Part shown: positions 1 to 64,000 of the stretch, one piece after another
Layout of the letters: each line of letters opens with the position of its first letter
Position numbering within the stretch: position 1 is the first letter of the stretch
DNA from: an uncultured Eubacteriales bacterium
GTDB lineage: Bacteria > Acidobacteriota > Aminicenantia > Aminicenantales > UBA8522
Length of the DNA stretch: 64,000 bases
Reading direction: 5' to 3'
Assembly (NCBI GenBank): GCA_964558915.1
Contig: CAZLFV010000002.1
Location: forward strand, 20,501 to 84,500
Made by a program: the position numbers and the translations under genes
The notes under the pieces: generated by a model
Told to the model about the DNA's origin: nothing
The model's input: only the letters and a program-made list of their open reading frames with translations
The model's database searches: none

Positions 1-2177
1 TCATCATGGATGACTTTCATGGCCCGGCCGCCGAGGACATAGGAAGGCCTGATAAGCACCGGATAGCCGATCCTGTCGGCGATCTCGAGGGCCTCCAGGG
101 AGTTTCTGGCCAATCCGTTGCGGGGCCTCAGCAACCCGAGTTTTTTCAAGAAGCGGTCAAATTTTTCCCGGTCTTCGGTTTCGTCGATGGCCTGAGAGCT
201 CGTCCCCAGGATGCGTGCGTCATTTTTGTGCAGCCCCACCGAAATTTTGAGGGGCGTTTGGCCACCGAACTGGACGATAATCCCCTCCGGGCTCTCTTTT
301 TTATAAATGGCCAGGACATCTTCGAGTGTCACCGGGTCGAAATAGAGCCGGTCGGAAATATCATAATCAGTTGAGACCGTCTCCGGGTTGGAGTTGATCA
401 TGATGGTCTTGTACCCGGCATCTTTCAGAGCGAAGACGCCGTGGACGCAGCAGTAGTCGAATTCGATTCCCTGGCCAATCCGGTTGGGACCGGAACCAAG
501 GATGATGGCCTTTTTCTGCGGCATTTCTTGGACCTCATCCTCATCTTCGTAAGTGGAGTAGAAATAGGGCGTCTCGGATTCAAATTCACCGGCGCAGGTA
601 TCGACGACCTTCCAGACGGGGTGAACCCCGGCGGCCTCCCGCTTCCTCCGCACCTCATCCTCCGCCACCCCGACCAGCTGGCCGACACGGCGGTCGGAAA
701 ACCCGAGCTCTTTGGCTCTGCGGAGGAGCTGCGGCGGAAGGGGACCCTGTTTGGTCGATTGGAGCTCGTCTTCAAAAGCGACGATCTCAAGGATATTCCG
801 GAGAAAGAACGGGTCGATTTTTGTCAATTCGTATATATCTTCCACCGTCAATCCCTCCCTGAGGGCATCGGCGATGAGCCAGAGGCGATCGGCGCTGGGC
901 CGGCGGAGCTTCTGCCTGAGAGATTGCCGGTCGAGTTTCCTGTCCATCGGCTCGAGCCCGCAGCGGTCCGATTCCAGAGAACGGATGGCCTTTTGAAGGG
1001 ATTCTTTGAAAGTCCGGCCGATAGCCATGGTCTCACCGACCGACTTCATCTGCGTTGTCAGGCTGCTGTCTTCCTCGGGAAATTTCTCGAAAGCGAAGCG
1101 CGGGATTTTGACCACGACGTAGTCAATGGCGGGCTCAAAGCAGGCGGGCGTTTTCTTGGTGATGTCGTTGAGGATCTCGTCCAGGGTGTAACCCACTGCC
1201 AGCTTGGCCGCAATCTTGGCGATCGGAAATCCCGTGGCTTTCGACGCCAGGGCCGATGACCTGGAAACGCGGGGGTTCATCTCGATGACCATCATCCGGC
1301 CGTCCTCGGGGTTGATGGCGAACTGGATGTTGGAGCCTCCCGTCTCGACACCGATTTCCCTCATAATAGCAATCGAGGCATCCCTCATCCTCTGGTATTC
1401 TTTATCGGTCAGGGTTTGGGCCGGAGCGACAGTGATGGAATCCCCGGTGTGGACACCCATGGGGTCAAAGTTCTCGATCGGGCAGACAATAACGACATTA
1501 TCCTTCTTGTCCCTCATCACTTCGAGCTCGAATTCTTTCCAGCCAATGATGGATTTCTCGACAAGGACACGAGAGACGGGGCTGATGGCCAGGCCCAGCG
1601 GGACGAACTTATAGAAATCGTCCCAGTTGTTGACGATGTTTCCTCCTGTCCCGCCAAGAGTGAAGGAGGGACGGAGAACCACAGGGAAATGGATCCGCTT
1701 AACGATATCCACCGCTTCCTTTAGCGTTGAGGCATAGCCTGAGTCCGGGACTTCCAGGCGAATGCGTTCCATGGCCTGGCGGAAGAGCAGCCGGTCCTCG
1801 GCCTTCCGGATCGACGAGGCGGTGATTCCGATGAGCTGGACATTGTACCTTTTGAGAATGCTCTTGCCGTCGAGCTCCAGGGCCAGGTTGAGGGCTTTCT
1901 GCCCGCCCAGGGTGGCCAGGATGGCGTCTGGCTTTTCTTTCTCGATGATTCTTTCGAGGTAGCCTGCTGTCAAAGGCTCGAGGTAGGTCCGGTCGGCGAA
2001 TTCCGGGTCGGTCATGATCGTTGCCGGGTTGGAATTGACCAGGATCAGGTTGAAATTTTCCTCCTTCAGAGCCTTGAGAGCCTGCGTTCCCGAATAATCA
2101 AACTCCGAGGCCTGACCGATGATGATCGGGCCTGACCCGATGACCAGGATAGAGCGAATGTCCTGACGCCTGGGCAC
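1..2177 (-). CDS. carB: Carbamoyl-phosphate synthase large subunit, N-terminal ~725 aa (runs off the left edge)
   Basis: Absent from the ORF track because it has a GTG start (2175-2177) and no stop inside the window. My minus-strand translation starts [65 protein letters not shown]. At positions 1-59 it reads [20 protein letters not shown] in the same frame. Both are hallmark CarB ATP-grasp motifs, and the start lies 1 nt after the carA stop. Confidence 0.95.
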
Positions 2178-2178
2178 T

Positions 2179-3345
2179 TTATTTCCCTTTAAAGCTTTCG
2201 ATCATGCGGCCGAAATCCTGGAACAAATACCGGGAATCCCTGGGACCTGGCGAGCTCTCTGGATGGTACTGGACTGTCAGAAGAAATTTTTCTTTCAGGG
2301 AGAACCCCTCGGAAGTCAGGTCGTTGAGGTTGACGTGAGTCGGTTTGGCCAGCCCCTTGAGGGACTCAAGGTCGATGGCAAAACCATGATTTTGCGAGGT
2401 AATCTCGATCGCGCCCGTTTCCAGGTTCTTGACCGGGTGATTGGCGCCGTGATGGCCGAATTTGAGTTTATAAGTCTTCCCTCCAAGGGCCAGGGCGAGG
2501 AGCTGGTGACCTAGGCAGATCCCGAAGAGGGGCACCCGGCCGACCAGAGCCCTGATGTTTTCGATTGCGTAGGTGAGGGGGGCCGGGTCACCAGGACCGT
2601 TGGAGAGGAGCACGCCATCTGGCCCAAGCTTCAGGATTTCCTCCGCGGGAGTCTGGGCCGGGACAACGACCGCCTCCATTCTTTCGTTCACGAGATTGCG
2701 GAGGATGTTTCTCTTGATTCCAAAATCATAGGCGGCTACAAGGTATTTGAACCGCCGTCTTTCCGGATAGCCTTTGGGCCAGTCATAAGCAGCCACCCGC
2801 CACTTGTACAGCTCGGACGTTGTCACCTCTTTGACCAGGTCCAGGCCGACGATGGAAGGGATTTTTTTGACCCGCTCCACGAGGGTCCTGACATCTTGTC
2901 CCGAAGCCGAGATGAGAGCCCTCTGGGCGCCGCCTTCGCGGATCATCTTGGTCAGCTTGCGTGTATCAATCCCTTCGACGGCCGGAATCCTGTGCTGCTT
3001 CAAGTAGTCCGTTAAGCTCTCTTGAGCCCTCCAATTGGATGGCGCAGCAGCCATTTCTTTGACGACGAAACCTTCCACCCAGGGTTTGCCGGATTCGACA
3101 TCCTCGGCATTAACGCCATAATTGCCGATCAACGGATAGGTCATGGTCACAATCTGGCCTTTGTAAGAGGGGTCAGTCAGGATCTCTTGATACCCAGTCA
3201 TAGAAGTATTAAAAACGATTTCGCCCTCCGCCTCCCCTTCAAAACCTGCGCTTCCTCCCTCGAAGATGGTCCCATCCTCAAGGACGAGATATGCTTTCTT
3301 GGAAGAAGTCCAGCCGTGATTTTCCCCTTGGGCTCGTGAGCGCAT
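2179..3345 (-). CDS. carA: Carbamoyl-phosphate synthase small (glutaminase) subunit
   Basis: 388-aa ORF with [13 protein letters not shown] and [21 protein letters not shown]. The class-I GATase active-site region [17 protein letters not shown] and the later [14 protein letters not shown] motifs are present. Sits directly upstream of carB. Confidence 0.95.
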
Positions 3346-3512
3346 TTGTGCTATTTTACAAATTCTTTTGAATAAAGAGAAGAGGAAAATTAAGCGCCGA
3401 AAAAATCAGGTCACGCCCCTCAGATGCACGCCCCAGCCAGACCTTTGACAATCTTAGCATTTTAGTCCAAAAAAACGTCATTAAAAATGATTACAGACAG
3501 GGAAACAAGTTC

Positions 3513-3758
3513 ATGAATCCTTCGCTGCCCCAGCGCATTCCCCTTCAGCGTCCTTCTGTCCGAGAGGAAGAGATCGAGGCCGTAAGAGCCGTTTTCGACT
3601 CGCGCTGGCTCGGCCTCGGCACACTGGTCTTCAAGAATATCTCAGGCCGGGATTTTTCGCCTCTTCCAAGCTACCGGGTCTTTCCTTTGCGCCTTGTTAT
3701 AAGGAGGACGACGCAGGTCGGGTTCAGAGTCCGGAACAAAGGCGACGCTGTTTTTTGA
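3513..3758 (+). pseudogene. 5' remnant of a DegT/DnrJ/EryC1-type sugar aminotransferase gene
   Basis: Only the first ~40 codons (RIPLQRPSVREEEIEAVRAVFDSRWLGLGTLV) fit the conserved DegT-family N-terminus (IPxxRPxxxxxExxAVxxVxxSxWLxxG). The rest of the 81-aa ORF is unrelated low-complexity sequence. Full-length family members are about 370 aa. Confidence 0.5.
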
Positions 3759-3846
3759 TAAGCTGACTTTCCGGAGAGAAGCGGAAATCAATCCCCAACG
3801 CCTGACTTTTTATGTTAAAAGCATGGATTGAATCGAACTTTTTGGC

Positions 3847-4623
3847 TTAGGGCTGGAGGCTCCTCTTCCGTTCATCGACGATCCGCTGGTATTCGAGAGG
3901 ATGGAGGAGCCGGAGTTCTTTCCCGGTGATTTTTCCGTTGAGCCAGATCTTGCTCATCGGAAAGACCTCGGGGTTGAGATGGACGTTATACATGTGCCAG
4001 ATGATGACCGCCAGAAAAGCGAGCAAAGCCTCATAACCGTGGATCATCACAAGGACATCATGAATCCAGAGGGGGAAGAACCGGAGCGAAAGCTCGACGT
4101 TCCACATGAAGAACCCGCTGATGATCATCACCACCGAGCCCCAGCCAACGGCCCAGTATTCGAACTTTTCGATGAAATTATACCGGCCGAAAAGCGGCGG
4201 CTTCTCGAAAAGCCAGTAGCGGTGAGCCTCGAAGAATTTTTTAAAGACCCCCGTTTTATAAATAAGGCGGGTCAGCCCGACGTTGTGCCAAAAGAGTTCG
4301 AAGGCATCTTTGCCGTCGCGGAACTTGGGGATCATGTCTTTGAGGTTATTCTGGCCTCGGGCCGTCAGAGCCGCGGAGAGGATGTGCCAAATGAGATTCA
4401 GGATCAAAACGACCGCAGCTATCCTGTGGATGATCCCACGGATATAGAAAACTTGCTCCGTCGGGAAGAACCACTTGAAGGCCTTGAATTCGTAGAAGAA
4501 AAGAGGGAGCCCGGTGGCCATCAGCAGGAAGAACGTCCCGATTAGGAGATAATGCTGGACTCGTTCAGCGAGATTCATCCGCAGGAAGACCTCGTCGTCG
4601 GGGACAAGGGCAGAGCTATCCAC
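3847..4623 (-). CDS. Membrane dihaem b-type cytochrome, FdnI/HydC (Ni-hydrogenase cytochrome b) like
   Basis: 258 aa with four predicted TM helices. Conserved His sit in helices 1, 2 and 4 (VQHYLLIG, IIHRIAAVVLILNLIWHIL, VMIHGYEALLAFLAVIIWHMYNVH). Overlaps the upstream 11-haem gene by 8 nt, suggesting translational coupling. Confidence 0.7.
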   Translation of the reverse strand: MDSSALVPDDEVFLRMNLAERVQHYLLIGTFFLLMATGLPLFFYEFKAFKWFFPTEQVFYIRGIIHRIAAVVLILNLIWHILSAALTARGQNNLKDMIPKFRDGKDAFELFWHNVGLTRLIYKTGVFKKFFEAHRYWLFEKPPLFGRYNFIEKFEYWAVGWGSVVMIISGFFMWNVELSLRFFPLWIHDVLVMIHGYEALLAFLAVIIWHMYNVHLNPEVFPMSKIWLNGKITGKELRLLHPLEYQRIVDERKRSLQP

Positions 4624-5860
4624 GTTTTTCCCTTCTGATCATCCGTCTGAACAGGTCCGCAGCGATAAACAGGATGAAGACCGAAATAATAACCGAGATC
4701 ACGATAATGTAGATATTCTTAACGAGATGAGAGGCCTTGTATTTGGCCATGGCAATCGCCTCGGGGATCACATGAACCGGCCCCTCGGCAAAGTGGCGGC
4801 TGGCCCCGGGATGGCATTTGCCACAGGTAGCGGGCAGGTTTTCGGAGTTGATGGAAGATTTCGGGTCCGCGGAGGGCCGGATATCGTGAAAACCGTGGCA
4901 GGAAGCGCAGTTGGCCACGCGCGTCTCCCCGTATCTCGAAGCGGTTCCATGAAAGGTTTGGCTGTACGTTCTAAACCGCGATGTGAGAAAGCCGTACTCC
5001 CGGCTCAAGGCCACGTTGTCATGGCAGCGGGAACAGACCTCTGCAACCTTGGTTGTATACACCGTCGAATTCAAATCCTGGGGAGAAAGGATATTATGTT
5101 CGCTATGGCAGTCGGTGCAGACCGGAACGTCCTTGATCCCTTTGACATAGTCTTTGCCGTGCACTCCATCGAGATAGTCCCGCTGGATGCCGACGTGGCA
5201 TGTTCCACAGGTTGGGATGATGTTTTTTCGGGAGACCAGGGCGAGAGGATCGCTGACTGTCTTGATGTCATGGGCCCCGTGGCAGTTACTGCAGTTGGCT
5301 GATATTGTCAGCCCGGATTTCTTAAGGGCCCTGAAGTGAACGCTCTCCCGGTATTGACCGATAAACCCCGGTTCTTTTTTGGCCGCCACTCTCTGGAGGT
5401 GACATTTCTCGCAGGTGGAGGGGAGATTAATCGGGAATATGGTCGAGTCATATTCTGACTTGCCCTTGATGTCATGCGTCCCGTGACAATCCTTACAACT
5501 GACGGTGAGAGGGTTTGCGCCGGTCTCTGGGGCCATAAAATGGATGCTTGTCTCGAATTCCCGGCTGGCCTCCTCATGGCAACGGCTGCAGTCGATGGGT
5601 TTCAACGGAGAAGAATGGGGATAATCCCTGATTTTGGCCAGGTCGGCATGACAATCGACGCATGATATTTCTGCCCGACCGTGGCTGGAGGCCAGAAATT
5701 TTTCGTAATCCAAGAAAAGGGATTCTCCGGCTTCGGACTTGAGCTCGGCGTCTCCGTGGCAGGCAAGGCAGTCCTCGTTTGACTGGGAGGGGAAAAGGGG
5801 CGAGGCCGAGCTGAATATAATAAAGATAGCCCCGAGAATAACGGCTTTGCCTTGACCCAT
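4616..5860 (-). CDS. Undecahaem c-type cytochrome with signal peptide and C-terminal TM anchor
   Basis: 11 CxxCH motifs: CLACH, CVDCH, CSRCH, CKDCH, CEKCH, CSNCH, CGTCH, CTDCH, CSRCH, CASCH, CGKCH. Shows a repeated CxxCHGxHDI paired-motif pattern. N-terminal signal peptide; C-terminal hydrophobic helix IYIIVISVIISVFILFIAADLF. Confidence 0.9.
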   Translation of the reverse strand: MGQGKAVILGAIFIIFSSASPLFPSQSNEDCLACHGDAELKSEAGESLFLDYEKFLASSHGRAEISCVDCHADLAKIRDYPHSSPLKPIDCSRCHEEASREFETSIHFMAPETGANPLTVSCKDCHGTHDIKGKSEYDSTIFPINLPSTCEKCHLQRVAAKKEPGFIGQYRESVHFRALKKSGLTISANCSNCHGAHDIKTVSDPLALVSRKNIIPTCGTCHVGIQRDYLDGVHGKDYVKGIKDVPVCTDCHSEHNILSPQDLNSTVYTTKVAEVCSRCHDNVALSREYGFLTSRFRTYSQTFHGTASRYGETRVANCASCHGFHDIRPSADPKSSINSENLPATCGKCHPGASRHFAEGPVHVIPEAIAMAKYKASHLVKNIYIIVISVIISVFILFIAADLFRRMIRREKRG

Positions 5861-5864
5861 GGCG

Positions 5865-7127
5865 CTACTTTTTCAAAAGGCTTATTCTTTTGACGAAGCC
5901 GGGAATGAACCAGAGCACAGTGACGACGAGAACGGCGATGAGCAGGACAAGGAGGATCCTTTGAATATAAAACAGGGAAGGCGGGTTTTTTTGAGCGGCG
6001 CCGATGTGAATCTTGGCCGTGGCGATCTTTTCGGGCATATTCGGATGGCAGCTCGGCTGTCCGCAGGTCTTCCGCAGGTTGGCCGGGTTGATTTTGGACA
6101 GGGGATCAGAAGCCGGCCGGATGTCATGAGCGCCATGGCAGCTTGTACAATTGGCTGCGGCTTTATAGCCGAACCCGACGGCGATCCCGTGCAGGCTGTC
6201 GATGAACGTAGGTATCCGGTCTTCGGGCACCCCATATTTCTGCATGATTTCCGGCCGGGCGTGGCAGACCGAGCAGGTATCGATGACTTTGCTGAAAGAA
6301 GCAGGCGAACCGGTTTCTTTGGGTGAGGCGATGCCGTGCTCTCCGTGGCAGTCGACACAGAGCGGAGCATCGACATTCCCAACCAGGGCCTGCTGGCCGT
6401 GGAGGCTCTGCTTGTACTCGCCAAAAATGAGCTCGTGGCAGCGGCCGCAGGTCTGAGGCTGCTTGGCCATGATATGGGGCTCGCCGACGCCTTTGATGTT
6501 GTGGACGCCATGGCAGTCGGTGCAGACGGCGGCGAACTGGACAAGCCCTTTTTCAAAAAGGGCCTGGCCGTGAACGCTCTTCATGTATTCGTGATAAGGC
6601 ATTTCGCTGTGAATGTTGTACTTGATGACGACGTGCATATCTTCATGACAGGCCGAGCAGGTGAGGGGGATGTTCTTCCTGTTGACCGAGGATTCGGGGT
6701 TTCTGGCAGGCCGGATATTGTGCTTTCCGTGACAATCCCAGCACCTGGCCACCTCGCTGACTCCTCTTTCAAGGTAGGCCCGGCCGTGGACGCTGTCAGG
6801 GTAAGAAAGAGGAGTCTGTCCCTCCCCGGCCAGGCCGCTTTCACGATGACAGACGGCCGTGCAATTGACATCCGGAAGTTTCTTTTTATGGGGAAGATCT
6901 CCTTCTCGCTCTTCGGGCCGGACGAGATGGCAATCTGTGCAAGCGAGGAAAGCGTGCGCTGACCCGAGAAAATTTTTTTCATTAATCCTGAGGCTTTCGC
7001 TGACTTCCGCTTGGGAGCCGTGGCAGGCCAGGCACCGGGCGTTCACAGAGACGGTCTTTTCTGGGCCGGCCCAAAGGAACCCGATAGCGACGAGAAGAGA
7101 TAAAATGGTTACTTCAGGTTTTCGCAT
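5865..7127 (-). CDS. Undecahaem c-type cytochrome, paralog of 4616-5860, with C-terminal TM anchor
   Basis: 9 canonical CxxCH plus CTAVCH (CX3CH, nt 6846-6863) and CGQPSCH (CX4CH, nt 6045-6065). Both variants sit where the paralog has canonical sites. Same signal-peptide and C-terminal anchor architecture (ILLVLLIAVLVVTVLWFIPGF). Confidence 0.9.
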   Translation of the reverse strand: MRKPEVTILSLLVAIGFLWAGPEKTVSVNARCLACHGSQAEVSESLRINEKNFLGSAHAFLACTDCHLVRPEEREGDLPHKKKLPDVNCTAVCHRESGLAGEGQTPLSYPDSVHGRAYLERGVSEVARCWDCHGKHNIRPARNPESSVNRKNIPLTCSACHEDMHVVIKYNIHSEMPYHEYMKSVHGQALFEKGLVQFAAVCTDCHGVHNIKGVGEPHIMAKQPQTCGRCHELIFGEYKQSLHGQQALVGNVDAPLCVDCHGEHGIASPKETGSPASFSKVIDTCSVCHARPEIMQKYGVPEDRIPTFIDSLHGIAVGFGYKAAANCTSCHGAHDIRPASDPLSKINPANLRKTCGQPSCHPNMPEKIATAKIHIGAAQKNPPSLFYIQRILLVLLIAVLVVTVLWFIPGFVKRISLLKK

Positions 7128-7153
7128 CCAAAAAATGAACGATAAACACCGGT

Positions 7154-7678
7154 CTATTTTGTCGCCGGTTTGTCGTGTTTGATCTTTTCCCAGGCTGCTG
7201 CATAATCGAACGCGATGCCGTGGGCGTTCTCATGGCAGGTCAGGCAGTACTTTTTGGCAGCATCCGCAGACTCATACAAGATGAGGCCGTTCTTCTGGGC
7301 CAGGGCTCTGTCTTTCATGATGGAGAGTTTTTTGTATTCGCTTCCCGGGCCGTGGCAAACCTCGCAGGTGTCGCCTTCCGCCTTGAGTTCAGGAGCCTTC
7401 TCGAAGAGAGGCGCGTGGCATTTAAGACACTGGGGGCTTTCAGCCGGGTTCTCGACTCCGGCGGCTTGGGCTTTCGGTGCGGCTTCAGGAGAGCTGAGCG
7501 CGGCGAAGGACACGGAATGCTTGGACTTCTGCCAGATCGGATGCTGCTGGCCCTGGATTTCCGTTTTGTGGCAGATCGCGCACTTGGCCGACCCCACGTA
7601 GGAAAAAGTCTGGGCGAACAGGCTGATGAGCAAAACCGCGGCAACGATGACGACAAGCAAGACGACCTTTTTCATCAT
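7154..7678 (-). CDS. Tetrahaem c-type cytochrome (cytochrome c554-like family)
   Basis: CAICH, CLKCH, CEVCH, CLTCH. The motif GSAKCAICHKTEIQGQQHPIWQKSKH is typical of the c554-like family. I place the start at MMKKVVLL, preceded by GGGAGG. The ORF-track start at 7747 overlaps the promoter -35 box. Confidence 0.85.
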   Translation of the reverse strand: MMKKVVLLVVIVAAVLLISLFAQTFSYVGSAKCAICHKTEIQGQQHPIWQKSKHSVSFAALSSPEAAPKAQAAGVENPAESPQCLKCHAPLFEKAPELKAEGDTCEVCHGPGSEYKKLSIMKDRALAQKNGLILYESADAAKKYCLTCHENAHGIAFDYAAAWEKIKHDKPATK

Positions 7679-7718
7679 TCCTCCCGGCAAATCATGGATT
7701 ATTCCACAAAGAAGCCCC

Positions 7719-7747
7719 ATTTTAGAAAACTCCCAAAGGATTGTCAA
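7719..7747 (-). promoter_or_regulatory. Sigma70-type promoter P3 for the distal cytochrome module
   Basis: Minus strand reads TTGACA (7747-7742), a 17-nt spacer, then TAAAAT (7724-7719). It lies in the AT-rich 123-nt gap between the nonahaem and tetrahaem genes. Confidence 0.6.
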
Positions 7748-7801
7748 TATTTTTTACTATAAAAACGATAATTTTTATAAAAATGATAGAAATAATAGGG
7801 T

Positions 7802-9085
7802 TTAGATTGAATCGGAGCGGACGTCGCGGATCTTAAGATAGAGGGCCAGGGCGAGCAGGAAGATAAAGACCGTAGCGATAACCAGGCCGGTCTTTCGAAA
7901 CTTTGCTTCTTTCAGGGCGGCGCCGCCGAGCGCCTTGACCTCGGCGATGACTGTGTTCCCTTCGCCGAGCTTCGCTTCCATGTCCTCGAGCGCCAGCCCG
8001 TGAGTCAGGTTCCGGACGAGGATCAGGGTCGTGGAGGCCTCCTGGAGCTTGAACCGGGGCTCGCTGACCTCGACGCCCTGTTTTTCAGCGCGTTCGAGAA
8101 TGCCTTCGGCGTCTCGAAATGCAGATACATAATCCGAGAGTTTCCGGCTGATCTCGACTCCGGTTTCATAAGGCTTTGTCCCGGTGTCATGGCACTGGCT
8201 GCAGACATCGTTGCTTCCTCCGGCGAGCATCTCGTCGGTGGGGATCAGGATCTTGTGGTTGCCGTGGCAGGCCTCGCATTCGGAAATCCCCAGCCCGTCG
8301 AATGCCACCTTGTGCGGGCTTTGGCTGAAGAGGTCTCCCGCGCTCGGATGGCACTGCCGGCAGACAAAAGCGACTGACGTCACTTGGGGCGGCGCAGCGC
8401 CGTGATTTCCATGGCAGTCATTGCAGACGGGCGCTGAGAGGTCCTTTTTATCGAAAAGGGCAGCGGCATGGACGCTCTGCTTGTAATCGCTGACTTGGTT
8501 GACGGGAAGGCCGTAGGGTTTCATCCCGTCCTGGCTCGAATGGCAGCGGCCGCAAGTCTCAGGGACGTTCCAGGCGAAAGTCGAGGACTTGGGGAAATTA
8601 GAGGCCTGGATTCCATGAACGCCATGGCAGTCTGTGCAGACGGCAACATTCGCATCGCCCTTTCGCAGGAGCTCGCCGTGCTTGCTCGTCCAATAGGCCT
8701 GGAGCTGGTCCACGCGGACGTTGGGATTGAAGCGCCTCATGTACTCGGAATTGGAATGGCAGGAGCCGCAAGCTTCCGGCACCTTGACCTTGCCGGGCGC
8801 TCCCTTGAAGGATTTGTCCTTGGCCAGCTCGATATCGTCCTCGAGGGGATTGCCGCCGTGGCAGTCCTGGCAGCCCAGGCCGAACTGCCGATGAATATCC
8901 GTCGCGAACCCGTCCGCAGGAGCGCGCAGGCTCTGGTCCTCCAATTCCCTGTGGCATTCCAAGCAGGAGTTTTTTTGTCCGGAGAGCGATAGAGGAAGGG
9001 TGAGCAGCAGACTGAGCAGAAGAACTGAGAACAGCTTTGGCTGCTTCCTTTTTTTGTTCTGCTCTTTATTTTTTTTCACTTTCAA
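7802..9085 (-). CDS. Nonahaem c-type cytochrome with C-terminal helical region and TM anchor
   Basis: CLECH, CQDCH, CGSCH, CTDCH, CGRCH, CNDCH, CRQCH, CEACH, CSQCH. Signal peptide LFSVLLLSLLLTLPLSLSG. C-terminal TM helix GLVIATVFIFLLALALYL. Confidence 0.9.
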   Translation of the reverse strand: MKVKKNKEQNKKRKQPKLFSVLLLSLLLTLPLSLSGQKNSCLECHRELEDQSLRAPADGFATDIHRQFGLGCQDCHGGNPLEDDIELAKDKSFKGAPGKVKVPEACGSCHSNSEYMRRFNPNVRVDQLQAYWTSKHGELLRKGDANVAVCTDCHGVHGIQASNFPKSSTFAWNVPETCGRCHSSQDGMKPYGLPVNQVSDYKQSVHAAALFDKKDLSAPVCNDCHGNHGAAPPQVTSVAFVCRQCHPSAGDLFSQSPHKVAFDGLGISECEACHGNHKILIPTDEMLAGGSNDVCSQCHDTGTKPYETGVEISRKLSDYVSAFRDAEGILERAEKQGVEVSEPRFKLQEASTTLILVRNLTHGLALEDMEAKLGEGNTVIAEVKALGGAALKEAKFRKTGLVIATVFIFLLALALYLKIRDVRSDSI

Positions 9086-9102
9086 AATTTCTTGGTTTTC
9101 TT

Positions 9103-10176
9103 TTATGTCTTGGGCGCAAGGTAGGTGAGCGCCGTCATGACGATAATGTAAAGCAAAACGATGCCTCCTGCGATCGAAAAACCCGGGCTCTTCACCTCCC
9201 GGCCAGACCTCCGGTCAAGATAAGGAACCAACATCCAGAGCAATCCACCCAGCATGAATCCAAGTATGGCCAGGACCTCGCCTTCCAGGGAGAAAATATG
9301 AGCGGGGATGATTTTAAGAGTCGTGAACATGAATGTAAAATACCATTCTGGCTTGATACCGGCCGGCGTCGGGGCAAAAGGGTCTGCTTTTTGACCTATT
9401 TCCCAGGGAAAAAAAACACAGATGACCCCGATAGCGGTCAGGACGAGAAGCCAGCCCAGCGCATCTTTAAGGATGAAGGCGGGGAAAAAAGAAATTTCCT
9501 TTGTCTCGGAGACCCCGATGGGCTTGCTCATCCCCAGGACCTGGACCAGGAAGATATGGATCCCTATGAGGACAAGCGCAACAGCCGGCAGGATAGCGAC
9601 ATGAAGCCAGAAGAATCGGCTCAGTGTCGCGCCGGAAACCTCCGGGCCTCCGAGGATAAACGTCTTGAGGGCTTTGCCGACGACAGGGACAGCTCCGGCG
9701 ATGTCCGTTCCTACCCGGGTGGCGAAAAACGAGAGCTCGTTCCAGGGGAGAAGATAGCCGCTGAACCCGAAAGCCAGGAAGAAGAGAAGCAGGAAGAACC
9801 CGCTGACCCAAGTGAGATCCCTCGGCGGTCGGTAGGCTTTCAGGAAGAATGTGCTGAACATGTGGATGAATATGACTCCGATCAGGATGTTGGCCGTCCA
9901 GCTGTGGACAGAGCGGATGAGCCACCCGAATTTGACCTGACTCATGATAAACACGATGCTTTCATGAGCCGCGTCGACCGAGGGAGTGTAATATAGCAGG
10001 AGGAGAATTCCCGTAATGACCTGCACGGAAAAAAGAAAAAGGCACAGCCCGCCAAAGTAATACCAGAAGGAATACTTATGCTCTGGGACTTTTTTTTTCT
10101 TGCCGAATTCAAGCAGGGCGGAAAATTGGAATCTGGATTCGAGGTAGTCGGTGGCCTTCCTAATGAGTTGGCTCAT
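9103..10176 (-). CDS. Cytochrome b of a Rieske/cyt b complex (b6 plus subunit IV fused type)
   Basis: Colinear with cytochrome b6: FGWLIRSVHSWTANILIGVIFIHMF and RFFWLHVAILPAVALVLIGIHIF supply the four haem-b His ligands. The Qo-site PEWY motif is present in the C-terminal part (IKPEWYFTFMF). Start set at MSQLIRK (10176), just after the Rieske stop. Confidence 0.9.
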   Translation of the reverse strand: MSQLIRKATDYLESRFQFSALLEFGKKKKVPEHKYSFWYYFGGLCLFLFSVQVITGILLLLYYTPSVDAAHESIVFIMSQVKFGWLIRSVHSWTANILIGVIFIHMFSTFFLKAYRPPRDLTWVSGFFLLLFFLAFGFSGYLLPWNELSFFATRVGTDIAGAVPVVGKALKTFILGGPEVSGATLSRFFWLHVAILPAVALVLIGIHIFLVQVLGMSKPIGVSETKEISFFPAFILKDALGWLLVLTAIGVICVFFPWEIGQKADPFAPTPAGIKPEWYFTFMFTTLKIIPAHIFSLEGEVLAILGFMLGGLLWMLVPYLDRRSGREVKSPGFSIAGGIVLLYIIVMTALTYLAPKT

Positions 10177-10177
10177 T

Positions 10178-10603
10178 CTAAGATTTCTTCGAGACAAAAA
10201 TATCGCCGCTCCCTACCTCGATTTCGTAAGCCTCCAAGGGGCGCGGCGGCGGACCGGATATGACATTCCCGGCTAGGTCAAACCGGCCGTTGTGACAGGG
10301 GCAATAGAGGGTGCCGGTGTCGCTTTCGTAGCTCACGGTGCAGGTCAGGTGAGTGCACACGGCGGAAAAAGCCCGGAGCTGACCGTCGGCAGTATTGATT
10401 AACAGCGCGGGAGAGGACCCGAATTTGAACAGCTTGGCGGAGTTGGGCGCCAGCTCACCCACTTTGGCGGCGGCGATTTTCCTGGCCACGGCTTCAGCCT
10501 GGCGCGGAGGAATGAGATACCGGACGATGGGATAAAGAAGGGAAGTCGCAGTCCCCAGGAGAGACCCTCCGAGAAAGAAATTGACGAACTTTCGCCTCTT
10601 CAT
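10178..10603 (-). CDS. Rieske 2Fe-2S iron-sulfur subunit
   Basis: The two Rieske boxes CTHLTC and CPCHNGRF are present. N-terminal MKRRKFVNFF is twin-arginine-like and is followed by a TM helix. Confidence 0.9.
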   Translation of the reverse strand: MKRRKFVNFFLGGSLLGTATSLLYPIVRYLIPPRQAEAVARKIAAAKVGELAPNSAKLFKFGSSPALLINTADGQLRAFSAVCTHLTCTVSYESDTGTLYCPCHNGRFDLAGNVISGPPPRPLEAYEIEVGSGDIFVSKKS

Positions 10604-10607
10604 TTTC

Positions 10608-12593
10608 CTATTTTTCTCCGATAGATTTTACCTTTTGTTTGAGTTTTGTCAACAGCCCTTCAATGAACTGAGAGTTGTGGACCGAGAGGCTGCCGTCATT
10701 TTCGAGCATCCTGAGCATCTCCGCAATTTCAGCCAGTTTGGCCCGGTCGTACTCACCCAGGTCGAGCCTTTTCTTTTCCTCCATGCCGGCGAGGAGCGAT
10801 TCCCGCTGCTTTTTATAGGCATCCTGCCATTTTTCAAATATCTTCTTGTAGCTCTCCTCATGGCAATTCGAGCAGGTGGAGCTTCCGGCCGGACGCAATT
10901 GTCCTTTTTCCTGGCTGTGGCAATCAGCGCAAGCGACGTTGGCCTCGGCCATCATGTCCTTGGGGACTTCCCAAGCGGCCAGAGTCCCCCCCGCATAGAG
11001 TGTCTTTTGCAGGACATGGCACCTTCCACAGTCTGTCTTGGGATCCTGGTGGTGGCAAGCGGCGCACTGTTTTTTGGAGCCGATGAACTCCCCGTGTTTT
11101 TTCGCGTTGGAATGGCAGGTCGAACACTCCATTTTCTGGCTGACGACATGCGTTTTATGGGGAAAGGAAAGCCCGTAGAGCTGGCTGTTGATCTCTTCGA
11201 TCCCGGCATGGCACTGGGAGCATTGCGAGGGAATGTCTTGTGTTTTGGGCAGGAATCTTTCGGGCGTGTAAGAGGAACCGATGAGCTGGAGCGCTTCCTC
11301 CATATAGGCAAAGGCAGCCTGAAGCAGTTCCTGCGAGTAGGCCATGTTATGGACGCTCTTGCCTCTCTCAACGACGTCGATATTGAAAGCCGCATCGTCC
11401 AGCAACGACCCAGCCTTTTCCCGATGGGGGACCTTGCTCATTCTTACTTCCTGGGAAGACCTTTGATAGATCCTCCTGATCTGGTTCAGCCTTTTCTCAG
11501 TCGAGACCTGCCAGTTCCGGAGGATTCGGGCGAATCCTGTTCCGTGACAGGATTCGCAGGCCTGCTCCTTGGAGATCATGGTCTCGCTCTTGACCAGCTT
11601 GCCGCCTGCTTCCTCATGAAACATGTGGCAGCCCTTGCAGCTCAGTCCTTTTTCCAGCATGACATTGGGCAGCGCGTGGGCAACGCCTTTTCCGCCTTCC
11701 CCTGTGTAGAGGATCTTTTGGGCCTGATGAAACCCCGTATGGCAGGTCCGGCAATCGGCGATTGTTTCGATATCTTTAACGATTTTGTGCTGGATCTGGA
11801 GATGGCATTGGTTGCACTCAATCTTATGGGCTGTGATATGAGTCGAATGGATCAAATCTGTATCAGAATATTGATCCAGCCTTTCTTTCTCAAAATGGCA
11901 CTTGTAGCAGTTTTCGCGAGGGACGGCTCCGTCGCCGACAATGACCTGACTGTGGCACTTATCGCAGTTGAAGCCCTTTTCAAATACGAGAGTGTGGTCG
12001 AACCGGGATCCCTTTTCTGATATCAAATCCTGCTGGATGTGGCAGTGGGAGCACTCGCCGATCTGGGGGTAGTGTTCGCTCTTTTTAAAATGGCAGATAA
12101 AACATGTCGATTCTGTGACAGTTATGTGCTCCCCTTGAACGATCTGGGAATGGCAGCTTGTGCAGCGGAGCTTCTTTCCTCTTTTCAAATCCTCGAAGTG
12201 GATCTTGTGGTCGAAGACGACCGTCTTGAATTCCACCCGGCCCTGGAGAAGCCTGGTGTCGTGGCAGCCCGGACGGAGGCAGCTTTCATCCGGAATCTCT
12301 GCCCAGGGTCTGGACTTGAGGTAAAGCTTGCTCCAATACCGGCCCAGCTGCATCAGCCCCTCCACTTTTGCCCTGAAGAAAGATTTCAACCCTGGAGGAT
12401 AATGGCAGACGCTGCACTGGATGGTGCCGTGGGAAGAGGTTTTCCAGCTCTGATAGAAGGGCTTCATGTAGTGGCAGGTCGAGCAGAACCGGGATTGGGA
12501 CGTGATTTCTGCCGCGGCGATGAAAAGAAGCAGGAAAAACGCAAGACCACAAAGGAATATCAGACTCCTTTTCTTGGTGATCCGTATCTTCAT
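10608..12593 (-). CDS. 18-haem c-type cytochrome with N-terminal NapC/NirT-type membrane anchor
   Basis: N-terminal TM helix followed by SRFCSTCHYMKPFYQSWKTSSH, a NapC/NirT-like signature. 17 CxxCH plus CLRPGCH (CX4CH, nt 12261-12281) in 661 aa. Confidence 0.85.
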   Translation of the reverse strand: MKIRITKKRSLIFLCGLAFFLLLFIAAAEITSQSRFCSTCHYMKPFYQSWKTSSHGTIQCSVCHYPPGLKSFFRAKVEGLMQLGRYWSKLYLKSRPWAEIPDESCLRPGCHDTRLLQGRVEFKTVVFDHKIHFEDLKRGKKLRCTSCHSQIVQGEHITVTESTCFICHFKKSEHYPQIGECSHCHIQQDLISEKGSRFDHTLVFEKGFNCDKCHSQVIVGDGAVPRENCYKCHFEKERLDQYSDTDLIHSTHITAHKIECNQCHLQIQHKIVKDIETIADCRTCHTGFHQAQKILYTGEGGKGVAHALPNVMLEKGLSCKGCHMFHEEAGGKLVKSETMISKEQACESCHGTGFARILRNWQVSTEKRLNQIRRIYQRSSQEVRMSKVPHREKAGSLLDDAAFNIDVVERGKSVHNMAYSQELLQAAFAYMEEALQLIGSSYTPERFLPKTQDIPSQCSQCHAGIEEINSQLYGLSFPHKTHVVSQKMECSTCHSNAKKHGEFIGSKKQCAACHHQDPKTDCGRCHVLQKTLYAGGTLAAWEVPKDMMAEANVACADCHSQEKGQLRPAGSSTCSNCHEESYKKIFEKWQDAYKKQRESLLAGMEEKKRLDLGEYDRAKLAEIAEMLRMLENDGSLSVHNSQFIEGLLTKLKQKVKSIGEK

Positions 12594-12638
12594 TCAATAT
12601 CGCTTTCTTCGATGGTCCGGTTGAGTCTGCGGCTGCTC

Positions 12639-13457
12639 TTAAGCATAGCTATGCAACCCCGCCAGCAGGTAATTCACGCCAAAGTAGGTGAACAGGGCGG
12701 CGAGAAATCCGATGATGGCGATGGCGGCCGACCGCCGGCCCTTCCAGCCCATGACGATCCGGGTGTGGAGATACAGGGCAAAGACAAACCAAGTAATCAG
12801 GCTCCAGACCTCTTTCGGGTCCCAGCTCCAATAACTTCCCCAAGCCTTGTAGGCCCAAACCATGCCGAAGACAAGGCCGCCTAGGGTGAAGAGAGGAAAA
12901 CCGATGGCAATAGAGCGGTAGCTGATCGAGTCCAGTTTTTCCGCTGTGAGCGCTGATTTCGCCGCTTTCCCTCTTCGTTCCTTGGCGTCGGCCGCAAGGT
13001 ACATGATGCTCGTAATGAAAGCGATGGCAAAAAAGGCTTCGCCGATTAGGGTAACAGAGACATGTAGCCAGAGCCAGTAACTCTGCAGCGCCGGAACTAG
13101 AGGAGTCGTCTCTTTCGGCATGAGAGGCGAAGACGCCAAAGCCATAAGGGCGATGACAATGAGCATCAGGTAGCCGGCCGGTCTTTTGACCTTGTATTTT
13201 GCCTCAATAATAACAAAGGCCAGGATGGACGCCCAGGCCAGAAAAGAGAGGGACTCGTACATGTTGGTGAAAGGCGCATGGCCGCTTTCCACAGTCCTCA
13301 AAATGAGGGCCAGCGTATGGACGAGGAGGCCGGTCAAAGCCACAGAGAAACCAATCCTGGCCCTGTTTTCCTTATTGGAGAAAAGATGGGAGAAATAGAA
13401 GGCAGCCGCTAAAGCATAAAGGATGAAGGCGAGCAGAAAAAAAGTGGATTCGGTCAT
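12639..13457 (-). CDS. ccsA: System II cytochrome c biogenesis protein CcsA/ResC (haem export and ligation)
   Basis: Polytopic membrane protein with the WWD-type motif WGSYWSWDPKEVWSLITW. 4-nt overlap with resB. Confidence 0.9.
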   Translation of the reverse strand: MTESTFFLLAFILYALAAAFYFSHLFSNKENRARIGFSVALTGLLVHTLALILRTVESGHAPFTNMYESLSFLAWASILAFVIIEAKYKVKRPAGYLMLIVIALMALASSPLMPKETTPLVPALQSYWLWLHVSVTLIGEAFFAIAFITSIMYLAADAKERRGKAAKSALTAEKLDSISYRSIAIGFPLFTLGGLVFGMVWAYKAWGSYWSWDPKEVWSLITWFVFALYLHTRIVMGWKGRRSAAIAIIGFLAALFTYFGVNYLLAGLHSYA

Positions 13458-14809
13458 TTGCGTATCCTGAGAGAATTGATGATGCTTTCAAATTCCGTTT
13501 GAAAGGCCTCCCGGGCTTTGACGGAAATTCCGCCGGCCGTGACCTCTGTCTTCCCCTGGCTGTCCTCTAAAATAATCTTTAACTCTCGTGGCGGCCAGTA
13601 AAAGGCCAGGCCAAGCCCCACCATCAGCAGGACGCAGCCGACCCAGATGAGCGAGACGCCCGGGTCCTTGGCCACGTGAATAACTGAGTAGCTCGGCGCC
13701 CGGACATCTTTGAGTTCGAGAGTGATATCTGCTTCCTTGGCGCCGGAGTGGAGACGCGAAAAATCCGGGAACCTGGCGAAAATCCAGCCGGAGAACACCT
13801 TTTCTGTTCCTATCCAGCCTTCGATGAAGGCCGCTGGATTATTGGGCTCGAGCGAGCGGCTGGCCGGCTGGTTTTTTTCGTCCAGGACGAAATCAGGGAT
13901 GAACCGGACGGCGTTGAGCACAAGGGATTCACCGTTCAGGGCCGTTTTCTCGCCGATTTTCAGCCAGGCCTTTTTAAGGTAACTTGGGTCCGGCTTTTTC
14001 TTCACCCAGACCTCGAGCGACGGATGGTCCCAATCCGAACCGTAGCCGCTTTGATAAAACACGTAGCCTCGATGATTGAGGGGAGAGTTGACTTCGACTG
14101 TTTTTTGGAAGAGGGGCTTTCCGGCCTCAGTCACAGTGAGGAGGCTTTTCCAATCCTTGACGCTTCCGTTAGGATAGTATTCCGTCACGAATTGATCCAG
14201 CCGGACAGTAAAATCCGCCCCCGGGACTGAAAGAGTCCGGCCTTCGGTAAAGGTGAGGTCCTGGCGGAAACTGCCGAGCCCGCTGGCAATTCCGCCGGCC
14301 AAGATCACCAGGAGGCCCAAGTGGACGACATCAGACCCGAACCAGCCGAGGACCCTCTTCCGGGCGGTCAGGCAAGATCTATTATCGGTTCTGACTTCCC
14401 TGAGCCGGTAGCGCCGGCGGCGGAGTTCCTTCTTGACCATTTCTCTGGTTTCGGCGGCGGACAAACCGACTTTGAACTTGTCCTTGATTTTCAAAGCGAG
14501 AATGTTCTTGGGTTCGGTCTCCAACTTGGTCTGGAAGGTCCGCCGGAATTTGGGAAAGAGCCTTTCGAGCGTGCAGACGATGATATTCACGGCAAAGAGC
14601 GCAAGCAGGCCGACAAACCAGAAGGACTGATACAGCCTGGTGAACTGCAGGCGCTCAAGAAGCGCCCCGAGCTGGCCATAGCGGACAAGATATTCCTGGG
14701 TGCTTCTTCCCTGGGGGATTAGCGTTCCGACGATCGAGGCGCAGATGAGGATAATCAGTAGGGTGATGGCCACCCGGACCGAAGTGAAAAAATTGAGCAG
14801 GGCTTTCAT
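13454..14809 (-). CDS. resB: System II cytochrome c biogenesis protein ResB/Ccs1
   Basis: 451 aa. N-terminal MKALLNFFTSVRVAITLLIILICASIVGTLIPQG is a typical ResB start. Large soluble loop and C-terminal TM helix; coupled to ccsA. Confidence 0.85.
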   Translation of the reverse strand: MKALLNFFTSVRVAITLLIILICASIVGTLIPQGRSTQEYLVRYGQLGALLERLQFTRLYQSFWFVGLLALFAVNIIVCTLERLFPKFRRTFQTKLETEPKNILALKIKDKFKVGLSAAETREMVKKELRRRRYRLREVRTDNRSCLTARKRVLGWFGSDVVHLGLLVILAGGIASGLGSFRQDLTFTEGRTLSVPGADFTVRLDQFVTEYYPNGSVKDWKSLLTVTEAGKPLFQKTVEVNSPLNHRGYVFYQSGYGSDWDHPSLEVWVKKKPDPSYLKKAWLKIGEKTALNGESLVLNAVRFIPDFVLDEKNQPASRSLEPNNPAAFIEGWIGTEKVFSGWIFARFPDFSRLHSGAKEADITLELKDVRAPSYSVIHVAKDPGVSLIWVGCVLLMVGLGLAFYWPPRELKIILEDSQGKTEVTAGGISVKAREAFQTEFESIINSLRIRK

Positions 14810-14879
14810 GCCGCATCCTTGAGTCGTCTGTTTAATAACTACTAATTATATCGGAATACTCAATTTTTGGCCATCCTCT

Positions 14880-16115
14880 CTAGGTGCGGCCTTTACGCAT
14901 CTCCGCTGCGAGAGTCTGGATCTCTGTGAGCGACCGCCTCATTTCGCTCCAACCGTACCAGAGAGCGTAGTCCGGATTGGCATGAAAAGTCCCCTGAAAA
15001 GAGCGCATCCGGTGTTCGAGAAACATGACGAAGAGCTTCTGCTCCACTTCGGTTGGCGCGTCATGGAAAGTCAGAAGGTCGGGAAACCGATAGGCGTAGC
15101 TTGCCGGTTTCGGCAGGATGCCGTCCTGGTAAAGGGAGGCGACTTCTCGGATGGCCTCGGCCATCAGATGGTCGACTTCTTTGATCATCTCATCGCCTTT
15201 TTTGAGCTCTCCTTTGGCAAAATTCGCGCTATGGCAACTGGTGCAAATCCCGATCATCTTGTCCCGTTCTTTCTGCCAGGCTTCCTGGGTCAGACGGGCG
15301 ACGTCGGCCGCCTTGACGACATCAAGCCTTGGCGTGGGGTTACCGCTCGGGTCCAGAACGCCGAGAGCCTGAAGAATTGTGGCTCTGTCTGCAGCCCATT
15401 GCCTGTCCTCAGGCATCGGCAGCCGCACGGCCAGAAATCCCCAGGCAGTCCGGACTTCGTGGTTTTTCTCCTGCATATGGCAGGTCTGGCAGGAGGGCGC
15501 GGCAGTTGATTCGGGGAGGATTTTATTTTGTTTCAAGAGAAAGCGGACGCCGTGCTTGGAAGCGGAGTACATCTCCCATTGAGGATGATCGAAGCCCATA
15601 TGGCAGGTCTGGCAGGCTTGGGGCTGCCGGGCTTCGGTGACGGAAAAAATATGCCGCGTATGGCAGGCGTCGCAAGAGGCCCGGCCGAACCCTGCGCCGG
15701 CCTTATCGAGCTCCGCTATTTCCGCCTCTGTTTTCAGCCCGATCTTGTGGCATCCGCCACAGCCCTTCATTCCTTCCATCATTGCCACGGGCTGAGCGTG
15801 CGCTGTCGGCATGGCTTTCATCGCCGCCCAGGCCAGGGCGTGCTTGCCCCGCTTGAACTGGTTCACCTGGTCTTCGTGACAGGCAGCGCATGTTTCTGGC
15901 GTAGGGATCCCGGCCTTGGCAAAGTCCAAGGCGGTCTTGTGTCCTTCGCCGTGGCAAATAGAACAGCCCACCTCATTTTTGCTGTGCTCGCTCAGCAGCC
16001 AATCGCTGACGATGTAGGGTGTGGCCTTTTTATGACACTCCATACATTCCTGACCAAGGAGCGCCGGCGCAACAAGAAAACTCAAGAAAATCCCCACGAC
16101 GATTCTTCGCTTCAT
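14880..16115 (-). CDS. Octahaem cytochrome c of the hydroxylamine oxidoreductase (HAO) family
   Basis: 8 CxxCH: CMECH, CSICH, CAACH, CGGCH, CDACH, CQTCH, CQTCH, CTSCH. HAO-family spacing and landmarks are present: CDACHTRH, CQTCHMGFDHPQWEMYSASKHG, and a C-terminal helical domain after haem 8. Has a signal peptide. Confidence 0.8.
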   Translation of the reverse strand: MKRRIVVGIFLSFLVAPALLGQECMECHKKATPYIVSDWLLSEHSKNEVGCSICHGEGHKTALDFAKAGIPTPETCAACHEDQVNQFKRGKHALAWAAMKAMPTAHAQPVAMMEGMKGCGGCHKIGLKTEAEIAELDKAGAGFGRASCDACHTRHIFSVTEARQPQACQTCHMGFDHPQWEMYSASKHGVRFLLKQNKILPESTAAPSCQTCHMQEKNHEVRTAWGFLAVRLPMPEDRQWAADRATILQALGVLDPSGNPTPRLDVVKAADVARLTQEAWQKERDKMIGICTSCHSANFAKGELKKGDEMIKEVDHLMAEAIREVASLYQDGILPKPASYAYRFPDLLTFHDAPTEVEQKLFVMFLEHRMRSFQGTFHANPDYALWYGWSEMRRSLTEIQTLAAEMRKGRT

Positions 16116-16167
16116 GATGCACCTCCTCGACGGGGATAGAAGCCGCTGCTTGAAATTGGCGGATTAC

Positions 16168-16196
16168 TCTATAGCATCGCCCGCAGGAAAAGTCAA
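16168..16196 (-). promoter_or_regulatory. Sigma70-type promoter P2 for the HAO / maturation / Rieske-cyt b module
   Basis: Minus strand reads TTGACT (16196-16191), a 17-nt spacer, then TATAGA (16173-16168). It lies about 45 nt upstream of a GAGGAGG ribosome-binding site and the ATG at 16115. Confidence 0.5.
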
Positions 16197-16218
16197 AAAA
16201 TTGGCGGTAAGCATCTTC

Positions 16219-16584
16219 ATTTCCGTAAGCATTCTGCTTTAGAATAGGGTCCTGCCACGACTTCCCCGCCAGGGGGAGGAGGCGAGGGATGATGTGGTGA
16301 GAAGTCCGTATGAGCGACGAGCGGGCGTCGCGAGGCATCGAAGATGCCGTGGCGATCTCAGTTTGAGATTGCTTCGCTGTCGCTCGCAATGACAATCTTG
16401 ATTTGCGCAAGCAAATCAGGGGGTTCCAAGGGGGATGGCCCCTTTGGTCGCAGAGCAAAGCTCGAGAAGGGGAGGCAGGGAGCGCAGCGAACGTTGGAAG
16501 GGGGAACGCGGAGCGTTCTCCCTCCAAGAAACCAATGTGGGAAATCGCAGCTTGACTTCGAACCACATCTCCCGAGCCTCGTCG
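16219..16584. repeat. MITE-like structured interspersed repeat, copy A (left arm, core and a ~140-bp internal insertion; right arm missing)
   Basis: 16272-16396 matches 35829-35953 with 4 mismatches in 125 nt. 16537-16584 matches 35964-36011. 16397-16536 is present only in this copy. The left arm 16219-16262 is about 81% identical to the reverse complement of the right arm of copy B. Confidence 0.8.
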
Positions 16585-16638
16585 GGGCCCCCCGCCCCGT
16601 CGCCCTCTGCTTATCATCTCTAATTACAGAAATGGATC

Positions 16639-18978
16639 TTACCGCCAGGTGTACTTGGCCATGTTGCCGCCCAGACTTCCGATGGAGTCCGCGAGCAATT
16701 GAGCGATATAGAGGGGGTTGTGGATGAACCCGCAGGGTTCCTTCTTGCTCATCTGAAAATTATAGGCGGCCTTGAGCATGGCCGCGCTGAATCCGTACCC
16801 GTTGCTGGAAGTGAGCTCAGCAGGGTCTGCAATTCCGTCCCCGTCGGTATCTTTAAAGAAATATGGATAACTTATTTCGCTATAGACAATCGGGGCGCCG
16901 ATACTCCTCCCGTAGGCCTGAAGCTGCGTGTAAAGCGCGTCCTCGAGGCCCTTGATCTCCGCCTGCAGGGATTCGTTCTTGTTCCCATCTCCGTCGTAGT
17001 CAGGAGTCTGGGCCGGCCGGATCCCTTCGAACTCGAACTGGCTGGGGTCAGCGCCTGGATGGGGCTGGGCGATGTCCTGGCCATGGCAGGGCGCGCAATC
17101 GGCGGGGTTGGGTGCTTGGACGTTGTGGAATAAGGCGTCCGAATCATCGTGCTTCCTGTTGAAGCTCTTGGTTCCCATGTGACACTCGACGCAATTCGTA
17201 AAAAGCCCGTTGTGGTTGGTGAATATATTGCGGCCGGCATAGGTTTTTCCGCTGAATTCGTATCCGCCGCGGACTTCGGAACCGAAGAAGGAAGCCGCCG
17301 CTGCATAATAATGGATATTGGTGAAGCTGTACGGTCCCGGGCCGCCGGCAATCGCCCTGTCAACCGAGGACTTCGAAGCTCTTCCCTGGTGGCAGTTGAG
17401 GCACAGGTTGGAGCTGTCGGCCAGGTTCACGCTCACTCCGGAGGGAAATGTCACCGGACCGGCTGGCCTCGTCTGGGGCGGCACAATATGGCAGGTCAGG
17501 CAGAGCAGGCCGTTGGAAATATCCATGGCCTTGTCAATGGTGCCGTTATCGAGCAGGTAGGGGAGGCCTTGGGCGCTGTGGCATTTGGCGCAAGTTGACG
17601 GAACCTCTCCCTCCCCGTCCCAATGCCTCCAGGCCTCGGCTGATCCGTCGAAATGCCCTTCATCAGTCCGGACAAGTCCGCGGCCGGAGCCGGGTGCATA
17701 TTGCAGATAGGCATCCGCGGCCGATTCCAAGGAGCTTCGGGCAAGAATCTCATCATTCGGCAAAGGAAAGGTTCGCTCTTGGCCGCCCGCCTTAGACCGG
17801 CGCCCCGGCCGCAAGGGCCGCGTAAGACTTGGTTTCGAGACCGGAGTCTGGGTAGCGATTTCGGCACCTCTTGAAGTATTAAGGTCCTCGATTGAATCGT
17901 AAAGGAGTTCGATGATGTATTTTCCGTTATGAACATACTGGCATGGGTCTTTAATGCAAACCTGGAGGTTATAAGCGGCCTTGAGCAGGCGGGCGGTGAA
18001 GGAGCTATACCCGTTGCTTGACTCTGCCTCATTGGAGTCGACAACTCCGTTGTCGTTTTTATCATTGAAGAAGTAGGGATACGCGATTTCGTCGTAGGCG
18101 ATCGGCTTCCCGACGACATCTCGTGCGTAAGCGCGCATCGCGTTGTACAGAATCTCCCGGATTGTCTCGATCTCGTAGAAAATCCCCTCGGTGATATTCC
18201 CGTCCCCGTCGTAGTCAACCCAGGAGCCGTAATAGCGGATGTTTTTTGGGTTTTTGACCCCAGTGTGACAGGTGTTGCAGGCGTCCAGGTCAACCTCAAG
18301 AGAGTGCGGATCATGACAAACCTGACAGGCGTTGTAGCCGGGAATATGGGCGAACCGGGAGTCGTAAGATTTTTCGGCGTATTGATATCCTCCCCGGACG
18401 ACGGTCCCGAGCTGAGTAGCGGCAGCGGCATAGTAGTGGACATTGACAAACCTCAGCCTGGAACTCGGTTCATCGTCTGAGGTGACGCCTGACCCAGCGA
18501 TCGCAGTGTCGACAGATTTTGTCGAGGCCCTTCCCTGGTGACATTCCATGCAGAGCGTTTCTGGGCCGAGGCCTTCGATTTTCACTCCCGAAGGAAAGAT
18601 TGCATAGGTGCGGTTATGGACGACGCCTTTATCAGGGTCGGAATGGCAGGCGGCACACTCGACCGTTGTGCCCAGAGGAGCGGCATTGTCGACCGTATCC
18701 GGTGCAGTTCCGTCGGCGCCCAGATAATCCCTCAACCCGGGCGTGCTGTGGCACTTGGCGCAGGTTGTCGGGACCTGGCCTTCTTCATCCCAGTGCTTGA
18801 AGGCTTCGTCCCCTTTTTGAGCATGCGCCGAAGTAGACCACAGTCTTTGCGCGTGATCTCTTTTTGACTGAGGTTTTATGACCTCGTGGCTGGCCGTTCT
18901 TGCCAGGAGAAACGAACAGATCGCAATGACAGCCAAAAGGCCTAAAAGGTATGGTCTCCTGAACATCGTCTCCTCCAA
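16639..18978 (-). CDS. Decahaem c-type cytochrome built from two tandem pentahaem modules (putative cell-surface component)
   Basis: Module 1 has CAKCH, CAACH, CMECH, CQVCH, CNTCH. Module 2 has CAKCH, CLTCH, CLNCH, CVECH, CAPCH. The two ~350-aa halves are clearly colinear (HWDxEGxVPxTCAKCHS, FPSGV, CxxCHQGRAS, HYYAAAA, RGGY, YDGDGN, YPYFF, NGY, LKAAYN). N-terminal signal peptide. Confidence 0.85.
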   Translation of the reverse strand: MEETMFRRPYLLGLLAVIAICSFLLARTASHEVIKPQSKRDHAQRLWSTSAHAQKGDEAFKHWDEEGQVPTTCAKCHSTPGLRDYLGADGTAPDTVDNAAPLGTTVECAACHSDPDKGVVHNRTYAIFPSGVKIEGLGPETLCMECHQGRASTKSVDTAIAGSGVTSDDEPSSRLRFVNVHYYAAAATQLGTVVRGGYQYAEKSYDSRFAHIPGYNACQVCHDPHSLEVDLDACNTCHTGVKNPKNIRYYGSWVDYDGDGNITEGIFYEIETIREILYNAMRAYARDVVGKPIAYDEIAYPYFFNDKNDNGVVDSNEAESSNGYSSFTARLLKAAYNLQVCIKDPCQYVHNGKYIIELLYDSIEDLNTSRGAEIATQTPVSKPSLTRPLRPGRRSKAGGQERTFPLPNDEILARSSLESAADAYLQYAPGSGRGLVRTDEGHFDGSAEAWRHWDGEGEVPSTCAKCHSAQGLPYLLDNGTIDKAMDISNGLLCLTCHIVPPQTRPAGPVTFPSGVSVNLADSSNLCLNCHQGRASKSSVDRAIAGGPGPYSFTNIHYYAAAASFFGSEVRGGYEFSGKTYAGRNIFTNHNGLFTNCVECHMGTKSFNRKHDDSDALFHNVQAPNPADCAPCHGQDIAQPHPGADPSQFEFEGIRPAQTPDYDGDGNKNESLQAEIKGLEDALYTQLQAYGRSIGAPIVYSEISYPYFFKDTDGDGIADPAELTSSNGYGFSAAMLKAAYNFQMSKKEPCGFIHNPLYIAQLLADSIGSLGGNMAKYTWR

Positions 18979-18984
18979 TTCCTC

Positions 18985-20850
18985 TTAGTTCCAGCGGTAG
19001 CCAAAGGAGAACTCGAAGATGTTGGCCGCATAATTGTTGGATCCGGACAGTTTTTCGAGGTAGTCGACGCATCTGTAGCCGACCTGAGCCATGTAGCCGG
19101 CAGTAAAAGAATACTGGATGTACGCCTTGAGCGTGGCCCGGCGGATTTCCCAGGATCCGGCGTTGGAGAAGTAGTTGGCACAGCCGCCAAAGGTCCAGTT
19201 CTGGTTGAGGTCATATGAGAGCAGCACATCCAGCAGGCTCGATCCCTGCAGGTAAGAGATCGTCCAGAGGAATGACCCGCTAGGCGTGGTCCAATAAGGA
19301 GGAAATTCGACCATCCGGTCGGCCCGGCGTCTGGCCCGAATATAGGCAAACCCTCCGGAAACATTGAACCGGCCGGCGTGGTACCCGGCGCGCAGGCTGA
19401 ATTGGTTTCCGGACGCCTTCCAGGTATTTTCATCGAATACATCTGTCTCGGAGTTGTTCCAGATGTAGGACCCGGAGAAGCTCCAAGCCTTGACTTGATA
19501 TTTTGCCGTGATCCGGAGCCTATCAAAGCAGCTCGGGGAAATGAGGGCGAAGGGATTCTCGACCTGGCTGTGCTCGTAGTCAAGGGTTAGCTTAAGTACT
19601 CGCGAGATATCCCATCTGAGATTGCCGAAGGCGCCATTGCTTGCCGTGTCGAATTCATATTCGGCCGTTTCCAGGTTTTTGAGAGTCCGTTCCTCAAAAT
19701 GATAGCCGAGGGTTAAGGCCAAGTAGGGAGTGAAGGAGTACTGAACGCCTGCGTTGAATCCCAGAGTTTCATATCCAAAATCCTCTGTGTCGCCGCCTTG
19801 GTCGCCAGTCATAGCGCCGGTTTGGTCAAAGTTGTGAAAACGGAAGGCGGCCATAACCGTGAGCTTGCTTGACAAGGTGTATGTGGCATCCAACTCGTAG
19901 AGCTGGATGTTACGGGAGAAGTCTCCCTTGCCGGTATAGCTGTAGGCGAAATTTCTATTCAGGTAGCTGACCCCGAGTGCTCGCTCGGAATAATCAAGGT
20001 CCATGTCGAGCGCCGATAATTGGACCGATGCAGTCAAGAAGAATCTGTCCGTCGGCCTCGCATTGAACCAGAAAGAGCTGGTTACGGATTTCAAATCGTA
20101 GGGCTGATTCAGGAAAAAATAATAGAGTGAGGCGGGGTTCTCGGCCTCCGGCCCGCCGTCCACGTACCCGGGCAGGAAGAGGCTGTTCTGGTTCTTATAC
20201 TTCAGGAATTTTTCTTCTGCCACAAAGGAATAGCGGTTGAAATGGAGGTTCAAACCGACAGCGATCTCTTTCGACTCCTCCTGGACTGGCTTGTCCATCT
20301 CGAATTCCATCCGGTTGACGTTGAGGCTAGTTGTGCCCGCCCCCTTTTTAGTAAACCGGTCGAAGCTCAGATAAAAGTCGGCTTGCTTGGCCAGGGAGAT
20401 TCTGGCCAAGCCGCTATCCCTGACCCGGTCAAAATCGAAACGGTGAAGGTCATAAAGCCCGCCATCGCCCATATTCAGGTCATTATAGAAATAGTTCGCT
20501 TTTCTCCTGTCGTACTGCAATAGATACTTGCCATACTTCTGGAGCGATGCGGAGATAGTTTCGAAGGGATCTCCACCCAGGTTGAACATCCGGAGGTTCA
20601 GCCGGTCAAAAACTTTTTTGAGGTCGTTCTGCGGAGAATAGACCAGGTTGAAACTATAAAGCCGGGCGCCGCCGGAGAGATTGTAATCTTCTTTATAGTT
20701 GGAGACAGCGCCGGGCCCGCTGAGGTTTACGGAGCGAAACCCAAGGAGGAAATCGCCCGAAAAGTCACTGTTTTGGGCTCCCAGAGAGAGAGACAGGAAG
20801 AACGCCAGAACAACACCCAGGAATGCCGTGATTGTCTTTCTGCTGTTCAT
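18985..20850 (-). CDS. Outer-membrane beta-barrel protein, putative MtrB/PioB-like porin of a porin-cytochrome complex
   Basis: Signal peptide MNSRKTITAFLGVVLAFFLSLSLGAQ, preceded by AGGAGA. About 600 aa of alternating amphipathic beta-strand pattern. The terminal FEFSFGYRWN is an OMP-like aromatic-rich C-terminus. Flanked by decahaem genes on both sides. Confidence 0.65.
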   Translation of the reverse strand: MNSRKTITAFLGVVLAFFLSLSLGAQNSDFSGDFLLGFRSVNLSGPGAVSNYKEDYNLSGGARLYSFNLVYSPQNDLKKVFDRLNLRMFNLGGDPFETISASLQKYGKYLLQYDRRKANYFYNDLNMGDGGLYDLHRFDFDRVRDSGLARISLAKQADFYLSFDRFTKKGAGTTSLNVNRMEFEMDKPVQEESKEIAVGLNLHFNRYSFVAEEKFLKYKNQNSLFLPGYVDGGPEAENPASLYYFFLNQPYDLKSVTSSFWFNARPTDRFFLTASVQLSALDMDLDYSERALGVSYLNRNFAYSYTGKGDFSRNIQLYELDATYTLSSKLTVMAAFRFHNFDQTGAMTGDQGGDTEDFGYETLGFNAGVQYSFTPYLALTLGYHFEERTLKNLETAEYEFDTASNGAFGNLRWDISRVLKLTLDYEHSQVENPFALISPSCFDRLRITAKYQVKAWSFSGSYIWNNSETDVFDENTWKASGNQFSLRAGYHAGRFNVSGGFAYIRARRRADRMVEFPPYWTTPSGSFLWTISYLQGSSLLDVLLSYDLNQNWTFGGCANYFSNAGSWEIRRATLKAYIQYSFTAGYMAQVGYRCVDYLEKLSGSNNYAANIFEFSFGYRWN

Positions 20851-20860
20851 CACTGTTCTC

Positions 20861-21756
20861 CTATTTGAGGAATTTCTTGTCCAGGTTCGAACCATGAATC
20901 GAGGAATGACAGGTCACGCAATTGGTCCCCTGAGAAGTGAAACTGCCGTGCCAGGCCGGCGCCTCAGAGTGACAGCTGAAGCACAGGTCGGCGATGTTCT
21001 GCTCAGTCAACATATGGCGGTTGGGCGACCCATGGGCCTGGTGGCAGATATTGCAGCCCTCGACCCGGGAGGCCTGGTGTTCATGGAGAAAAGGACCCCC
21101 TTTGTCGGTGTGGCAGCGGATGCACTCCTCTTGTTTGAACCCGGCCAGTCGTATCCGGAGAGCCGGTTCATGCGGATTGTGGCAGGAAGTACAGGTTACA
21201 ATTCCTTCCTGAAGCCGGTGCCGCCTATTCAGCTGGAACTCGGCGAAGACGTCCTCGTGGCAGCGCGCGCAATCTGTGTTTTTCTGAGTTTTGAGAAGCG
21301 GAGAAGCAGCAACCTCGCCGTGAATGTGGTGGCAGGTGGTGCAATCGAGCGAGGCTTTCCCATGCGGGCTGTTGGTGAACCGGGGGCTGTCTTTTTCATG
21401 ACAGGTCAGGCATTTCTGCGTTTTTGCGCTGGCCGGGTTGGAGGCGGCAAAAGAGAATACGCCCGCCTTGCCTCCTTCGTCCACGTGTTGTTCCGCGCTC
21501 CCGTGGCAGGCCGTGCAGGTCGGTTCGGTCAAGCCGGCATGGGGCCGGGAGGAGAATCTCTTGACCACTTCTTCGTGACAAGTGCCGCACGTTTGCGTGT
21601 CTTTCGCCTGGGCTGTCGGCTTGGCCGCGACCCCAACGCGACGACGGCGGCGAATGCGGCCATGAGGCCGATCGTCGAGAGCGGGGCAGTCCTTAATTTT
21701 CTTTTCCTTTGTGCTGACAACTCCAACCTGCTTGAGAAACTCTTCGTCCATCTCAT
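20861..21756 (-). CDS. MtrA/DmsE-like periplasmic decahaem c-type cytochrome, apparently frameshifted near the 5' end
   Basis: 10 CxxCH in about 240 aa: CGTCH, CTACH, CLTCH, CTTCH, CARCH, CTSCH, CIRCH, CNICH, CFSCH, CVTCH. The haem frame (ATG 21751) has no hydrophobic leader. The overlapping frame from ATG 21756 encodes KRKLRTAPLSTIGLMAAFAAVVALG. Confidence 0.8.
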
Positions 21757-21799
21757 CTCTTTATTGACTAAACTTATCTATTCTATAAATTCCATAGGT

Positions 21800-21828
21800 T
21801 TTATAATAAATGGCGCGGAAAATGTCAA
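21800..21828 (-). promoter_or_regulatory. Sigma70-type promoter P1 for the porin-cytochrome module
   Basis: Minus strand reads TTGACA (21828-21823), a 17-nt spacer, then TATAAA (21805-21800). It lies about 45 nt upstream of the first ATG. Confidence 0.6.
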
Positions 21829-21918
21829 GAGGAAAAGGATTGTTTTATAGACCGGCAGACCGCCGGACTCAGAACGCAAAAACAGTCTCTTGAGGGAGGA
21901 GAAAGAGACGGTCCGGAA

Positions 21919-22383
21919 TCAGCGTCGAACTCGGGCTTTCTCCTTGCCTTTGGCCTTCTTTTTTCCGCAGACATCCAGGACGTACTGGAGGGTGACCCTT
22001 TCGAAATAGTTTTTCAGGATCTGGCTGGCCTCTTTCCAGATCTCGTAGGCGGCGCAGGTCGGGAGACGGTCGCAAAAATCTTTATCCTCGATGCAGTCGA
22101 CGAGGGCGCAGGACCCTTCCAAGGCTTCCAGAATTTTGCAGAGATTGATCTCCGACGGCTTGCGGGCGAGAGTATAGCCGCCGCCCGCGCCGCGAATGCT
22201 TTTTACGAGCTTGTAGATCTTCAAAGGGATGATGATCTGCTCGAGGTAGCGGAGGGAAATCTCCTCCTCCTCAGCCACGTTTCTCAGGATGACTGCCTTT
22301 GTGCCGCTGGTATAATGGCGGGCGAGGTTTAACATGAGGCGGAGGCCGTATCTTCCCTTGGTGGAGACTTTGATCATGCTCAC
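21919..22383 (-). CDS. Rrf2-family transcriptional regulator with a Cys cluster (probable Fe-S sensor)
   Basis: MIKVSTKGRYGLRLMLNLARHY plus a winged-helix region (ISLRYLEQIIIPL, SIRGAGGGYTLA). Cys cluster CALVDCIEDKDFCDRLPTC. Lys-rich tail. Confidence 0.85.
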   Translation of the reverse strand: MSMIKVSTKGRYGLRLMLNLARHYTSGTKAVILRNVAEEEEISLRYLEQIIIPLKIYKLVKSIRGAGGGYTLARKPSEINLCKILEALEGSCALVDCIEDKDFCDRLPTCAAYEIWKEASQILKNYFERVTLQYVLDVCGKKKAKGKEKARVRR

Positions 22384-22555
22384 CTCCTTAATAACAAGTT
22401 CGCAGCGATGATGATAAAAACCCTGCGCAACACAAGTATTTTATTTGAATTTCTCAGTTATTTCAACATAATTTTATAGATTCTATAAGAATTATAAGAA
22501 AATATAACCCCGGCCCACAACGGAGCCCCGTCGTTCGTCGGAGCACCGCTTCGGC

Positions 22556-22584
22556 TTGACACTCCAAGCCGGGATTTGTATTCT
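22556..22584 (+). promoter_or_regulatory. Candidate promoter for the iorAB-acd operon
   Basis: TTGACA (22556-22561), a 17-nt spacer, then TATTCT (22579-22584). The -10 box is weak. Confidence 0.35.
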
Positions 22585-22646
22585 TTAGACTCATCCCAAT
22601 TCCCTGATAGAAGACAATGTGGGTGAGTCGGTCATAAGGACAAATC

Positions 22647-24245
22647 ATGATAACAGAAATCTTGCTCGGCGATGAGGCCGTTGCCCTGGCCGCCGTACAC
22701 GCCGGCCTCACCGCGGCCTATTCGTATCCGGGAACTCCGGCGACGGAAATTATGGAGTACTTGATCAAAGCCGCGTCCAAGTCCAAGGGGCTCAAAGCTT
22801 CCTGGTCGGTGAACGAAAAAGTCGCCTACGAGGAAGCTCTGGGTGTCTCGTTTGCCGGAAAACGGGCGCTGGTCTCGATGAAACACGTGGGATTAAACGT
22901 GGCGGCGGACCCATTCATGAACTCCGCCCTCACGGGGACGAACGGCGGCCTGGCCGTTGTCATCGCCGATGACCCCAGCATGCACAGCTCCCAGAACGAG
23001 CAGGACAGCCGCTACTATGCCCAGTTCGCCCTGATCTTTTGTTTCGAGCCCTCAAATCACCAGGAAGCCTATGATATGACCCGCCGCGCCTTTGACCTTT
23101 CTGAAGAAATGGGGATTCCGGTAATGATCAGGCTCGTCACCCGGCTCTCTCACAGCCGTTCGAGCGTCGTGCCCCGTCCCGCCAGGGAAGAGAATCCGCT
23201 TCATCATGGCGCCTGGACAGACTGGACGCTCCTTCCAGTCAATGCCAGACGACGCTTCAAAATGCTGCTTGAGAAGCAGGCCGAGCTTGTCAAGTTATCA
23301 GAAGGATCAGATTTCAATTCTCTGGCGGTCAACGAGGACGACCGTTCAGTCGGGGTGATCGCTTCGGGAATTGCCTACAATTATGTCAGGGAAAACCTCA
23401 GAGATATCCGGAGAGGCCCATCCCTTCTCAAAATCGGCACTTATCCGCTTCCGCAAAAGCTCGTGGAAAATCTCGTGCGGCATGTGGAGACAGTCCTTGT
23501 CGTCGAGGAAGGCTATCCCTTCATCGAGAAAACCTTGCGCGGGACATTTGGCCTGCCCGGGAAAACAATCAAAGGAAAGCTGAGCGGCCATCTTCCGCTT
23601 CAAGGAGAACTTTCTCCCGAAATCGTTCGAGCCGCGCTCGGGCTCAAACCGCTGGATCGGCATAAAGTTGCCGAGTTCGAACTTGCCGCTCGGCCCCCCC
23701 AGCTCTGCCAGGGCTGTCCGCATGCCGATACTTTTCATGCCCTGAACAAGGTTCTCCAGGACTACCCTGGCGCCAACGTTTTCAGCGATATCGGCTGCTA
23801 CACGCTCGGAGCTTTTCCCCCGTACAGTGCTGTCCAGACCTGCGTGTGCATGGGCGCGAGCGTCGGCATGGCCAAGGGCGGCGCCGAGGCGGGGATCTTC
23901 CCTTCTGTGGCCGTGATCGGTGATTCGACGTTCGGACATTCCGGGCTGACGCCCCTGCTTGAGGCGGCGGCCGCCAACACAAACATGATTGTGATCATCC
24001 TGGACAACAGCACAGTGGCTATGACCGGAGGTCAGCCGAGCTACGCCTCTGGAGGAAGCCTTCTCAAGATGATCGAAGGCCTCGGAGTGCCCAAAGAGCA
24101 CATCCGGGTTATCAAGCCATTGCCCAAGAACCTAGAGAATAACGCTAGAGTGATTCGAGAAGAGATCGATCATAACGGGATTTCTGTCATCGTGGCCGTG
24201 CGGGAATGCCTCGTGGAGGCAAGGAAAAAGAGGAGGAGCGGATAG
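22647..24245 (+). CDS. iorA: Indolepyruvate:ferredoxin oxidoreductase alpha subunit (TPP enzyme)
   Basis: N-terminus LLGDEAVALAAVHAGLTAAYSYPGTPATEIMEYL. CQGCPH motif and TPP-binding region GDSTFGHSG. Followed directly by iorB. No CxxCxxCxxxCP ferredoxin motif is present in this ORF. Confidence 0.8.
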   Translation: MITEILLGDEAVALAAVHAGLTAAYSYPGTPATEIMEYLIKAASKSKGLKASWSVNEKVAYEEALGVSFAGKRALVSMKHVGLNVAADPFMNSALTGTNGGLAVVIADDPSMHSSQNEQDSRYYAQFALIFCFEPSNHQEAYDMTRRAFDLSEEMGIPVMIRLVTRLSHSRSSVVPRPAREENPLHHGAWTDWTLLPVNARRRFKMLLEKQAELVKLSEGSDFNSLAVNEDDRSVGVIASGIAYNYVRENLRDIRRGPSLLKIGTYPLPQKLVENLVRHVETVLVVEEGYPFIEKTLRGTFGLPGKTIKGKLSGHLPLQGELSPEIVRAALGLKPLDRHKVAEFELAARPPQLCQGCPHADTFHALNKVLQDYPGANVFSDIGCYTLGAFPPYSAVQTCVCMGASVGMAKGGAEAGIFPSVAVIGDSTFGHSGLTPLLEAAAANTNMIVIILDNSTVAMTGGQPSYASGGSLLKMIEGLGVPKEHIRVIKPLPKNLENNARVIREEIDHNGISVIVAVRECLVEARKKRRSG

Positions 24246-24836
24246 ATGAAGCAAGATATCATCCTGGCCGGTGTCGGAGGGCAGGGCATCCTCTCGATCG
24301 CTTTTGTTATCGACAGCGCCGCTCTCAAAGAAGGCCTCATGGTCAAAGAAGCAGAAGTCCATGGCATGTCGCAGCGCGGCGGAGCAGTCCAATCGCACCT
24401 CCGGCTCTCCCAGGAACAGATTTTTAGCGACCTTATTCCCAAAGGCGAAGCCGACCTTATTTTAAGCGTCGAGCCTCTTGAAACGCTCCGTTATTTGGAT
24501 TATCTCCGGCCCGAGGGCACGGTGATTTCCAGTCGCTCTCCCTTTGTGAACATCCCCGACTATCCTGACCTCGAAAAAATCCTGACCGCCATCTCCCGGG
24601 CGGGACGTCACCTCCTCGTCGATTCCGAAGAACTCGCCAAGAAGGCGGGCTCATCGCGCACGCAGAACATGGTCATGCTGGGCGCAGCGTCTCGGTTGCT
24701 CATGGTCAAAAAGGAAAATCTTGTCGAGTTCATAGAAACGCTCTTCAAGCCGAGGGGAGAGAATATTGTCACGGCCAATCTGAGGGCCTTTGAGCTCGGC
24801 CGCGAAGAAGCCGGCCTGTTGGCGGAAAAAAGATGA
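24246..24836 (+). CDS. iorB: Indolepyruvate:ferredoxin oxidoreductase beta subunit
   Basis: MKQDIILAGVGGQGILSIAFVI and EVHGMSQRGGAVQSHLR are typical of the 2-oxoacid oxidoreductase gamma-type domain of IorB. The start abuts the iorA stop. Confidence 0.85.
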   Translation: MKQDIILAGVGGQGILSIAFVIDSAALKEGLMVKEAEVHGMSQRGGAVQSHLRLSQEQIFSDLIPKGEADLILSVEPLETLRYLDYLRPEGTVISSRSPFVNIPDYPDLEKILTAISRAGRHLLVDSEELAKKAGSSRTQNMVMLGAASRLLMVKKENLVEFIETLFKPRGENIVTANLRAFELGREEAGLLAEKR

Positions 24837-27190
24837 ACCCAGATCGGCGAAAGATCAGAAGTATTTTCAAAGCGGCCGAAGCCGACGAGAGAAATTTCCT
24901 CCTTGAGCACGAGGTTTATGCGCTTCTCCGGGCCTCGGGGATCGAAGTCCCGCGTTTTTTCTTTGTCCAAAAGGGAGACCGGGCTGTTCCCCAGAAGCTC
25001 GCGGCCCTCGGGTCCGACCAGGTCGTCCTCAAGATCGTCTCTCCCTCCATCATCCACAAAACAGATGTGGGGGGAGTTGTTTTCGTCAGAAATAGCGCTG
25101 CCGAAGTCAACCGGGCGATCAAACGGATGCTGGCCGAAGTTCCAAAAAGATATACGGAATGGGCCAGGACATTCGGCAACGCAAAAAAGCCTTCTCTCCA
25201 GAAGTCCAAACCAGATATCCGCGGGATCCTGGTTTTGGAAAAGGTGCTTTTTCTAACTATTGGTTTAGGTTCAGAGCTGTTGCTGGGGATCCGGCACTCT
25301 CGAGAGTTCGGGCCTGTCGTCACCATGGGTCTCGGCGGACTCGACGTCGAATACGTCAGTGAAAGGATAAAGGAGGAACAGGCTGTCGGTATCGGCTCGG
25401 CTTATCTTCTGGAGAAAAAGGACATCGTCCACTTGATCGAGTCCCTGGCTTTCTACGATAAGCTGACCAAAGACTTCAGGGGTCAGAAAGCGGCGCTCCC
25501 GGAAAAACCCCTCGTCGAGGTCTATGACAGTTTTCGAAGGCTGGCCAGGTGTTTTTCTCCCTGCGTCAAGAGCTCGCCTTATGTTATTGAAGAAGCGGAG
25601 ATCAACCCTCTTGTGGTGCGCTCCGGAAACCTTGTCGCCCTTGACGGGATGTGCCGGTTTTCGAGACTCCAGGAGAAACCCAAAACACGGCCGGCCATAG
25701 GCATCGACCGTCTTCTTCATCCCCAGTCGATCGGCATCGTCGGTGTTTCTGAAAGGATGAATCTCGGCCACTTCATTTTGAACAACATCCTGAGAGAAGG
25801 ATTTCCCAGGGATCGTGTCTATGTCGTCAAACCGGGGATTCAGGAGATCGAGGGCTGTCTCTGTGTCCCGACGGTCTTTGATCTGCCCGAGGCGGTCGAC
25901 CTTTTTGTTTTAACTCTAGCGGCCGACCAGAGCATTGGAGTAATCGAACAATTGATATCGGCAGAAAAAGCCCGCTCTGTCATCCTTATCGCCGGAGGAA
26001 TCGGAGAGAAAAAGGGGACAGAAGCCTTAGAGGCAAGGATCCAGGGCCTCTTGATGGAGAGTCGCAAGCAAGGAAAGGTTGTGCCTGTGGTCAACGGCGG
26101 GAACTGCATGGGAATCTATTCAGGGCCGGGACGATATGACACGACTTTCATCCCCGCGTACAAACTGGCTCCGCCGAAAAAAAGTCATCCCCGTTTGGCC
26201 TATATCAGCCAGAGCGGTGCGTTCATGGCCTCACGGATGAGCAAAATCCCTCTGGCCGAACCACTTTATGCGGTCTCTCTCGGCAACCAGATTGATCTGA
26301 CGGCTTCCGATTACCTGGACTATTTTAAAAGCAGACCGGAAATTTCTCTCTGCGCCCTCTATATCGAGGGATTTAAACCTGGAGACGGCCTTTCTCTGGC
26401 CAGGGCAGCCAAGGAGGCCGTCCTGAGAGGGAAGATGGTCCTCGTCTACAAGAGCGGCAGGACTCCCGAGGGCAAGCAGGCGACCTCGAGCCACACCGCC
26501 TCTGTGGCCGGTGACTACGCGGCCTGCCGTGCGGTCTTGAAAAGCGCAGGAGTCTTTGTGGCTGAGACGATCGCGGAGTTTGAAAGCGGGTTGAAAAACC
26601 TTTTGCCTCTCGCAGCCAAGAGCCCGGCCGGGAAGCGTGTCGGGCTGATCAGCAACGCCGGGTTTGAATGCGTGATCCTGGCGGACAGCCTCAAGAACGG
26701 CCCGGCGCTCGAGCTGGCTTCTTTTTCGGAACACACACAATCCGCTCTGGCGAAATATCTCCAGCCCCTGGGAATCGACCGGCTCCAGGATATTCGTAAC
26801 CCGCTGGATATTACTCCTGTGGCGGACGACGCAGCGTTTGCCGGTTGCGTCGAAGCGATGCTGGCCGAAGAGGGGGTCGACTGCGCTGTTGTTTCGCCCG
26901 TGCCGATGACGGCGGCATTGCAGACGCTCGCTCCCGGAGAGTCCCACCGCGAGAATATCTACAGCCCCCAGAGCATCGGGAAGCGCCTGGCCGATATTTT
27001 CCAAAAAACCAGCAAGCCGTTTGTTGTCAATATCGATGCCGGAGCGCTCTATCAGCCGTTGGTTGACCTTTTGGAAGAAGCTGGAGTTCCCGTGTTCAGG
27101 CGCGCCGACGAAGCGCTCCGCTTCCTGGGCAAATTCGTTCACACCTGCCTGAGAGTCGGCGAACTCCGCTGCCGGCAGCGTACGGACTGA
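24833..27190 (+). CDS. ADP-forming acyl-CoA synthetase (ACD, NDP-forming), ATP-grasp domain first
   Basis: N-terminal ATP-grasp segment (LLEHEVYALLRASGIEVP, VVLKIVSPSIIHKTDVGGVV). Then a CoA-binding segment (PQSIGIVGVSERMNLG). Phosphohistidine loop SSHTASVAGD. ATGA overlap with iorB. Confidence 0.8.
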   Translation: MNPDRRKIRSIFKAAEADERNFLLEHEVYALLRASGIEVPRFFFVQKGDRAVPQKLAALGSDQVVLKIVSPSIIHKTDVGGVVFVRNSAAEVNRAIKRMLAEVPKRYTEWARTFGNAKKPSLQKSKPDIRGILVLEKVLFLTIGLGSELLLGIRHSREFGPVVTMGLGGLDVEYVSERIKEEQAVGIGSAYLLEKKDIVHLIESLAFYDKLTKDFRGQKAALPEKPLVEVYDSFRRLARCFSPCVKSSPYVIEEAEINPLVVRSGNLVALDGMCRFSRLQEKPKTRPAIGIDRLLHPQSIGIVGVSERMNLGHFILNNILREGFPRDRVYVVKPGIQEIEGCLCVPTVFDLPEAVDLFVLTLAADQSIGVIEQLISAEKARSVILIAGGIGEKKGTEALEARIQGLLMESRKQGKVVPVVNGGNCMGIYSGPGRYDTTFIPAYKLAPPKKSHPRLAYISQSGAFMASRMSKIPLAEPLYAVSLGNQIDLTASDYLDYFKSRPEISLCALYIEGFKPGDGLSLARAAKEAVLRGKMVLVYKSGRTPEGKQATSSHTASVAGDYAACRAVLKSAGVFVAETIAEFESGLKNLLPLAAKSPAGKRVGLISNAGFECVILADSLKNGPALELASFSEHTQSALAKYLQPLGIDRLQDIRNPLDITPVADDAAFAGCVEAMLAEEGVDCAVVSPVPMTAALQTLAPGESHRENIYSPQSIGKRLADIFQKTSKPFVVNIDAGALYQPLVDLLEEAGVPVFRRADEALRFLGKFVHTCLRVGELRCRQRTD

Positions 27191-27245
27191 GGCCGTGCCC
27201 GCCGTCCTTTTAAAAAGAAACGACGCCTTTAAAAAAGGAGCAGTG

Positions 27246-29057
27246 ATGAGATCGATCATTCGAAGATCGGCGCTTTTTTTGGCTCTCGTTTTATCCATGT
27301 CTCCCCGAATAGGGAGCCTTCTTTTCTCCGCTGAAGTTCCCAGGCCGGAATACCCCCGGCCGGAAATGGTGAGGCCAGACTGGCTCTGCTTGAACGGCTG
27401 GTGGGATTTCGTCCTTGACCCTTCCGATAGCGGTGAAGAAAGGGGCTTTGTTCGCGGGGAAGGGTTCGACAAGAAAATTCTCGTGCCCTTTGCGGCCGAA
27501 AGCCCGCTGTCTGGAATCGGCAACCTGGATTTCATGACAGCCGTCTGGTATAAACGGACTTTTGTCCTGCCCGAAAGCTGGAAAGAGAAAAGAGTCCTGC
27601 TTCATTTTGAGGCCTGCGATTACAAGACGACCGTCTGGATTAACTTGAAAAAAGCCGGTGAACACGAGGGCGGCTACACGCCCTTTTCTTTTGATGTGAC
27701 TGACTTTTTGAGTTCAGGCGAAAACCTTCTTGTGGTTAAAGCCTACGATGATGTCAGGAGTGGCCTCCAGCCCGCTGGAAAGCAAAGTCAGCGCCTGCAT
27801 TCCTATAGCTGCCTCTATCGGAGGACGACGGGCATTTGGCAGACGGTCTGGCTGGAGCCTGTGGCTCCTAACTTTATCGCCAGGTACCGGGTCTACCCCG
27901 ATGCCGACAACGGAGAGGCGCTTATTCTTGTCGAATTGCGTCACGCCCCGAGCGAAGGAATACTCAGCCTTCGCGTGAAGGATAAAGGCAGGGAGGAATT
28001 TGCCGCCCAGAAAAAAGCAGCCAAGAGCGTCTTTTTTTTGGTGAGGTTCAAAAACGCTCAGCTCTGGAACGTTCGCCGACCCCATCTTTATGACCTTGAG
28101 GTCGCCTATCTCGTCGGGAATCGCGAACTGGACAAGGTCAACGGCTATTTTGGGTTGAGAAAAATTGAGGCCCGGGAGAACAAAATTTATCTCAACAACC
28201 GGCCGCTCTTCCTCCGCACCGTCCTCGACCAGGGATTTTATCCCGATGGAATATATACGGCTCCCTCAGACCAGGCGCTCAAGAATGATATCGAGATCTC
28301 GCTGGGCTTGGGGTTTGACGGCGCCCGTCTGCACCAGCGCGTTTTTGAACGCCGCTTCCTCTATTGGGCCGACAGGCTGGGCTATCTTGTTTGGGGAGAA
28401 TTTGCCGATTGGGGCCTCGACCTCTCCCAGCCTGAATCCTATCTTGTCTTCACTTGTCAGTGGGGCGAAGCGCTGGAACGAGATTTTAACCATCCCGCCC
28501 TGATCGGTTGGTGTCCGCTGAACGAACGATGGAGCTCATCTTTTCCAGGAACCATCGAGAACATCTTCCATTTCACCAAGCTTATCGACACGACCCGGCT
28601 GGTTATTGATTCATCCGGTGGATATCACTTTGCGTCTTCAGATGTTTATGATTCTCACAATTACGAACAGGATGCGGCGAAATTCAAAGCCGCCTATGAC
28701 GGCCTTCTCCAAACGCCCCCCGTTGTTTTTGTCAACGGAGAGAGGGAACTCAACAGGCCGTATCAGAGACAGCCCTATTATGTCAGTGAGTACGGGGGCA
28801 TTTGGTGGAACCCTGGCCAGAAGGACGACAAGGCCTGGGGCTACGGCGAACGGCCGCGGACCGAAAAGGAGTTTCTCGAACGCTACAAGACGCTCACGGA
28901 GGCCCTGCTCCTCAACCCTAAGGTGGCCGGGTTCTGCTATACTCAGCTTTATGATATCGAACAGGAAGTGAACGGGCTTTACTCGTTTGACCGCAAGCCC
29001 AAATTCAACCCGGACACAATCAGGCGTATCAACCAGCAAAAAGCCGCCATCGAATAG
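27246..29057 (+). CDS. Secreted glycoside hydrolase family 2 protein
   Basis: Signal peptide MRSIIRRSALFLALVLSMS. GH2 sugar-binding landmarks: NGWWDF, HEGGYTPFSFDVTDFL, NLLVVKAYD. The downstream region is consistent with a GH2 catalytic (TIM-barrel) domain. Confidence 0.75.
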   Translation: MRSIIRRSALFLALVLSMSPRIGSLLFSAEVPRPEYPRPEMVRPDWLCLNGWWDFVLDPSDSGEERGFVRGEGFDKKILVPFAAESPLSGIGNLDFMTAVWYKRTFVLPESWKEKRVLLHFEACDYKTTVWINLKKAGEHEGGYTPFSFDVTDFLSSGENLLVVKAYDDVRSGLQPAGKQSQRLHSYSCLYRRTTGIWQTVWLEPVAPNFIARYRVYPDADNGEALILVELRHAPSEGILSLRVKDKGREEFAAQKKAAKSVFFLVRFKNAQLWNVRRPHLYDLEVAYLVGNRELDKVNGYFGLRKIEARENKIYLNNRPLFLRTVLDQGFYPDGIYTAPSDQALKNDIEISLGLGFDGARLHQRVFERRFLYWADRLGYLVWGEFADWGLDLSQPESYLVFTCQWGEALERDFNHPALIGWCPLNERWSSSFPGTIENIFHFTKLIDTTRLVIDSSGGYHFASSDVYDSHNYEQDAAKFKAAYDGLLQTPPVVFVNGERELNRPYQRQPYYVSEYGGIWWNPGQKDDKAWGYGERPRTEKEFLERYKTLTEALLLNPKVAGFCYTQLYDIEQEVNGLYSFDRKPKFNPDTIRRINQQKAAIE

Positions 29058-29121
29058 GCGGTAGTTTTGGCTATCAACCTCGGTTCGACGAAAGAAAACG
29101 AATCTGCTAAAATGCTTTCTC

Positions 29122-30045
29122 ATGCGCCATCGAACCAGGCTGCTTATTATTCTTATTGGTCTGGTTTTAATCCTATTTGGAGGAGGCGGACACAATCTTA
29201 TGGGAAGAAAAGCCAAGGAAGCGAATTCTCTGAGCCGTTTTTTTCCCGTGGAAATAAATGGCTGGAGGGTTGAGGGCAGAGACGAGTCCTATGATCCGCA
29301 ATCGATTTTTGATTATATCGACGGAGCAGGGGAAGTTTATCGGGCCTATAATTTCGAGCGCCTGGTCGCCAGGCGCTACCGAAAAGACGGAGAACCTGAC
29401 CTGATTGCGGACTTTTTTGATATGGGCACTGCCAGTGACGCCTTCGGCGTCTTCACTCATGACCTCGAAGGAGAAACCGTCGAAATTGGACAAGGCGCGG
29501 TTTATAAAGGAGGGCTGCTCTCTTTTTGGAAGGACCGCTATTTCGTTTCTCTCTATGCCGAGGCCGAGACGGCCACGTCCAAGCAGGCTCTTTTAGGTTT
29601 AGGCAAAGAGATTGATTCAGCCATCCCGGCCCGGGGAAAGAAACCGGTACTCCTCTCTTATGTGCCGGACAGTTTCGACCTCAAGACGATTCGCTATTTC
29701 CACAGCCATTTGATCCTGAACTATCATTTCTTCGTCTCGGTCGAGAATATCCTCCATCTCGGCCCGGACACAGAAGCGGCGCTGGCTTCTTCCGGAGACA
29801 AGCCGGACATTGTCCGATTGCTGATCATCCGCTATCCTGATGCTCCGTCAGCGGTTCTTGCACTTCGGAGCTTTGCCAAGGCCTATATGCCCGATGCTGG
29901 TGAACCGGAGTTGGTCCAGACCGAGGACAAAAATTGGACCGCAGTCAAAAATAAAGGCGATTATCTGGCCATTATTTTCAATGCCCGTTCGCCTGATCAA
30001 GCGAGAAAAATTCTTGCTTCAGTCGGAGAAAAAATTGTTGATTGA
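29122..30045 (+). CDS. Membrane-anchored hypothetical protein
   Basis: One N-terminal TM helix (LLIILIGLVLILFGGG) and about 270 aa of soluble domain. I recognise no motif with confidence. Confidence 0.5.
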   Translation: MRHRTRLLIILIGLVLILFGGGGHNLMGRKAKEANSLSRFFPVEINGWRVEGRDESYDPQSIFDYIDGAGEVYRAYNFERLVARRYRKDGEPDLIADFFDMGTASDAFGVFTHDLEGETVEIGQGAVYKGGLLSFWKDRYFVSLYAEAETATSKQALLGLGKEIDSAIPARGKKPVLLSYVPDSFDLKTIRYFHSHLILNYHFFVSVENILHLGPDTEAALASSGDKPDIVRLLIIRYPDAPSAVLALRSFAKAYMPDAGEPELVQTEDKNWTAVKNKGDYLAIIFNARSPDQARKILASVGEKIVD

Positions 30046-30089
30046 TACTCAATCGGATAAAATATTTTTGTAATCCGCAAGGAGAGTGC

Positions 30090-30983
30090 ATGCCGGAGAA
30101 AATTTTTACCCGCCGAGATTTTTTGAAGATGGCTGCAATCGCCCCGTTGGCCGGAGCCGTCAAGCCAGGCTTTGCGGGGGTTTTTGAGAAAGGTCCTGCA
30201 GACAAAGTCAGGGTTGTCCTGGTCCGCGACAAGGAGGCGCTGGATTCTGCGGGGAGGCACAATCCCGGAGCCATTCAGAAAATGCTGGATGATGCCGTCA
30301 TGGCGCTGTTCGGCGAAAAAACTCCGGCCGAAGCCTGGAGGAGGATCATCAAGCCTTCGGATACTGTGGGCGTTAAAACTAACGTCTGGAGTTATCTCCC
30401 AACCGGACGGGCCGTTGAGGAGGCGCTCAAAAAAAGGATCATGGAAGTTGGCGTTTCCGAGGAGCGTATCTCGATTACTGATAGGGGAGTCCTCGGAGAC
30501 CGGGTTTTCCAGAATGCCACCGTCCTCATTAATGCCCGGCCTGCGAGAACCCACCATTGGGCCGGTATGGGCGGCTGCATCAAGAACATGATCATGTTCG
30601 TCCCCGCGCCGTGGGCTTATCATGCGGATGCCTGCGCGGACTTGGCAACGATCTGGAATCTTCCTTCGATCAAGGGCAAAACCAGGCTGAATATTCTTCT
30701 CCTGCTGACTCCTCTCTTCCACGGGATCGGCCCTCATCACTATAGCGCCCAATACGTCTGGCCGTATAAGGGGATTCTTGTCGGCCAGGATCCTGTCGCT
30801 GTTGACGCCACCGGAGTCAGGATTTTGCAGGCCAAGCGCCTGCAGTTCTTTGGCGAAGAGCGGCCGCTGCAGCCGCCGGCCCAACACATCGTACTTGCGG
30901 ACACAAGGCATCACCTCGGAGTCAGCAGCCCCGACCGGATCGAGCTTGTCAAAATCGGCTGGCAAGAGAATATTCTTATATAG
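30090..30983 (+). CDS. Tat-exported DUF362-like protein
   Basis: Start MPEKIFTRRDFLKMAAIAPLAGA (twin-arginine signal), preceded by AGGAGA. Body resembles DUF362 (VVLVRD, PSDTVGVKTNVW). The family call is from memory, so it is moderate. Confidence 0.55.
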   Translation: MPEKIFTRRDFLKMAAIAPLAGAVKPGFAGVFEKGPADKVRVVLVRDKEALDSAGRHNPGAIQKMLDDAVMALFGEKTPAEAWRRIIKPSDTVGVKTNVWSYLPTGRAVEEALKKRIMEVGVSEERISITDRGVLGDRVFQNATVLINARPARTHHWAGMGGCIKNMIMFVPAPWAYHADACADLATIWNLPSIKGKTRLNILLLLTPLFHGIGPHHYSAQYVWPYKGILVGQDPVAVDATGVRILQAKRLQFFGEERPLQPPAQHIVLADTRHHLGVSSPDRIELVKIGWQENILI

Positions 30984-30993
30984 GAGTTCGGCA

Positions 30994-31365
30994 ATGCCTA
31001 TATACGAGTACCGCTGCCGGGATTGCGGGAAAAAATCCACTTTTGTGACCCTTTCGGTGAAATCCGCCCTCCGGCCGAAATGCAGGAAATGTGGCAGCGT
31101 GAACCTGGATAAGCTCGTCTCGCGGATTTCCGTATCCCGCTCTGAAGAGAGCCGCATGGAAAGCTTGGCCGACCCCTCCAAGCTGGCCGGGCTGGATGAA
31201 AAAGACCCCAAGAGCATCGCCCGCTGGATGAAGAAGATGGGCAAAGAAATGGGCGAGGAGATGGGCGAGGACTTTGACCAGTCTATTGAGGAAGCCATGG
31301 AGGAGGAAAGCACGAGGGGGGAAAAGGACAGCGGAGGAAACGTCGGGGAGAGTGACGAATTCTAG
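30994..31365 (+). CDS. FmdB-family zinc-ribbon protein with acidic tail
   Basis: MPIYEYRCRDCGK followed by CRKCGS is the CxxC-CxxC FmdB signature. TAGGAG ribosome-binding site. The ORF-track start at 30778 is an upstream extension overlapping the previous gene. Confidence 0.8.
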   Translation: MPIYEYRCRDCGKKSTFVTLSVKSALRPKCRKCGSVNLDKLVSRISVSRSEESRMESLADPSKLAGLDEKDPKSIARWMKKMGKEMGEEMGEDFDQSIEEAMEEESTRGEKDSGGNVGESDEF

Positions 31366-31398
31366 GAAATCCGCTTTTTAGCATTTGGCGGGGTCCTT

Positions 31399-32601
31399 TT
31401 ATTCCTGGACATTGAATAGCAGCCGGGCGCCGAACTGTCCGCCTTCGGTTTCCGCTGAGTAAAAAGAGGCGTTGATCGCTCCCAGAGGTCTGACCGCAAT
31501 TCCCAGTATCTTTCCATCAATCAAGCGTTGCAGGACCGGCCTTGAGATGGTCAGGTAGGTCTGGCCGCCCTTTCCTTCAGTGACGGGCCAATCGATGATC
31601 ATCTGAGGGTTTAGGACGCGATCGAGAGGTTGCCCCCGGCAGAGGCTGGCAAACGTGACCGCATCTCTTTTCCAGTACGGGTCACCGCCCAGGATTTCGA
31701 CGACTCTGATCAACCCGAAATCAGGCACATCGTCCAAGGTCCGTTCGACGGAATGCGTTGTGAGCTCCAGCAGGCCGTGGCCGGCCGCTTTTTTCCCAGC
31801 AAACGAGCCGAGGTCCCATCGGAGGATGATCGACTGAGTTCCGCCCGCCGTCAGCACACGGGTTCTCCGCCCGGCGTCTTCGACAGACCAGTGGCTAAAG
31901 TTCATGTCGGGATACTCGAGGTCAACCATCCCCTCCGCGGCCACTCGGACGGAATGCGCGAACGTCTTAGGGTCTGGAAGGGGCGGATGGTACGGGACTG
32001 GATCTCCCTCGTCCAGTCCGGCAAGTGCCACATTCACGACATCCACCTTAATATAATCCACATCGACCCGGTATTTTCCCAGTCCCCAGTCCATAAGGGC
32101 AAGCTGACCGTTCACGGTGTCTCCCGGCTTCGCCTCGAAATCGCGGGTGGTCATGCTGATTGTGTGCCAGTTCTGGGCATCCGCGATGTCGAACTCCATG
32201 AGATGGGTGTGAAAATCTGTCGTTTTTTGGGTGTTGAGATGAAGGTTCACCCGGCGGGGCGCCTCGCTCACTCGGATGCGCGCTTGGATGCGGAGCTCGT
32301 AGCCCTGCTCCTTCAAGCGGTCGAGGTAGAGATCGCCGGAGACTGTCCGTTTGATCAGGGCCCACCAGACGTTCCGCCGGTCTTTGGTCGCGTCGACCAG
32401 AATGGAAGCGTAACCGTCCCCTTGGCGGAAATCCATGACGGCCTTTCCTTCTCCGGTGAAAAACGCCCAGCCGGTAGCTCCGGTCGGGTCTTTCTTCAGG
32501 GGCCCGTTGAAATCTTCGATAAATTGGGCCGAAGTCTGCCGGGAAATCAGAATGCCGCCAACAAGAACAAGGAGCCATGTTGTCCAATGAAGTTGCTTCA
32601 T
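31399..32601 (-). CDS. Secreted hypothetical protein
   Basis: Signal peptide WLLVLVGGILISRQTSAQ. Sequence looks beta-rich. No recognised catalytic motif. Confidence 0.5.
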   Translation of the reverse strand: MKQLHWTTWLLVLVGGILISRQTSAQFIEDFNGPLKKDPTGATGWAFFTGEGKAVMDFRQGDGYASILVDATKDRRNVWWALIKRTVSGDLYLDRLKEQGYELRIQARIRVSEAPRRVNLHLNTQKTTDFHTHLMEFDIADAQNWHTISMTTRDFEAKPGDTVNGQLALMDWGLGKYRVDVDYIKVDVVNVALAGLDEGDPVPYHPPLPDPKTFAHSVRVAAEGMVDLEYPDMNFSHWSVEDAGRRTRVLTAGGTQSIILRWDLGSFAGKKAAGHGLLELTTHSVERTLDDVPDFGLIRVVEILGGDPYWKRDAVTFASLCRGQPLDRVLNPQMIIDWPVTEGKGGQTYLTISRPVLQRLIDGKILGIAVRPLGAINASFYSAETEGGQFGARLLFNVQE

Positions 32602-32607
32602 TAAGTA

Positions 32608-33723
32608 TTAGAGTGCTTTTCCCAGCTCCTGTAGGAGTCTGTTGATGTGTTCGTCAGTATGAATTGAAAAAACGGTCACCCTGAGCACACCTTCCGCCGG
32701 CGCGCCGATATACTTAAGATAGGCGATGGCGATCCCGTGGCTCATGAGCGACCTTTGAACCTTCTTCATTTTTTCAGCCGACCCCATCGACCAGGCCACA
32801 ATCGGCACAGGACCTTCGTGGACTGGCACGCCCAACTTCTTCATCCCGGCTTTCACAAGGGCAACATTCTTCCTCAGCCTTTCCCTCATTTCCGGATGAT
32901 TTCTCAAGATTTCGATGCCCCGGGCTGTTGCCGCCGCGATCGGGGTCGGCGTCGGTGTTGACCCGATATAAGCCCCCACCGTGCCTCTGGCCGCGGCGAT
33001 CATTTTTTTCCCTCCGATAACAAACCCTCCATACCCGCCAAAAGCCTTGCTCAGCGTCCCGGCGAGATGCAGACGATCTGACGCCACCCCGAAATGTTCG
33101 GCCGTCCCTCGGCCGTTATGTCCCAAGACTCCAACGCCATGGGCATCGTCCAGGCCGATCATCCCCTGATAAGGCGCCAGAACATCCAGGTAGTCCGGCA
33201 CAGGTGCGATATGCCCAAAGGTCGGGAAAATCCCGTCGGTCATAAGAAAAGGTATTTGACGGGCTTTGAGTTTTTTTTTGAGTTTCCTTTGGAGGTCTTC
33301 GGGATCACGGTGACGGAACCTCCAAATGGGCTTTCCCAGAGAATGAACTGAGTCTGTGATACAAAAGTGGGCCTCCTCGTCAACAAAGACGGCATCATAA
33401 TTTTCGGCTAGGCTCTGGGCCAGGATCAGGCTGCTCAGGTATCCTGAGCTAAAATAAGCCGCATCGGGCTCTCCAAAAAATTCCTTCAGCCGTTCCTCCA
33501 CCTCGAGCAGAACAGGGTTATTCCCGAACCCGGCGCGCGACGTGGCGCTGTGCGTGCCGTATTTCCTAAAGGCTTCGACCCCAGCCCGGATCAAGTCCGG
33601 GTGGCCGTGCAATCCGAAATAGCTCGTTCCAGCAAAATACAGGAATCGTTTGCCCCCGATGATCGTCTCTGCCCCGGGGGCGCTCTCTATTCCGTTTAAG
33701 GTATTGGCTATTTTTTTAGACAC
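32608..33723 (-). CDS. PLP-dependent alpha-oxoamine synthase family enzyme (BioF/Kbl-like)
   Basis: FAGTSYFGLHGHP, DDAHGVGVLGHNGRGT, and TLSKAFGGYGGFV containing the PLP lysine. Confidence 0.8.
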   Translation of the reverse strand: MSKKIANTLNGIESAPGAETIIGGKRFLYFAGTSYFGLHGHPDLIRAGVEAFRKYGTHSATSRAGFGNNPVLLEVEERLKEFFGEPDAAYFSSGYLSSLILAQSLAENYDAVFVDEEAHFCITDSVHSLGKPIWRFRHRDPEDLQRKLKKKLKARQIPFLMTDGIFPTFGHIAPVPDYLDVLAPYQGMIGLDDAHGVGVLGHNGRGTAEHFGVASDRLHLAGTLSKAFGGYGGFVIGGKKMIAAARGTVGAYIGSTPTPTPIAAATARGIEILRNHPEMRERLRKNVALVKAGMKKLGVPVHEGPVPIVAWSMGSAEKMKKVQRSLMSHGIAIAYLKYIGAPAEGVLRVTVFSIHTDEHINRLLQELGKAL

Positions 33724-33726
33724 GTT

Positions 33727-34818
33727 TTAGACTTTGGGCAGTTTTTTCAGGAAGGCCGGGTCGACGTCCACGCCCAGACCAGGCTCTCGGGGAAGGGTGA
33801 TTGAGCCGCCCTTGACAATCATCCCTCCTTTAACCGGGTCGACCGTGTGGGACGCATTCCCGTCGAGGTCGGCAAAAATAATGTTGCTTTGCGCGGCCAT
33901 GAGATGCGCCGCTGCGGTCAGGGCGAGCCGCGTTTCCAGCATGCACCCGACCATGGCCCGGATATTAGCGCTTTCGCCGACGTGAGCGATCTTGAGAGCA
34001 TTCCATATTCCACCGGATTTCATCAGCTTGATGTTGAAATAATCGCAGGCGTCTTCTCTCACGAGCCGGATGGCATCATGGGGGGAAAAGAGGGCCTCAT
34101 CGGCCATGATAGGAATCGGGCTCATCCGGCGGACGGCCCGCAGCCCGGCTAGGTCCCAGGCGGCGACCGGCTGTTCCACGTATTGGATCTTATATTTTTC
34201 CATTCTTTTCAGCGCCGAAATGGCCTGAGGAACCGTCCAGCCTTGATTAGCATCGATGCTGATTTCCTTGCCGTAGCCGATGGCGTCCCTGATCGCCTCG
34301 AGCCGGGCGATATCCATGTCCGGATCCTGGCCCACCTTGATTTTAATCTTTCTGTATCCCGCTGTGACGAATTGCTTCGCCTTTGCCGCCATTTTTTTGG
34401 GCACATCAAGGTCAGCTGTGATATCCGTCTCGAGAGGTCTCTCGGTGCCCCCGAGAAGCTGGAAAAGGGGCAGAGAGGAGGCCTTGCCGAGGATATCGTA
34501 CAGGGCCATATCAAAAGCGGCAACAACGCTCGGATTCGACCTGACAAAACTCCCGGCCTCCCGGATAAATGGCCCCACTGCGCGCGGGTCTTTTCCGATG
34601 AGCAGGTCCCTCAGGCTTCTGGCCGCAGCAATATTGGTTTCCTGGGTTTCTCCAGTGATAGGCGGGAAAGGGCAGGCCTCGCCGAGACCGAAGAGTCCAG
34701 AATCCGCGCTGATCTTTATGAGCACATTATTTGCCCCCCGCATCGTCCCGATCGAGATCTTGAACGGCTCCCGGAGAGGGATGTCAAAATAGAAAATTTC
34801 GATTTTTCGTACTTTCAT
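33727..34818 (-). CDS. Enolase-superfamily dipeptide epimerase (L-Ala-D/L-Glu epimerase-like)
   Basis: Capping domain IEIFYFDIPLREPFKISIGT. Barrel motifs IKIKVG, IDANQGW, VEQP and MADE carry the metal ligands. Confidence 0.75.
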   Translation of the reverse strand: MKVRKIEIFYFDIPLREPFKISIGTMRGANNVLIKISADSGLFGLGEACPFPPITGETQETNIAAARSLRDLLIGKDPRAVGPFIREAGSFVRSNPSVVAAFDMALYDILGKASSLPLFQLLGGTERPLETDITADLDVPKKMAAKAKQFVTAGYRKIKIKVGQDPDMDIARLEAIRDAIGYGKEISIDANQGWTVPQAISALKRMEKYKIQYVEQPVAAWDLAGLRAVRRMSPIPIMADEALFSPHDAIRLVREDACDYFNIKLMKSGGIWNALKIAHVGESANIRAMVGCMLETRLALTAAAHLMAAQSNIIFADLDGNASHTVDPVKGGMIVKGGSITLPREPGLGVDVDPAFLKKLPKV

Positions 34819-35477
34819 TTTTTCACCGTCCTGGAACCGAAAATTTTGGTCCCTATTCTCACCATATTGGCCCCTTCCTCTATGGCCACACGGTAAGAGT
34901 GGGACATGCCCATCGACAGCCAGTTCATCGAAACTCGCTCAAGACCGAGAGCCTTGATCTCACTATATATCTTCTTGGTTTCGCGAAAATACGGACGGGC
35001 CTCCTCCGGGTTGCCCGACGCCGGTCCCATGGTCATCAAACCCTCCACGCTGATATGCCGAAACCGACTCAGTTCCCGGATCAGACTCGCCACATTTTCA
35101 GGCAGCAGGCCGAATTTTTGCAGCTCCCGGCCGCTATTAACCTCGACGAGGATGGGCATGGATTTTCCCCGCTCGGCGCAGCGTTTATCGATTTCTTTGG
35201 CCGTCTCGAGCGAGTCCACAGTTTCGACCAGGTCGAAAATCTCCACAGCTCTTTTGACCTTGTTTTTCTGGAGATGGCCGATAAAATGCCATTGGGCCCG
35301 CCGGCCGATAATGGCAAAGGCCGCCTGGGCTTCCTGGATATAGTTCTCGCCGATGATCTTCACTCCGGCTGCGACGGCCTCCAGGATTTCTTCGGGAGTG
35401 CGGGATTTAGCCGCCGCCACAAGCGCGACATGTTCGGGAAGCTCGGCGAGCAGATTCCGGACGTTTTCTTGGATCAT
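34815..35477 (-). CDS. yggS: YggS-family PLP homeostasis protein
   Basis: LVAAAKSRTPEEI, GENYIQEA, WHFIGHLQKNKVK. 4-nt overlap with the downstream epimerase gene. Confidence 0.85.
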   Translation of the reverse strand: MIQENVRNLLAELPEHVALVAAAKSRTPEEILEAVAAGVKIIGENYIQEAQAAFAIIGRRAQWHFIGHLQKNKVKRAVEIFDLVETVDSLETAKEIDKRCAERGKSMPILVEVNSGRELQKFGLLPENVASLIRELSRFRHISVEGLMTMGPASGNPEEARPYFRETKKIYSEIKALGLERVSMNWLSMGMSHSYRVAIEEGANMVRIGTKIFGSRTVKK

Positions 35478-35490
35478 GCGCTAATCTATA

Positions 35491-35703
35491 TTAATCATAG
35501 TGATTTCTATATATCTTCCAGGCGACAATCATTAATATGCCTATGATGATGCCTATAATACATCTCTTCCGAATCGTCCAGGCCAACGCCGGGTCTTTGG
35601 CAAAAAACGAAACGGCAATACCGAGAAGCGCAGTAAAAAAGATTATAACGATGCCGCATCCCAACGCAGCTTTGACGGAGCCCAGAGGCGAATCTTTAAT
35701 CAT
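35491..35703 (-). CDS. Small two-TM membrane protein (hypothetical)
   Basis: 70 aa with two hydrophobic helices. No other support. Confidence 0.35.
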   Translation of the reverse strand: MIKDSPLGSVKAALGCGIVIIFFTALLGIAVSFFAKDPALAWTIRKRCIIGIIIGILMIVAWKIYRNHYD

Positions 35704-35774
35704 ATTCAGCCCGGCGCTCTTTTTTTATCTGAATCATACTTAAGGTGGAGAGGAGTGTCAAATCGGAAGCTGCC

Positions 35775-36063
35775 CCATTTCCGTGATACTGAGGCGGTGG
35801 TCTAAAGAGGGTGATGCCGCGTTAAGCCGGGGGATGAGGCGAGGGAGAATGTGGTGAGAAGTCCGTATGAGCGACGAGCGGGCGTCGCGAGGCATCGAAG
35901 ATGCCGTGGCGATCTCAGTTTAAGATTGCTTCGCTGTCGCTCGCAATGACAATTCTCCTCGCTGGGGAAATCGCAGCGTGACTTCGAGCCACATCTCCCG
36001 AGCCTCGTCGGGGAGTAAGCCGCGGCAGGCCCCTATTCCAGAACAAAATGCTTACGGAAACGG
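35775..36063. repeat. MITE-like structured interspersed repeat, copy B (compact form with imperfect terminal inverted repeats)
   Basis: The core matches copy A (see 16219-16584). Left arm CCATTTCCGT (from 35775) and right arm ACGGAAACGG (ending 36063) are inverted. No ORF of credible length lies inside. Confidence 0.75.
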
Positions 36064-36095
36064 AGCTGTGTGTTATAATGTTTTCCCGCCGCGCC

Positions 36096-37124
36096 ATGAC
36101 CATACGCGAGAAGCTCGAAGAAATCGAACAAGCGACTCTTTCTCCCAAGGCCATGCTCAGCGCCAACTCCAGGGGGAGAGCCCGGCCCGAGAATCCGCAC
36201 AGTCTGAGGACAGCCTTCCAAAGAGACCGCGACAGGATCATCCACTCCAAATCTTTCCGCAGGTTAAAGCACAAGACGCAGGTATTTCTGGCTCCATTTG
36301 GAGACCACTTCCGAACGCGATTGACCCATACCCTGGAGGTCTCCCAGATTGCGCGGACGATCGCCAAGGCCTTGCGCCTCAACGAGGACTTGACCGAGGC
36401 AATCGCTCTGGGGCACGACCTGGGTCACACGCCGTTCGGACACGCTGGCGAGGAAACCCTGGACACGCTTCTTCCGGACGGATTCAGCCACTATGAACAG
36501 AGCCTCCGCGTTGTGGAAAAATTGGAATACGAAGGCAAGGGTTTGAACCTGACTTACGAAGTGAGAGAGGGTATCGAGAAGCATTCCAAGGGTCGAGGAC
36601 AGATCCTGGAAGATAATTTCACAGACATGCCCAAGACCTTAGAAGGGCAGGTGGTGAGGGTATCCGATATTATCGCCTATGTCAATCATGATATCGATGA
36701 CGCCCTCCGCGCCGGGGTCATCAAAGAGGACGATATTCCTCCTCACTTGGTGAAAGCTTTGGGGAAATGGCCGGCCGGACGCATTGACCGTATGGTTGAA
36801 GATTGCGTCATGGCCAGTCTGAGCGCCGACTTGGAGAGGATCGCGTTGAGCGACAAAGTTTTGGCTGCCGTCGTCGAGTTGAGGGAATTTCTCTACAGGA
36901 ACGTTTATTGCAGTCCTCGTGCCGCCGAGGAGATTGACAAGGCCAAAAAGATTCTCTCTGACCTTTATGACTATGTGCTCCGCAACCCCGATCCGTTCGT
37001 CAAGCCTTATCCCAGGGGCGATCCGCTGGAGAGGAGAACGGCAGATTTCCTCGCCGGAATGACTGACCTCTATGCCCTAGCGCTCTACGAGAAACTTTTT
37101 TTTCCACGAACCTGGTCCTCCTGA
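36096..37124 (+). CDS. dGTP triphosphohydrolase-like HD-domain protein
   Basis: [52 protein letters not shown]. Start moved to MTIREK, because the ORF-track start at 36048 lies inside the repeat arm. Confidence 0.85.
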
Positions 37125-37170
37125 TTTTCAGGCAGATAAATTTAAGATGTCCATCTCGGGGGAGTAAACG

Positions 37171-40100
37171 ATGAAGAACAGACATTGCCTTTTTACATTG
37201 CCCTTGGTCGGGATGCTCATTTTTCTTTTATTTCAGCCTGCGCCTTCGCTCCCCCCGGATGACCGTGTCAAAGTTTGGAAAGAGCCGTTGGTCATCCCCA
37301 CCTATCCTATCGGTGCGCCGGAGAAGAATCCCATTTTCTATTTCGGGAGGGCTTATCAGGGCGCCCGGGGCCCCGTCTATCCTTATCCCTTTCTGGATGT
37401 TCTTACGGATCACCGTGTGGACAAGACCTATGCCGCCCTTTTTCTGGAAAATGAATTCATCCGGGTTTGTGTCCTTCCCGAGATCGGCGGCCGGATCTTT
37501 GAGGCGGTCGACAAGACGAACGGTTATCATTTCTTCTACCGTCAGCATGTGATCAAGCCCGCGCTGATTGGCCTGCTTGGGGCCTGGATTTCAGGCGGCG
37601 TCGAATGGAACATCCCTCACCATCATAGGGCGACGTCGTTCATGCCCGTAGATTGGTCGGTCTCCGAAAACCCTGACGGGAGCAAAACGATCTGGGTGGG
37701 AGAGACGGAGCTCCGCCACAGGATGAAGTGGGTCGTTGGGCTCACCCTCCGGCCCGGCTGTTCTAGGCTTGAAGTCAGGTTGAGGATTTTCAACCGTACG
37801 CCCTTGGCCCATTCGATTCTGTGTTGGGTCAATGCCGCTGTTCAGGCCAATGAAAATTACCAGGTCATTTTTCCGCCTGGCACCACGTTGGCAACTTTCC
37901 ACGGCAAGAATCAATTTTCCCGCTGGCCGATCTCCCGCGATGTTTATAATCGCGTGGATTATACCAGGGGCGTCGATGTGAGCTGGTGGAAGAACAATCC
38001 TTCCCCGACTTCTTTTTTCGCCTGGGAATCGGAAGAGGACTTTTTAGCTGGCTATGACCACGGCCGGAAAGCGGGAGTGGTCTTTTTTGCCGACCATCGC
38101 CTTGTCCCAGGAAAGAAATTCTGGACCTGGGGGACGGGGAGTGAGGGCAAGAGGTGGGAGAAAATCCTGACGGACACAGACGGTCCTTACCTTGAGCTCA
38201 TGTTCGGGTCGTTTTCGGACAACCAGCCCGACTACAGCTGGTGCGAACCGTATGAGGCGAAAATCGTGACTCAGTGTTGGTTTCCCATCCGCAACCTTGG
38301 CGGTGTTAAAAATGCTAACGCCGATGCGGCCCTAAATCTGGAATTGAAGACAGACCGAAGGGCTCTTGTCGGCCTCCACACAACGTCGCGGCATCAAGGG
38401 GCTAAGGTTGTGTTGACAGCCCAGGGAAAGGTCGTTTTCGAAGACACGATCGGGATCGGACCGGACAATCCCTTTACTGCTGAAATTCCGGTTGCTGAGG
38501 GCACGCCAGAAGAATCACTCCATCTTTCTCTCATGACCGCGGATGGAAAAGAGATCATCAGCCACAATCCTCAACATAGGGAAGCGACTCCTCTTCCTGA
38601 GCCTGTTGTCCCTCCGCCGCCCCCGCCGGAGATCAGGACGAACGAAGAGCTTTATCTTGCCGGGCTGCGCCTCGAACAATTTCACAACCCGGCTATTGAG
38701 CCTGATCCTTATTATGAAGAGGCGCTGAAAAGGGACCCCGATGATGTCCAGGCCAACATAGCTCTGGGGAGGTTCTATTTGGTAAGGGCATTATTTGGGG
38801 AGGCAGACGCTCATCTCAGGCGGGCTGTTGCCAGGCTGACGAAGAACTACACCCGGCCAAAAAACGGCGAAGCCTTTTACTATCTTGGTTTGGCCTTGCG
38901 GTTTCAGGGAAAAGAGCAAGAGGCTTTCGACTCCTTCGGCAGGGCTTCTTGGAGCGAGGCGTGGTCGGCCGCCTCAGACTTACAAATGGCTGAGATCGCT
39001 TCAGCTCAGGGTAACTTTTCTGGCGCTCTCGAGTTTGTCGGACGGTCCCTTGCGGCGAACCGATGGAACGCCAAGGCCCTTGCTCTCGAGGCAACGCTCC
39101 TGAGGGAGGCGGGTTGCCTTGATGAGGCGGAAAAGCGAACCCGCGAGATTCTGGCGCTTGACCCCTTGGATTTCTGGGCCTTAAACGAGCTTTGTCTTGT
39201 CTATTCGGCCCGGGGACTTAAAACCGAAGCTCAAAAGGCCCTGGCTGATCTTAAAATGAAAATGCGAGATTCCGTCCAGAGTTATCTCGAGCTCGCCCTT
39301 GATTACGGAAGCTCTGGGTTTTGGGATGACGCCGTGGCGGTGCTTTTGCGTCTTGCGGGTTCAGAGAATCGGCAGGCCTCTTTGAACCCGATGATCCATT
39401 ATTACCTGGGATATTTTGCCGGCAGAAAAGGCGATAAACAGAAGGCCAGGCAATTCTGCCTCGAAGCGAGCCAAATGCCAGCGGACTATGTTTTTCCGTT
39501 TCGGCTCGAATCTATCGAAGTGCTTGAATGGGCCCAAAAAGAGAACCCTCAGGATGCGCGCGCTCCCTATTACCTCGGTAACCTTTTCTTTGATTTGCAG
39601 CCGGCGAGAGCTATCAAGGAGTGGGAGAGGTCCACGACTCTCGACGGGAATTTCGCCTTGCTCCACAGAAATCTCGGGCTCGCTTATGCTAAGGTCAATA
39701 ATGATTTCCCGGCTGCTGTCGCATGCTTGGAGAAGGCCCTGGCTTGTGACCCGAATAACCCCCGGCTTTATTTTGAATGCGACCAGCTCGCTGAGTTGGC
39801 CAACTTCCCCCCGCAGGAAAGGCTGGCCAGACTCAGAGACAACCACTCTGTGGTAGCCCAGCGCGATGATTCCCTAATGCGTGAGATTTCTCTTCTTGTA
39901 GACCTTGGTCACTATGACCAGGCCATTGAAATCCTGAAGACTCACCATTTCCATGCTTGGGAAGGAGGAGGAGATATTTCCAATATCTATGAGGAAGCTC
40001 ATCTTCTTAGAGGCCAGGGATACTTGGCCCAAAAAAAATACGGCCACGCCCTCAGAGATTTTAGTGCAGCCCTAGAATACCCTGATAACCTAGAAGTGGC

Positions 40101-40539
40101 CCGGCCGGCGACGGGCGGTGGGTCTCCGAAAATATACTATTTTATCGGGCGAGCCTACGAATCTTCCGGCAAATCGCATGAAGCCGCCGCCGCTTATCAG
40201 CGGTCTGCGGGTTCAGGCCAAGACTTTTCTGAGTCCTCGTACTATCAAGGCTTGTCTTGGCGAAAACTCGGTGAGGCGGAGAAGGCTAGACAAGCGTTTG
40301 AGGATCTGATTCGGTTTGCCCGAGAAAGCTTAGAGAAGCGGCAGACCATGGACTATTTCGCCAAGTTCGGGATGAGGGAATCGGCCCTGAGACGAGAGGC
40401 GTATTACCATTATCTTTTGGGTTTGGGATTCCGCGGGATGGGGCGTCAAGGAGAAGCAGCCGCGGAATTCCAGAAAGCTATCGGCCTCCAGCCCTATTAT
40501 TTTCCTGCTCACAGACAGCTTGCCGCGTTCGGTCAATAA
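37171..40539 (+). CDS. Large secreted DUF5107-like plus TPR-repeat protein
   Basis: Signal peptide. The N-terminal ~400 aa (VIPTYPIGAPEKNPIF, GGVEWNIPHHHR) resemble DUF5107 as I remember it. The C-terminal ~600 aa are TPR-like repeats. Confidence 0.6.
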   Translation: MKNRHCLFTLPLVGMLIFLLFQPAPSLPPDDRVKVWKEPLVIPTYPIGAPEKNPIFYFGRAYQGARGPVYPYPFLDVLTDHRVDKTYAALFLENEFIRVCVLPEIGGRIFEAVDKTNGYHFFYRQHVIKPALIGLLGAWISGGVEWNIPHHHRATSFMPVDWSVSENPDGSKTIWVGETELRHRMKWVVGLTLRPGCSRLEVRLRIFNRTPLAHSILCWVNAAVQANENYQVIFPPGTTLATFHGKNQFSRWPISRDVYNRVDYTRGVDVSWWKNNPSPTSFFAWESEEDFLAGYDHGRKAGVVFFADHRLVPGKKFWTWGTGSEGKRWEKILTDTDGPYLELMFGSFSDNQPDYSWCEPYEAKIVTQCWFPIRNLGGVKNANADAALNLELKTDRRALVGLHTTSRHQGAKVVLTAQGKVVFEDTIGIGPDNPFTAEIPVAEGTPEESLHLSLMTADGKEIISHNPQHREATPLPEPVVPPPPPPEIRTNEELYLAGLRLEQFHNPAIEPDPYYEEALKRDPDDVQANIALGRFYLVRALFGEADAHLRRAVARLTKNYTRPKNGEAFYYLGLALRFQGKEQEAFDSFGRASWSEAWSAASDLQMAEIASAQGNFSGALEFVGRSLAANRWNAKALALEATLLREAGCLDEAEKRTREILALDPLDFWALNELCLVYSARGLKTEAQKALADLKMKMRDSVQSYLELALDYGSSGFWDDAVAVLLRLAGSENRQASLNPMIHYYLGYFAGRKGDKQKARQFCLEASQMPADYVFPFRLESIEVLEWAQKENPQDARAPYYLGNLFFDLQPARAIKEWERSTTLDGNFALLHRNLGLAYAKVNNDFPAAVACLEKALACDPNNPRLYFECDQLAELANFPPQERLARLRDNHSVVAQRDDSLMREISLLVDLGHYDQAIEILKTHHFHAWEGGGDISNIYEEAHLLRGQGYLAQKKYGHALRDFSAALEYPDNLEVARPATGGGSPKIYYFIGRAYESSGKSHEAAAAYQRSAGSGQDFSESSYYQGLSWRKLGEAEKARQAFEDLIRFARESLEKRQTMDYFAKFGMRESALRREAYYHYLLGLGFRGMGRQGEAAAEFQKAIGLQPYYFPAHRQLAAFGQ

Positions 40540-40555
40540 CCCCCCAAAAAGATTA

Positions 40556-40584
40556 TTGTTGAGAGGCGCTGAAGATATTATAAT
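40556..40584 (+). promoter_or_regulatory. Candidate promoter for tkt
   Basis: TTGTTG (40556-40561), a 17-nt spacer, then TATAAT (40579-40584). Confidence 0.45.
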
Positions 40585-40632
40585 GATTCCTTTTTGAAAG
40601 CCCGTTCCATCTCAAAGAGGGAGCAAGACCCA

Positions 40633-42468
40633 ATGAATAAAAGAAGAGTATTAGAAAAAATCGCCACGAGATTGCGCCTTCATTCTCTTCAAATGACAAC
40701 TGCAGCTGGCTCCGGGCATCCAACCACATGCCTGTCCATGGCCGATCTTGCCGCCTGCTTATTTTTTAGCGAGATGAGATATAACATCCGTGATCCCCAT
40801 GATTGGGGTAATGATGAGTTCGTGCTTTCTAAAGGCCATGCTGCGCCTATTCTCTGGGCCGCTTATGCAGAGGCCGGCATCCTCCCTCTCGAAGACCTGA
40901 TGAGCCTGCGGAGGATAACCTCTGACCTTGAAGGCCATCCGACGCCGCGAATGCCCTGGGTCAAAGCGGCCACAGGGTCTTTAGGGCAGGGCTTATCTGT
41001 CGGCGTCGGCATTGCCCTTGCGCAGAAGATCGGAAAATCACCCGGCCGGACATTCGTCATGATGGGCGACGGCGAGTGCGCGGAGGGGGGAGTCTGGGAA
41101 GCGGCGAACGCAGCCGTCCTTTTCGGGCTCAACAACCTGGTTGCCGTTGCGGATATCAACAGGCTGGGGCAATCTGAAGCGACCATGCACGGCCATGACC
41201 TAAGGGCCTATGAGCGCAAATTCAAGGCGTTTGGGTGGGAAGTCTTTAAGGTGGACGGCCACGATATCAGAGCCATCCTCGAAGCCTTTAAGAAAGTGCG
41301 GAAGGCCAAGGGCCCGGCGGTCGTCCTAGCCAGAACAATCAAGGGCAAGGGGGTCTCATTTGTCGAGGACCAGAACGGCTGGCACGGCAAGCCGTTGAAA
41401 GAGGAGGAATTGCGACGCGCTCTCCAAGAGATCGGCCCGATGCCGGAGATTGATTCGCGGAAGTATGTCCGCAAGCCCCGGACGGCAAAGCGGCCGCTCT
41501 GGAAGAAGGGGGTCGCCTTCAACAGAACTCAATACACCGACAAGACAGCCACACGCCTAGCGTACGGGATAGCTCTCCAGAGGATCGGCGAAGTCAATGA
41601 TTGGGTCGTGGCTCTGGACGGGGATGTGAAGAACTCGACCTACGCAGAGAAATTCTTTGAGGCCTTTCAGAAACGGTCGTTCCAATCGTATATTGCCGAA
41701 CAAAATATGGTCGGAATGGGTATCGGACTCTCGGCCAAGGGATTCATCCCTTTTATCGCCACATTTGCTGCCTTCCTCAGCCGGGCGCATGACCAGATCC
41801 GGATGTCGGGGTATTCTTTCTCCAACATCAAATTCTGCGGATCGCATGTCGGCGTGAGCATCGGAGAAGACGGCCCTTCCCAGATGGGGCTTGAAGATAT
41901 GGCCATTTTCAAACCCATTCCCGGGTGCGTTGTCCTCTATCCTTGCGACGCGTTTTCGACGGAAGGATGTCTGGAGTCCATGCTTTGCCAAGAAGGCCTG
42001 GCCTACTTGCGGACAACACGGCCAGCCACTCCGCTTCTGTATTCTCGGGAGGAGAGCTTTCCCATCGGCGGGTCCAAAGTCCTGCGCAAGGGGGATAAGG
42101 ACGTCGCTACGGTCATTGCCGCCGGCATCACGGTGTTCGAGGCGCTCAAGGCCCATGACGAACTGGAAAAAGAAGGCCTCGGAATCAGAGTGATTGACGC
42201 CTATTCCGTTCAACCCTTAGACACTGATACGATTCGCAAAGAAGTCGCTGAGACCGGCGGCAAGGTGATTGTTGTCGAGGACCATTTCCCGAGTGGCGGG
42301 CTCGGCGAAGCAGTTGCTCTGGCCTTGGACGGGAACGCCGAGATCGTCCATCTTTGCGTCACCAGCCTTCCTCGGTCGGGGAAACCTGCAGAGCTCATGG
42401 AGATGTACGGGATCAGCGCGTCTTATATTTTCAAAGCTGTTAGAGAGCTTATGGATATGGAGGCCTGA
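40633..42468 (+). CDS. tkt: Transketolase (single polypeptide)
   Basis: TTAAGSGHPTTCLSMADL, LSKGHAAPILWA, GSLGQGLSVGVG, MMGDGECAEGGVWEA. Start at MNKRR after AGAGGGAG. Confidence 0.9.
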   Translation: MNKRRVLEKIATRLRLHSLQMTTAAGSGHPTTCLSMADLAACLFFSEMRYNIRDPHDWGNDEFVLSKGHAAPILWAAYAEAGILPLEDLMSLRRITSDLEGHPTPRMPWVKAATGSLGQGLSVGVGIALAQKIGKSPGRTFVMMGDGECAEGGVWEAANAAVLFGLNNLVAVADINRLGQSEATMHGHDLRAYERKFKAFGWEVFKVDGHDIRAILEAFKKVRKAKGPAVVLARTIKGKGVSFVEDQNGWHGKPLKEEELRRALQEIGPMPEIDSRKYVRKPRTAKRPLWKKGVAFNRTQYTDKTATRLAYGIALQRIGEVNDWVVALDGDVKNSTYAEKFFEAFQKRSFQSYIAEQNMVGMGIGLSAKGFIPFIATFAAFLSRAHDQIRMSGYSFSNIKFCGSHVGVSIGEDGPSQMGLEDMAIFKPIPGCVVLYPCDAFSTEGCLESMLCQEGLAYLRTTRPATPLLYSREESFPIGGSKVLRKGDKDVATVIAAGITVFEALKAHDELEKEGLGIRVIDAYSVQPLDTDTIRKEVAETGGKVIVVEDHFPSGGLGEAVALALDGNAEIVHLCVTSLPRSGKPAELMEMYGISASYIFKAVRELMDMEA

Positions 42469-42480
42469 GGACATCCTTCT

Positions 42481-43269
42481 TTGAAAGGCCGGTTTTACCT
42501 CCTGCGCTTATTTTTTTGCTCTTGTCTAATCGTTAGTGCCTCTGCCCATCCCATTTCCGGAAGGCCCAGCCAACATGACACGGGTACCGTAATCGCGGTC
42601 TATGACGGAGACACAGTCGAGGTTCAATTTTTTGAGGGGTCTTCGAAACGGATCAGGCTACTGGGCGTAGACACGCTCGAGATTGATGACCCGAGAGAAG
42701 AGGTGGCTTTTTGGGCTCTGCTGGCCAGGAGGTTCTCTTTTTTTCATCTTTATCGCAAGAACGTCCGGTTGACTTATGACCAGATCCGGGTGGACAAGTA
42801 TGGGAGAATCCTGGCTTATGTTTGGACGGACCAGGACAAGCTTTTCAATGACTTCATCATCAGAGAAGGCTTTGCTTACGCGTTCCTGAGCTTTCCCTTT
42901 CGGAGCGATATTCAACGCCTTTTTCGGGAAGCCCAGCAGGAGGCCCGCAAGAAGAAGAAGGGCCTCTGGCGGAAAGAAGAGCCGGAAACAATCTCCGATG
43001 CAATAGCGCGCCTGCGCCTGGGAGAATACCTATCGGTGCGGTTCAAATGCTCTTCTTTAAAAGAAGGGCGGTCGTTTATCTATCTGACCTCCGGAGCCGG
43101 GGAATTCGAAGCCGCGATTCCGCGGAGCCGGGCGGATGCTTTCCCCTCAATCAGGAACTCAATCGGCCGTGTTCTTATAGTCTCAGGTTTCCTCGAGGAC
43201 TATCGGGGCAGGCCTCAAATCGTTGTTTTTTTCCCACGCCAACTCCGCCCCGCAACTGGCCAGGAATGA
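42481..43269 (+). CDS. Secreted thermonuclease (SNase-like) with C-terminal extension
   Basis: VYDGDTVEV, IRLLGVDTLE, VDKYGRILAYVW, EAQQEARKKKKGLW. Apparent TTG start. N-terminal hydrophobic leader. Confidence 0.75.
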   Translation: MKGRFYLLRLFFCSCLIVSASAHPISGRPSQHDTGTVIAVYDGDTVEVQFFEGSSKRIRLLGVDTLEIDDPREEVAFWALLARRFSFFHLYRKNVRLTYDQIRVDKYGRILAYVWTDQDKLFNDFIIREGFAYAFLSFPFRSDIQRLFREAQQEARKKKKGLWRKEEPETISDAIARLRLGEYLSVRFKCSSLKEGRSFIYLTSGAGEFEAAIPRSRADAFPSIRNSIGRVLIVSGFLEDYRGRPQIVVFFPRQLRPATGQE

Positions 43270-43314
43270 GTTTGACATAAAGATGGCGTTGGATTATAGG
43301 TTTTCTGAGGAAAC

Positions 43315-44733
43315 ATGTACAAGAAAGTCGACCAAAGAATCCGCTGGCGGCTTGAAGAGCTTGTCGGTCCAGAAAACTTAGTTTGCGATCCCGAGAAGAT
43401 GGCCGACTACAGCCACGATGAATTTTCTCTCCATGATATCAGAAGAACCCCGGAGGCCGTGGTCAAGCCTCAAAGAACCGAAGAGGTCGCTGCTGTGCTC
43501 AAGCTCGCCGATGAGGAAGGAATTCCAATCACACCCCGGGGCGGGGCCACGGGCCTCTGCGGCGGGTGCGTTCCTGTATTTGGAGGCATCGTTTTGTCGT
43601 TAGAAAGAATGAACCGACTGGTTGAGATCGACCACGAGAACCAGATGGCAGTGGTTGAGCCCGGTCTGACCTTGAGGGAGTTTGCTCAAGCTGTGGAGGA
43701 GGCCGGCCTTTCTTTTCCTCCTCATCCGGGAGAGGAGAGCGCGATGATGGGAGGGCTCATCGCCACGAACGCTGGCGGAAGCCGTGCCGTTAAGTACGGC
43801 GTCATCCGGAACTACGTCAGAGGGCTTGAGGTCGTTCTTCCCCGGGGACAAGTCATCCGGCTGGGTGGAAAACTCATGAAGAGCAGCACGGGCTACAGCC
43901 TTCTTCATCTTATGATCGGTTCGGAGGGAACCCTGGGCGTGATTACACAGGCCATTATCCAGCTTCTGCCTGCAGCTCGATTCACCCGGTCCTTAGTCAT
44001 TCCGTTTGGCGACCTAGAAAGCGCCATCGAGTCGGTCCCTCTTCTGCTGAACAGAAAAATCATGCCCATGGCTTTGGAGTTCATCGAGAAGGAAGTGATC
44101 CGCATCACCGAGGACTATCTTGACAAGCGCTGGCCCTGCGCGGTGGGCGAGACGTATCTCCTTGTTGTTCTCGACGCTTCGAGCGAGGACGAAATGGACA
44201 GGGTCTCCCAGGCCGTGGCCGAAGTCTGCCTGGAAAAGGGAGGCAGCGATGTTTTTATCGCCGACACGCCCAAGAAGCAGGAAACAGTCTTGGAAATCCG
44301 GAGCAAAATTTATGAGGCCATAAAATCCTACACCATCGAGATCTTGGACATCTCCATCCCCCGGGTGGAGATCCCGAAACATGTCCGGCGGGTCCGCGAG
44401 GTTTCAGAAAAATATGATATCTGGCTGCCCACGTTCGGGCATGCGGCCGACGGGAATGTGCACACCCATATCATGCGGGCCCGTTATTCGGCGGGAAAAA
44501 TGATTCCTCTTCCCGAAAAGGAGTGGCGGGCGAAGGTGGATAGAGTCCGAGGGGAGCTTTATGCCGACGGCAAGGCGCGGGGAGGAGTCATCTCCGGAGA
44601 GCACGGCATCGGAATCATCAAGAAGCCCTTCCTTTCTTTGACCCTGGACGAGGTTCAAGTGGAGCTGATGAAGGGTATCAAGCGACTCGTCGACCCGCAC
44701 CTTATTCTGAACCCGGGCAAAATTTTTGATTGA
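43315..44733 (+). CDS. FAD-linked oxidase (GlcD / D-lactate dehydrogenase family)
   Basis: FAD-binding PCMH region (IPITPRGGATGLCGG, VEPGLT). C-terminal SGEHGIG motif. Confidence 0.8.
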   Translation: MYKKVDQRIRWRLEELVGPENLVCDPEKMADYSHDEFSLHDIRRTPEAVVKPQRTEEVAAVLKLADEEGIPITPRGGATGLCGGCVPVFGGIVLSLERMNRLVEIDHENQMAVVEPGLTLREFAQAVEEAGLSFPPHPGEESAMMGGLIATNAGGSRAVKYGVIRNYVRGLEVVLPRGQVIRLGGKLMKSSTGYSLLHLMIGSEGTLGVITQAIIQLLPAARFTRSLVIPFGDLESAIESVPLLLNRKIMPMALEFIEKEVIRITEDYLDKRWPCAVGETYLLVVLDASSEDEMDRVSQAVAEVCLEKGGSDVFIADTPKKQETVLEIRSKIYEAIKSYTIEILDISIPRVEIPKHVRRVREVSEKYDIWLPTFGHAADGNVHTHIMRARYSAGKMIPLPEKEWRAKVDRVRGELYADGKARGGVISGEHGIGIIKKPFLSLTLDEVQVELMKGIKRLVDPHLILNPGKIFD

Positions 44734-44824
44734 GATGATGCGGGTGGACAAAGCACGTCTTTTGTGCTATTATAAATTCGCTTTTCATGACAACAAAAAG
44801 GGGCTGAGCATTTTTTAGGGCCGT

Positions 44825-45862
44825 ATGAAAATACTGGTCATCGGCGGAACACGCTTTTTCGGCTATCATATCGTTACAAAGCTCTTGGCCGAAGGCCACG
44901 ACGTAACGCTTTTCAATCGCGGCCGAACACCCGATAACCTGGGAGACCGGGTCAGGCGCATCAAAGGCGATAGGAACGACCGCCGGGATTTTCGCGAGAA
45001 GCTCGGAAGGGAAAACTTCGATGCCGTTGTGGACATGATCGCTTTTGTGGCCGAAGACGACCGGTCTGCTGTGGAGACGTTTGCTGGCAGGATCGGCCAT
45101 TTTTTCCACATTAGCACGGGCTCTGTCTATGTTGTTACCAAAGATTTTCCGTGTCCTCTGCAGGAAAAGGATTTTGACCGCGAGGTCGTTCCCCGGCCGG
45201 GGAAAAATGAGGACTGGTGGCTCTATGGCTATCATAAACGAAAGTGCGAGGAGGTTCTCGGTGAGGCCTACCAAAAATACGGCTTTCCTGTGACCATATT
45301 GCGCCTTCCAATTGTCATGGGAGAGCGAGATTACACCCTCAGGGCCTATTCCTATTTCTTGCGCCTCGAAGACGGGAAGCCAGTTATTCTTCCGGACGGC
45401 GGCCTGAACGTTTTTACTCACATCTATCAGGATGATATCGCCCGGACCGTTTCCGGCAACCTTCTGAACAACACAGCCCACGGTCAGGCCTATAACCTGG
45501 CCCAGCCGGAGATCCTCACTCTAAGGAGTTTTGTGCAGGAAGCGGCGCGGATCTTGGGCCGAAACCCGGACCTCGTCGACGTGCCTTCTTGGGTGCTGGA
45601 CAAGTCAGGCCTGGGGACATCCTTCTCTCCCTTCTTCATGAGGCGGCCGTTTGTTCTTTCCACTGAAAAGGCGCGGCGGGACCTCAATTTCTCCTCGACT
45701 CCTTTTGCTACTTGGCTGAGGAAAACGATTTGCTGGTTTAAGGAGGATTATTCGGGGGGACCTCCTGAGAATTATATGAGCCGGGAGAGGGAAATTACCC
45801 TGGCCTCTCGCTATCAGGACGAGATGCGGAGATTTTCCCGGATATTAGAATCCGGACTATGA
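44825..45862 (+). CDS. NAD-dependent epimerase/dehydratase family protein
   Basis: Rossmann motif MKILVIGGTRFFGYHIV. Confidence 0.75.
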   Translation: MKILVIGGTRFFGYHIVTKLLAEGHDVTLFNRGRTPDNLGDRVRRIKGDRNDRRDFREKLGRENFDAVVDMIAFVAEDDRSAVETFAGRIGHFFHISTGSVYVVTKDFPCPLQEKDFDREVVPRPGKNEDWWLYGYHKRKCEEVLGEAYQKYGFPVTILRLPIVMGERDYTLRAYSYFLRLEDGKPVILPDGGLNVFTHIYQDDIARTVSGNLLNNTAHGQAYNLAQPEILTLRSFVQEAARILGRNPDLVDVPSWVLDKSGLGTSFSPFFMRRPFVLSTEKARRDLNFSSTPFATWLRKTICWFKEDYSGGPPENYMSREREITLASRYQDEMRRFSRILESGL

Positions 45863-45935
45863 CACCATGCTCGAAGACACCAAGGGCTTCGGCCCTCAGG
45901 CATATTATGGCCAAACTTAATAAAATGGGGGAATA

Positions 45936-46319
45936 ATGGAAAGAATTACGGAGATTTTTGTCGTCCTGGAAAATCGGCCTTCCACCTTGGGCGAATTATG
46001 CAGCTACCTGGCCGAGCATGACATTAATATTGAGGCGATCGGCGTTTTCCACGATACGGCCAAGCTCTATGTCAAAAACCTCAATAAGGCGGTGAAGCTG
46101 CTCAATAAGCTGAATTACGCTACAGAGACGCGCGATGTCCTCAAAATCGACCTGGAAAACAGGCCGGGCGCTTTAGCTGACGTGACGACTGCCCTGGGAA
46201 ACAAAGGAATCAATATCGATTATTGCTACGGCACCCTGAGCAGAAAGGGGAGCGTGACCTCAATCATCCTGGATGTCTCGGACATCGACAAAGCGATGGC
46301 CATTCTGAGCGGCGAATAG
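45936..46319 (+). CDS. ACT-domain protein (two ACT-like halves)
   Basis: VVLENRPSTLGELCSYLAEHDINI and LENRPGALADVTTALGNKGINI are ACT-type beta-alpha-beta signatures. Confidence 0.65.
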   Translation: MERITEIFVVLENRPSTLGELCSYLAEHDINIEAIGVFHDTAKLYVKNLNKAVKLLNKLNYATETRDVLKIDLENRPGALADVTTALGNKGINIDYCYGTLSRKGSVTSIILDVSDIDKAMAILSGE

Positions 46320-46347
46320 TCCGCTACCGTTTTTGAGCCTGCCGCTT

Positions 46348-47109
46348 TTATTCCTTCTCGATCTCTAGAGTTCTGTGGAGCGTATCCAGGAGGAGGGTGT
46401 AGTTGATCGGCGTGGTGATAAATTTCTCGAGGTTGGGCAGGTTCTTATCCACCTTATCCATAATGGCTTCAGGAGCCAGGATAAACAGAGGTATATTCTG
46501 AAGAATTTCATCTCCGCTGATAATTTTAACGCTCGCATGGGAATCCTCACGGGATGTCAGAAAATCCAATAGAATGATATCGGGCGAATGCTCCCTGGCT
46601 TCCCGGAGCCCTTGTTCTGCCGTGAACGTGGATATGACTTCGAACCCTGCCTGCTTGAGTTTGGCTCCCATCTCGTCTGCAGAACCGAGGTCTTTATCGA
46701 TGATGAGAACGCGGGCCTGTTTTTTGGCCACCTGGTTTGTGTCCATGATTGCGCTCTTGACCATTTCGAGGAGCATGGGCGGGTTGTACGGCTTGGTCAA
46801 GAAATACTTGGCTCCTTTTTCCAGGGCCAAAACCTCGTCGGCTGAGCTTGTTTTCGCCGTCAGATAGATAACCGGAATTGACCAAGTTAAACTTGATTTC
46901 TTGAGCAAATTACAGACCGCATGGCCATCCATTCCCGGCATCATGATATCCAGAATGATCAGGTGCGGCTTTTCTTTGCGTGCCATCTGAAGGCCCTTGA
47001 CCCCATCTTCAGCGACGAGGACTTCGTAGCCCTCGATCTGAAGCCGGGCCCGCAGCATCTTAACAAAGTCCTCTTCGTCGTCGACAATCAAGATGCGCTT
47101 TTTTTCCAT
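46348..47109 (-). CDS. Stand-alone tandem-receiver response regulator (REC-REC, no output domain)
   Basis: REC1 is canonical: ILIVDDEED, LIILDIMMPGMDG, LTAK, KP. REC2 (VLIIDKD, IILLDF) is divergent. Confidence 0.8.
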   Translation of the reverse strand: MEKKRILIVDDEEDFVKMLRARLQIEGYEVLVAEDGVKGLQMARKEKPHLIILDIMMPGMDGHAVCNLLKKSSLTWSIPVIYLTAKTSSADEVLALEKGAKYFLTKPYNPPMLLEMVKSAIMDTNQVAKKQARVLIIDKDLGSADEMGAKLKQAGFEVISTFTAEQGLREAREHSPDIILLDFLTSREDSHASVKIISGDEILQNIPLFILAPEAIMDKVDKNLPNLEKFITTPINYTLLLDTLHRTLEIEKE

Positions 47110-47205
47110 GGGCTCCTGTTTTCCCTTGAGGCCAATCTTAGCTTAAAAAAAGAGGCTCGACAAGCTCTTATTTATTTAGTCGGTTCTCAGGCCTGGGGAA
47201 CCGAT

Positions 47206-48180
47206 TCAAGAGCCGATGACGGAATCAATGATATAGAGCAGGTCTTCGGGCTCGACGGGCTTGGAAATGAACCCTTGCGCTCCGATTTCGTGGGCTTTTT
47301 CCTCGAGCTTTTTGGGGGGCAAAAGGCCCGACATGATAAACACGGGAAGATGCTCGGTATCTGGGGCTTTTCGCAGGTTGGACAGGATGGCTTCCCCGCC
47401 GCCCCCGGGCAGGATCAAGTTCAGAAGGATGAGATCAGGCTTTTGCTGGAAGGCCTGTTTCAGTCCGCTCACCCCGTCCGGAGCGATCATGATTTCGTAG
47501 CCGTGTTCCGTAAGACAAGGTGTAATAATCTTGGCAAAAGTCATGTCATCATCTATGAGCAGAATACTTTTTGGCCGATCTTTGGGGCGGTCTGACTTTT
47601 TCTCAGGCGCAGCTAGCGGTAATTGTTTTTTATCCACTGGAATTTTAATGTCGGCCAGTGCCCCCTGGAGTAGCTCATCGACACTTTCCTTCCTTTTGAC
47701 CGCCTTTTCTGGTCCTTTCTTGAATTCCTTTTCGATTTCTTCCAGCTTGCCTTGATAGCTCGGCGCAGCTGGAATAACCCGCTTGGCCCTGGCTTTTGGC
47801 TCTTTGGTCGCAGCCGGGACATATTTTTCGATCGTCTTAAACAGCTCCCTGGGGTCGTACGGTTTCCTGATATAAGCAAGGATCCCTTCCTGCAGGCAAG
47901 CCTTCATGAAGTCGGGCGACCCCACGGCTGAGAGGGCGATAATTGGGATGCTTCCTGTTTCGGGACTTCTTTTGAGCTTGATCGTAGCGTCGAGTCCGTG
48001 CATATCCGGCAAGATCATGTCCATAAGGATCAGGTCTGGTTTTTCTTTTTTGGCGAGGTCGATGCCCTCTTTGGCCTTGCCCACGGAGATGACGAGATGA
48101 CCCCTGGCCTCCAGGCGGAGCTTGATCAATTTGTTCTGATCCGGTTCGTCTTCGATCACCAGGATTTTAGACATGTTCAA
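47206..48180 (-). CDS. Stand-alone tandem-receiver response regulator (REC plus pseudo-receiver)
   Basis: REC1 has LILMDMILPD with the acceptor Asp. REC2 reads LILLNLILPG, so Asn254 replaces the phospho-acceptor Asp. The two domains are joined by a Lys/Pro-rich linker. Confidence 0.8.
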   Translation of the reverse strand: MNMSKILVIEDEPDQNKLIKLRLEARGHLVISVGKAKEGIDLAKKEKPDLILMDMILPDMHGLDATIKLKRSPETGSIPIIALSAVGSPDFMKACLQEGILAYIRKPYDPRELFKTIEKYVPAATKEPKARAKRVIPAAPSYQGKLEEIEKEFKKGPEKAVKRKESVDELLQGALADIKIPVDKKQLPLAAPEKKSDRPKDRPKSILLIDDDMTFAKIITPCLTEHGYEIMIAPDGVSGLKQAFQQKPDLILLNLILPGGGGEAILSNLRKAPDTEHLPVFIMSGLLPPKKLEEKAHEIGAQGFISKPVEPEDLLYIIDSVIGS

Positions 48181-48186
48181 CCCCTT

Positions 48187-49719
48187 TTATTGGCTGAGCC
48201 ATTTGCCCAGCTCCACAGCTTCCTCCGGATAGGAGAGAATCTTTGTCTCAAGGTCGATTTTGCCGCTCAGAAAATCGGTGTTTGAAATATATTGGTCGAG
48301 ATGCTCCCTCATCCTGGCCAGAACAAAAGGCGCGTCCTTTTTTTTCGTCTCCGGGAGGATGAGGTAATAATTGCCTTTATTGTACATTACCGTATCCGCT
48401 CTCCGGCGCAGGGACTTTTTGAGGACATCTTCCATCTCTTTCAAGGAGATTTCTATCCTCCCGCTAAGGGCCCGGCTGATTTCCTCGAAGTTCCGGACGC
48501 TGAAGATAATCACAGAAAAAGTGCTTTTTTTCTCGGCCGCCTCCTGGATCATGCTGGACAGGTATTCATTGAGTCGTTCCTCAAAGGTCAATTTCGGAAA
48601 GGAGACGGTTACAGTTGTCCCTCGGCCGACCTCGCTTTGAACGCGGATTTCCCCATGATGCAGTTCAACCAGGCCTTTGACGATGGAGAGGCCGAGGCCA
48701 GTTCCTTTTTCGCCGGGGCCGTCCTTGCGGCCAAACTGGGTGAATTTATCGAAGATTTTCGGCAGGTCGTTTTTGGCGATCCCGATGCCCGAATCCCGGA
48801 TGAGGCAAGTGATCGCCGTTTCATTTTCTTCGGCGGCAATCTCGATGGAGCCCTGGAGTGTGAACTTGAGAGCGTTGTCCACTAGGTTGGTGAAGATCTG
48901 GTTGATTTTATCTTCATCGCCATAGGTCAAGAGAGGCATGTCCGGGAGGGTCATCCTCAATTCGAGCCCCTTGTCCCTGGCTTTGGCCTCGAAGGCGAGA
49001 GCAACCATCCTGAGGACGTTGCCCAGGTCCAGCTCCTCCTTCCTAAATTCCACTTTACCGGCTTCAATCTTAGAGATGTCGAGGAGCTCGTTGATGATGC
49101 GCGCCAGACGTTCAATATTGTTCTTGGCGATGCCCAAAATCTCGGTCTGCTGGTCGTTGATCTCACCCGGGACTCTTTCCAGGATGAGACTAATGGCCTC
49201 TTTGGCAATGGAAAGAGGCGTCCTGAGCTCGTGGGAGACCGTGTTGATCAGGTCGTCCTTGAGCTTTTCCAAGCGAATATGCCTTTCGATCTCTGCTTTC
49301 AGCTGTTCTGCCTGTTTGCGCTCGGTGATGTCCCTCACGGTCACGAGATAGGCCGGCGCGTTTTGCCACTCGATGTCAACGACATGCATTTCTCCTGTTC
49401 TCAAGGGCCCGTTCTCCGAGGGGATATTGATTTCCGTGGTCTGTCCATGGGAAAGGGGAAAACCGAACGGCTTGCCCAGGAAGTCTTTCTCCGAGCGGCC
49501 AAAGAGTCCGGCGGCGGCGGGATTGGCAAAATTCACCAGGCCCTTCTTGTCCACGATGAGGATGGAGTCGGCGTTTTTTCCGATGATGTTGAAGAAACGG
49601 GCCTCTGCCGCGACGAGCTGTTTTGAGAGCAGGTCAAGGCGGGCTTCGAGTCCGGTTTCAGAAGGCTGGCCCTTTTTTCCCTTGCGTCGGCCGAGTTTTT
49701 CCGTGAGCAGGTTGGACAT
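48187..49719 (-). CDS. Cytoplasmic PAS sensor histidine kinase with a degenerate GGDEF-like C-terminal domain
   Basis: PAS segment ([26 protein letters not shown]). H-box SHELRTPL. G-boxes DSGIGI and GTGLGLSIV. The C-terminal ~125 aa are colinear with GGDEF domains, but the signature position reads KGNYY. Confidence 0.8.
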
Positions 49720-49836
49720 CGTTTGAGTTAATCAAGGGCCATTATATGCGCTTTTATTTTATAGGAGATCAGCTGGCAAAGCAAGAAGAACAAGCACACC
49801 TGGAAGGGCTTGGGCGCCCCTTCTTGCCCTGGACGG

Positions 49837-50331
49837 TCAGATGACCAGGGTGATGTCCGATTCCTGGGCCTGCTCGATGAAAAAGGCCACTCCCACGCAG
49901 GCGGCCACCTGGTCAATCATTTTTTCCCGGGGAATTTCCATGACGTCCATGCTCATCTGGCAGCCGTACAATTTGACGCCCAGGTTGACCGCCATCTGCC
50001 GGAGCTCAACCAGAGAAGGAACACGTTTCGCCTTCATCATTTTCTTGAACATCCAGCGGCCGATTCCGCCGAAACTCATCTTACTCGGAGTTGCCCGTTC
50101 GATATCGCCGCCATACATCCACCCGAGAAGGCGGCCGAAAAGGCTCCGCCCTGTGGACACCTTCTTTTTCAGGGCGCGCAGGCCCCAGAACGTGAAGAAC
50201 ATCACGACATCCATGTTGGAGACTGCCGCTCCGGTGGCGATGCTAAACGCGGCAAAGAGCTTATCCAGGTCGCCGCTCATGACAATCATGGAGAGCTTTT
50301 TCTTTCGGCCTTCCGGCGTGTCCTCAGGCAT
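49837..50331 (-). CDS. DsrE/DsrF-like family protein
   Basis: LSMIVMSGDLDKLFAAFSIATGAA and a later YGCQMSMD segment, typical of DsrE-like small proteins. Confidence 0.6.
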   Translation of the reverse strand: MPEDTPEGRKKKLSMIVMSGDLDKLFAAFSIATGAAVSNMDVVMFFTFWGLRALKKKVSTGRSLFGRLLGWMYGGDIERATPSKMSFGGIGRWMFKKMMKAKRVPSLVELRQMAVNLGVKLYGCQMSMDVMEIPREKMIDQVAACVGVAFFIEQAQESDITLVI

Positions 50332-50377
50332 GCTTATATTATATCAAATCTATAGAAAAAATAGGAAACAGCCGGAT

Positions 50378-52999
50378 TTATTTTTCATCGGCCCGCGGAT
50401 AGAGGAGCGCGTTGAGCAGGAACTTATAGGTCCCGTGCGATTGGCCGCGGTTCTGACAGGCAAACCCGATCATGATGATGCGGCCGTTCTTGTAGCTCGT
50501 GTCCACCACCGCCGCTTTTCGCGCGATCACGTCCTCCCCCAGCAGCCAGCCGCTGAGCAGGACGTTGCTCTCCGGATAAGAGCCGATGACTTTTCTATGC
50601 CACTCCGCCGAAGGAATCCGGGTGGCCAAGACCGGGCTGTCGGTGAACATAGCGGCTGCCTTTTCGGGCAGACCGTAGCCGAGAGGTGTCGTGTTATCCA
50701 CTTCGATCCGGAGGAGCGAGGTCGGGCAAAAGAATTTCCCTCGCTCCACCTGTTCCAGGACGTCCCGGGCTGGCGTTTGCAGATCTTTGATCGCCAGCTC
50801 GCAGGCGCCGTTCAGGGTTACGAGAATTCCTCCCGCTTCGACGAAAGCCTTGAGGGCGTCGACTCCCTCTTTTTCGATGCCGCCTTCATATTCGGGAGGG
50901 TAATTCAGCGTGAAAAAGCGGGCCCGCTCGGAGGTAGGACTGGGCTTTCCGGTCTTGATGATATCGGCACTCTCATCGGCGAAGATGATCACATCATACT
51001 TGGTCTTGAGATCGACGGGTTTGTCTTTTTCCCCCTTGAAAGCGTCATTGTGGATCGTGGCATAGGGGATGCCCATGTCATCGAAAACATATCTGGTCCA
51101 GCCTTCATCCATGTTGCTGCGCCAGGATTGATAGAGGGCGATGCGGGGAAGCTGAAGCGGTGCTTTGGAGAGGGCGGAAGCCTCAGACAGCTCGTGAACG
51201 GCCAAGCGCCATTTGCCGATTAAGGAAGGCAAGGCGTTTTGGACCGCGGGGCTGTTCTTGATGATGAAACTCCCCGCCGCCGCCTCGAAATTCGGTAACT
51301 TGACCTTTTCCTTGGAGCGGAACACTTCCGCTTTTTCCTTGAGTAGTGCAAAAACGGCGCTGTAAGCAGCATTGACCCGGCAGTCGAGGACATAATAGGC
51401 GGCTGCCATTTTCGGTACGACTGTATCCGGGACCGGAATTCTGTCCAGTTTTTCGAGTTTGGCCTCGAATGCTTCGTCGACCTGGTCGCAGGCCACGCCC
51501 ATTTGCAGCGGCAGAGTCCAACCGGCGTTATCATAGGGCGGAACGGGTGGGCCACCCGGGTATTGCCGCATGTCTGGGTATTTCTGCTTTTCGAGGAGGG
51601 CCCAGGCATAAGGCTTATAAGGTTGGCTGAGCTTGATCACGAAAGAGCCGGCCGGATAGACTTTGCCGTCGGCCAAGAACTCCGCCTTAGCCCGGCGGAT
51701 TTCGACTCCTCCGAACATCAGGACGTCGAGCATCTTGAGCGCCGTAAGATAGTCGTGCTGGGCCGCCGGGATAATAAAGGCATAGGGCTGGTTCTTGTCC
51801 GTCTTCTCCACAGAATTCTTGTACATCTGGTAAAAATTAAAAAGGAAATCTTCCTTGTGCAGTGAGGCCGTACGGATCAGGCTCAACGATAACGTCAGTT
51901 CGTAGTTCACCAGGTCGCGAAGCCGCCACCAGCCTCCTGGCCACGGGTCGATGAACTCCATGCGCTTTTCATAATACGATTGCGGAATCTCGTTGGGCTC
52001 GATGTAAATTGGCGTGGCCACCTGCACCGAAGCCATTTCACTCAGGAGCCCAACAACGTTGTGCAGCCAGGAGGTATCGTCGCAGGCGCCGATATACCAG
52101 CCGGTATAGCTGCGGCCGTGGACAACGCCCTTGAACCCGTTTTTCTGGAGATCATAAGACATGCCGGCTCCGCAGAGGTTGACACTGCGCCAGAGAAGGG
52201 GCTGGACATTGGGGATAGGCGGGTCCATAAACGGAGGAACAAAAAGGCGTGCACCCGTGGACCCCATTTGGTGCTCATCGATATGGATTTGGGGAAGCCA
52301 GTCCTGGTAAAGAACTTTGCTCACAGCCCTGGTTTCGGAAAGGTTGAACATGAACCAGTCGCGGTTGTCATCGTGGCCGGCATAGTGATGATAGATCCAG
52401 GGCATCGGGCCGCCCTCGTATTTGGTTCCAACGTATTTTTTGTACCAGTCGACAACCATCTGCTCTCCGTCGGGGTTGCTAGTCGGCACAAGCAGGACAA
52501 TGACATCCTGAAGGACTTTGGCAGCATCAAAAGGAGTGTCGCCCGTCACCAGCTTGTAGGCCAGTTCCATGGACATCTGAGAGGCGGCGATCTCGCTGGC
52601 GTGGAGGCTGCATGTGATGAGGAGGATGGCCTTGCCTTTCCTTGCCAGCTGGTACGCCTCATCTGGGGCCAAGGCGCGGTCGTCTCTCAGCCGCTTGACA
52701 ATGGCGCGGTAGGCCTCAAGCTGAGCCATGTTCTCTGCGGAGGTGATGACGGCCATGATCATCGGCTTGTTGAGCGTGGATTGGCCGATCGTCAGCAGTT
52801 TGAGCCTTTCTGACTCCAGGTCGAGTTTCTGGAAATAGGCCTGGATCTGGCCATAATCGGCGAGCTTGCGGTCTGCTCCTGGCTGGAAACCCAGGAACTT
52901 CTCCGGAGATGTCTGAGCGCCAAGTTCGCCTGCAAAGAACGCCAAGAAAGAGAGCATGGCGCCAGTCACTCCAGCTATCGTTTTAAGGCAGTTGCGCAT
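50378..52999 (-). CDS. Secreted M14-family zinc carboxypeptidase-like protein (large form)
   Basis: Signal peptide. HASE (HxxE) zinc motif in ITCSLHASEIA, followed by PTSNPDG and a long C-terminal extension. Confidence 0.7.
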   Translation of the reverse strand: MRNCLKTIAGVTGAMLSFLAFFAGELGAQTSPEKFLGFQPGADRKLADYGQIQAYFQKLDLESERLKLLTIGQSTLNKPMIMAVITSAENMAQLEAYRAIVKRLRDDRALAPDEAYQLARKGKAILLITCSLHASEIAASQMSMELAYKLVTGDTPFDAAKVLQDVIVLLVPTSNPDGEQMVVDWYKKYVGTKYEGGPMPWIYHHYAGHDDNRDWFMFNLSETRAVSKVLYQDWLPQIHIDEHQMGSTGARLFVPPFMDPPIPNVQPLLWRSVNLCGAGMSYDLQKNGFKGVVHGRSYTGWYIGACDDTSWLHNVVGLLSEMASVQVATPIYIEPNEIPQSYYEKRMEFIDPWPGGWWRLRDLVNYELTLSLSLIRTASLHKEDFLFNFYQMYKNSVEKTDKNQPYAFIIPAAQHDYLTALKMLDVLMFGGVEIRRAKAEFLADGKVYPAGSFVIKLSQPYKPYAWALLEKQKYPDMRQYPGGPPVPPYDNAGWTLPLQMGVACDQVDEAFEAKLEKLDRIPVPDTVVPKMAAAYYVLDCRVNAAYSAVFALLKEKAEVFRSKEKVKLPNFEAAAGSFIIKNSPAVQNALPSLIGKWRLAVHELSEASALSKAPLQLPRIALYQSWRSNMDEGWTRYVFDDMGIPYATIHNDAFKGEKDKPVDLKTKYDVIIFADESADIIKTGKPSPTSERARFFTLNYPPEYEGGIEKEGVDALKAFVEAGGILVTLNGACELAIKDLQTPARDVLEQVERGKFFCPTSLLRIEVDNTTPLGYGLPEKAAAMFTDSPVLATRIPSAEWHRKVIGSYPESNVLLSGWLLGEDVIARKAAVVDTSYKNGRIIMIGFACQNRGQSHGTYKFLLNALLYPRADEK

Positions 53000-53300
53000 C
53001 GAAGCCTCCTTCCTTAAGCAATAAAGGTACTTTATCTACCACGCGCATTTTCTCTTGTCAAGAAACCGGGTCACTTCTGAAGCATCTTCAAATATGTGAT
53101 CTTCATGATGTGCGTAGAAAGCCGCCCTTGGCCCCCGCACCCCGGGGAACCAGTCCCGACGGGTCCTGTTGTGCTTCACCCCCGAACCACGCCACCCGTC
53201 GGGTGTGGGTTCTTTATGCTGATTTGCCAGATAGCGAAGCGCTTCTGGATAATCAGCTCGTCCTATCGACAAGTTTAGGATAACTTCTAAATGTCCGACA

Positions 53301-53340
53301 GAGCGATGTCATTGCGAGCACAGTGTGGCGGTCTCAAAAT
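53301..53340. repeat. Relic fragment of the interspersed repeat, inverted orientation
   Basis: The reverse complement contains TTTGAGA and the 13-nt box GCTCGCAATGACA. That box is identical to 16382-16394 and 35939-35951. Confidence 0.35.
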
Positions 53341-53388
53341 ATTCAAAATATATGGATGAGATTCCCCGCTCCACTGCCCTTCCCAGCC

Positions 53389-54078
53389 TCAGTCCCTGGA
53401 TTGTCGGATAAGAAACATGCGCAGGAGCTGCATTGCGGCCATAGCGGTGGCGGCGACATATGTCAGGGCTGCGGCCTGAAGGACCTTTCTCGCTCCGTCA
53501 AGTTCCGGGCCTTTGAGATAGCCTCTCTCCCCCAGAATAGCCATAGCTCGGCGGGAAGCGTTGAACTCGACCGGAAGGGTGAGGACGCTGAACAGCACGG
53601 CACCGGCGAAGAGAAGAATGCCGATGTCCATCAAGATGCTCGGGCCTTTTGAGCTCATAAAAAATCCGACGAGGAAGATCGGGAAAGCCAGCGTTGACCC
53701 GAAGCTAGCAATCGGATAAATCCCGTTTCTGATATGGAGCGGCGCGTATCTTGTGTGATGCTGGAGAGCATGGCCCGATTCATGAGCCGCGATGCCCAGC
53801 GCCGCTATGGAATTGCTTTCATAGACTCCGGGCGAAAGCCGGAGAGCTTTTTTTCTCGGGTCGTAGTGATCACTGAGCTGGCCGGGACTTTTTTCTATGC
53901 TGACGTCGTTGGCGCCGCCCAAATTTAAGATCTCCCCAGCCATCCGAGCCCCGGAAATCCCGGACGAAGCGAACACACGGCTGAACTTGGCGTATGTGCC
54001 TCTAACTTTTGCTTGGGCATACAAAGCCAGAATCAACGGCGGAATCAAGAAAATATATGTATAGTCCCAAAAAAACAT
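53389..54078 (-). CDS. YugP-type membrane zinc metallopeptidase
   Basis: MFFWDYTYIFLIPPLILALYAQAKV start. HESGHALQH zinc motif. C-terminal TM helices. Confidence 0.85.
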   Translation of the reverse strand: MFFWDYTYIFLIPPLILALYAQAKVRGTYAKFSRVFASSGISGARMAGEILNLGGANDVSIEKSPGQLSDHYDPRKKALRLSPGVYESNSIAALGIAAHESGHALQHHTRYAPLHIRNGIYPIASFGSTLAFPIFLVGFFMSSKGPSILMDIGILLFAGAVLFSVLTLPVEFNASRRAMAILGERGYLKGPELDGARKVLQAAALTYVAATAMAAMQLLRMFLIRQSRD

Positions 54079-54300
54079 GTTTCTTTCCTCCGATCATATC
54101 TTACCTGAGCCGAGCGATTCCTGTCAATTTCGAGTTCTGTGTTTGGGCACTGGTCTGGGAGATGAGCGGGAAGGCTGGCGGCGTCCGTCCCTATTCTTGG
54201 GAATTCTCGACTCAACTATAGCAGAGGCCGTTGACAAAGGGCGGCCTAATTACTAAGATGGCGTTGACTTTGATTGAAAATTGATGCGCGGAGGTTGAGA

Positions 54301-55548
54301 ATGCAGGTTGCAATAATCCGAAGGGCCAATCGCCGAAGCGATTTTCGTTTTCTCTTTTTTTTCATCATCGCGCTTTCTTTGTGCCTGCCGCAGACACTCA
54401 CCTCCCAGACTTCCCAGGAAAAAGAGGCCCGGGCCGAAGCGTATCTTACCCAGGCCGACGAACTCTATTCATCCGGCAATTATTCCAAGGCCATTGATAA
54501 TTATCTTCAGGCTGCCCAAATCGCCGGAAAGAGAACGAGCCTGTCCCGGGCCTACATGGGCCTTTCGCTGTGCTATTTTTATCTGAATGACGCGGAGAAC
54601 TCCAAGAAATATATCTTAAAAGCCCTTGAGCTGGACCCACAAAAGGAGGTCTCGAGCCTGTTTCATCCCCAGACCTATGTTGATCTTTTTAACCAGGTCA
54701 AGAAAGAGAACGCAGAAAAGCTCAGCCTCATCAAGATAGAGCCGGAAGCCAGACCCGCCGAGGCGGAGCGGGAAGAAGCGGAGAAAGCAGCACCCCAAGC
54801 TGCGGCCGGTCCCGGTCAAACTCTGGGGGGAGGCCGGGCCGGGCACTGGGAGGTGGAGGTCCATTATTCCGGCTGGACCATTAACCCGGCCAAGACTTTA
54901 CTTCAAGATAACCTGGCTAACAAAGTGTCCGATGAAATCCTGGAGAACGTCACCGACCAACTAAACGCTCTTTATGCCGGTCGGCTTGTTCCTGTGGGCA
55001 ATGAGCAGAATCTTACTCTCAGCTCGAGCGGCTCCAATTTCGGCCTGGGCCTCCGGTATTACCCTCTGGGAAAACAGGGTTCCTTCAGCGTCGGATTTTC
55101 TGTAGAAAAAACGAATATTACGATCTCCATGGAAGGGCTGGTGACTCAGAATTATGGCGATGGCTCAGCCGCAACAGTCGAAAGCACGAGCACGGTGACG
55201 ACGAACCCGTTCACGGCGAACCTGAGTTTTCGGTGGGACTTCTATCCCCAGTGGCGGGTGACTCCCTATTTTGTCTTCGGCCTCGGGTTTGGACCTTTGG
55301 GTGGAGACTTTAACTTTATTTATACAGGGACCTACAGGCGCGATTCCGACCAGGTCACCATTCAGGGCGAGGACAGCAGGACTTTCGACCAGCTCCGGGA
55401 AGAACAGGACATAGAGCTCGACCTCTTCCTTATTCTCCAGGCCGCCATTGGCGTTCGCGGCGAAATCTTAAAGAATATCTTTATCTTGGGAGAGATCGGG
55501 TTCTGGGACGGTCTTATTTTCCGCGGCGGCGTCGGCTGCAGGTTCTAA
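54301..55548 (+). CDS. TPR domain plus predicted beta-barrel protein (hypothetical)
   Basis: Leader FLFFFIIALSLCLP. TPR-like region YSSGNYSKAIDNYLQAAQ. The beta-rich C-terminal half ends in GGVGCRF, with a terminal Phe as in OMPs. Confidence 0.5.
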   Translation: MQVAIIRRANRRSDFRFLFFFIIALSLCLPQTLTSQTSQEKEARAEAYLTQADELYSSGNYSKAIDNYLQAAQIAGKRTSLSRAYMGLSLCYFYLNDAENSKKYILKALELDPQKEVSSLFHPQTYVDLFNQVKKENAEKLSLIKIEPEARPAEAEREEAEKAAPQAAAGPGQTLGGGRAGHWEVEVHYSGWTINPAKTLLQDNLANKVSDEILENVTDQLNALYAGRLVPVGNEQNLTLSSSGSNFGLGLRYYPLGKQGSFSVGFSVEKTNITISMEGLVTQNYGDGSAATVESTSTVTTNPFTANLSFRWDFYPQWRVTPYFVFGLGFGPLGGDFNFIYTGTYRRDSDQVTIQGEDSRTFDQLREEQDIELDLFLILQAAIGVRGEILKNIFILGEIGFWDGLIFRGGVGCRF

Positions 55549-55585
55549 CCAAAGGATTTCTCTTTATTTTCCTTTTCCGGACAGG

Positions 55586-55591
55586 ATATAA
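55586..55591 (+). promoter_or_regulatory. -10 box (TATAAT) of the SRP RNA promoter
   Basis: Perfect TATAAT 5-7 nt upstream of the predicted 5' end of the RNA. The -35 box (TTATTT at 55563-55568) is weak. Confidence 0.5.
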
Positions 55592-55595
55592 TACG

Positions 55596-55870
<275 letters not shown>

Positions 55871-55926
55871 TTTTTTTTCGCCCACCGGGCCCGCCGAAAT
55901 GGCCCGGGCTTGTATGAATTCCCACC

Positions 55927-56880
55927 TCACGGACAGCTCTTTTTCCCAGCCGACCGCTTGCCCTCCAGGCTGAGTTGCTCAAGGAGGGACTCGACCTGTT
56001 TTTTCTCGTTCTCCCTCAGGGGCAGAAGAGGCGGGCGAGTGGGTCCACCATAGTACCCCAATAGGTCAAGGGTATATTTAATCGCCGGGATTCCCATAGT
56101 CTGAGTAAGGATTTTATTAAGAGGGGCGAGGTCGAGCTGCAATTTCTTTGCCTCCTCTATGCGTCCGGCGCGAAATAGCGAGTAAAGCCTGACATAAAGC
56201 CTGGGAACAACGGCAGCCGCGGCCAGAATGCCGCCGCTTGCGCCCAGCGCAAGTCCCGGCCAAATGAGGCTCCCCGCTCCCAGAAGAAAGGCAAACCCTT
56301 GTCTCGCTCGCGAAAGCGTCTCGACGAGGTTGGTTAGATTGCCCGAGCTGTCTTTGATGCCCGCGATGTTGGGATGAAGCGAGAGCCCGACCACAAGAGA
56401 AGGAGAAAAGGAAATCCCCGTATTCTGGGGGATATTGTAGAGGAGAATGGGCAGCCTGGACCTTTCGGCGATACGCAGGAAATGATTCCTGAGAGCATCC
56501 TCGTTCATTCTGGATTTGTAATAGGAAGGAGGCTTGATCAGGGCGACATCTGCGCCCAATTCGGCGACTCGGTTGGTGAACTCGACGGTCAGGGCCGTCG
56601 ACTCTCGCGCCGTGCCGACAATTATCTTTTTCCCAGTTGCCGCTGACGCCCTGGCTGCTGCCACAAGCTCCTCTGATTCTTTGTCACTGAGAAAAACGGC
56701 TTCCCCGGTGGAACCGAGAACAACGTATCCGGAAAGGCCGGTTTGGTTATACCTCTTGATATTTTCCCGGAGTTTTTCGCAAGAGACATTCTCTCTGACG
56801 AAGGGAGTGGTTAGAGCGGCAAAAATGCCGCCGAAGCTATCTCCGCCCTTGATCTGTGGTTTTTTGATTTCATTTCTCAA
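55927..56880 (-). CDS. DapA-family (4-hydroxy-tetrahydrodipicolinate synthase / N-acetylneuraminate lyase family) aldolase
   Basis: GIFAALTTPF, GYVVLGSTGE, YNIP, and IAGIKDSSG containing the Schiff-base Lys. Confidence 0.8.
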   Translation of the reverse strand: MRNEIKKPQIKGGDSFGGIFAALTTPFVRENVSCEKLRENIKRYNQTGLSGYVVLGSTGEAVFLSDKESEELVAAARASAATGKKIIVGTARESTALTVEFTNRVAELGADVALIKPPSYYKSRMNEDALRNHFLRIAERSRLPILLYNIPQNTGISFSPSLVVGLSLHPNIAGIKDSSGNLTNLVETLSRARQGFAFLLGAGSLIWPGLALGASGGILAAAAVVPRLYVRLYSLFRAGRIEEAKKLQLDLAPLNKILTQTMGIPAIKYTLDLLGYYGGPTRPPLLPLRENEKKQVESLLEQLSLEGKRSAGKKSCP

Positions 56881-57235
56881 TTTTTCTCAGCTCCTTTTCG
56901 CTCAGGCCGAAGTAATGCCCGACTTCATGCAGCAGGACTTCCTTGACCTTTTCTTTGACTTCTTCGTCCGTGACGCAGATGTTTTCTATTGGTTTCTGGT
57001 AGAGAACGATCACATCGGGCGGGGCATTGCCGTAAAAAGGCCCTCTATGCTTGAACGGAATGCCGTGATAGAGCCCTAAAAGTGTAGCCTGGGAAGGAGT
57101 CCTCGTCCGGAAGCGTGCCTCCTCTGTGGGATAGTCTTCAACAATTATAGCGACGTTTTGAAGATACTTTTTAAATGTTTTGGGAAGGTCCGCGAGTGCC
57201 TTTTCCACAAGTTTCTCGAATTTCTCTCTCTCCAT
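56870..57235 (-). CDS. Small zincin-like metallopeptidase family protein
   Basis: HEVGHYFGL motif near the C-terminus of a 121-aa protein. Confidence 0.7.
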   Translation of the reverse strand: MEREKFEKLVEKALADLPKTFKKYLQNVAIIVEDYPTEEARFRTRTPSQATLLGLYHGIPFKHRGPFYGNAPPDVIVLYQKPIENICVTDEEVKEKVKEVLLHEVGHYFGLSEKELRKIEK

Positions 57236-57261
57236 TGCGTTCCGCAGCCAGACTCACCTGC

Positions 57262-57795
57262 TTATTTCTCGATTCCCAGCCTCGCCCTCACGCCTTTGGA
57301 ATAATAGTGTTTTTTCTCTTTCATCTCGGTGACTAAATCCGCCGCTTTTATAATCGAGGGAGGCGCATACCGGCCGGTCAGGACGACCTCCACGTCTTCG
57401 GGCCTTTGGGCCAGAAAATCATGGATTTCTTTCTCGGTGAGGAGTCGGAAATGGAGAGCGACATTGACCTCGTCCAGGACGATAATCCTGTATTTCCGGG
57501 ATCGCATCGCTAGAAGGCACTTCCGGAGCCCCTTTTTGGCCCTGTCGATGTCCTCATCTTCGGGGTTGTCCGTCACGTGGATAAACCCCTTCCGGCCGAA
57601 TTGCTCGATCTTGATGAGGGGGGCCAGCTTGACGACCGATGTGAGTTCACCGTAATTTTGTCCTTTGAGGAATTGTCCGATATAAACTTTCCAGCCGTAT
57701 CCCGCGGCCCGGAGCGCCAGCCCGAGAGCGGCAGTGGTTTTTCCTTTTCCACAGCCCGTATAAACCTGAACATAACCCTTAAATTTTTCCGCCAT
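57262..57795 (-). CDS. cobO: Cob(I)yrinic acid a,c-diamide adenosyltransferase
   Basis: GYVQVYTGCGKGKTTAALGLALRA P-loop, VLDE, LVTEMKEKKHYY. Confidence 0.85.
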   Translation of the reverse strand: MAEKFKGYVQVYTGCGKGKTTAALGLALRAAGYGWKVYIGQFLKGQNYGELTSVVKLAPLIKIEQFGRKGFIHVTDNPEDEDIDRAKKGLRKCLLAMRSRKYRIIVLDEVNVALHFRLLTEKEIHDFLAQRPEDVEVVLTGRYAPPSIIKAADLVTEMKEKKHYYSKGVRARLGIEK

Positions 57796-57889
57796 GACGT
57801 TCCTATTTTATCGCACCTTGTCATCCAGTCAACATATTATTGAGGGATGAGTTTGACTGTCCCCCATCCTCTCCTTATAATCATACTCA

Positions 57890-58723
57890 ATGAAAATTAG
57901 CGCGCTGGACGAGATTATAGAGGCGGCCCTTAAGGAGGATATGCCGGAAGGGGACATAACGTCTGAAAGCGTCATCCTGGCTGATTCGGTTTCCGAGGCG
58001 GTCTTTGTGGCGAAAGAAGCCGGGGTTTTGGCTGGGATAGATGTCGCCGCACGGGTTTTCGAAAAGCTCGACCCTAAAACGGAGTTTGTAAGGTTTTTTG
58101 GAGACGGCCAGGTTTTCAAGCCTGGGGACATTCTGGCCGGTGTCAAAGGGAATTCTATTTCACTTTTAAAGGGCGAGCGCACCGCCCTCAATTTCCTCCA
58201 GCGGATGTCCGGCATCGCGACCAAGACCAGGCGCTTTGTCCAGGCCGTCAGCGGCACAGGAACCAGGATTCTGGACACCCGGAAAACGACCCCAACCCTT
58301 CGCTTCCTCGAGAAATATGCCGTTAAGATGGGCGGAGGCAAGAACCATCGCTCCAGCCTCTCCGACATGGTCCTCCTTAAGGACAATCATCTCAGGCTTG
58401 TGGGAAGCATCACCAAAGCTGTGAAAATGGCCCGGGCGACAATCAATCCAGGGACGAAGATCGAAGTTGAAGTCACGAATTTCGGCCAGGCCAAGGAAGC
58501 TGTCAAAGCAGGCGCCTCGATGATCATGCTTGATAACATGTCCCTCAAACAAATAAGGCAGGTTCTCGCCTGGGTGGAGGGAAGGGTTCCCGTGGAAGTT
58601 TCCGGAAAAGTGACCCTAGGCCGGGCCCGCCGGATTGCCTCTCTTGGTGTCGATTTTATTTCCGTGGGAAGTCTGACCCACTCATTCACATCTGTGGATA
58701 TCAGCCTGGAGTTCAAGGAATGA
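57890..58723 (+). CDS. nadC: Nicotinate-nucleotide pyrophosphorylase (quinolinate phosphoribosyltransferase)
   Basis: GERTALNFLQRMSGIAT, ILDTRKTTP, LLKDNH, MLDN. Confidence 0.9.
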   Translation: MKISALDEIIEAALKEDMPEGDITSESVILADSVSEAVFVAKEAGVLAGIDVAARVFEKLDPKTEFVRFFGDGQVFKPGDILAGVKGNSISLLKGERTALNFLQRMSGIATKTRRFVQAVSGTGTRILDTRKTTPTLRFLEKYAVKMGGGKNHRSSLSDMVLLKDNHLRLVGSITKAVKMARATINPGTKIEVEVTNFGQAKEAVKAGASMIMLDNMSLKQIRQVLAWVEGRVPVEVSGKVTLGRARRIASLGVDFISVGSLTHSFTSVDISLEFKE

Positions 58724-60303
58724 AAACCATGGCCGAAGAAAAAATATTCCGCTCGGATATTCTGGTCATCGGCTCTGGCATTGCCGGAGCCAGCGCCGCT
58801 CTTGAAGCCGCTGAGCGCGGCTTCCGGGTGAACATCATCACCCAGTCCTCGACACCGGAGGAATCAAATACGTACTATGCTCAGGGCGGAATCGTCTCGC
58901 TGGGCCTGGACGACCGGCCCGAAATCCTGAAAGAGGACATCATTAAAACGGGGGACGGGATCAATAACCCCGAATCCGTAGAGGTGTTAGCCAGGCAGGG
59001 CAGGGAGATGGTAGAAAGCATCCTCATCGGAGAGCTTCAGATTCCGTTCGAAAAAAGCAGCCCGGACGCTTTAGACTATGCCCAGGAGGGCGGCCATTCA
59101 AGGAGGCGCATCCTCCACGTCAAAGACACGACGGGGAGGACCATAGAGGAAAAATTCATCGAGGCGCTCCGGAAATACACCAACGTGACTCTCTATGCTG
59201 GCCACACCGCCGTGGATTTGCTGACCGTCCCTCATCACTCTAAAAATCTCATGGCCTACTATCGCGAACCCCAATGCATTGGGGCCTATGTCCTTGATAA
59301 AAAAACGAATCTGGTTAAAACCTTTTTTGCCCCGTATACAATTTTGGCGACGGGAGGCTGCGGGGCCGTCTTCCTTTATACGTCTAACCCGGCCGAGGCA
59401 ATCGGGGCGGGCTACGCCATGGCCCACAGGTCGGGCGCCCGGATCGTCAATATGGAGTACATCCAGTTCCACCCGACCGCCCTTTTTCACCGGGATGCCG
59501 GTAGTTTCCTGATTTCCGAGACAGTGCGTGGCGAGGGGGCACGCCTGAAGACCAAAGAAGGCCGGACTTTCATGGAGAACTACAGCGAAAAGAAAGACCT
59601 GGCCCCGCGCGACGAAGTGACTCGGGCGATCTATGAGGAGATGACTAACAGCAATTCGAGCTATGTCCTTCTCGACCTGGCGTCCTACGCCAAGTTCGAT
59701 ATTAAGAAAAGATTCCCAAACATCTACCGGACCTGCCTGAAATACGATATTGATATTACCAAAGAGCCCATTCCTGTTGTGCCCGCAGCCCATTATTGTT
59801 GCGGCGGAGTGCTCGTCGACACGTGGGGAAAGAGCTCGCTCCGGGGCCTTTATGCGGTCGGAGAAGTTTCCTGCACGGGCGTCCATGGAGCCAATCGCTT
59901 GGCTTCAACATCCCTTCTTGAGGGGCTGGTATGGGGGACGCGAGCGGCCCAGGACATCGCCGACCATTTCGACCCGACGCCTCCTTACAAGCCTTCGGAA
60001 ATCCATCCCTGGTACTATCCTGAAAAAGAAGAGGCAATCGACCCGGCCCTGGTCAACCAGGATTGGCTTTCAATCAAGTCGACGATGTGGAACTATGCTG
60101 GAATCATCCGCACAAGGAAAAGGCTGGAACGGGCCAAGGCCGACCTGGAATATCTTCATCACCGGATTGAAAAGTTCTACAGAGAAGCAAAAATGGACCC
60201 GACGGTGGTGGGCCTGAAGCATGGCATCCAGGTGGCTTTGATGATCACCCATGCTGCCCTGGCCAACCCCGTCAGCAAAGGCGCTCATTACCGGAAGGAT
60301 TAA
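58720..60303 (+). CDS. nadB: L-aspartate oxidase
   Basis: VIGSGIAGASAALEAAE FAD motif, YAQGGI, HPTAL, GEVSCTGVHGANRLASTSLLEGLV. Confidence 0.9.
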   Translation: MKTMAEEKIFRSDILVIGSGIAGASAALEAAERGFRVNIITQSSTPEESNTYYAQGGIVSLGLDDRPEILKEDIIKTGDGINNPESVEVLARQGREMVESILIGELQIPFEKSSPDALDYAQEGGHSRRRILHVKDTTGRTIEEKFIEALRKYTNVTLYAGHTAVDLLTVPHHSKNLMAYYREPQCIGAYVLDKKTNLVKTFFAPYTILATGGCGAVFLYTSNPAEAIGAGYAMAHRSGARIVNMEYIQFHPTALFHRDAGSFLISETVRGEGARLKTKEGRTFMENYSEKKDLAPRDEVTRAIYEEMTNSNSSYVLLDLASYAKFDIKKRFPNIYRTCLKYDIDITKEPIPVVPAAHYCCGGVLVDTWGKSSLRGLYAVGEVSCTGVHGANRLASTSLLEGLVWGTRAAQDIADHFDPTPPYKPSEIHPWYYPEKEEAIDPALVNQDWLSIKSTMWNYAGIIRTRKRLERAKADLEYLHHRIEKFYREAKMDPTVVGLKHGIQVALMITHAALANPVSKGAHYRKD

Positions 60304-60334
60304 AAAAAAGGCCGCCCTCGGGGGCGGCCCTTTT
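60303..60334. terminator. Bidirectional Rho-independent terminator between convergent nadB and the multicopper oxidase gene
   Basis: A8, then GGCCGCCC, a short loop, GGGCGGCC, then TTTT. The GC stem is flanked by an A-run and a T-run. Confidence 0.8.
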
Positions 60335-60351
60335 GGTTTGGAAGCTTAGCC

Positions 60352-62604
60352 TTAATAATCAGTTCCTTGGAAGTAAGACCGAATTGCTCCTGATCTTGGC
60401 CAGACAACCAGCGGCCTCATCATCTCGTTGTCTTCATGATCGATGATGTGGCAATGCCAGACGTACGCGAATGACGGGAGCCCGCCGACAAGGCCGCCGC
60501 TTGGGTCGAACGGGAAATAAAGATCTGGCGCGTTAACGGGTTTATGGTTCGGCGCGTAGCGCACGACAATCCGAGTCACTTGGCCGGGCAGAGCCTGGAT
60601 TGTATCCTTCCAGCCGGCTTCGTTCGCCAGCGGAGGAGTCGCACCGTCCTTCAGGTAGAGTGATACGCCCGGATTGCCGCCCACTGCGCCATCGGCGTTT
60701 ACAGTATTGTAGTTGAGCGGAGGACCGTAGCCGGGCATGTAAACGCCGGCCGGATAAGCTACGCCAGTCATCGGGTCCATGCCTCCTCCCGTGAATGCCA
60801 ACGAGTAGGCTGCCGTGTATTTCTTGACATCGAACTTCTGACGGTTCAGGATCTGGAACTGGGTGAGGTGAGTGTGGATCGGGTGGGCATCAGCAGTCAG
60901 GTTGATGATTTCCCAAACTTCGGTCGCACCCTCTGCAGGAAGTTCGGAATAATAAGCCGTCTCTCCACCGATGGTGATTCCAGTGAAATCCGCGCGGGTT
61001 TCGTCCATTGGCCCTTTGCCGGACCACTTGGTGTTATTGACCAGGATTTCCATGGGGCCTCCCGGATAGGCGACGCCTCCCCAATTGGACGGCATCCCCA
61101 TGACCTCGTTGAGCGTTAACTGGCGGGTCTTGGCAACCGTTACGTTCGCGGCTAAAGTGCCTGTGGCCGGGTTGACGAGCCGGACGAGGGCCGGACCTTG
61201 CCCAGCGCCACCGCGCAGCGTCGCTCCGGCCGCCGCCGGATTGAAAGTCATGTCGGCAGCGGTCAAAGGAACAACCCGGAACTGGATGATGCGGCCAGTT
61301 GTGCTGCCTTGCACCGCAGCGCCCCCAGGATAGGGCGTTTTGGCTGTATTCCGCAGCAAGAGCCTAGTTCCGGACGGAAGGCCGGCGAAGTCGATAATGA
61401 CATCAGCGCGTTCTCCGGGCATTAGGACGAGCTTGCCCCCGAGGTTCGGGTCGACTTTAACGGGGTTGTCAAGATAGCCGCCGTCGGTGCCGATTTGCCA
61501 GAGAGACGGGCCATTCAATCCGGTCGTCTGGTTGTCCAAGAACATTTCATAGGTCCGGGCATTTGAGCCGTTCAGGAAGAGGAAGCGGTAGCGCTTCGGC
61601 TCGACGTTGAAGAACGGCCAGACCTTGCCGTTGACAGCAATTGTATCGCCGACAAACTCCGGCACCCAGTAGGGATGTTCAGGATTGGGGATGAACGGGA
61701 CTCCGGCCGGGAAATAGAGCTGGCCGTTGGTGTCGAACATGCGGTCCTGGATGATCAACGGGACAATCCCGGGCAGGTTGGCCGGGTCATTCACGGGATC
61801 GGTAATCAGATAACCGCCCGCGATTCCAGCGTAGACGTTGAGCCGCGTGGCGCCCAGTGTGTGGTCATGGAACCAAATTGGCGCCGCTTCCTGGCTGTTG
61901 GGATAGCGGTAGATGATGTAGTTTTTGAGCGCGATGCCATCTTTGGAGTAATAGCCGGGCCCAATTTTACTCCCGTCGCTCAAAAACCAGGAATCAGGGC
62001 CGCCGTCAATTTGAGGGGGAACTTCGCCGCCATGAAGGTGGATAGCAGCAGGGATGGAGCCGTTGTATTGACCATTCCAGGGAGGTCCGGGTGGCCCCAT
62101 GGCCATCGGCGGCATGCCAAATCCATCTGGATCAGCCCAATGGAGAGTCAGGTCCGTGGAGTTTTTGTAAGCCAGGACATTGGTCGTCGCTGCGCTTCCC
62201 AAATCATTATAGCAAGTGATCTGGGTGGGGACATTGCGCTGGGAGATGATGATTGGTCCTAAATATGTGTTTTGAGTGCCCACGGGAGCAGAGGCGCCGA
62301 CGACATAGCCCCAGGTCCATGTTCCCGTGTATGTTCCGGCCGCAGGCACAAATCCCGTCGGCAGAACGTTCGCTTTGAACTCGCGCATGCGGATCTCGAG
62401 AGAGTTACCTTGAGTGTAGGTATTCCAGATAAACGGGATCGGCAGGGGGTCGACGAACTGTGGCAGGGTTTTGGGGTTGAGGGGAGTCTGGGCCTGGGCC
62501 CACACGAAGCTATTCCCGAAGGTTCCCAGGCCGAATATAGAGGCCAAGAAGAACCAGCCGAAGAGAACCGTTAAAGCCTTGGATCTCTTTGAATCATTCC
62601 TCAT
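60352..62604 (-). CDS. Secreted multicopper oxidase (CotA/bilirubin-oxidase-like, enlarged)
   Basis: All four copper motifs are present: IHLHGGE, WFHDHT, HPIHTHL, HCHIIDHEDNEMM. N-terminal FVDPLPIP. Start set at MRNDSKR (62604), 7 nt after AGGAGG. Signal peptide. Confidence 0.85.
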   Translation of the reverse strand: MRNDSKRSKALTVLFGWFFLASIFGLGTFGNSFVWAQAQTPLNPKTLPQFVDPLPIPFIWNTYTQGNSLEIRMREFKANVLPTGFVPAAGTYTGTWTWGYVVGASAPVGTQNTYLGPIIISQRNVPTQITCYNDLGSAATTNVLAYKNSTDLTLHWADPDGFGMPPMAMGPPGPPWNGQYNGSIPAAIHLHGGEVPPQIDGGPDSWFLSDGSKIGPGYYSKDGIALKNYIIYRYPNSQEAAPIWFHDHTLGATRLNVYAGIAGGYLITDPVNDPANLPGIVPLIIQDRMFDTNGQLYFPAGVPFIPNPEHPYWVPEFVGDTIAVNGKVWPFFNVEPKRYRFLFLNGSNARTYEMFLDNQTTGLNGPSLWQIGTDGGYLDNPVKVDPNLGGKLVLMPGERADVIIDFAGLPSGTRLLLRNTAKTPYPGGAAVQGSTTGRIIQFRVVPLTAADMTFNPAAAGATLRGGAGQGPALVRLVNPATGTLAANVTVAKTRQLTLNEVMGMPSNWGGVAYPGGPMEILVNNTKWSGKGPMDETRADFTGITIGGETAYYSELPAEGATEVWEIINLTADAHPIHTHLTQFQILNRQKFDVKKYTAAYSLAFTGGGMDPMTGVAYPAGVYMPGYGPPLNYNTVNADGAVGGNPGVSLYLKDGATPPLANEAGWKDTIQALPGQVTRIVVRYAPNHKPVNAPDLYFPFDPSGGLVGGLPSFAYVWHCHIIDHEDNEMMRPLVVWPRSGAIRSYFQGTDY

Positions 62605-62805
62605 AAATATCCTCCTTTTAAGGTTATTAAATTTACTCGGGGACAAGTTCTAGAATTTTTTTCTTAGGTGCACCTCCTTTTTTTCCGCAGGATTAAGGTT
62701 CAGTTCAGGGACTGCGGGTTCGCTTCCGGAGAGCAGCGAGCCTTTCGGCGGTTCTGCTCTTCTTTTAATGCTACTATTTCTATAGAAATACCAGGAATAG
62801 GCCGC

Positions 62806-62834
62806 AGTATACACAAGCCATCATTTCTTGTCAA
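62806..62834 (-). promoter_or_regulatory. Sigma70-type promoter for the multicopper oxidase gene
   Basis: Minus strand reads TTGACA (62834-62829), a 17-nt spacer, then TATACT (62811-62806). Confidence 0.55.
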
Positions 62835-62987
62835 GAGAATTTTGCGCTAATGTTTCAAATTGTCACGATTCTCAGGTTCCAATCTCAGTCCGGACCGCTT
62901 CGGCTCGTCTTTCTACCATTTAAAGGTGGAGAAAATCGGGAAATTGTTCTATAATCACCGGATAAAAGTGATTCTGTGGAGAATGCG

Positions 62988-64000
62988 ATGGCGGAAGAAT
63001 TTGATGTGAAGAGCACGCTGAACCTCCCCCAGACCTCGTTTTCGATGAAGGCGAAGCTGGCCCAGAAGGAGCCCGAGATGCTCAAGAAATGGGATAAGAT
63101 CGGGCTTTACAAAGAAATTCTGAAAAAACGGCAGAAGGCCCCGACGTTCATTCTTCATGACGGGCCTCCCTACGCCAACGGAAGAATCCACCTGGGCACG
63201 GCACTGAACAAGATCCTGAAGGACTTTATCGTCAAGACTAAAACGATGCAGGGTTATCTTTCACCCTATCTCCCCGGCTGGGATTGTCACGGCCTCCCGA
63301 TCGAAATCAGGGTGGACCAGATCTTGGGGCCGAAAAAAAAGGAACTCTCGATCATCGAGGTCAGGGAGGAATGCCGGAAATACGCCCTCAAGTTCATCGA
63401 TATCCAGAGGGAGGAATTCGTCAGGCTAGGCGTATTCGGCGAGTGGCCCAAGCCTTATTTGACGATGGATCCTGAATACGAGGCCGATGTCCTGAAGCAC
63501 CTGGCTGCTTTTTTTGCGTCGGGGAATGTTTACAAAGGCCTGCGGCCGGTTCACTGGTGTCCGCATTGCCAGACCGCCCTGGCCGAGGCAGAAATCGAAT
63601 ACAAGGACCGTTCTTCGCCGTCGATCTATGTGAAATTCCCGCTCGGATCTGACCTGTCGGCCAAATATCCCACTCTTGCTGGCAAAAAGGTATCCGTCAT
63701 CATCTGGACGACAACACCCTGGACCCTTCCCGCGAACCTGGCCATCGCCTTCCATCCGGAGCACGAATACGTCGCCTTCGAGTCAGGGAGTGAAGTCTAT
63801 ATTGTGGCCAAGAGGCTTCTCCCCGTTGTCACGGAGGAACTCGGATTTCGGGATCACAAGGTCCTGGCCTCGTTCCTGGGGAGGGAGATGGAGGGACTCG
63901 AGGCGCGCCATCCCTGGATCAACCGCGAATCCGTGCTTGTCCTTGCCGATTACGTGACTCTGGAAGACGGGACCGGGTGCGTTCACACGGCGCCCGGCCA
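62988..64000 (+). CDS. ileS: Isoleucyl-tRNA synthetase, N-terminal ~337 aa (runs off the right edge)
   Basis: Not in the ORF track because it has no stop in the window. My translation reads MAEEFDVKSTLNLPQTSFSMKAKLAQKEPEMLKKWDKIGLY, HDGPPYANGRIHLGTALNKILKD, GWDCHGLPIE, and finally YVTLEDGTGCVHTAPG. Confidence 0.9.
   Translation, partial: MAEEFDVKSTLNLPQTSFSMKAKLAQKEPEMLKKWDKIGLYKEILKKRQKAPTFILHDGPPYANGRIHLGTALNKILKDFIVKTKTMQGYLSPYLPGWDCHGLPIEIRVDQILGPKKKELSIIEVREECRKYALKFIDIQREEFVRLGVFGEWPKPYLTMDPEYEADVLKHLAAFFASGNVYKGLRPVHWCPHCQTALAEAEIEYKDRSSPSIYVKFPLGSDLSAKYPTLAGKKVSVIIWTTTPWTLPANLAIAFHPEHEYVAFESGSEVYIVAKRLLPVVTEELGFRDHKVLASFLGREMEGLEARHPWINRESVLVLADYVTLEDGTGCVHTAPG

Follow-up and report, generated by a model that had tools for sequence, protein, structure and literature searches.

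Does the locus described here encode an electron conduit across the outer membrane, and if it does, what kind of cytochrome serves as its partner? Anoxic sediments and aquifers commonly harbor Aminicenantes (OP8), which are usually described as fermenters; we know of no cultured representative. The window (the whole stretch of DNA analyzed, 64,000 nucleotides) carries three co-directional ORFs on its minus strand, termed A, B, and C below. They had been read in the original prediction as a decahaem, a barrel, and a second decahaem, and the ORF list and CxxCH counts (10, 0, and 10) bear this out. In our judgment, A-B-C is probably an MtrAB-type porin-cytochrome conduit whose partner cytochrome comes from a lineage other than that of MtrC.

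Organization of the A-B-C unit

The features on which the analysis draws are as follows.

21919..22383, minus strand: Rrf2-family transcription regulator, directly upstream of A and co-directional (ORF list)
21797..21831, minus strand: putative promoter-like site upstream of gene A (TTGACA, 17 nt, TATAAA), read by eye
20861..21751, minus strand: gene A, MtrA/DmsE-like decahaem cytochrome; 296-aa ORF as read here, 10 CxxCH, haem-binding body starting near 21630
18985..20850 (ORF up to 20895), minus strand: gene B, predicted MtrB-like outer-membrane β-barrel, 621 aa, no CxxCH; signal peptide MNSRKTITAFLGVVLAFFLSLSLGAQ
16639..18966 (longer ORF to 18978), minus strand: gene C, 775-aa decahaem, 10 CxxCH (5+5), plain Sec leader
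16213..16628, minus strand: strain-specific insertion of ~420 nt (alignment with L001 and L008), standing in place of the relatives' intrinsic terminator after C
3847..16115, minus strand: respiratory cluster with its own promoter, downstream of C (ORFs, CxxCH counts, Pfam/NCBIfam)

A, B, and C form one transcription unit. The gap between A and B is 10 nt, as originally noted, and the ribosome-binding site of B (AGGAG) does overlap the TAG stop of A. The 6 nt given for the second gap did not hold. In database copies of C, the start codon is the ATG at 18966, with GGAGGA just before it, so C most likely starts there; the B-C gap is then 18 nt and the protein, first described as a 779-aa decahaem, has 775 residues and the expected ten haems. 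The three genes are tightly spaced, and both B and C are preceded by a Shine-Dalgarno sequence. The promoter-like site is absent from the consensus-scanner list because its second hexamer ends in A. The regulator gene that is syntenic in L001 and L004 carries Pfam PF02082 (Rrf2), and in 25 of the 43 Aminicenantes-type loci with room for one, an Rrf2 homologue is found upstream of A. Relatives have a terminator at the end of the unit: L001 and L008 have GGCGGCAT...ATGCCGCC and then T8 (an intrinsic terminator downstream of C) at the position of the insertion. The insertion itself is a dispersed repeat, with a second partial copy at 35826-36060 of the window (96% over 129 nt).

Linkage of the three genes is strict. 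They are adjacent and in the same order in 48/48 Aminicenantes-type species loci, counting those with enough upstream sequence. The A-B-C order had been set against the C-A-B order of Shewanella; the difference is real, but it is not new in itself, since in Halieaceae mtrC lies immediately downstream of mtrAB (PMC8805035).

The cluster downstream of C encodes an 8-haem HAO-like protein, ResB, CcsA, a 17-haem NapC/NirT-like protein, a Rieske protein, and cytochrome b, together with 9-, 4-, 9-, and 11-haem proteins and a membrane protein. Its linkage to A-B-C loci is common, not universal (8-haem protein, 27/51; ResB and CcsA, 26/37; 17-haem protein, 21/37). Neighboring genes also encode a 2-oxoacid:ferredoxin oxidoreductase and an ADP-forming acyl-CoA synthetase. 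The window holds no secretion system.

The MtrAB-like core

By its sequence, A is a ten-haem MtrA/DmsE homologue. TIGR03508 matches it at E 1.4e-52 over profile positions 2-257 of 258, although the score of 178.8 bits lies under the curated cut-off of 192.2, and the solved MtrA chain (6r2q_A) matches residues 67-290 at E 3e-25. Ten CxxCH motifs are found in the repaired protein (286 aa, see below) and likewise in all 51 further A sequences that were examined, namely those of 48 other species loci and of three assemblies of a single relative at 82-85%.

The AF2 model of B (pLDDT 89.8, pTM 0.81) has ~27 DSSP strands from residue 30 and no plug. Foldseek placed MtrB (6r2q_B) first, at E 6.9e-17 and TM 0.69/0.66, eight orders of magnitude ahead of the runners-up, which are 22-strand TonB receptors (~E 1e-8). 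Sequence identity to MtrB in the structural alignment is 13%. On this model, B is a plug-less MtrB-like barrel of about 26-28 strands, in agreement with the MtrB-type barrel of ~620 aa proposed at the outset; an unrelated porin or a plugged transporter was rejected on the absent plug and the identity of the best match. Family models gave a divided answer. The window protein has no PF11854 or TIGR03509 match at E ≤ 0.1, whereas PF11854 (MtrB_PioB) matches 17 of 50 B homologues (best E 1.6e-12); two homologues bear the NCBI name MtrB/PioB. The NCBIfam model GSU2204 aligns with B in a local match only (E 5.7e-10), scoring 38.6 bits where the cut-off is 350.

The same A-B core occurs in MtoAB, PioAB, and partner-less MtrAB homologues. 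MtoAB and PioAB differ in having no large third cytochrome, while C is always present in Aminicenantes-type loci. More distant A-B pairs without C also exist, and the nearest relatives that B has outside Aminicenantes (29-35% identity) belong to A-B pairs that lack a large third cytochrome. One of these pairs is followed by a small monohaem cytochrome, comparable to MtoD, which follows MtoAB.

Architecture and lineage of C

C comprises two tandem units (residues ~40-365 and ~430-775) with a disordered linker between them (368-429). Aligned over 346 aa (E 8e-73), the halves share 40% identity, which confirms the duplicated pentahaem that had been proposed, and the DxDxDG loops (DYDGDG) and the YPYFF, NGY, and LKAAYN blocks singled out at the same time recur in both. 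CxxCH motifs lie at residues 69, 104, 139, 214, 230, 459, 489, 522, 592, and 624, and EF-hand-type loops at 251, 302, 656, and 706. In the AF2 model (pLDDT 80.5), β-structure is limited to isolated 3-residue strands, and three long helices follow haem 5 in unit 1 (262-285, 325-339, 343-364) and in unit 2 (667-688, 728-742, 751-764). The modeled layout of each unit, a globular haem domain and then a C-terminal three-helix bundle, is that of OcwA from Thermincola potens (6I5B) and of NrfA (PMC6703420).

When the whole chain was compared by Foldseek, OcwA (6i5b) was the top match (E 1.2e-3, probability 1.00, TM 0.34, 335 aligned columns, 18% identity); NrfA entries came next, at E > 2. The profile of the C family finds NrfA sequences weakly (E 0.11), around haems 4 and 5. 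These data suggest that C is built of two nitrite-reductase/OcwA-like pentahaem units and belongs to a lineage other than MtrC. OcwA differs from C in having nine haems (4+5), two of them with open coordination, and a monoderm host without any porin; C has two tandem pentahaem units, enough conserved histidines for all-bis-His coordination, and a predicted connection to MtrAB.

The original prediction had set C apart from OmcA/MtrC, and membership in that family was rejected. C has no TIGR03507 match at E ≤ 0.1 and no lipobox, its AF2 model lacks the β-barrel domains I and III of the MtrC/OmcA type, and MtrC, OmcA, MtrF, and UndA are absent among its 19 Foldseek PDB matches with E ≤ 10. A weak local similarity nevertheless qualifies the separation. 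PF22113 (MtrC/MtrF pentahaem) scores 29.5-29.6 bits on the window protein, against a cut-off of 30, and covers only profile positions 76-168 of 176; it matches 28/40 relatives at E ≤ 0.01 (best 1.8e-12), and TIGR03507 matches 4/40 at the same threshold (best E 1.1e-9). Nor could C be assigned clearly to any known family of soluble cytochromes.

The structural resemblance to OcwA and NrfA raises the question of catalysis. OcwA reduces nitrite and hydroxylamine (PMC6703420), and C could be an enzyme of the same lineage, for example a nitrite, hydroxylamine, or sulphur oxyanion reductase; the weak NrfA match around haems 4 and 5 points the same way. However, all ten haem motifs of C are CxxCH, with no CxxCK, PF02335 matches only 1/40 relatives, and a reductase of soluble substrates would need no dedicated wire through the outer membrane. 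Each unit also has exactly five further non-motif histidines for its five haems, all invariant or at least 90% conserved. These would suffice for six-coordinate, all-bis-His haems, so that electron transport looks a likelier role for C than catalysis. We regard a catalytic role as very unlikely.

As a carrier, C invites comparison with MtrCAB of Shewanella (6R2Q). In both, a decahaem MtrA-like protein adjoins a large plug-less barrel (of predicted MtrB fold here), the product of the remaining gene has ten haems in an internally duplicated 5+5 arrangement, and the logic is that of a periplasmic wire, a sheath, and a partner. C departs from MtrC in that it has three-helix bundles with EF-hand-type loops instead of β-barrel domains I and III. 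It would represent a second, independent design of decahaem partner, one that can be compared with MtrC by structure and electrochemistry. The outer partner of MtrAB would be exchangeable, with a nitrite-reductase/OcwA-lineage module in place of the MtrC lineage, and such an exchange would be direct comparative evidence that electron conduits are assembled from modules. Three-part operons of periplasmic cytochrome, porin, and outer cytochrome are also seen in OmaB-OmbB-OmcB and ExtABCD of Geobacter, where the Ext clusters have an A-B-C-like order and the outer cytochromes are lipoproteins. The Geobacter porin-cytochrome clusters are not homologous to MtrAB (PMC6344600). A similar concept is seen in the divergent Mtr-like EET1-4 clusters of peat Acidobacteriota and Verrucomicrobiota (preprint 10.64898/2026.05.27.727921), which we compared by description: in uncultured Acidobacteriota, they too combine syntenic porins and multihaem proteins of low Mtr/Omc identity, and the preprint mentions MtrA-like and "OwcA-like" cytochromes, but they belong to Terriglobia (Terriglobales, UBA7540, Bryobacterales), not to Aminicenantes.

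Location of C, electron flow, and the state of the module

In the mechanism we favor, A (about 247 mature residues, ten haems) would be exported to the periplasm and thread the ~26-strand barrel B, giving an insulated haem wire across the outer membrane by analogy with Shewanella MtrAB. C would be exported by its cleavable Sec leader and bind A-B as a dedicated partner, most probably on the outer face, where it would take electrons from the last haem of A and spread them over its own ten haems. Its acceptors would be insoluble or large (Fe(III)/Mn(IV) oxides or humic matter, for example), and the electrons would come from the neighboring Rieske/cytochrome b, NapC-like, and periplasmic multihaem proteins. 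A conduit of this kind suggests that Aminicenantes can deliver electrons to something outside the cell. The literature searched holds no experimental data on any member of the Aminicenantes-type clade. One point that we counted for the conduit is the role of OcwA, to which C is structurally closest: in Thermincola it serves as a terminal reductase at the cell surface (PMC6703420). Counted against it were the weakness of that match for the whole chain, the lack of PF11854 and TIGR03509 in B, and the sub-threshold TIGR03508 score of A.

A location of C at the cell surface is plausible. C has neither a lipobox nor a recognizable sorting signal for the outside of the outer membrane. The "non-canonical lipobox" that had been suggested turned out to be none at all: the leader cysteine (residue 17) occurs in the window strain only, and all 51 Aminicenantes-type C leaders lack a lipobox. 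A plain Sec leader would also fit a periplasmic wire that carries electrons from an inner-membrane quinol-oxidizing complex (Rieske/cytochrome b plus the 17-haem NapC-like protein) to the periplasmic end of A, with A-B alone contacting the outside as in MtoAB/PioAB. Two units on a flexible linker of ~60 residues would be suited to spanning a gap, and the A-B pairs of relatives that have no large partner at all are in keeping with such an arrangement. Chloroflexota have C homologues without A or B, and 21/22 of these are lipoproteins carrying a long low-complexity tether; they are anchored to the cytoplasmic membrane on its outer face, topologically the same compartment as the periplasm. These data establish only that the family works outside the cytoplasmic membrane, and in a diderm the periplasm is equally compatible with them. 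Several considerations argue otherwise. The cluster already contains several other periplasmic multihaem proteins, and C alone is tied strictly to A-B (48/48); for the inner-membrane components, linkage holds in only about 55-70% of loci. In one relative, the double unit is fused to Big_2 Ig-like domains, which are typical of cell-surface proteins; this fusion and the EF-hand-type loops lean toward an extracellular setting. The closest solved relative, OcwA, is also a surface protein. On this balance, we judge a periplasmic C unlikely and retain the outer face as its more probable site.

The same complex could in principle run backward, as has been proposed for MtoAB/PioAB, with Fe(II) minerals, cathodes, or syntrophic partners as the electron source. 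Conduits of the MtrA/MtoA type are reversible and sequence is silent on direction, FeGenie treats MtoAB as ambiguous (PMC7005843), and a Rieske/cytochrome b complex is adjacent here. Known uptake systems of the MtoAB/PioAB type, however, have no large extracellular partner (PMC6344600), and the oxidoreductase and acyl-CoA synthetase noted above constitute, we infer, a fermentative set in need of an electron sink. Uptake is therefore distinctly unlikely in our estimate, and export remains the preferred direction.

If so, an MtrAB-type conduit that is strictly conserved and has a partner cytochrome of its own, present in about 50 species-level genomes, would let Aminicenantes dump electrons outside the cell. 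Inference of iron reduction from MtrC (FeGenie logic, PMC7005843) would probably score such genomes as "MtrAB only" at best. The C family extends well beyond this clade, with 1310 clusters at 50% identity that include single units, tandems, and fusions; C is a modular element. It is quite possible, if short of probable, that the family consists of uncharacterized extracytoplasmic haem wires built of NrfA/OcwA-fold pentahaem units. On this reading it would have been recruited on two occasions: monoderm Chloroflexota would use it as a lipid-tethered cytochrome of the cell wall, and Aminicenantes as MtrAB's extracellular partner. Two abundant subsurface "fermenter" groups would then use minerals or humic matter for respiration, by way of a partner that MtrC screens such as FeGenie would probably overlook.

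In the window strain itself, the conduit may be crippled, because the signal peptide of A is out of frame.

21631..21720, minus strand: signal-peptide coding segment of A, with a TTG start at 21720 and the leader ...KLRTAPLSTIGLMAAFAAVVALG, out of frame with the haem-binding body

The family assignment in the original description of A as a periplasmic ten-haem MtrA/DmsE-like protein stands, but the in-frame leader that export requires is missing from this strain: the 296-aa ORF has no signal peptide and, over its first ~40 residues, is read in the wrong frame. The leader lies in another frame because a G5 run is reduced to G4 (21631-21634), a 1-nt deletion. The relatives L001 and L003 have GGGCTGGGGGTC (G5) and encode ...LGVAAKPTAQA/KD in one frame; the window and L004-L006 have GCGTTGGGGTC (G4). 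L004-L006 are three further assemblies of the strain, from three different sample accessions, and a hydrophobic leader is in frame in every one of the 51 other A sequences. When one G is added, A becomes a 286-aa protein that is 85% identical to A of L001.

It is possible, though somewhat doubtful, that the module is a decaying, functionless pseudogene cluster in this strain. The deletion is present in all four assemblies, the Shine-Dalgarno sequence of A reads AAGCAGG instead of AAGGAGG in the window copy, and the terminator has been replaced by the repeat insertion. B and C are nevertheless intact, and the repaired A is as similar to its counterpart in the relative (85%) as are B (84%) and C (82%), which indicates no extra decay. 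Such a reading would apply to the window strain alone, not to the family. A -1 slip on U-UGG-GGU, we infer, would restore the wild-type LGVAAK.

Gene order and the transcription unit

Three co-directional open reading frames on the minus strand make up the module:

20861-21751, minus: gene A, MtrA/DmsE-like, 10 CxxCH motifs, 296 aa as written
18985-20850, minus, counted from MNSRK...: gene B, the MtrB-like barrel, no CxxCH
16639-18978, minus: gene C, 10 CxxCH motifs arranged 5+5

The original prediction described a 10-nt gap between A and B, with the ribosome-binding site of B lying over the stop codon of A. The sequence agrees: an AGGAG overlaps the TAG of A, with 10 nt to the ATG of B. The 6-nt gap given for B and C was counted from an upstream TTG and has to be corrected. 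In database copies C is 775 aa long; its start codon is the ATG at 18966, behind a GGAGGA, so the gap is 18 nt. In relatives, the nearest of which carry the names Candidatus Aminicenantes or Aminicenantales, a clean intrinsic terminator follows C, and beyond it the next gene has its own TTGACT/TATAGA promoter; A-B-C is therefore its own transcription unit. Only in the window strain, of which at least four more public samples have yielded assemblies, is this terminator replaced by an insertion of ~420 nt (~16213-16628). A second, partial copy occupies another intergenic region at 35826-36060. Since parts of the insertion recur there at 96% identity, it resembles a small dispersed repeat or MITE.

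The proposed conduit genes A and B

A matched TIGR03508, the decahaem model of the DmsE family, from end to end (E = 1.4e-52), with a score of 178.8 bits that falls just under the curated cut-off of 192.2 bits. In the solved structure of the Mtr complex, MtrA (6r2q_A) was matched at E = 3e-25. As written, the 296-aa reading frame opens MDEEFLKQVGVVSTKEKKIKDCPALDDRPHGRIRRRRR and is without a hydrophobic leader. In the relative whose C protein is 82% identical (L001/L003), A starts at a TTG behind AAGGAGG and carries a normal Sec signal, MPAQTKRKGRAAPLSTIALLAAVITVVGLGVAAKPTAQA, followed by KD... The equivalent leader in the window is encoded in a different frame, from a TTG at 21720 (minus). The relative has CTGGGGGTC, whereas the window reads TTGGGGTC, as do L004-L006, same-strain assemblies that come from three other sample accessions. 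These copies share a 1-nt deletion in a G run (G4 in the window, 21631-21634) within the signal-peptide region, so that the leader and the ten-haem body are in different frames. With one G added back, the product is 286 aa long and shares 85% identity with that of the relative. The prediction of ~240 mature residues suits the family (247 aa after the AQA that precedes KD) and fails for the reading frame as written.

Of the A sequences checked, all 51 others (48 from other species loci and three from assemblies of one relative, the L001/L003 type) had an in-frame hydrophobic leader and ten motifs. Because the leader is in frame in those sequences and out of frame here, A of the window strain is either a recent pseudogene or dependent on a -1 slip. 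Such a slip on U-UGG-GGU (UUGGGGU) would restore the wild-type residues LGVAAK exactly. An Rfam scan of 15900-22700 gave no match at E ≤ 0.1, and hence no sign of a known RNA element or frameshift signal in this region. The Shine-Dalgarno sequence of A (21724-21730) reads AAGCAGG in the window and AAGGAGG in the same-strain assemblies L004-L006 and in the relative L001; this second alteration may weaken expression of A in the window copy.

The window B protein gave weak generic barrel matches and a local match to GSU2204 in Pfam/NCBIfam. Against solved structures (PDB), the B sequence had no matches and those of the B family profile did not include MtrB. The link to MtrB comes from homologues and from a predicted structure. 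PF11854 (MtrB_PioB) was matched by 17 of 50 B homologues (best E = 1.6e-12), and two homologues are named MtrB/PioB by NCBI. The AlphaFold2 model, made with 50 homologues (pLDDT 89.8, pTM 0.81), shows a barrel built entirely of beta-strands, about 27 by DSSP, and its top Foldseek match in the PDB was MtrB (6r2q_B; E = 6.9e-17, TM 0.69/0.66). The remaining matches were 22-strand TonB-dependent receptors at E of about 1e-8 or worse. In the model the barrel begins right after the signal peptide, leaving no plug. The MtrB match and the plug-less model argue against B being an unrelated or plugged porin, the alternative named in the original prediction. From homology to MtrAB (PMC7198977), A would thread B as an insulated haem wire. 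In one Aminicenantes-type MAG (L011:1782-3799) B is split into two reading frames, which may reflect a frameshift or an assembly error.

Gene C as a tandem pentahaem cytochrome

C is a duplicated pentahaem protein, as had been proposed. Over 346 residues its halves share 40% identity (E = 8e-73); each has five CxxCH, and the blocks YPYFF, NGY and LKAAYN recur in both, together with one DYDGDG loop each. Each half contains one canonical 12-residue EF-hand-type loop (DKNDNGVVDSNE and DTDGDGIADPAE). Among 70 close and 40 more diverse relatives, each half has five histidines outside the CxxCH motifs that are either invariant or conserved at 90% or more (H48, H177, H207, H221 and H346 in the first; H438, H552, H585, H614 and H749 in the second), which is exactly enough distal ligands for all haems of C to be bis-His.

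The window C protein had no match to TIGR03507 (OmcA/MtrC), and it scored 29.5-29.6 bits over about half of PF22113 (the MtrC/MtrF pentahaem domain), for which the cut-off is 30. When a 40-sequence set of C relatives was scanned, PF22113 was touched by 28, NrfB by 26, TIGR03507 by four and PF02335 by one. Sequence and family-profile searches of C against solved structures returned chance-level matches and NrfA at E = 0.11. The AlphaFold2 model of C (pLDDT 80.5, pTM 0.71) consists of two units separated by a disordered linker (368-429), each with a haem-binding region followed by three long helices and almost no strands. Its top Foldseek match was OcwA of Thermincola (6i5b; E = 1.2e-3, probability 1.00, 335 aligned columns, TM 0.34), followed by NrfA-family entries at E > 2; MtrC, OmcA, MtrF and UndA had no entry among the matches. 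OcwA is a cell-surface terminal reductase of a Gram-positive bacterium, with a globular haem domain and a C-terminal three-helix bundle reminiscent of NrfA (PMC6703420). Our reading is that the haem-binding part of C shares the generic ancestry of pentahaem modules, that each unit overall follows the NrfA/OcwA layout, and that C lies outside the OmcA/MtrC family. The histidine count and the lack of CxxCK make a catalytic role for C unlikely. From composition, we also set aside as improbable the idea that C threads the barrel: its domains are helical and globular, and it carries about one haem per 77 residues, against one per 25 in A.

Distribution, probable location and neighbourhood of C

One genome per species was scanned with the C alignment (460 relatives); 80 loci were kept, and their reading frames were then searched with A, B and C profiles.

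Table. Loci encoding C
Aminicenantes-type: 59 loci; one C per locus; lipobox on C in 0/51
Chloroflexota-type: 21 loci; 22 C homologues, 42-45% identity; lipobox on C in 21/22

A, B and C are adjacent and in that order in all 48 Aminicenantes-type loci with enough upstream sequence; the others are four truncated contigs that still have B and seven that start at C. Neither A nor B was found in the 21 Chloroflexota-type loci, 15 of which have at least 3 kb upstream. These loci come from Anaerolineales, Ardenticatenaceae, Promineifilum and others (L068-L087 are Chloroflexota MAGs). Their C homologues are full-length (e.g., L073:6740-9016, and L075:6776-9010 with 9367-11544), with the lipobox followed by a low-complexity tether, VEVTRVV repeats or Cys-Pro (CPxCP) repeats. 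Membrane-anchored and other multihaem proteins (7-, 8- and 14-haem) are encoded beside them with no porin nearby, and some loci have two tandem C copies. The cytochromes of Ardenticatena maritima were considered as members and set aside because the largest in the literature has seven haems. Conversely, distant B homologues (29-35% identity, e.g., in Thermoanaerobaculia) belong to A-B pairs without C. In one Thermoanaerobaculia MAG (L088:5252-8442) the gene after the pair encodes a monohaem cytochrome of 156 aa (PF13442), and there is no C-type partner, a layout that resembles MtoA-MtoB-MtoD of iron oxidisers.

At E ≤ 1e-3 the large C family comprises 1310 representative clusters, and at E ≤ 1e-30 it comprises 353. 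Among them are single units of ~360 aa, tandems, and fusions that reach 1958 aa. One protein (P0229, 1284 aa, L092:5837-9691) has Big_2 Ig-like domains N-terminal to the double pentahaem unit, and its gene stands alone, away from MtrAB-like genes. Records carry the names "hypothetical", "cytochrome c3 family", "multiheme c-type cytochrome" and "polyheme membrane-associated cytochrome C". Overall, these loci suggest a conserved MtrAB core that was joined, among Aminicenantes, by a partner drawn from a distinct family of extracytoplasmic cytochromes.

C would be the dedicated partner of A-B, and we favor a position on the outer face, which seems probable because no other cytochrome is strictly tied to A-B, the closest relative of C with a solved structure is a surface reductase, other relatives carry long tethers or Ig-like domains, and C itself has EF-hand-type loops. 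Such loops are associated with extracellular proteins. That C instead forms a bridge within the periplasm is a serious rival, although we consider it somewhat unlikely; the Chloroflexota data only prove an extracytoplasmic role. The Cys in the C leader had been taken as a non-canonical lipobox. It occurs only in the window strain and is Ser in the 82% identical relative, and all 51 Aminicenantes-type leaders, which lack a lipobox, are ordinary cleavable Sec signals.

Earlier work describes MtrAB conduits and accessory cytochromes that can be exchanged, and also the A-B-C order from Halieaceae and MtrCAB from Acidobacteriia (PMC8805035). For Terriglobia of peat, a 2026 preprint (10.64898/2026.05.27.727921) reports divergent clusters of the Mtr-like type that include "OwcA-like" cytochromes. 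"MtoC" was rejected as an alternative surface partner, being an inner-membrane quinone oxidoreductase in the literature (PMC8805035). Relative to the literature found, the new elements are the Aminicenantes A-B-C module, of which we found no description in work on Aminicenantes multihaem, Mtr or porin-cytochrome systems, and the tandem pentahaem family with its Aminicenantes/Chloroflexota split, of which we likewise found none.

Two features flank the module:

21919-22383, minus: Rrf2-family regulator, directly upstream of A
3847-16115, minus: dense respiratory island, downstream of C

The regulator is upstream in 25 of 43 loci. Known Rrf2 sensors suggest by analogy that its Cys-rich stretch, CALVDCIEDKDFCDRLPTC, could bind an Fe-S cluster, a hint that the operon is controlled by iron or redox state. 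Nearest to C are the genes for an 8-haem HAO-like protein, for system II cytochrome c maturation (ResB/CcsA), for a 17-haem NapC/NirT-like protein, and for a Rieske protein and cytochrome b; 9-, 4-, 9- and 11-haem proteins and one membrane protein are also present. Together with A and C, this amounts to 78 CxxCH in eight proteins across about 18 kb. Linkage of the island to A-B-C is frequent, not universal. On the other side of the module are a 2-oxoacid:ferredoxin oxidoreductase and an ADP-forming acyl-CoA synthetase.

Follow-up and report, generated by a model that had tools for sequence, protein, structure and literature searches.

MtrC, OmcA and MtrF of Shewanella (MtrCAB), like the protein described here, have ten haems by internal duplication of a pentahaem unit, and the gene of MtrC likewise accompanies those of an MtrA-type decahaem and an MtrB-type barrel; the presumed functions are also alike. 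The gene order differs, being C-A-B in that system and A-B-X in ours, and MtrC has two beta-barrel domains and a lipoprotein signal, whereas the present protein has helix bundles and no lipobox. The outer cytochrome of Geobacter, OmcB, is a lipoprotein. In two reports on Geobacter (PMC4282303, PMC4245776), the Pcc cluster OmaB-OmbB-OmcB has the order found at our locus (periplasmic cytochrome, porin-like protein, outer cytochrome) and the clusters include a transcription-factor gene, as here. According to the same reports, OmcB is a 12-haem outer-membrane cytochrome, against ten haems here, and its periplasmic partner is an 8-haem cytochrome that is not MtrA-like, against an MtrA-like one here (PMC4282303, PMC4245776).

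A second group of relatives is that of OcwA from Thermincola potens (6I5B) and OmhA from Carboxydothermus ferrireducens (6QVM), in which, as in the present modules, a globular haem domain is followed by a C-terminal three-helix bundle (PMC6703420). Both are cell-surface terminal reductases of Gram-positives, and their place as the last cytochrome of extracellular electron transfer is the role that we propose here. They also share with the present module a conserved histidine past the third haem motif of the NrfA-like part. OcwA combines a c554-like tetrahaem part with an NrfA-like pentahaem part (9 haems), whereas the present protein contains the same pentahaem module twice; its host is a diderm, its gene stands behind an MtrA/MtrB pair, and the similarity is distant (identity 14-18%, TM 0.21-0.34). 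NrfA of E. coli (2RDZ/1GU6) shares with the module the order of the haem motifs, four collinear histidines (94, 275, 301 and 393) and the long C-terminal helices. The spacer between haems 4 and 5 in module 2 is also NrfA-like (CxxCHM, 16-18 residues, H, 7-9 residues, CxxCH). Unlike NrfA, the present module is about 100 residues shorter and lacks CxxCK, and its DxDxDG loops are unmatched in the alignment.

The window analysed here, the whole stretch of 64,000 nucleotides, contains an open reading frame at 16639-18978 that had been listed in a first-pass annotation. The frame is indeed a gene, for a decahaem c-type cytochrome; it lies on the minus strand, and its start has to be moved. The TTG at 18978, given as the start in the list of open reading frames, falls within the ribosome-binding site GGAGGAG, and the ATG at 18966, just after this site, is the likely true start, yielding 775 aa. 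The product called in four independent assemblies is identical, with 775 aa. Its first segments are as follows.

16639-18966, minus strand: coding sequence of the decahaem c-type cytochrome, 775 aa, with the ATG at 18966 and the stop codon at 16639-16641
18895-18966, minus strand: N-terminal Sec-type signal peptide, approximately residues 1-24, recognized from the N-termini of 81 homologues

The cleavage sites in the signal peptides of the homologues are AxA-like, the first invariant histidine past the signal peptide is residue 48, and a lipobox cysteine is absent from the N-termini of all 81 Aminicenantes homologues inspected. As read from its sequence, the product is a Sec-exported ten-haem c-type cytochrome. 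The first-pass annotation was silent on the strand, on the MtrA/MtrB operon context and on the existence of single- and triple-module relatives.

That annotation had proposed a tandem duplication of a pentahaem module of roughly 350 residues, to be checked by a formal self-alignment. Comparison of residues 1-400 with residues 401-779 by BLASTP returned a single alignment of 346 columns with 138 identities (40%, E = 2e-72). This is a strong internal repeat, far beyond chance, and the duplication of a module of about 330-350 aa is thus borne out. All of the aligned blocks cited earlier are found in the protein, and a motif count gives ten CxxCH, five in each half, as had been stated.

17866-18861, minus strand: module 1, residues 36-367, with CxxCH at 69, 104, 139, 214 and 230 and invariant non-motif histidines at 48, 177, 207, 221 and 346, then three long helices
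17680-17865, minus strand: inter-module linker, residues 368-429, predicted to be disordered, rich in Ala, Pro, Ser and Arg
16642-17679, minus strand: module 2, residues 430-775, with CxxCH at 459, 489, 522, 592 and 624 and invariant non-motif histidines at 438, 552, 585, 614 and 749

In module 2, haems 4 and 5 have a longer spacer between them. The linker had been called Pro/Arg/Ser-rich, a description to which Ala can be added (62 aa; A8, P7, S7 and R7 are the commonest residues); its pLDDT in the AlphaFold2 model is below 50 throughout. It is an insertion confined to a subclade of proteins of about 770 aa, and the modules abut in homologues of about 720 aa. At the DNA level only two short patches of the repeat can be aligned (64 nt at 77% and 165 nt at 66%), and the duplication is therefore old. 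A neighbour-joining tree of modules separates the first modules from the last ones, and each of the two clades crosses phyla, spanning Aminicenantes, Chloroflexota, Deinococcota and Myxococcota. That is, the duplication is ancient, and the protein consists of two paralogous copies of a pentahaem module of about 330 aa.

The AlphaFold2 model (mean pLDDT 75.5) comprises two modules, with three long helices at the end of each, and the disordered linker. These helices span residues 262-285, 325-338 and 343-364 in module 1 and residues 667-688, 728-742 and 751-764 in module 2; the model is almost entirely helix and coil, with nearly no beta structure. Each module would be a compact five-haem domain with a bundle of three long helices that carries two conserved loops of a DxDxDG/EF-hand-like type. 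The DxDxDG motifs noted earlier in both halves are indeed present, with DYDGDG at 255 and 660 (TTG numbering), and a second loop lies further on in each half.

18181-18216, minus strand: loop A of module 1, DYDGDGNITEGI, of the DxDxDG type, from motif conservation
18028-18063, minus strand: loop B of module 1, DKNDNGVVDSNE, a 12-residue EF-hand-like D-x-N-x-N-G-x-x-D-x-x-E, invariant in 81 close homologues
16966-17001, minus strand: loop A of module 2, DYDGDGNKNESL, from motif conservation
16816-16851, minus strand: loop B of module 2, DTDGDGIADPAE, from motif conservation

Both loops are conserved over 70 modules drawn from proteins with one, two and three modules. Loop A, D-[YF]-D-G-D-G..E, a DxDxDG loop with Glu at position 10, is present in 64-69 of the 70, and loop B, D-x-[ND]-x-[ND]-G-x-x-D-x-x-E, in 56-66 of them (D1 in 66, position 3 in 66, position 5 in 65, G6 in 64, D9 in 56, and E12 in 56 plus seven with Asp). 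An EF-hand proper was considered and rejected. Loop B is preceded in the AlphaFold2 model by a short beta strand (residues 299-301) and no helix, so that a helix-loop-helix context is missing, and Pfam EF-hand models matched 3 of 24 modules, with E of at least 0.05 at best; a DxDxDG-type loop is the better label. Both loops are predicted to be structural Ca2+ sites.

To what family does the module belong? No Pfam or NCBIfam model covers it. A Foldseek search of the PDB returned OcwA (6i5b) at the top (probability 1.00, E 6e-3, TM 0.22/0.34) and OmhA (6qvm) second (probability 0.95), with NrfA chains, octahaem nitrite reductase and MccA further down at E >1; no multihaem fold beyond these appeared among the matches listed. 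A model of a single module, without haems, was poor (pLDDT 60.6), and its Foldseek matches, to the same families, were non-significant. With a module profile against PDB sequences, OcwA came first (3e-4) and NrfA second (1.6e-3 to 4e-3). In addition, three long C-terminal helices, a feature of the NrfA/ONR/HAO/MccA/OcwA/OmhA group, are predicted by AlphaFold2 in both modules.

An hhalign alignment to E. coli NrfA places the five haem motifs and four histidines in collinear positions. Haems 1-5 of the module fall on NrfA C122WSCK, C160, C209, C282 and C314, with agreement from an HMM alignment for haems 4 and 5, and module histidines 13, 172, 186 and 311 fall on NrfA His94, His275, His301 and His393, which we take to be the distal ligands of haems 2-5. 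The score exceeds those of 25 of 25 motif-preserving shuffles, but modestly (z = 2.8), and hhalign probabilities of 91-95% are unspecific, being reached also by unrelated multihaem proteins, with 89% for one shuffle. Haem 1 carries CAKCH in place of CxxCK, an Arg stands at the position of Tyr216, presumably the catalytic Tyr, no module histidine aligns with NrfA His264, and no like residues align with Glu215 and Gln263, the Ca2+ ligands of NrfA. The position near NrfA Arg106 is variable (K/R/T/I/V/N), and Pfam PF02335 scores the modules at E 0.19 or worse. The catalytic set of the S. deleyianum enzyme is K131/Y217/H282/R113 (PMC9250108). An NrfA nitrite reductase proper was discarded, there being no CxxCK, no catalytic Tyr/His/Arg set and a PF02335 E-value of at least 0.19. 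Taken together, the pointers are consistent and suggest, if weakly, that the nearest detectable relatives are the OcwA/OmhA/NrfA group and not MtrC.

The haem count and the operon neighbours nonetheless match those of MtrC, and the protein might instead be a divergent member of the MtrC/OmcA/MtrF/UndA family, outer-membrane decahaems that are themselves internal duplications. PF22113, the model for domains II/IV of MtrC and MtrF, falls on haems 1-3 of both modules at 29.5 bits, against a cut-off of 30, and was matched by 24 of 24 modules tested (best E 7e-7). On the other hand, no MtrC, OmcA, MtrF or UndA chain appeared at E<=10 in two Foldseek searches or in the PDB profile search, and TIGR03507 (OmcA/MtrC) went unmatched by the full protein at E<=0.01 and by both modules at E<=10. 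The model shows three-helix bundles, not two beta-barrel domains, and there is no lipoprotein signal. With PF22113 below threshold, TIGR03507 absent, and beta-barrel domains and lipobox missing, we consider membership in this family extremely improbable.

Across 81 homologues, the ten CxxCH motifs, the five additional histidines of each module and both loops show little or no variation, and the same conservation holds in 70 modules from four phyla, single-module proteins included. Two blocks had been singled out in the first-pass annotation as invariant and as indicative of a distal-ligand or substrate site.

18418-18444, minus strand: NVHYYAAAA block of module 1, containing His177, the 'fifth' invariant histidine, a candidate sixth ligand or distal-pocket residue of haem 1
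17293-17319, minus strand: NIHYYAAAA block of module 2, containing His552, from conservation
18529-18543, minus strand: CHQGR at the end of the haem-3 motif of module 1, its Arg aligned with E. coli NrfA Tyr216
17380-17394, minus strand: CHQGR at the end of the haem-3 motif of module 2, from conservation

The histidine of the HYY block is found in 70/70 modules. In place of the Arg of CHQGR, several single-module relatives have L, I or T. An essential catalytic role of this Arg is therefore disfavoured. The HYY histidine is the fifth non-motif histidine for five haems, and it has no counterpart in NrfA in the hhalign alignment; it would therefore be either the sixth ligand of haem 1, as in a pure wire, or a non-bonding distal histidine as in OcwA, and sequence cannot discriminate between these two roles. 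We picture four haems of each module as probably bis-His, given the positions of the conserved histidines, and haem 1 as a special site, the distal face of which would lie under the invariant N-x-H-Y block.

A wire in which all ten haems are six-coordinate, with the HYY histidine as the sixth ligand of haem 1 and no substrate site, has a little less than an even chance of being correct. This reading competes only with that of a special haem 1, and would fit a role in a conduit. It accounts for the five invariant non-motif histidines that accompany five CxxCH in each of the 70 modules, for the alignment of four of these with presumed NrfA distal ligands while the fifth is unmatched, and for the replacement of the CHQGR Arg in several single-module relatives. 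Arguing the other way, NrfA, ONR, HAO, HDH, IhOCC, OcwA and OmhA all retain a five-coordinate haem in the C-terminal, NrfA-like module (PMC9250108), and at that haem OcwA and OmhA keep distal histidines that do not bond to it (PMC6703420). Moreover, the HH pair of OcwA comes after the third haem motif of its NrfA-like part, an order that matches that of the present module.

The gene is part of an operon with the following neighbours.

21919-22383, minus strand: Rrf2-family regulator, first in the conserved gene order
20861-21751, minus strand: upstream, MtrA/DmsE-like periplasmic decahaem cytochrome with 10 CxxCH, E 3e-25 to 6R2Q chain A, which we take to be MtrA of the MtrCAB structure
18985-20850, minus strand: upstream, outer-membrane beta-barrel of 621 aa, distantly MtrB/PioB-like, with a signal peptide and the C-terminus ...SFGYRW
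14880-16115, minus strand: downstream, secreted octahaem cytochrome, HAO/HDH-like, PF13447
12639-14809, minus strand: ResB and CcsB, system II cytochrome c maturation, within the operon
10608-12593, minus strand: 18-haem protein of 661 aa with a membrane-anchored NapC/NirT-type N-terminus, candidate quinol dehydrogenase

This order (Rrf2, MtrA-like, barrel, two-module decahaem, octahaem, ResB, CcsB, NapC-like) is kept in about 25 Aminicenantes MAGs, and the barrel gene ends 6 nt short of the TTG of the decahaem frame. On TIGR03508 the MtrA-like protein scores 178.8 bits, just below the cut-off of 192.2. Homologues of the barrel match PF11854 and bear the NCBI name 'MtrB/PioB family'; the window's own barrel has weak matches, to generic outer-membrane barrel models only, and its aromatic C-terminus is conserved. 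At the level of the gene cluster, this is a porin-cytochrome conduit of the MtrAB type, with an MtrA/DmsE-type decahaem adjoining a large barrel. The mtrA-like gene of this genome is frameshifted by the loss of 1 nt, so that its signal peptide is no longer in frame with the rest, and the conduit may therefore be impaired here.

On balance, we think it somewhat more likely than not that the two-module decahaem is the outward partner of this conduit, related to OcwA and NrfA and functionally analogous to MtrC or OmcB. The 18-haem NapC-like protein, as quinol dehydrogenase acting alone or together with the octahaem cytochrome, would hand electrons to the MtrA-like wire inside the barrel. From this wire they would reach the two-module decahaem, whose two chains of five haems would lead them to acceptors outside the cell (Fe/Mn oxides, humics or partner cells, for instance); the reverse flow is also conceivable. 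The location at the cell surface is one that we infer. Because the Aminicenantes proteins have no lipobox or other surface-anchoring signal, the protein may instead be periplasmic, as a shuttle between the NapC-like protein and the MtrA-like wire or as an NrfA-type reductase in which each module has one open haem and the substrate is nitrite, hydroxylamine, NO or sulfite. We regard this as unlikely, though deserving of attention: a Sec signal peptide without lipobox is all that is found in 81/81 Aminicenantes homologues, NrfA-group proteins are the nearest relatives in structure and sequence, an HAO/HDH-like octahaem gene lies directly downstream, and aerobic Alphaproteobacteria carry the module without any conduit genes. 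Weighing against it are the absence of the NrfA catalytic residues (CAKCH, Arg at Tyr216, no His at His264), the tight and conserved placement of the gene after mtrA and mtrB, 6 nt from the barrel gene, and the relatives in other phyla that are lipoproteins or bear Big_2 domains.

The search for single-module homologues, also suggested in the first-pass annotation, uncovered complete proteins of 355-390 aa within a module family of 2854 clusters (50% identity, E<=1e-3). Three-module proteins exist as well and carry N-terminal Big_2 surface domains; lipoboxes are present in homologues from Chloroflexota and Myxococcota. These lipoboxes and Big_2 domains fit exposure outside the cytoplasmic membrane. 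In the gene contexts examined, homologues outside Aminicenantes have no mtrA/mtrB neighbours, and a single-module gene of the cultured genus Limimaricola is an orphan that adjoins nqr; thus the module is not tied to porin conduits. It is an uncurated, widespread evolutionary unit.

The module is also the extracytoplasmic part in Ser/Thr kinases (P0322, P0332 and P0372), in a chemoreceptor (P0330) and in two further proteins, one with a caspase domain (P0343) and one of the STAND-TPR type (P0378). The kinase and chemoreceptor fusions suggest a multihaem sensor domain, and one might suppose that the window protein, too, is primarily a redox or ligand sensor and not a respiratory component. It has no signalling domain, however, and its gene sits within an operon of electron-transfer and cytochrome-maturation genes, which makes this very improbable.

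Returning to the outward partner of a conduit as our preferred reading, a broader proposal can be put forward only tentatively, and we consider it doubtful as a whole: that the unit of about 330 aa is an unrecognised, widespread pentahaem module of the NrfA/OcwA lineage, stabilised by two Ca2+ loops and with one open or ligand-exchangeable haem, put to three uses. Some proteins would consist of the module alone. Others would have two or three copies in tandem and serve extracellular electron-transfer chains as their surface cytochrome. In Ser/Thr kinases, chemoreceptors and caspase-domain proteins, finally, it would sense redox state or a ligand outside the cytoplasm. The Aminicenantes protein would then be an OcwA-type terminal reductase that replaces MtrC on a diderm MtrAB conduit. 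To our knowledge, structures of OcwA-type terminal reductases have so far come only from Gram-positives, and MtrC-type ones only from Proteobacteria; to find a tandem cytochrome of the OcwA/NrfA kind behind MtrAB would mean that outer cytochromes and conduits are combined in a mix-and-match fashion. Since single-module members occur in cultured Limimaricola, questions about the module are open to direct testing.

A literature search found no paper on such an Aminicenantes conduit with this outer cytochrome, and tools keyed to MtrC or OmcB would miss it. Aminicenantes are abundant, uncultured bacteria of sediments and the subsurface, mostly called fermenters. A conserved, complete-looking MtrA/MtrB conduit would open extracellular electron exchange to them.

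The repeat protein is encoded on the minus strand. The ORF tool opens its reading frame (16639-18978) at a TTG at 18978; GGAGGAG stands ahead of an ATG at 18966, and the 775-aa product starting there recurs unchanged among the gene calls of four independent metagenome assemblies. Residues are numbered here from this Met, which leaves the numbers of the first-pass annotation 4 higher than ours. That annotation proposed a tandem duplication of a pentahaem module, and a BLASTP comparison of the two halves confirms it, with one alignment of 346 columns at 40% identity (E = 2e-72); at the nucleotide level, the halves are alignable over two short patches only. The five CxxCH motifs that it assigned to each half are located at residues 69, 104, 139, 214 and 230, and at 459, 489, 522, 592 and 624. 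All of the sequence blocks it quoted are found in the protein, and its DxDxDG motifs recur in both halves as part of two loops, A and B, that are conserved across an alignment of 81 homologous sequences. The Pro/Arg/Ser-rich linker was also correctly recognized: it spans residues 368-429, a stretch predicted to be disordered and rich not only in Pro, Arg and Ser but also in Ala. This linker is restricted to a subclade of proteins of ~770 aa, and the modules directly adjoin one another in homologues of ~720 aa. Scans of the window against Rfam, and of the surroundings of the gene for promoters and terminators, returned nothing relevant to this protein.

A first search yielded at least 4757 homologues at E<=1e-3 among 8000 candidates scored; those that are named come from Candidatus Aminicenantes and are labelled 'hypothetical' or carry generic cytochrome names. 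In the 81-sequence alignment all ten CxxCH motifs are invariant or nearly so, as are ten further His residues (48, 177, 207, 221 and 346, and 438, 552, 585, 614 and 749), loop A (DYDGDG) and loop B (D-x-N-x-N-G-x-x-D-x-x-E). In an alignment of 70 individual modules, which includes proteins from Chloroflexota, Trueperaceae and Myxococcota as well as single-module proteins, these five His per module and the two loops are also kept. The module is probably stabilized by Ca2+. The His of the conserved HYY block is present in 70 of the 70 modules, and the Arg of the CHQGR block in 64, with substitutions in several single-module proteins.

Two smaller features lie near the ends of the modules. In module 2, a lone Cys stands four residues before the His of the helix bundle (EPCGFIH, residues 742-746, window about 16729-16743); EPCGFIH also appears in the consensus of Aminicenantes last modules, and module 2 has no partner Cys. 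The module 1 counterpart, DPCQYVH (residues 334-343, window about 17938-17967), has a second Cys five residues earlier. Directly after the last helix there is a short conserved C-terminal motif, ...YTWR in Aminicenantes (window 16642-16656) and ...(T/V)RP or ...TR in family members from elsewhere, which may have a structural role or be a sorting signal.

No model in Pfam or NCBIfam covers the module, which is matched only by generic c3/c7 CxxCH families. Membership of the MtrC family was tested and is disfavoured; the Pfam MtrC/MtrF pentahaem domain gives a partial match, below threshold. An AlphaFold2 model built on the 81-row alignment (mean pLDDT 75.5) consists of two modules, each with a haem-binding region that is largely irregular and then three long helices, with only a few short strands and a disordered linker. 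When this model was compared with the PDB using Foldseek, OcwA ranked first (probability 1.00, E 6e-3) and OmhA second (probability 0.95); further down, with E above 1, were NrfA (from Geobacter metallireducens, G. lovleyi and Sulfurospirillum), octahaem nitrite reductase and MccA, and no MtrC, OmcA, MtrA, OmcS, NrfB or c3-type chain was listed. A model of a single module, on a 15-row alignment, was poor (pLDDT 60.6) and led to the same families at non-significant scores. PMC6703420 describes OcwA as having a globular haem domain and, at its C-terminus, a three-helix bundle that recalls NrfA; the predicted anatomy of our module, a haem domain and then a three-helix bundle, matches it.

A search of the PDB with the whole protein sequence gave no meaningful match; with the module profile, OcwA (3e-4) and NrfA (1.6e-3 to 4e-3) came out on top. 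In this profile alignment, the spacer between haems 4 and 5 of module 2 matches that of NrfA, i.e., CxxCHM, 16-18 residues, H, 7-9 residues and CxxCH. In a local hhalign run, the 70-module profile and E. coli NrfA were collinear over 263 columns (probability 93.9%), aligning haems 1-5 with haems 1-5 and four of the invariant His with NrfA His94, 275, 301 and 393; with NrfA as a single sequence, the alignment was limited to haems 1-2. These probabilities were rejected as proof of homology to NrfA, being non-specific: unrelated multihaem proteins reached 91-95%, and one motif-preserving shuffle 89%. We thus retained only the shuffle-controlled result, in which NrfA stands out moderately (z = 2.8, none of 25 motif-preserving shuffles reaching the real score) and the MtrA-like protein of the same operon (z = 1.4) and NrfB (z = 1.0) do not. 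Because Foldseek, the PDB profile search and the controlled hhalign comparison all point there, we prefer an affinity with the OcwA/OmhA/NrfA group; it is the best-supported fold assignment, and one that we regard as reasonably likely to be correct. The protein appears to be a tandem of OcwA/NrfA-like pentahaem modules.

This affinity does not extend to NrfA function. Haem 1 of the module has the motif CAKCH, not CxxCK as in NrfA; in the hhalign comparison the CHQGR Arg occupies the position of NrfA Tyr216, and no His is aligned with His264. As the NrfA-defining residues are not kept, the protein is predicted not to be an NrfA-type nitrite reductase. The fifth invariant His, that of HYY, is located between haems 3 and 4, in a segment that we take to be the one walling the distal side of haem 1 in the NrfA structure. 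This His could be the sixth ligand of haem 1, making the module an all-bis-His wire; each module has exactly five invariant non-motif His for its five haems, precisely the number that such a wire requires and a point against the alternative, namely that haem 1 is open, i.e., five-coordinate. An open haem 1 would agree with solved relatives described as keeping that haem in the NrfA-like module, in which it is penta-coordinated (PMC9250108), with the non-bonding His conserved on the distal side in OcwA and OmhA (PMC6703420), and with an HH pair that follows the third NrfA-like haem motif of OcwA, seen as a sequence fragment in the profile alignment. We consider the two possibilities about equally probable. 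The first-pass annotation's phrase 'distal-ligand or substrate-site geometry' therefore describes the alternatives fairly; its qualification 'rather than a simple haem wire' goes further than the evidence.

In about 25 Aminicenantes MAGs the gene occupies a conserved order, that of an Rrf2 regulator, an MtrA-like decahaem cytochrome, a 621-aa barrel, the tandem cytochrome, an octahaem cytochrome, ResB, CcsB and an 18-haem NapC/NirT-type protein. The MtrA-like protein matches 6R2Q chain A (E 3e-25), presumably MtrA in the MtrCAB structure of Shewanella baltica, and scores just short of the DmsE-family cut-off; an exact look-up of its 296-aa sequence returned no record. The barrel protein starts with a signal peptide and ends in a conserved aromatic motif (...SFGYRW). 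By itself it gives weak matches, to outer-membrane barrel families only, and its profile did not detect MtrB in the PDB; its identity therefore derives from homologues at 31-48% identity, which have PF11854 matches and the NCBI name 'MtrB/PioB family'. The end of the barrel gene lies 6 nt before the ORF of the tandem cytochrome. This layout is that of a porin-cytochrome conduit, with the tandem cytochrome in the place of the outer cytochrome, and in Aminicenantes the most likely role of this cytochrome is that of outer partner to an MtrAB-type conduit. We infer a cell-surface location. In the Aminicenantes proteins the signal peptide is plain, with no lipobox; the Chloroflexota and Myxococcota relatives are lipoproteins, and Big_2 domains occur in three-module proteins. 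At the loci outside Aminicenantes there are no mtrA/mtrB neighbours, and the genes nearby often encode other multihaem cytochromes and b-type membrane cytochromes.

Several observations concern the adjoining genes. The octahaem protein directly downstream (14880-16115, minus strand) matches models of the hydrazine/hydroxylamine-oxidoreductase type (NF052343, 92.9 bits; PF13447); at 411 aa it is far shorter than the 564-position hydrazine dehydrogenase model, and most Aminicenantes loci keep it in the operon. The gap that separates its gene from that of the tandem cytochrome (16116-16638) measures 523 nt, versus about 200 nt in the closest relative. A 195-aa ORF at 16030-16617 was treated as spurious; it overlaps the octahaem gene, and none of 52 related loci contains a homologue. 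At the 5' end of the mtrA-like gene (21623-21756, minus strand), the signal-peptide part (ATG 21756, MRWTKSF...LMAAFAAVVALG) is out of frame with the haem-bearing ORF (20861-21751). Against the closest relative, locus L001, the gene shows a one-base deletion at GTTGGGG^TCGCGG, about 21630. This deletion is common to two independent assemblies (ENA ERZ781360 and JGI 3300022551) and so is not a random assembly error; the gene could be a pseudogene, carry a fixed frameshift whose expression requires a -1 slip, or use an alternative start.

The respiratory gene run as a whole covers ~18 kb (3847-21751, minus strand) and contains 79 CxxCH motifs. It also encodes a cytochrome b561-like protein, a Rieske/cytochrome b pair (9103-10603) and four extra multihaem cytochromes, of 427 aa with 9 haems, 197 aa with 4, 420 aa with 9 and 414 aa with 11. 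Three of these four are above the Pfam MtrC/MtrF domain threshold, and the 427-aa cytochrome scores z = 3.1 over shuffles against the module profile. Two further features of the window are as follows.

22647-27190, plus strand: indolepyruvate:ferredoxin oxidoreductase alpha and beta, then an ADP-forming acyl-CoA synthetase-like protein
55601-55867, plus strand: bacterial large SRP RNA (Rfam RF01854, 159 bits)

The genes at 22647-27190, beside the cytochrome island, are consistent with an amino-acid-fermenting lifestyle.

Against 1.84 billion cluster representatives, the module profile matched 2854 proteins at E<=1e-3, 515 of them at E<=1e-30. The search for single-module homologues suggested at the outset was productive: complete one-module proteins of 355-390 aa, with exactly five CxxCH and with signal peptides, lipoboxes or N-terminal anchors, were recovered. 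Among the loci of the genome collection, two-module proteins occur in Aminicenantes, Chloroflexota (Anaerolineae), Trueperaceae and Myxococcota/'Deltaproteobacteria' MAGs. Some of the last of these also encode three-module, 15-haem versions (L036 7161-10967, L042 5896-9759, P0090 and P0229), with lipoboxes and, in one cluster, N-terminal Big_2 Ig-like domains. In neighbour-joining trees, which are midpoint-rooted and indicative only, first modules from every phylum fall into one cluster, and last modules into another; the middle modules of three-module proteins lie near the base, and most single-module proteins group with first modules, P0339 with last modules. Since first and last modules form separate cross-phylum clusters, the duplication would predate the spread of the family.

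The module is also found behind cytoplasmic signalling domains. In three clusters (P0322, P0332 and P0372, one of them from Anaerolineales) a Ser/Thr kinase and a membrane helix precede it; other fusions involve a caspase-domain protein (P0343), a chemoreceptor (methyl-accepting chemotaxis protein) with two modules (P0330) and a STAND ATPase-TPR-Bmp protein (P0378). Thus the module also forms the extracytoplasmic domain of signalling proteins. These architectures suggest a multihaem extracytoplasmic sensor domain, and are consistent with the module being a self-contained redox- or ligand-responsive unit.

Literature searches turned up nothing specific to this family in Aminicenantes or Chloroflexota. 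The family is uncharacterized; it belongs among known kinds, namely multihaem extracellular electron-transfer cytochromes and porin-cytochrome conduits, and introduces no new principle. Its single-module members include proteins from a Mesorhizobium MAG and from the cultured marine alphaproteobacterium Limimaricola soesokkakensis (WP_085895985.1), both named 'polyheme membrane-associated cytochrome C' by NCBI; a check of NCBIfam found no model supporting that name. The Limimaricola protein is complete, with 5 haems in 362 aa, and is encoded by a lone, orphan gene (7001-8089 in loci L058/L059) divergent from the adjoining Na+-NQR (nqr) operon. It would offer a tractable biochemical model.

Follow-up and report, generated by a model that had tools for sequence, protein, structure and literature searches.

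Within the window, i.e., the whole stretch of 64,000 nucleotides that has been analysed, the minus-strand ORF at 20861..21751 has a 296-aa product with ten CxxCH motifs. Judged by profile and structure matches, it belongs to the periplasmic decahaem cytochromes of the DmsE/MtrA type, and it opens an outer-membrane conduit operon with the order cytochrome/barrel/cytochrome. The NCBIfam model TIGR03508 (DmsE family) is matched from profile position 2 to 257 of 258 (E = 7e-53), with a score of 179.7 bits that stays below the curated cut-off of 192.2, and a further match is obtained to chain A of PDB entry 6r2q (E = 1.3e-25), which we take to be the MtrCAB complex of Shewanella baltica. Relatives with 70-72% identity carry the JGI name 'DmsE family decaheme c-type cytochrome'. 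Downstream, the operon continues with the genes of an outer-membrane barrel and of a large multihaem cytochrome (Table 1), for which omega values of 0.145 and 0.09, respectively, have been determined on this lineage. The 621-aa barrel has shown no match to the MtrB/PioB NCBIfam model and only a weak one to the GSU2204 family. The order of cytochrome, barrel and cytochrome genes is conserved in all fetched loci (L002-L011).

The decahaem ORF carries no hydrophobic leader, as its first 40 residues (MDEEFLKQ...RRRRRVG) are polar and hydrophobicity ahead of haem 1 peaks at a 12-residue Kyte-Doolittle mean of only 0.24. An ORF that overlaps it on the same strand, 21529..21756(-), begins with MRWTKSFSSRLELSAQRKRKLRTAPLSTIGLMAAFAAVVALG, comprising an n-region and an h-region with a best 12-residue mean of 2.5, and ends in a basic junk tail. 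The two frames are offset by a single base at a minus-strand GGGG run (plus-strand CCCC, 21631-21634): the leader frame proceeds through the codons TTG(21636-34), GGG(21633-31) and TCG, and with GTC (21631-29) the haem frame is taken up again. When one G is added to the run, a 298-aa protein is obtained, in which the signal peptide ends with ...AAFAAVVALG-VAAKPTAQA, the body continues with KDTQTCGTCH, and the ten CxxCH motifs occupy positions 57-280. An earlier sequence-only reading had described the one-nucleotide offset at the C4/G4 run, the leaderless haem frame, the n- and h-region of the overlapping frame and the joining of leader and KDTQTCGTCH body by one extra G; this layout has been reproduced with base accuracy, both ORFs having been found, and the computed 298-aa product aligns across the junction with unsplit homologues. 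The upstream part of the haem frame, which gene callers have chosen as the N-terminus, is only fortuitously open and is closed by a TGA in the sister species.

Regarding the start of the leader frame, the same reading had proposed position 21756. An ORF does exist from this ATG, but it is the TTG at 21720-21718 that is conserved as a start, and the ENA and JGI gene calls in relatives begin there. The upstream ATG is missing from L014, L015, L010 and L016. Since the arrangement GGAGG-6 nt-TTG is conserved and the upstream ATG is absent in several relatives, the TTG is to be taken as the real start, and the precursor would have 286 aa. The Shine-Dalgarno region reads AAGGAGG in all four conspecific contigs that cover it and in 6/7 other aligned species, with the core GGAGG present in all of them. 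At position 21730 the window has C and the other sequences G, as has also been confirmed in L043; the change from GGAGG to GCAGG is thus private to the window strain, GGAGG being otherwise invariant in the alignment. Translational coupling to an upstream mini-ORF (MDEEFLKEV, closed by a TGA just before the TTG in the sister species) has been considered and rejected, its stop not being conserved in L009 and L014. The -10 rule of the automatic promoter scan needs a T at position 6, hence the TATAAA hexamer listed in Table 1 was missed by it.

Table 1. Features of the decahaem cytochrome locus, in the order of transcription (positions refer to the window).
Feature	Positions	Strand	Evidence
Sigma-70-like promoter of the mtrA-like operon, TTGACA-17-TATAAA	21800..21828	-	Read in the sequence; hexamers and spacing kept in sister species and genus relatives
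Haem frame upstream of the run, fortuitously open (MDEEFLKQ...RRRRRVG), N-terminus of gene callers, not a signal peptide	21632..21751	-	Hydrophobicity 0.24 vs 2.5-3.3 in 24 relatives
Shine-Dalgarno region, AAGCAGG in the window	21727..21733	-	5' alignment; SNP at 21730
TTG, conserved start of the 286-aa precursor	21718..21720	-	6 nt after GGAGG; kept in all aligned relatives
Signal-peptide segment, leader frame, 30 codons, MSAQRKRKLRTAPLSTIGLMAAFAAVVALG	21631..21720	-	From conserved start to run, 20/30 residues identical to sister-species leader; hydrophobic core with 12-residue mean 2.5
GGGG run, site of a one-base deletion from ancestral GGGGG or GGGGA	21631..21634	-	G4 in the window and five conspecific contigs
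Remainder of the leader ORF past the run, out of frame, 33 codons and stop, basic, non-homologous, SRPSRQPRRKTRKRAALVTKKWSRDSPPGPMPA	21529..21630	-	Translation; no NCBIfam family match
Signal-peptide end (VAAKPTAQA/KD) and mature decahaem domain, ten CxxCH, -1 frame relative to leader	20861..21631	-	TIGR03508; PDB 6r2q chain A; 2003 homologues
Outer-membrane barrel gene, MtrB position, 621 aa, intact	18985..20850	-	Starts 10 nt after decahaem stop; aligns over 1-621 to sister-species protein
Multihaem cytochrome gene, MtrC position, 775-779 aa, intact	16639..18978	-	Full-length alignment to sister-species protein

Homologues of the joined protein are numerous (2003 in total, the close ones having ~286 aa), and the alignment with the closest unsplit ones, e.g., P0002 and P0003 at 71-72% identity, covers 96% of the joined protein and includes the junction. 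The N-terminus of an example homologue, LPATTKRKWNRISLPTIALCAAVMAVVGLGVAAKPAQQAKD, matches the leader frame of the window up to LG and the haem frame from VAAKP on. As the leader aligns with orthologous signal peptides and the joined protein aligns across the junction, the match between leader and body is not a matter of chance. At the level of 90% identity, the cluster of the window ORF contains three distinct split sequences together with six unsplit ones, which are located on contigs of 85% nucleotide identity and represent a sister species. In these unsplit cluster members the site reads CTGGGGGTC or TTGGGGATC, and in L009 and L015 it reads TTGGGGGTG; a run of five G has been found in L006, L007, L009 and L015, and GGGGA in L008 and L014. 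An in-frame hydrophobic leader on the haem frame, with a best 12-residue mean of 2.5-3.3, is present in 24/24 relatives, namely in 19 GTDB species from this order plus another 5 sequences on metagenome contigs. The sequence-only reading had envisaged that orthologues might share the split and use another export signal; the orthologue comparison has instead yielded unsplit genes throughout. Between the Shine-Dalgarno region and the run, no compensating second indel has been detected relative to the sister species. These alignments show that the ancestral state was one continuous ORF and that this lineage has lost one G. An in-frame Sec leader is present in the inferred ancestor and absent from the haem frame of the window.

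The run of four G is shared by the window and the conspecific contigs L002 (ENA ERZ27245483, a k141 contig of 26.7 kb), L003 (ENA ERZ781360, a NODE contig of 18 kb), L004 (Logan SRR5215464), L005 (JGI 3300022551, 14 kb) and L043 (JGI Ga0209725). These derive from MEGAHIT-style and SPAdes-style ENA assemblies, from Logan and from two JGI metagenomes; their identity with the window amounts to 99.8-99.9%, in alignments of up to 12.9 kb. Among the conspecific contigs, 13 SNP positions and one 3-nt indel have been counted, which define at least four haplotypes. When the species-specific flanks were searched with a pattern that tolerates either G4 or G5, G4 alone was returned, and Ga0209725 was added to the set. 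On the strength of these assemblies, the G4 deletion is to be regarded as real DNA, shared by all members of the species that have been sampled.

c-type cytochromes receive their haem after Sec export, and several ways round the lesion have been considered. The sequence-only reading had made a proviso for an in-frame non-canonical start that supplies a leader. This has been checked and no such start exists, the haem frame being devoid of a hydrophobic stretch before haem 1 from any start. A Tat signal at the RRRRR stretch has likewise been rejected, as only about five apolar residues follow. A substitute paralogue has not been found in the 87%-complete genome, where the sole other match lies in a different multihaem protein, along a stretch of 35% identity; with this degree of completeness, a second, unassembled copy may exist.

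The selection regime of the gene has been described with a GY94-type codon likelihood model that assigns a separate omega to the terminal branch of the window (eight taxa, 255 codons). For the haem gene, omega on this branch is 0.148 (approximately 0.09-0.245, profile likelihood) vs 0.127 for the background (p = 0.59), and omega = 1 is rejected on the window branch with p = 2e-13; the genes of the barrel, the 775-aa cytochrome, POR and Rrf2 behave alike. If the gene has evolved neutrally since the deletion, the neutral share of the branch amounts to at most about 13%. With a branch omega near the background and omega = 1 rejected, the lesion is therefore young. At the level of divergence, the selection signal fits a young pseudogene or a working gene equally. 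A parsimony count had suggested an acceleration (21 derived amino-acid changes in this lineage vs 1 in the sister), and this has been discarded because the codon likelihood shows a long branch with normal omega.

Within the species, 4/13 variable sites fall into the 891-nt haem ORF (binomial p = 0.01, or 0.045 when an adjacent pair is taken as one event), among them the two amino-acid changes T276A (L005, L043) and F294L (L002-L004) in columns that are 94% and 97% conserved, respectively, among 125 homologues. The barrel protein carries L326W at a near-invariant Leu in four conspecific contigs. The contrast in nonsynonymous to synonymous changes between the haem gene and the other genes, which relies on few sites, is not significant (Fisher p = 0.21), and the few polymorphic sites give a hint only of relaxed constraint since the deletion. 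Several observations count against a null allele: the rest of the gene is flawless, with all ten CxxCH motifs, no stops and a branch omega indistinguishable from the background; the downstream barrel and cytochrome genes are still intact; and it is a little surprising that all sampled haplotypes should be fixed for a null allele in a species living in ferruginous sediment, a setting in which a conduit ought to be of use.

The best explanation for the split is, in our view, a recent species-wide inactivating deletion, and it is quite probable that the allele is null or a very strong hypomorph, i.e., a young pseudogene. A genuine inactivating mutation had been one of the options of the sequence-only reading, and it has emerged as the best supported of them, given the G4 run in six contigs, the unsplit state in 24/24 relatives, and the failure to find another export signal or a paralogue. 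A single G has been lost from an ancestral G5 run in the signal-peptide coding region, which splits the Sec leader from the decahaem body. Ribosomes that initiate at the conserved TTG would then synthesize a 63-residue leader peptide with a basic junk tail and meet a stop 33 codons after the run. If the haem frame is translated at all, from the fortuitous ATG at 21751, the result would be a leaderless cytoplasmic apoprotein, which would receive no haem because the attachment of c-type haem, by a Ccs/ResB system encoded nearby, is periplasmic. Background slippage would contribute about 0.1% at most, and the conduit would be left without its inner cytochrome. By extrapolation, about 670 nt of untranslated mRNA in front of the barrel gene could add polarity. 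In Shewanella, MtrA is needed to keep MtrB from degradation (bioRxiv 10.1101/2025.06.06.657845); extrapolated from there, the loss of MtrA would remove a partner that MtrB needs, so that the lesion may disable the whole module.

Among the alternatives to this inactivating deletion, a leaky 'pseudo-pseudogene' has retained the most credit. Here, unprogrammed low-level -1 slippage of tRNA-Gly on G_GGG would still deliver a little exported MtrA, and the allele would be a tolerated hypomorph. Since the junction falls within the signal peptide that is cleaved off, a peptide spanning both frames would not be expected in the mature product. The geometry of the site is exactly right for such slippage, as GGG (21633-31) can shift back by one base and pair perfectly on 21634-32, after which GTC is read and the orthologous ...ALG-VAAKP is restored; moreover, the lesion is fixed in six contigs while gene and operon otherwise look selected, and the category as such has a precedent in the G-run indels of herpes thymidine kinase (PMC5009743). 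Against it stands an E. coli study of all Z_ZZN tetramers, in which even a strong pseudoknot had an effect on A_AAG, U_UUC/U, C_CCU/C and A_AAA only, and motifs alone gave ~0.15% vs a background of 0.11%; G_GG.G was not shifty, its apparent signal being ascribed to spurious initiation, a result that may not transfer to this phylum (PMC4066793). The surroundings of the run offer no stimulator either: the 111-nt downstream fold has z = -0.19, with 73/200 shuffles folding as well, and the 30 nt before the run contain no GGAGG-like element that could act as an upstream Shine-Dalgarno-like stimulator. In addition, the window strain has weakened the Shine-Dalgarno sequence of the very ORF whose translation would be needed, and variants have appeared at conserved residues. 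We therefore regard such leakiness as unlikely. The more specific proposal that the species keeps G4 because slight -1 slippage delivers a trickle of exported MtrA, i.e., a fixed hypomorph that throttles the conduit, is distinctly unlikely; if true, it would mean compensatory frameshifting on only four G in a free-living bacterium.

Phase variation, in which the run would toggle between G4 (off) and G5 (on) by slipped-strand switching and the consensus assemblies would display the off-state, has in its favour that a change in homopolymer length is the typical product of replication slippage and that G5 would be the ancestral on-state. A run of four G is, however, far too short for classical phase variation or for transcriptional slippage. 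The tracts of known contingency loci far exceed this length, with usually at least 7 bases, and at 4-5 G the mutation rate is only slightly above that of ordinary sequence. All six contigs, though from different samples, have G4, and G5 has not been found in the flanks of the species, which makes switching very unlikely.

A programmed, regulated -1 ribosomal frameshift that gates the whole conduit has only two points in its favour, namely that G_GGG is compatible with a slip and that the site lies in the leading gene of the operon. Programmed sites are conserved across species, and the two-frame arrangement is confined to one 99.9%-identical species, all 24 relatives being unsplit. The RNA that flanks the run is almost the same as in these unsplit relatives and is free of significant structure, the motif belongs to the non-shifty tetramers, and no dedicated tRNA is apparent: the anticodon loop of tRNA-Gly(CCC) has the normal 7 nt, and the tRNA is 100% identical to its counterparts in six species whose genes are unsplit. 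A sufS-like suppressor tRNA-Gly has been rejected on the same ground, which covers CCC only, tRNA-Gly(UCC) being unassembled. Of the -1 slip that the sequence-only reading had suggested as a gate of the conduit, the geometry is thus possible, but the restriction to one species, the missing structure, the motif and the ordinary tRNA-Gly speak against it, and a programmed event appears extremely unlikely. Finally, a homopolymer sequencing or assembly error, which had also been listed there and for which one may invoke that the source genome is a fragmented MAG (194 contigs, 87% complete), is effectively excluded, since G4 is found unanimously in six independently assembled contigs, which represent at least four haplotypes and as many pipelines or more, the five G of related species (L006, L007, L009, L015) have been assembled correctly within this sequence context, and seven neighbouring genes show no other frame-breaking indel vs the sister species.

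Taking the inactivating deletion as the preferred reading, the locus calls for caution when iron reduction is predicted from genomes, as the marker hit is probably non-functional in this species. The 296-aa ORF is annotated as an intact decahaem cytochrome, and tools that count hits would score an iron reducer. Of the sample accessions, SRR5215464, the run behind one contig with this allele, is the only one that was traced in the literature; it is listed in the data statement of a study on the ferruginous sediment of Lake Towuti, which proposes Aminicenantia MAGs to be iron reducers (PMC12740246). This inference does not hold for the species if the product of its sole MtrA-type gene cannot be exported, although the sister species is intact. 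Two co-occurring sister species that differ in the first gene of the conduit constitute a natural knock-out comparison. The lesion itself is an ordinary homopolymer indel of modest ecological interest, and it becomes interesting molecularly only with demonstrated slippage.

Compared with known systems, the gene resembles MtrA/DmsE of the Shewanella MtrCAB type in its ten CxxCH motifs within about 255 mature residues, in the full-length match to TIGR03508, in the following genes of a ~620-aa barrel and a large multihaem cytochrome, and in the Sec-type leader with an AxA site that its relatives carry. It differs in that the score remains under the cut-off (179.7 < 192.2), the barrel lacks an MtrB/PioB match and the outer partner is not MtrC-like; furthermore, the leader is out of frame in the window species, and the encoded product would not be an exportable precursor. 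With the bacterial programmed -1 sites of dnaX and IS3/IS911, the run shares a Z_ZZN-type tetramer, G_GGG, and cognate -1 re-pairing. Those sites, however, consist of X_XXZ_ZZN or of Z_ZZN with Shine-Dalgarno-like and hairpin or pseudoknot stimulators, of which none is seen here, and the present motif is neither among the efficient ones (A_AAG, U_UUC/U, C_CCU/C, A_AAA) nor phylogenetically conserved. The 'savior indel' with compensatory frameshifting (PMC5009743) is similar in that a one-base indel has occurred in a G run and slippage could restore some product, and different in that the cited example has a run of 7 G, here 4. With homopolymer-indel pseudogenes, the gene has in common the single-base loss in a short G run within one shallow lineage whose relatives are intact. 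Relaxation at the level of divergence is undetectable here yet, and first further signs of decay, namely the Shine-Dalgarno mutation and the changes at conserved residues, are shared with this class. What distinguishes the gene from such pseudogenes is the location of the lesion in the signal peptide, which leaves the catalytic body as a perfect long ORF that is annotated as intact.

A dyad, which lies between the −10 box and the Shine-Dalgarno sequence of the split mtrA-like decahaem cytochrome gene, has been found by alignment of the 5' regions to be kept among relatives as distant as ∼70% protein identity. The gene for an Rrf2 regulator is located just upstream of it, and the dyad is a candidate operator for this regulator. 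Between the conserved dyad and the Shine-Dalgarno sequence, three loci from related species (L009, L010 and L016) carry a G+C-rich 5'UTR insertion of ∼75–90 nt (GGAAGGCAGGGTCGCC...CCTTCC), which is missing from the window and from L006, L008, L014 and L015 in the same alignment. Possible identities for this insertion are a structured leader and a small mobile repeat.

Features in and around the split gene and positions at which the window strain differs from conspecific contigs
Feature	Window position	Strand	Detail
Dyad	21770-21797	minus	CTAT-N7-ATAGAA, then TATA/GATA
Rrf2 regulator gene	21919-22383
Shine-Dalgarno substitution	21730		C replaces G within GGAGG
Barrel gene codon 326	19874		Leu in window strain
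Indel	16588		3 nt, in gap after the 775-aa cytochrome gene
Clustered SNPs	22506-22525		3, intergenic, upstream of Rrf2/POR genes

The Shine-Dalgarno substitution in the split gene has been seen in the window strain only, the GGAGG being invariant elsewhere among the aligned conspecific contigs and relatives. At the nearly invariant codon 326 of the barrel gene, the window strain has the family consensus, whereas Trp is present in all four of the other conspecific contigs covering this position. The indel and the clustered SNPs likewise distinguish the window strain from the other conspecific contigs.

ARAGORN has detected only 29 tRNA genes in the whole MAG and has not found tRNA-Gly(UCC) there, both of which are consistent with the incompleteness of this MAG (87% complete, 194 contigs).

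Regarding known systems, the sole solved-structure match of the decahaem protein is PDB 6r2q chain A, which has been aligned as a multihaem cytochrome via repeated CxxCH motifs. The structure-search table labels this chain 'Cystathionine beta-synthase'. As the entry is the Shewanella baltica MtrCAB complex, this label is apparently a mistake made at deposition or annotation.
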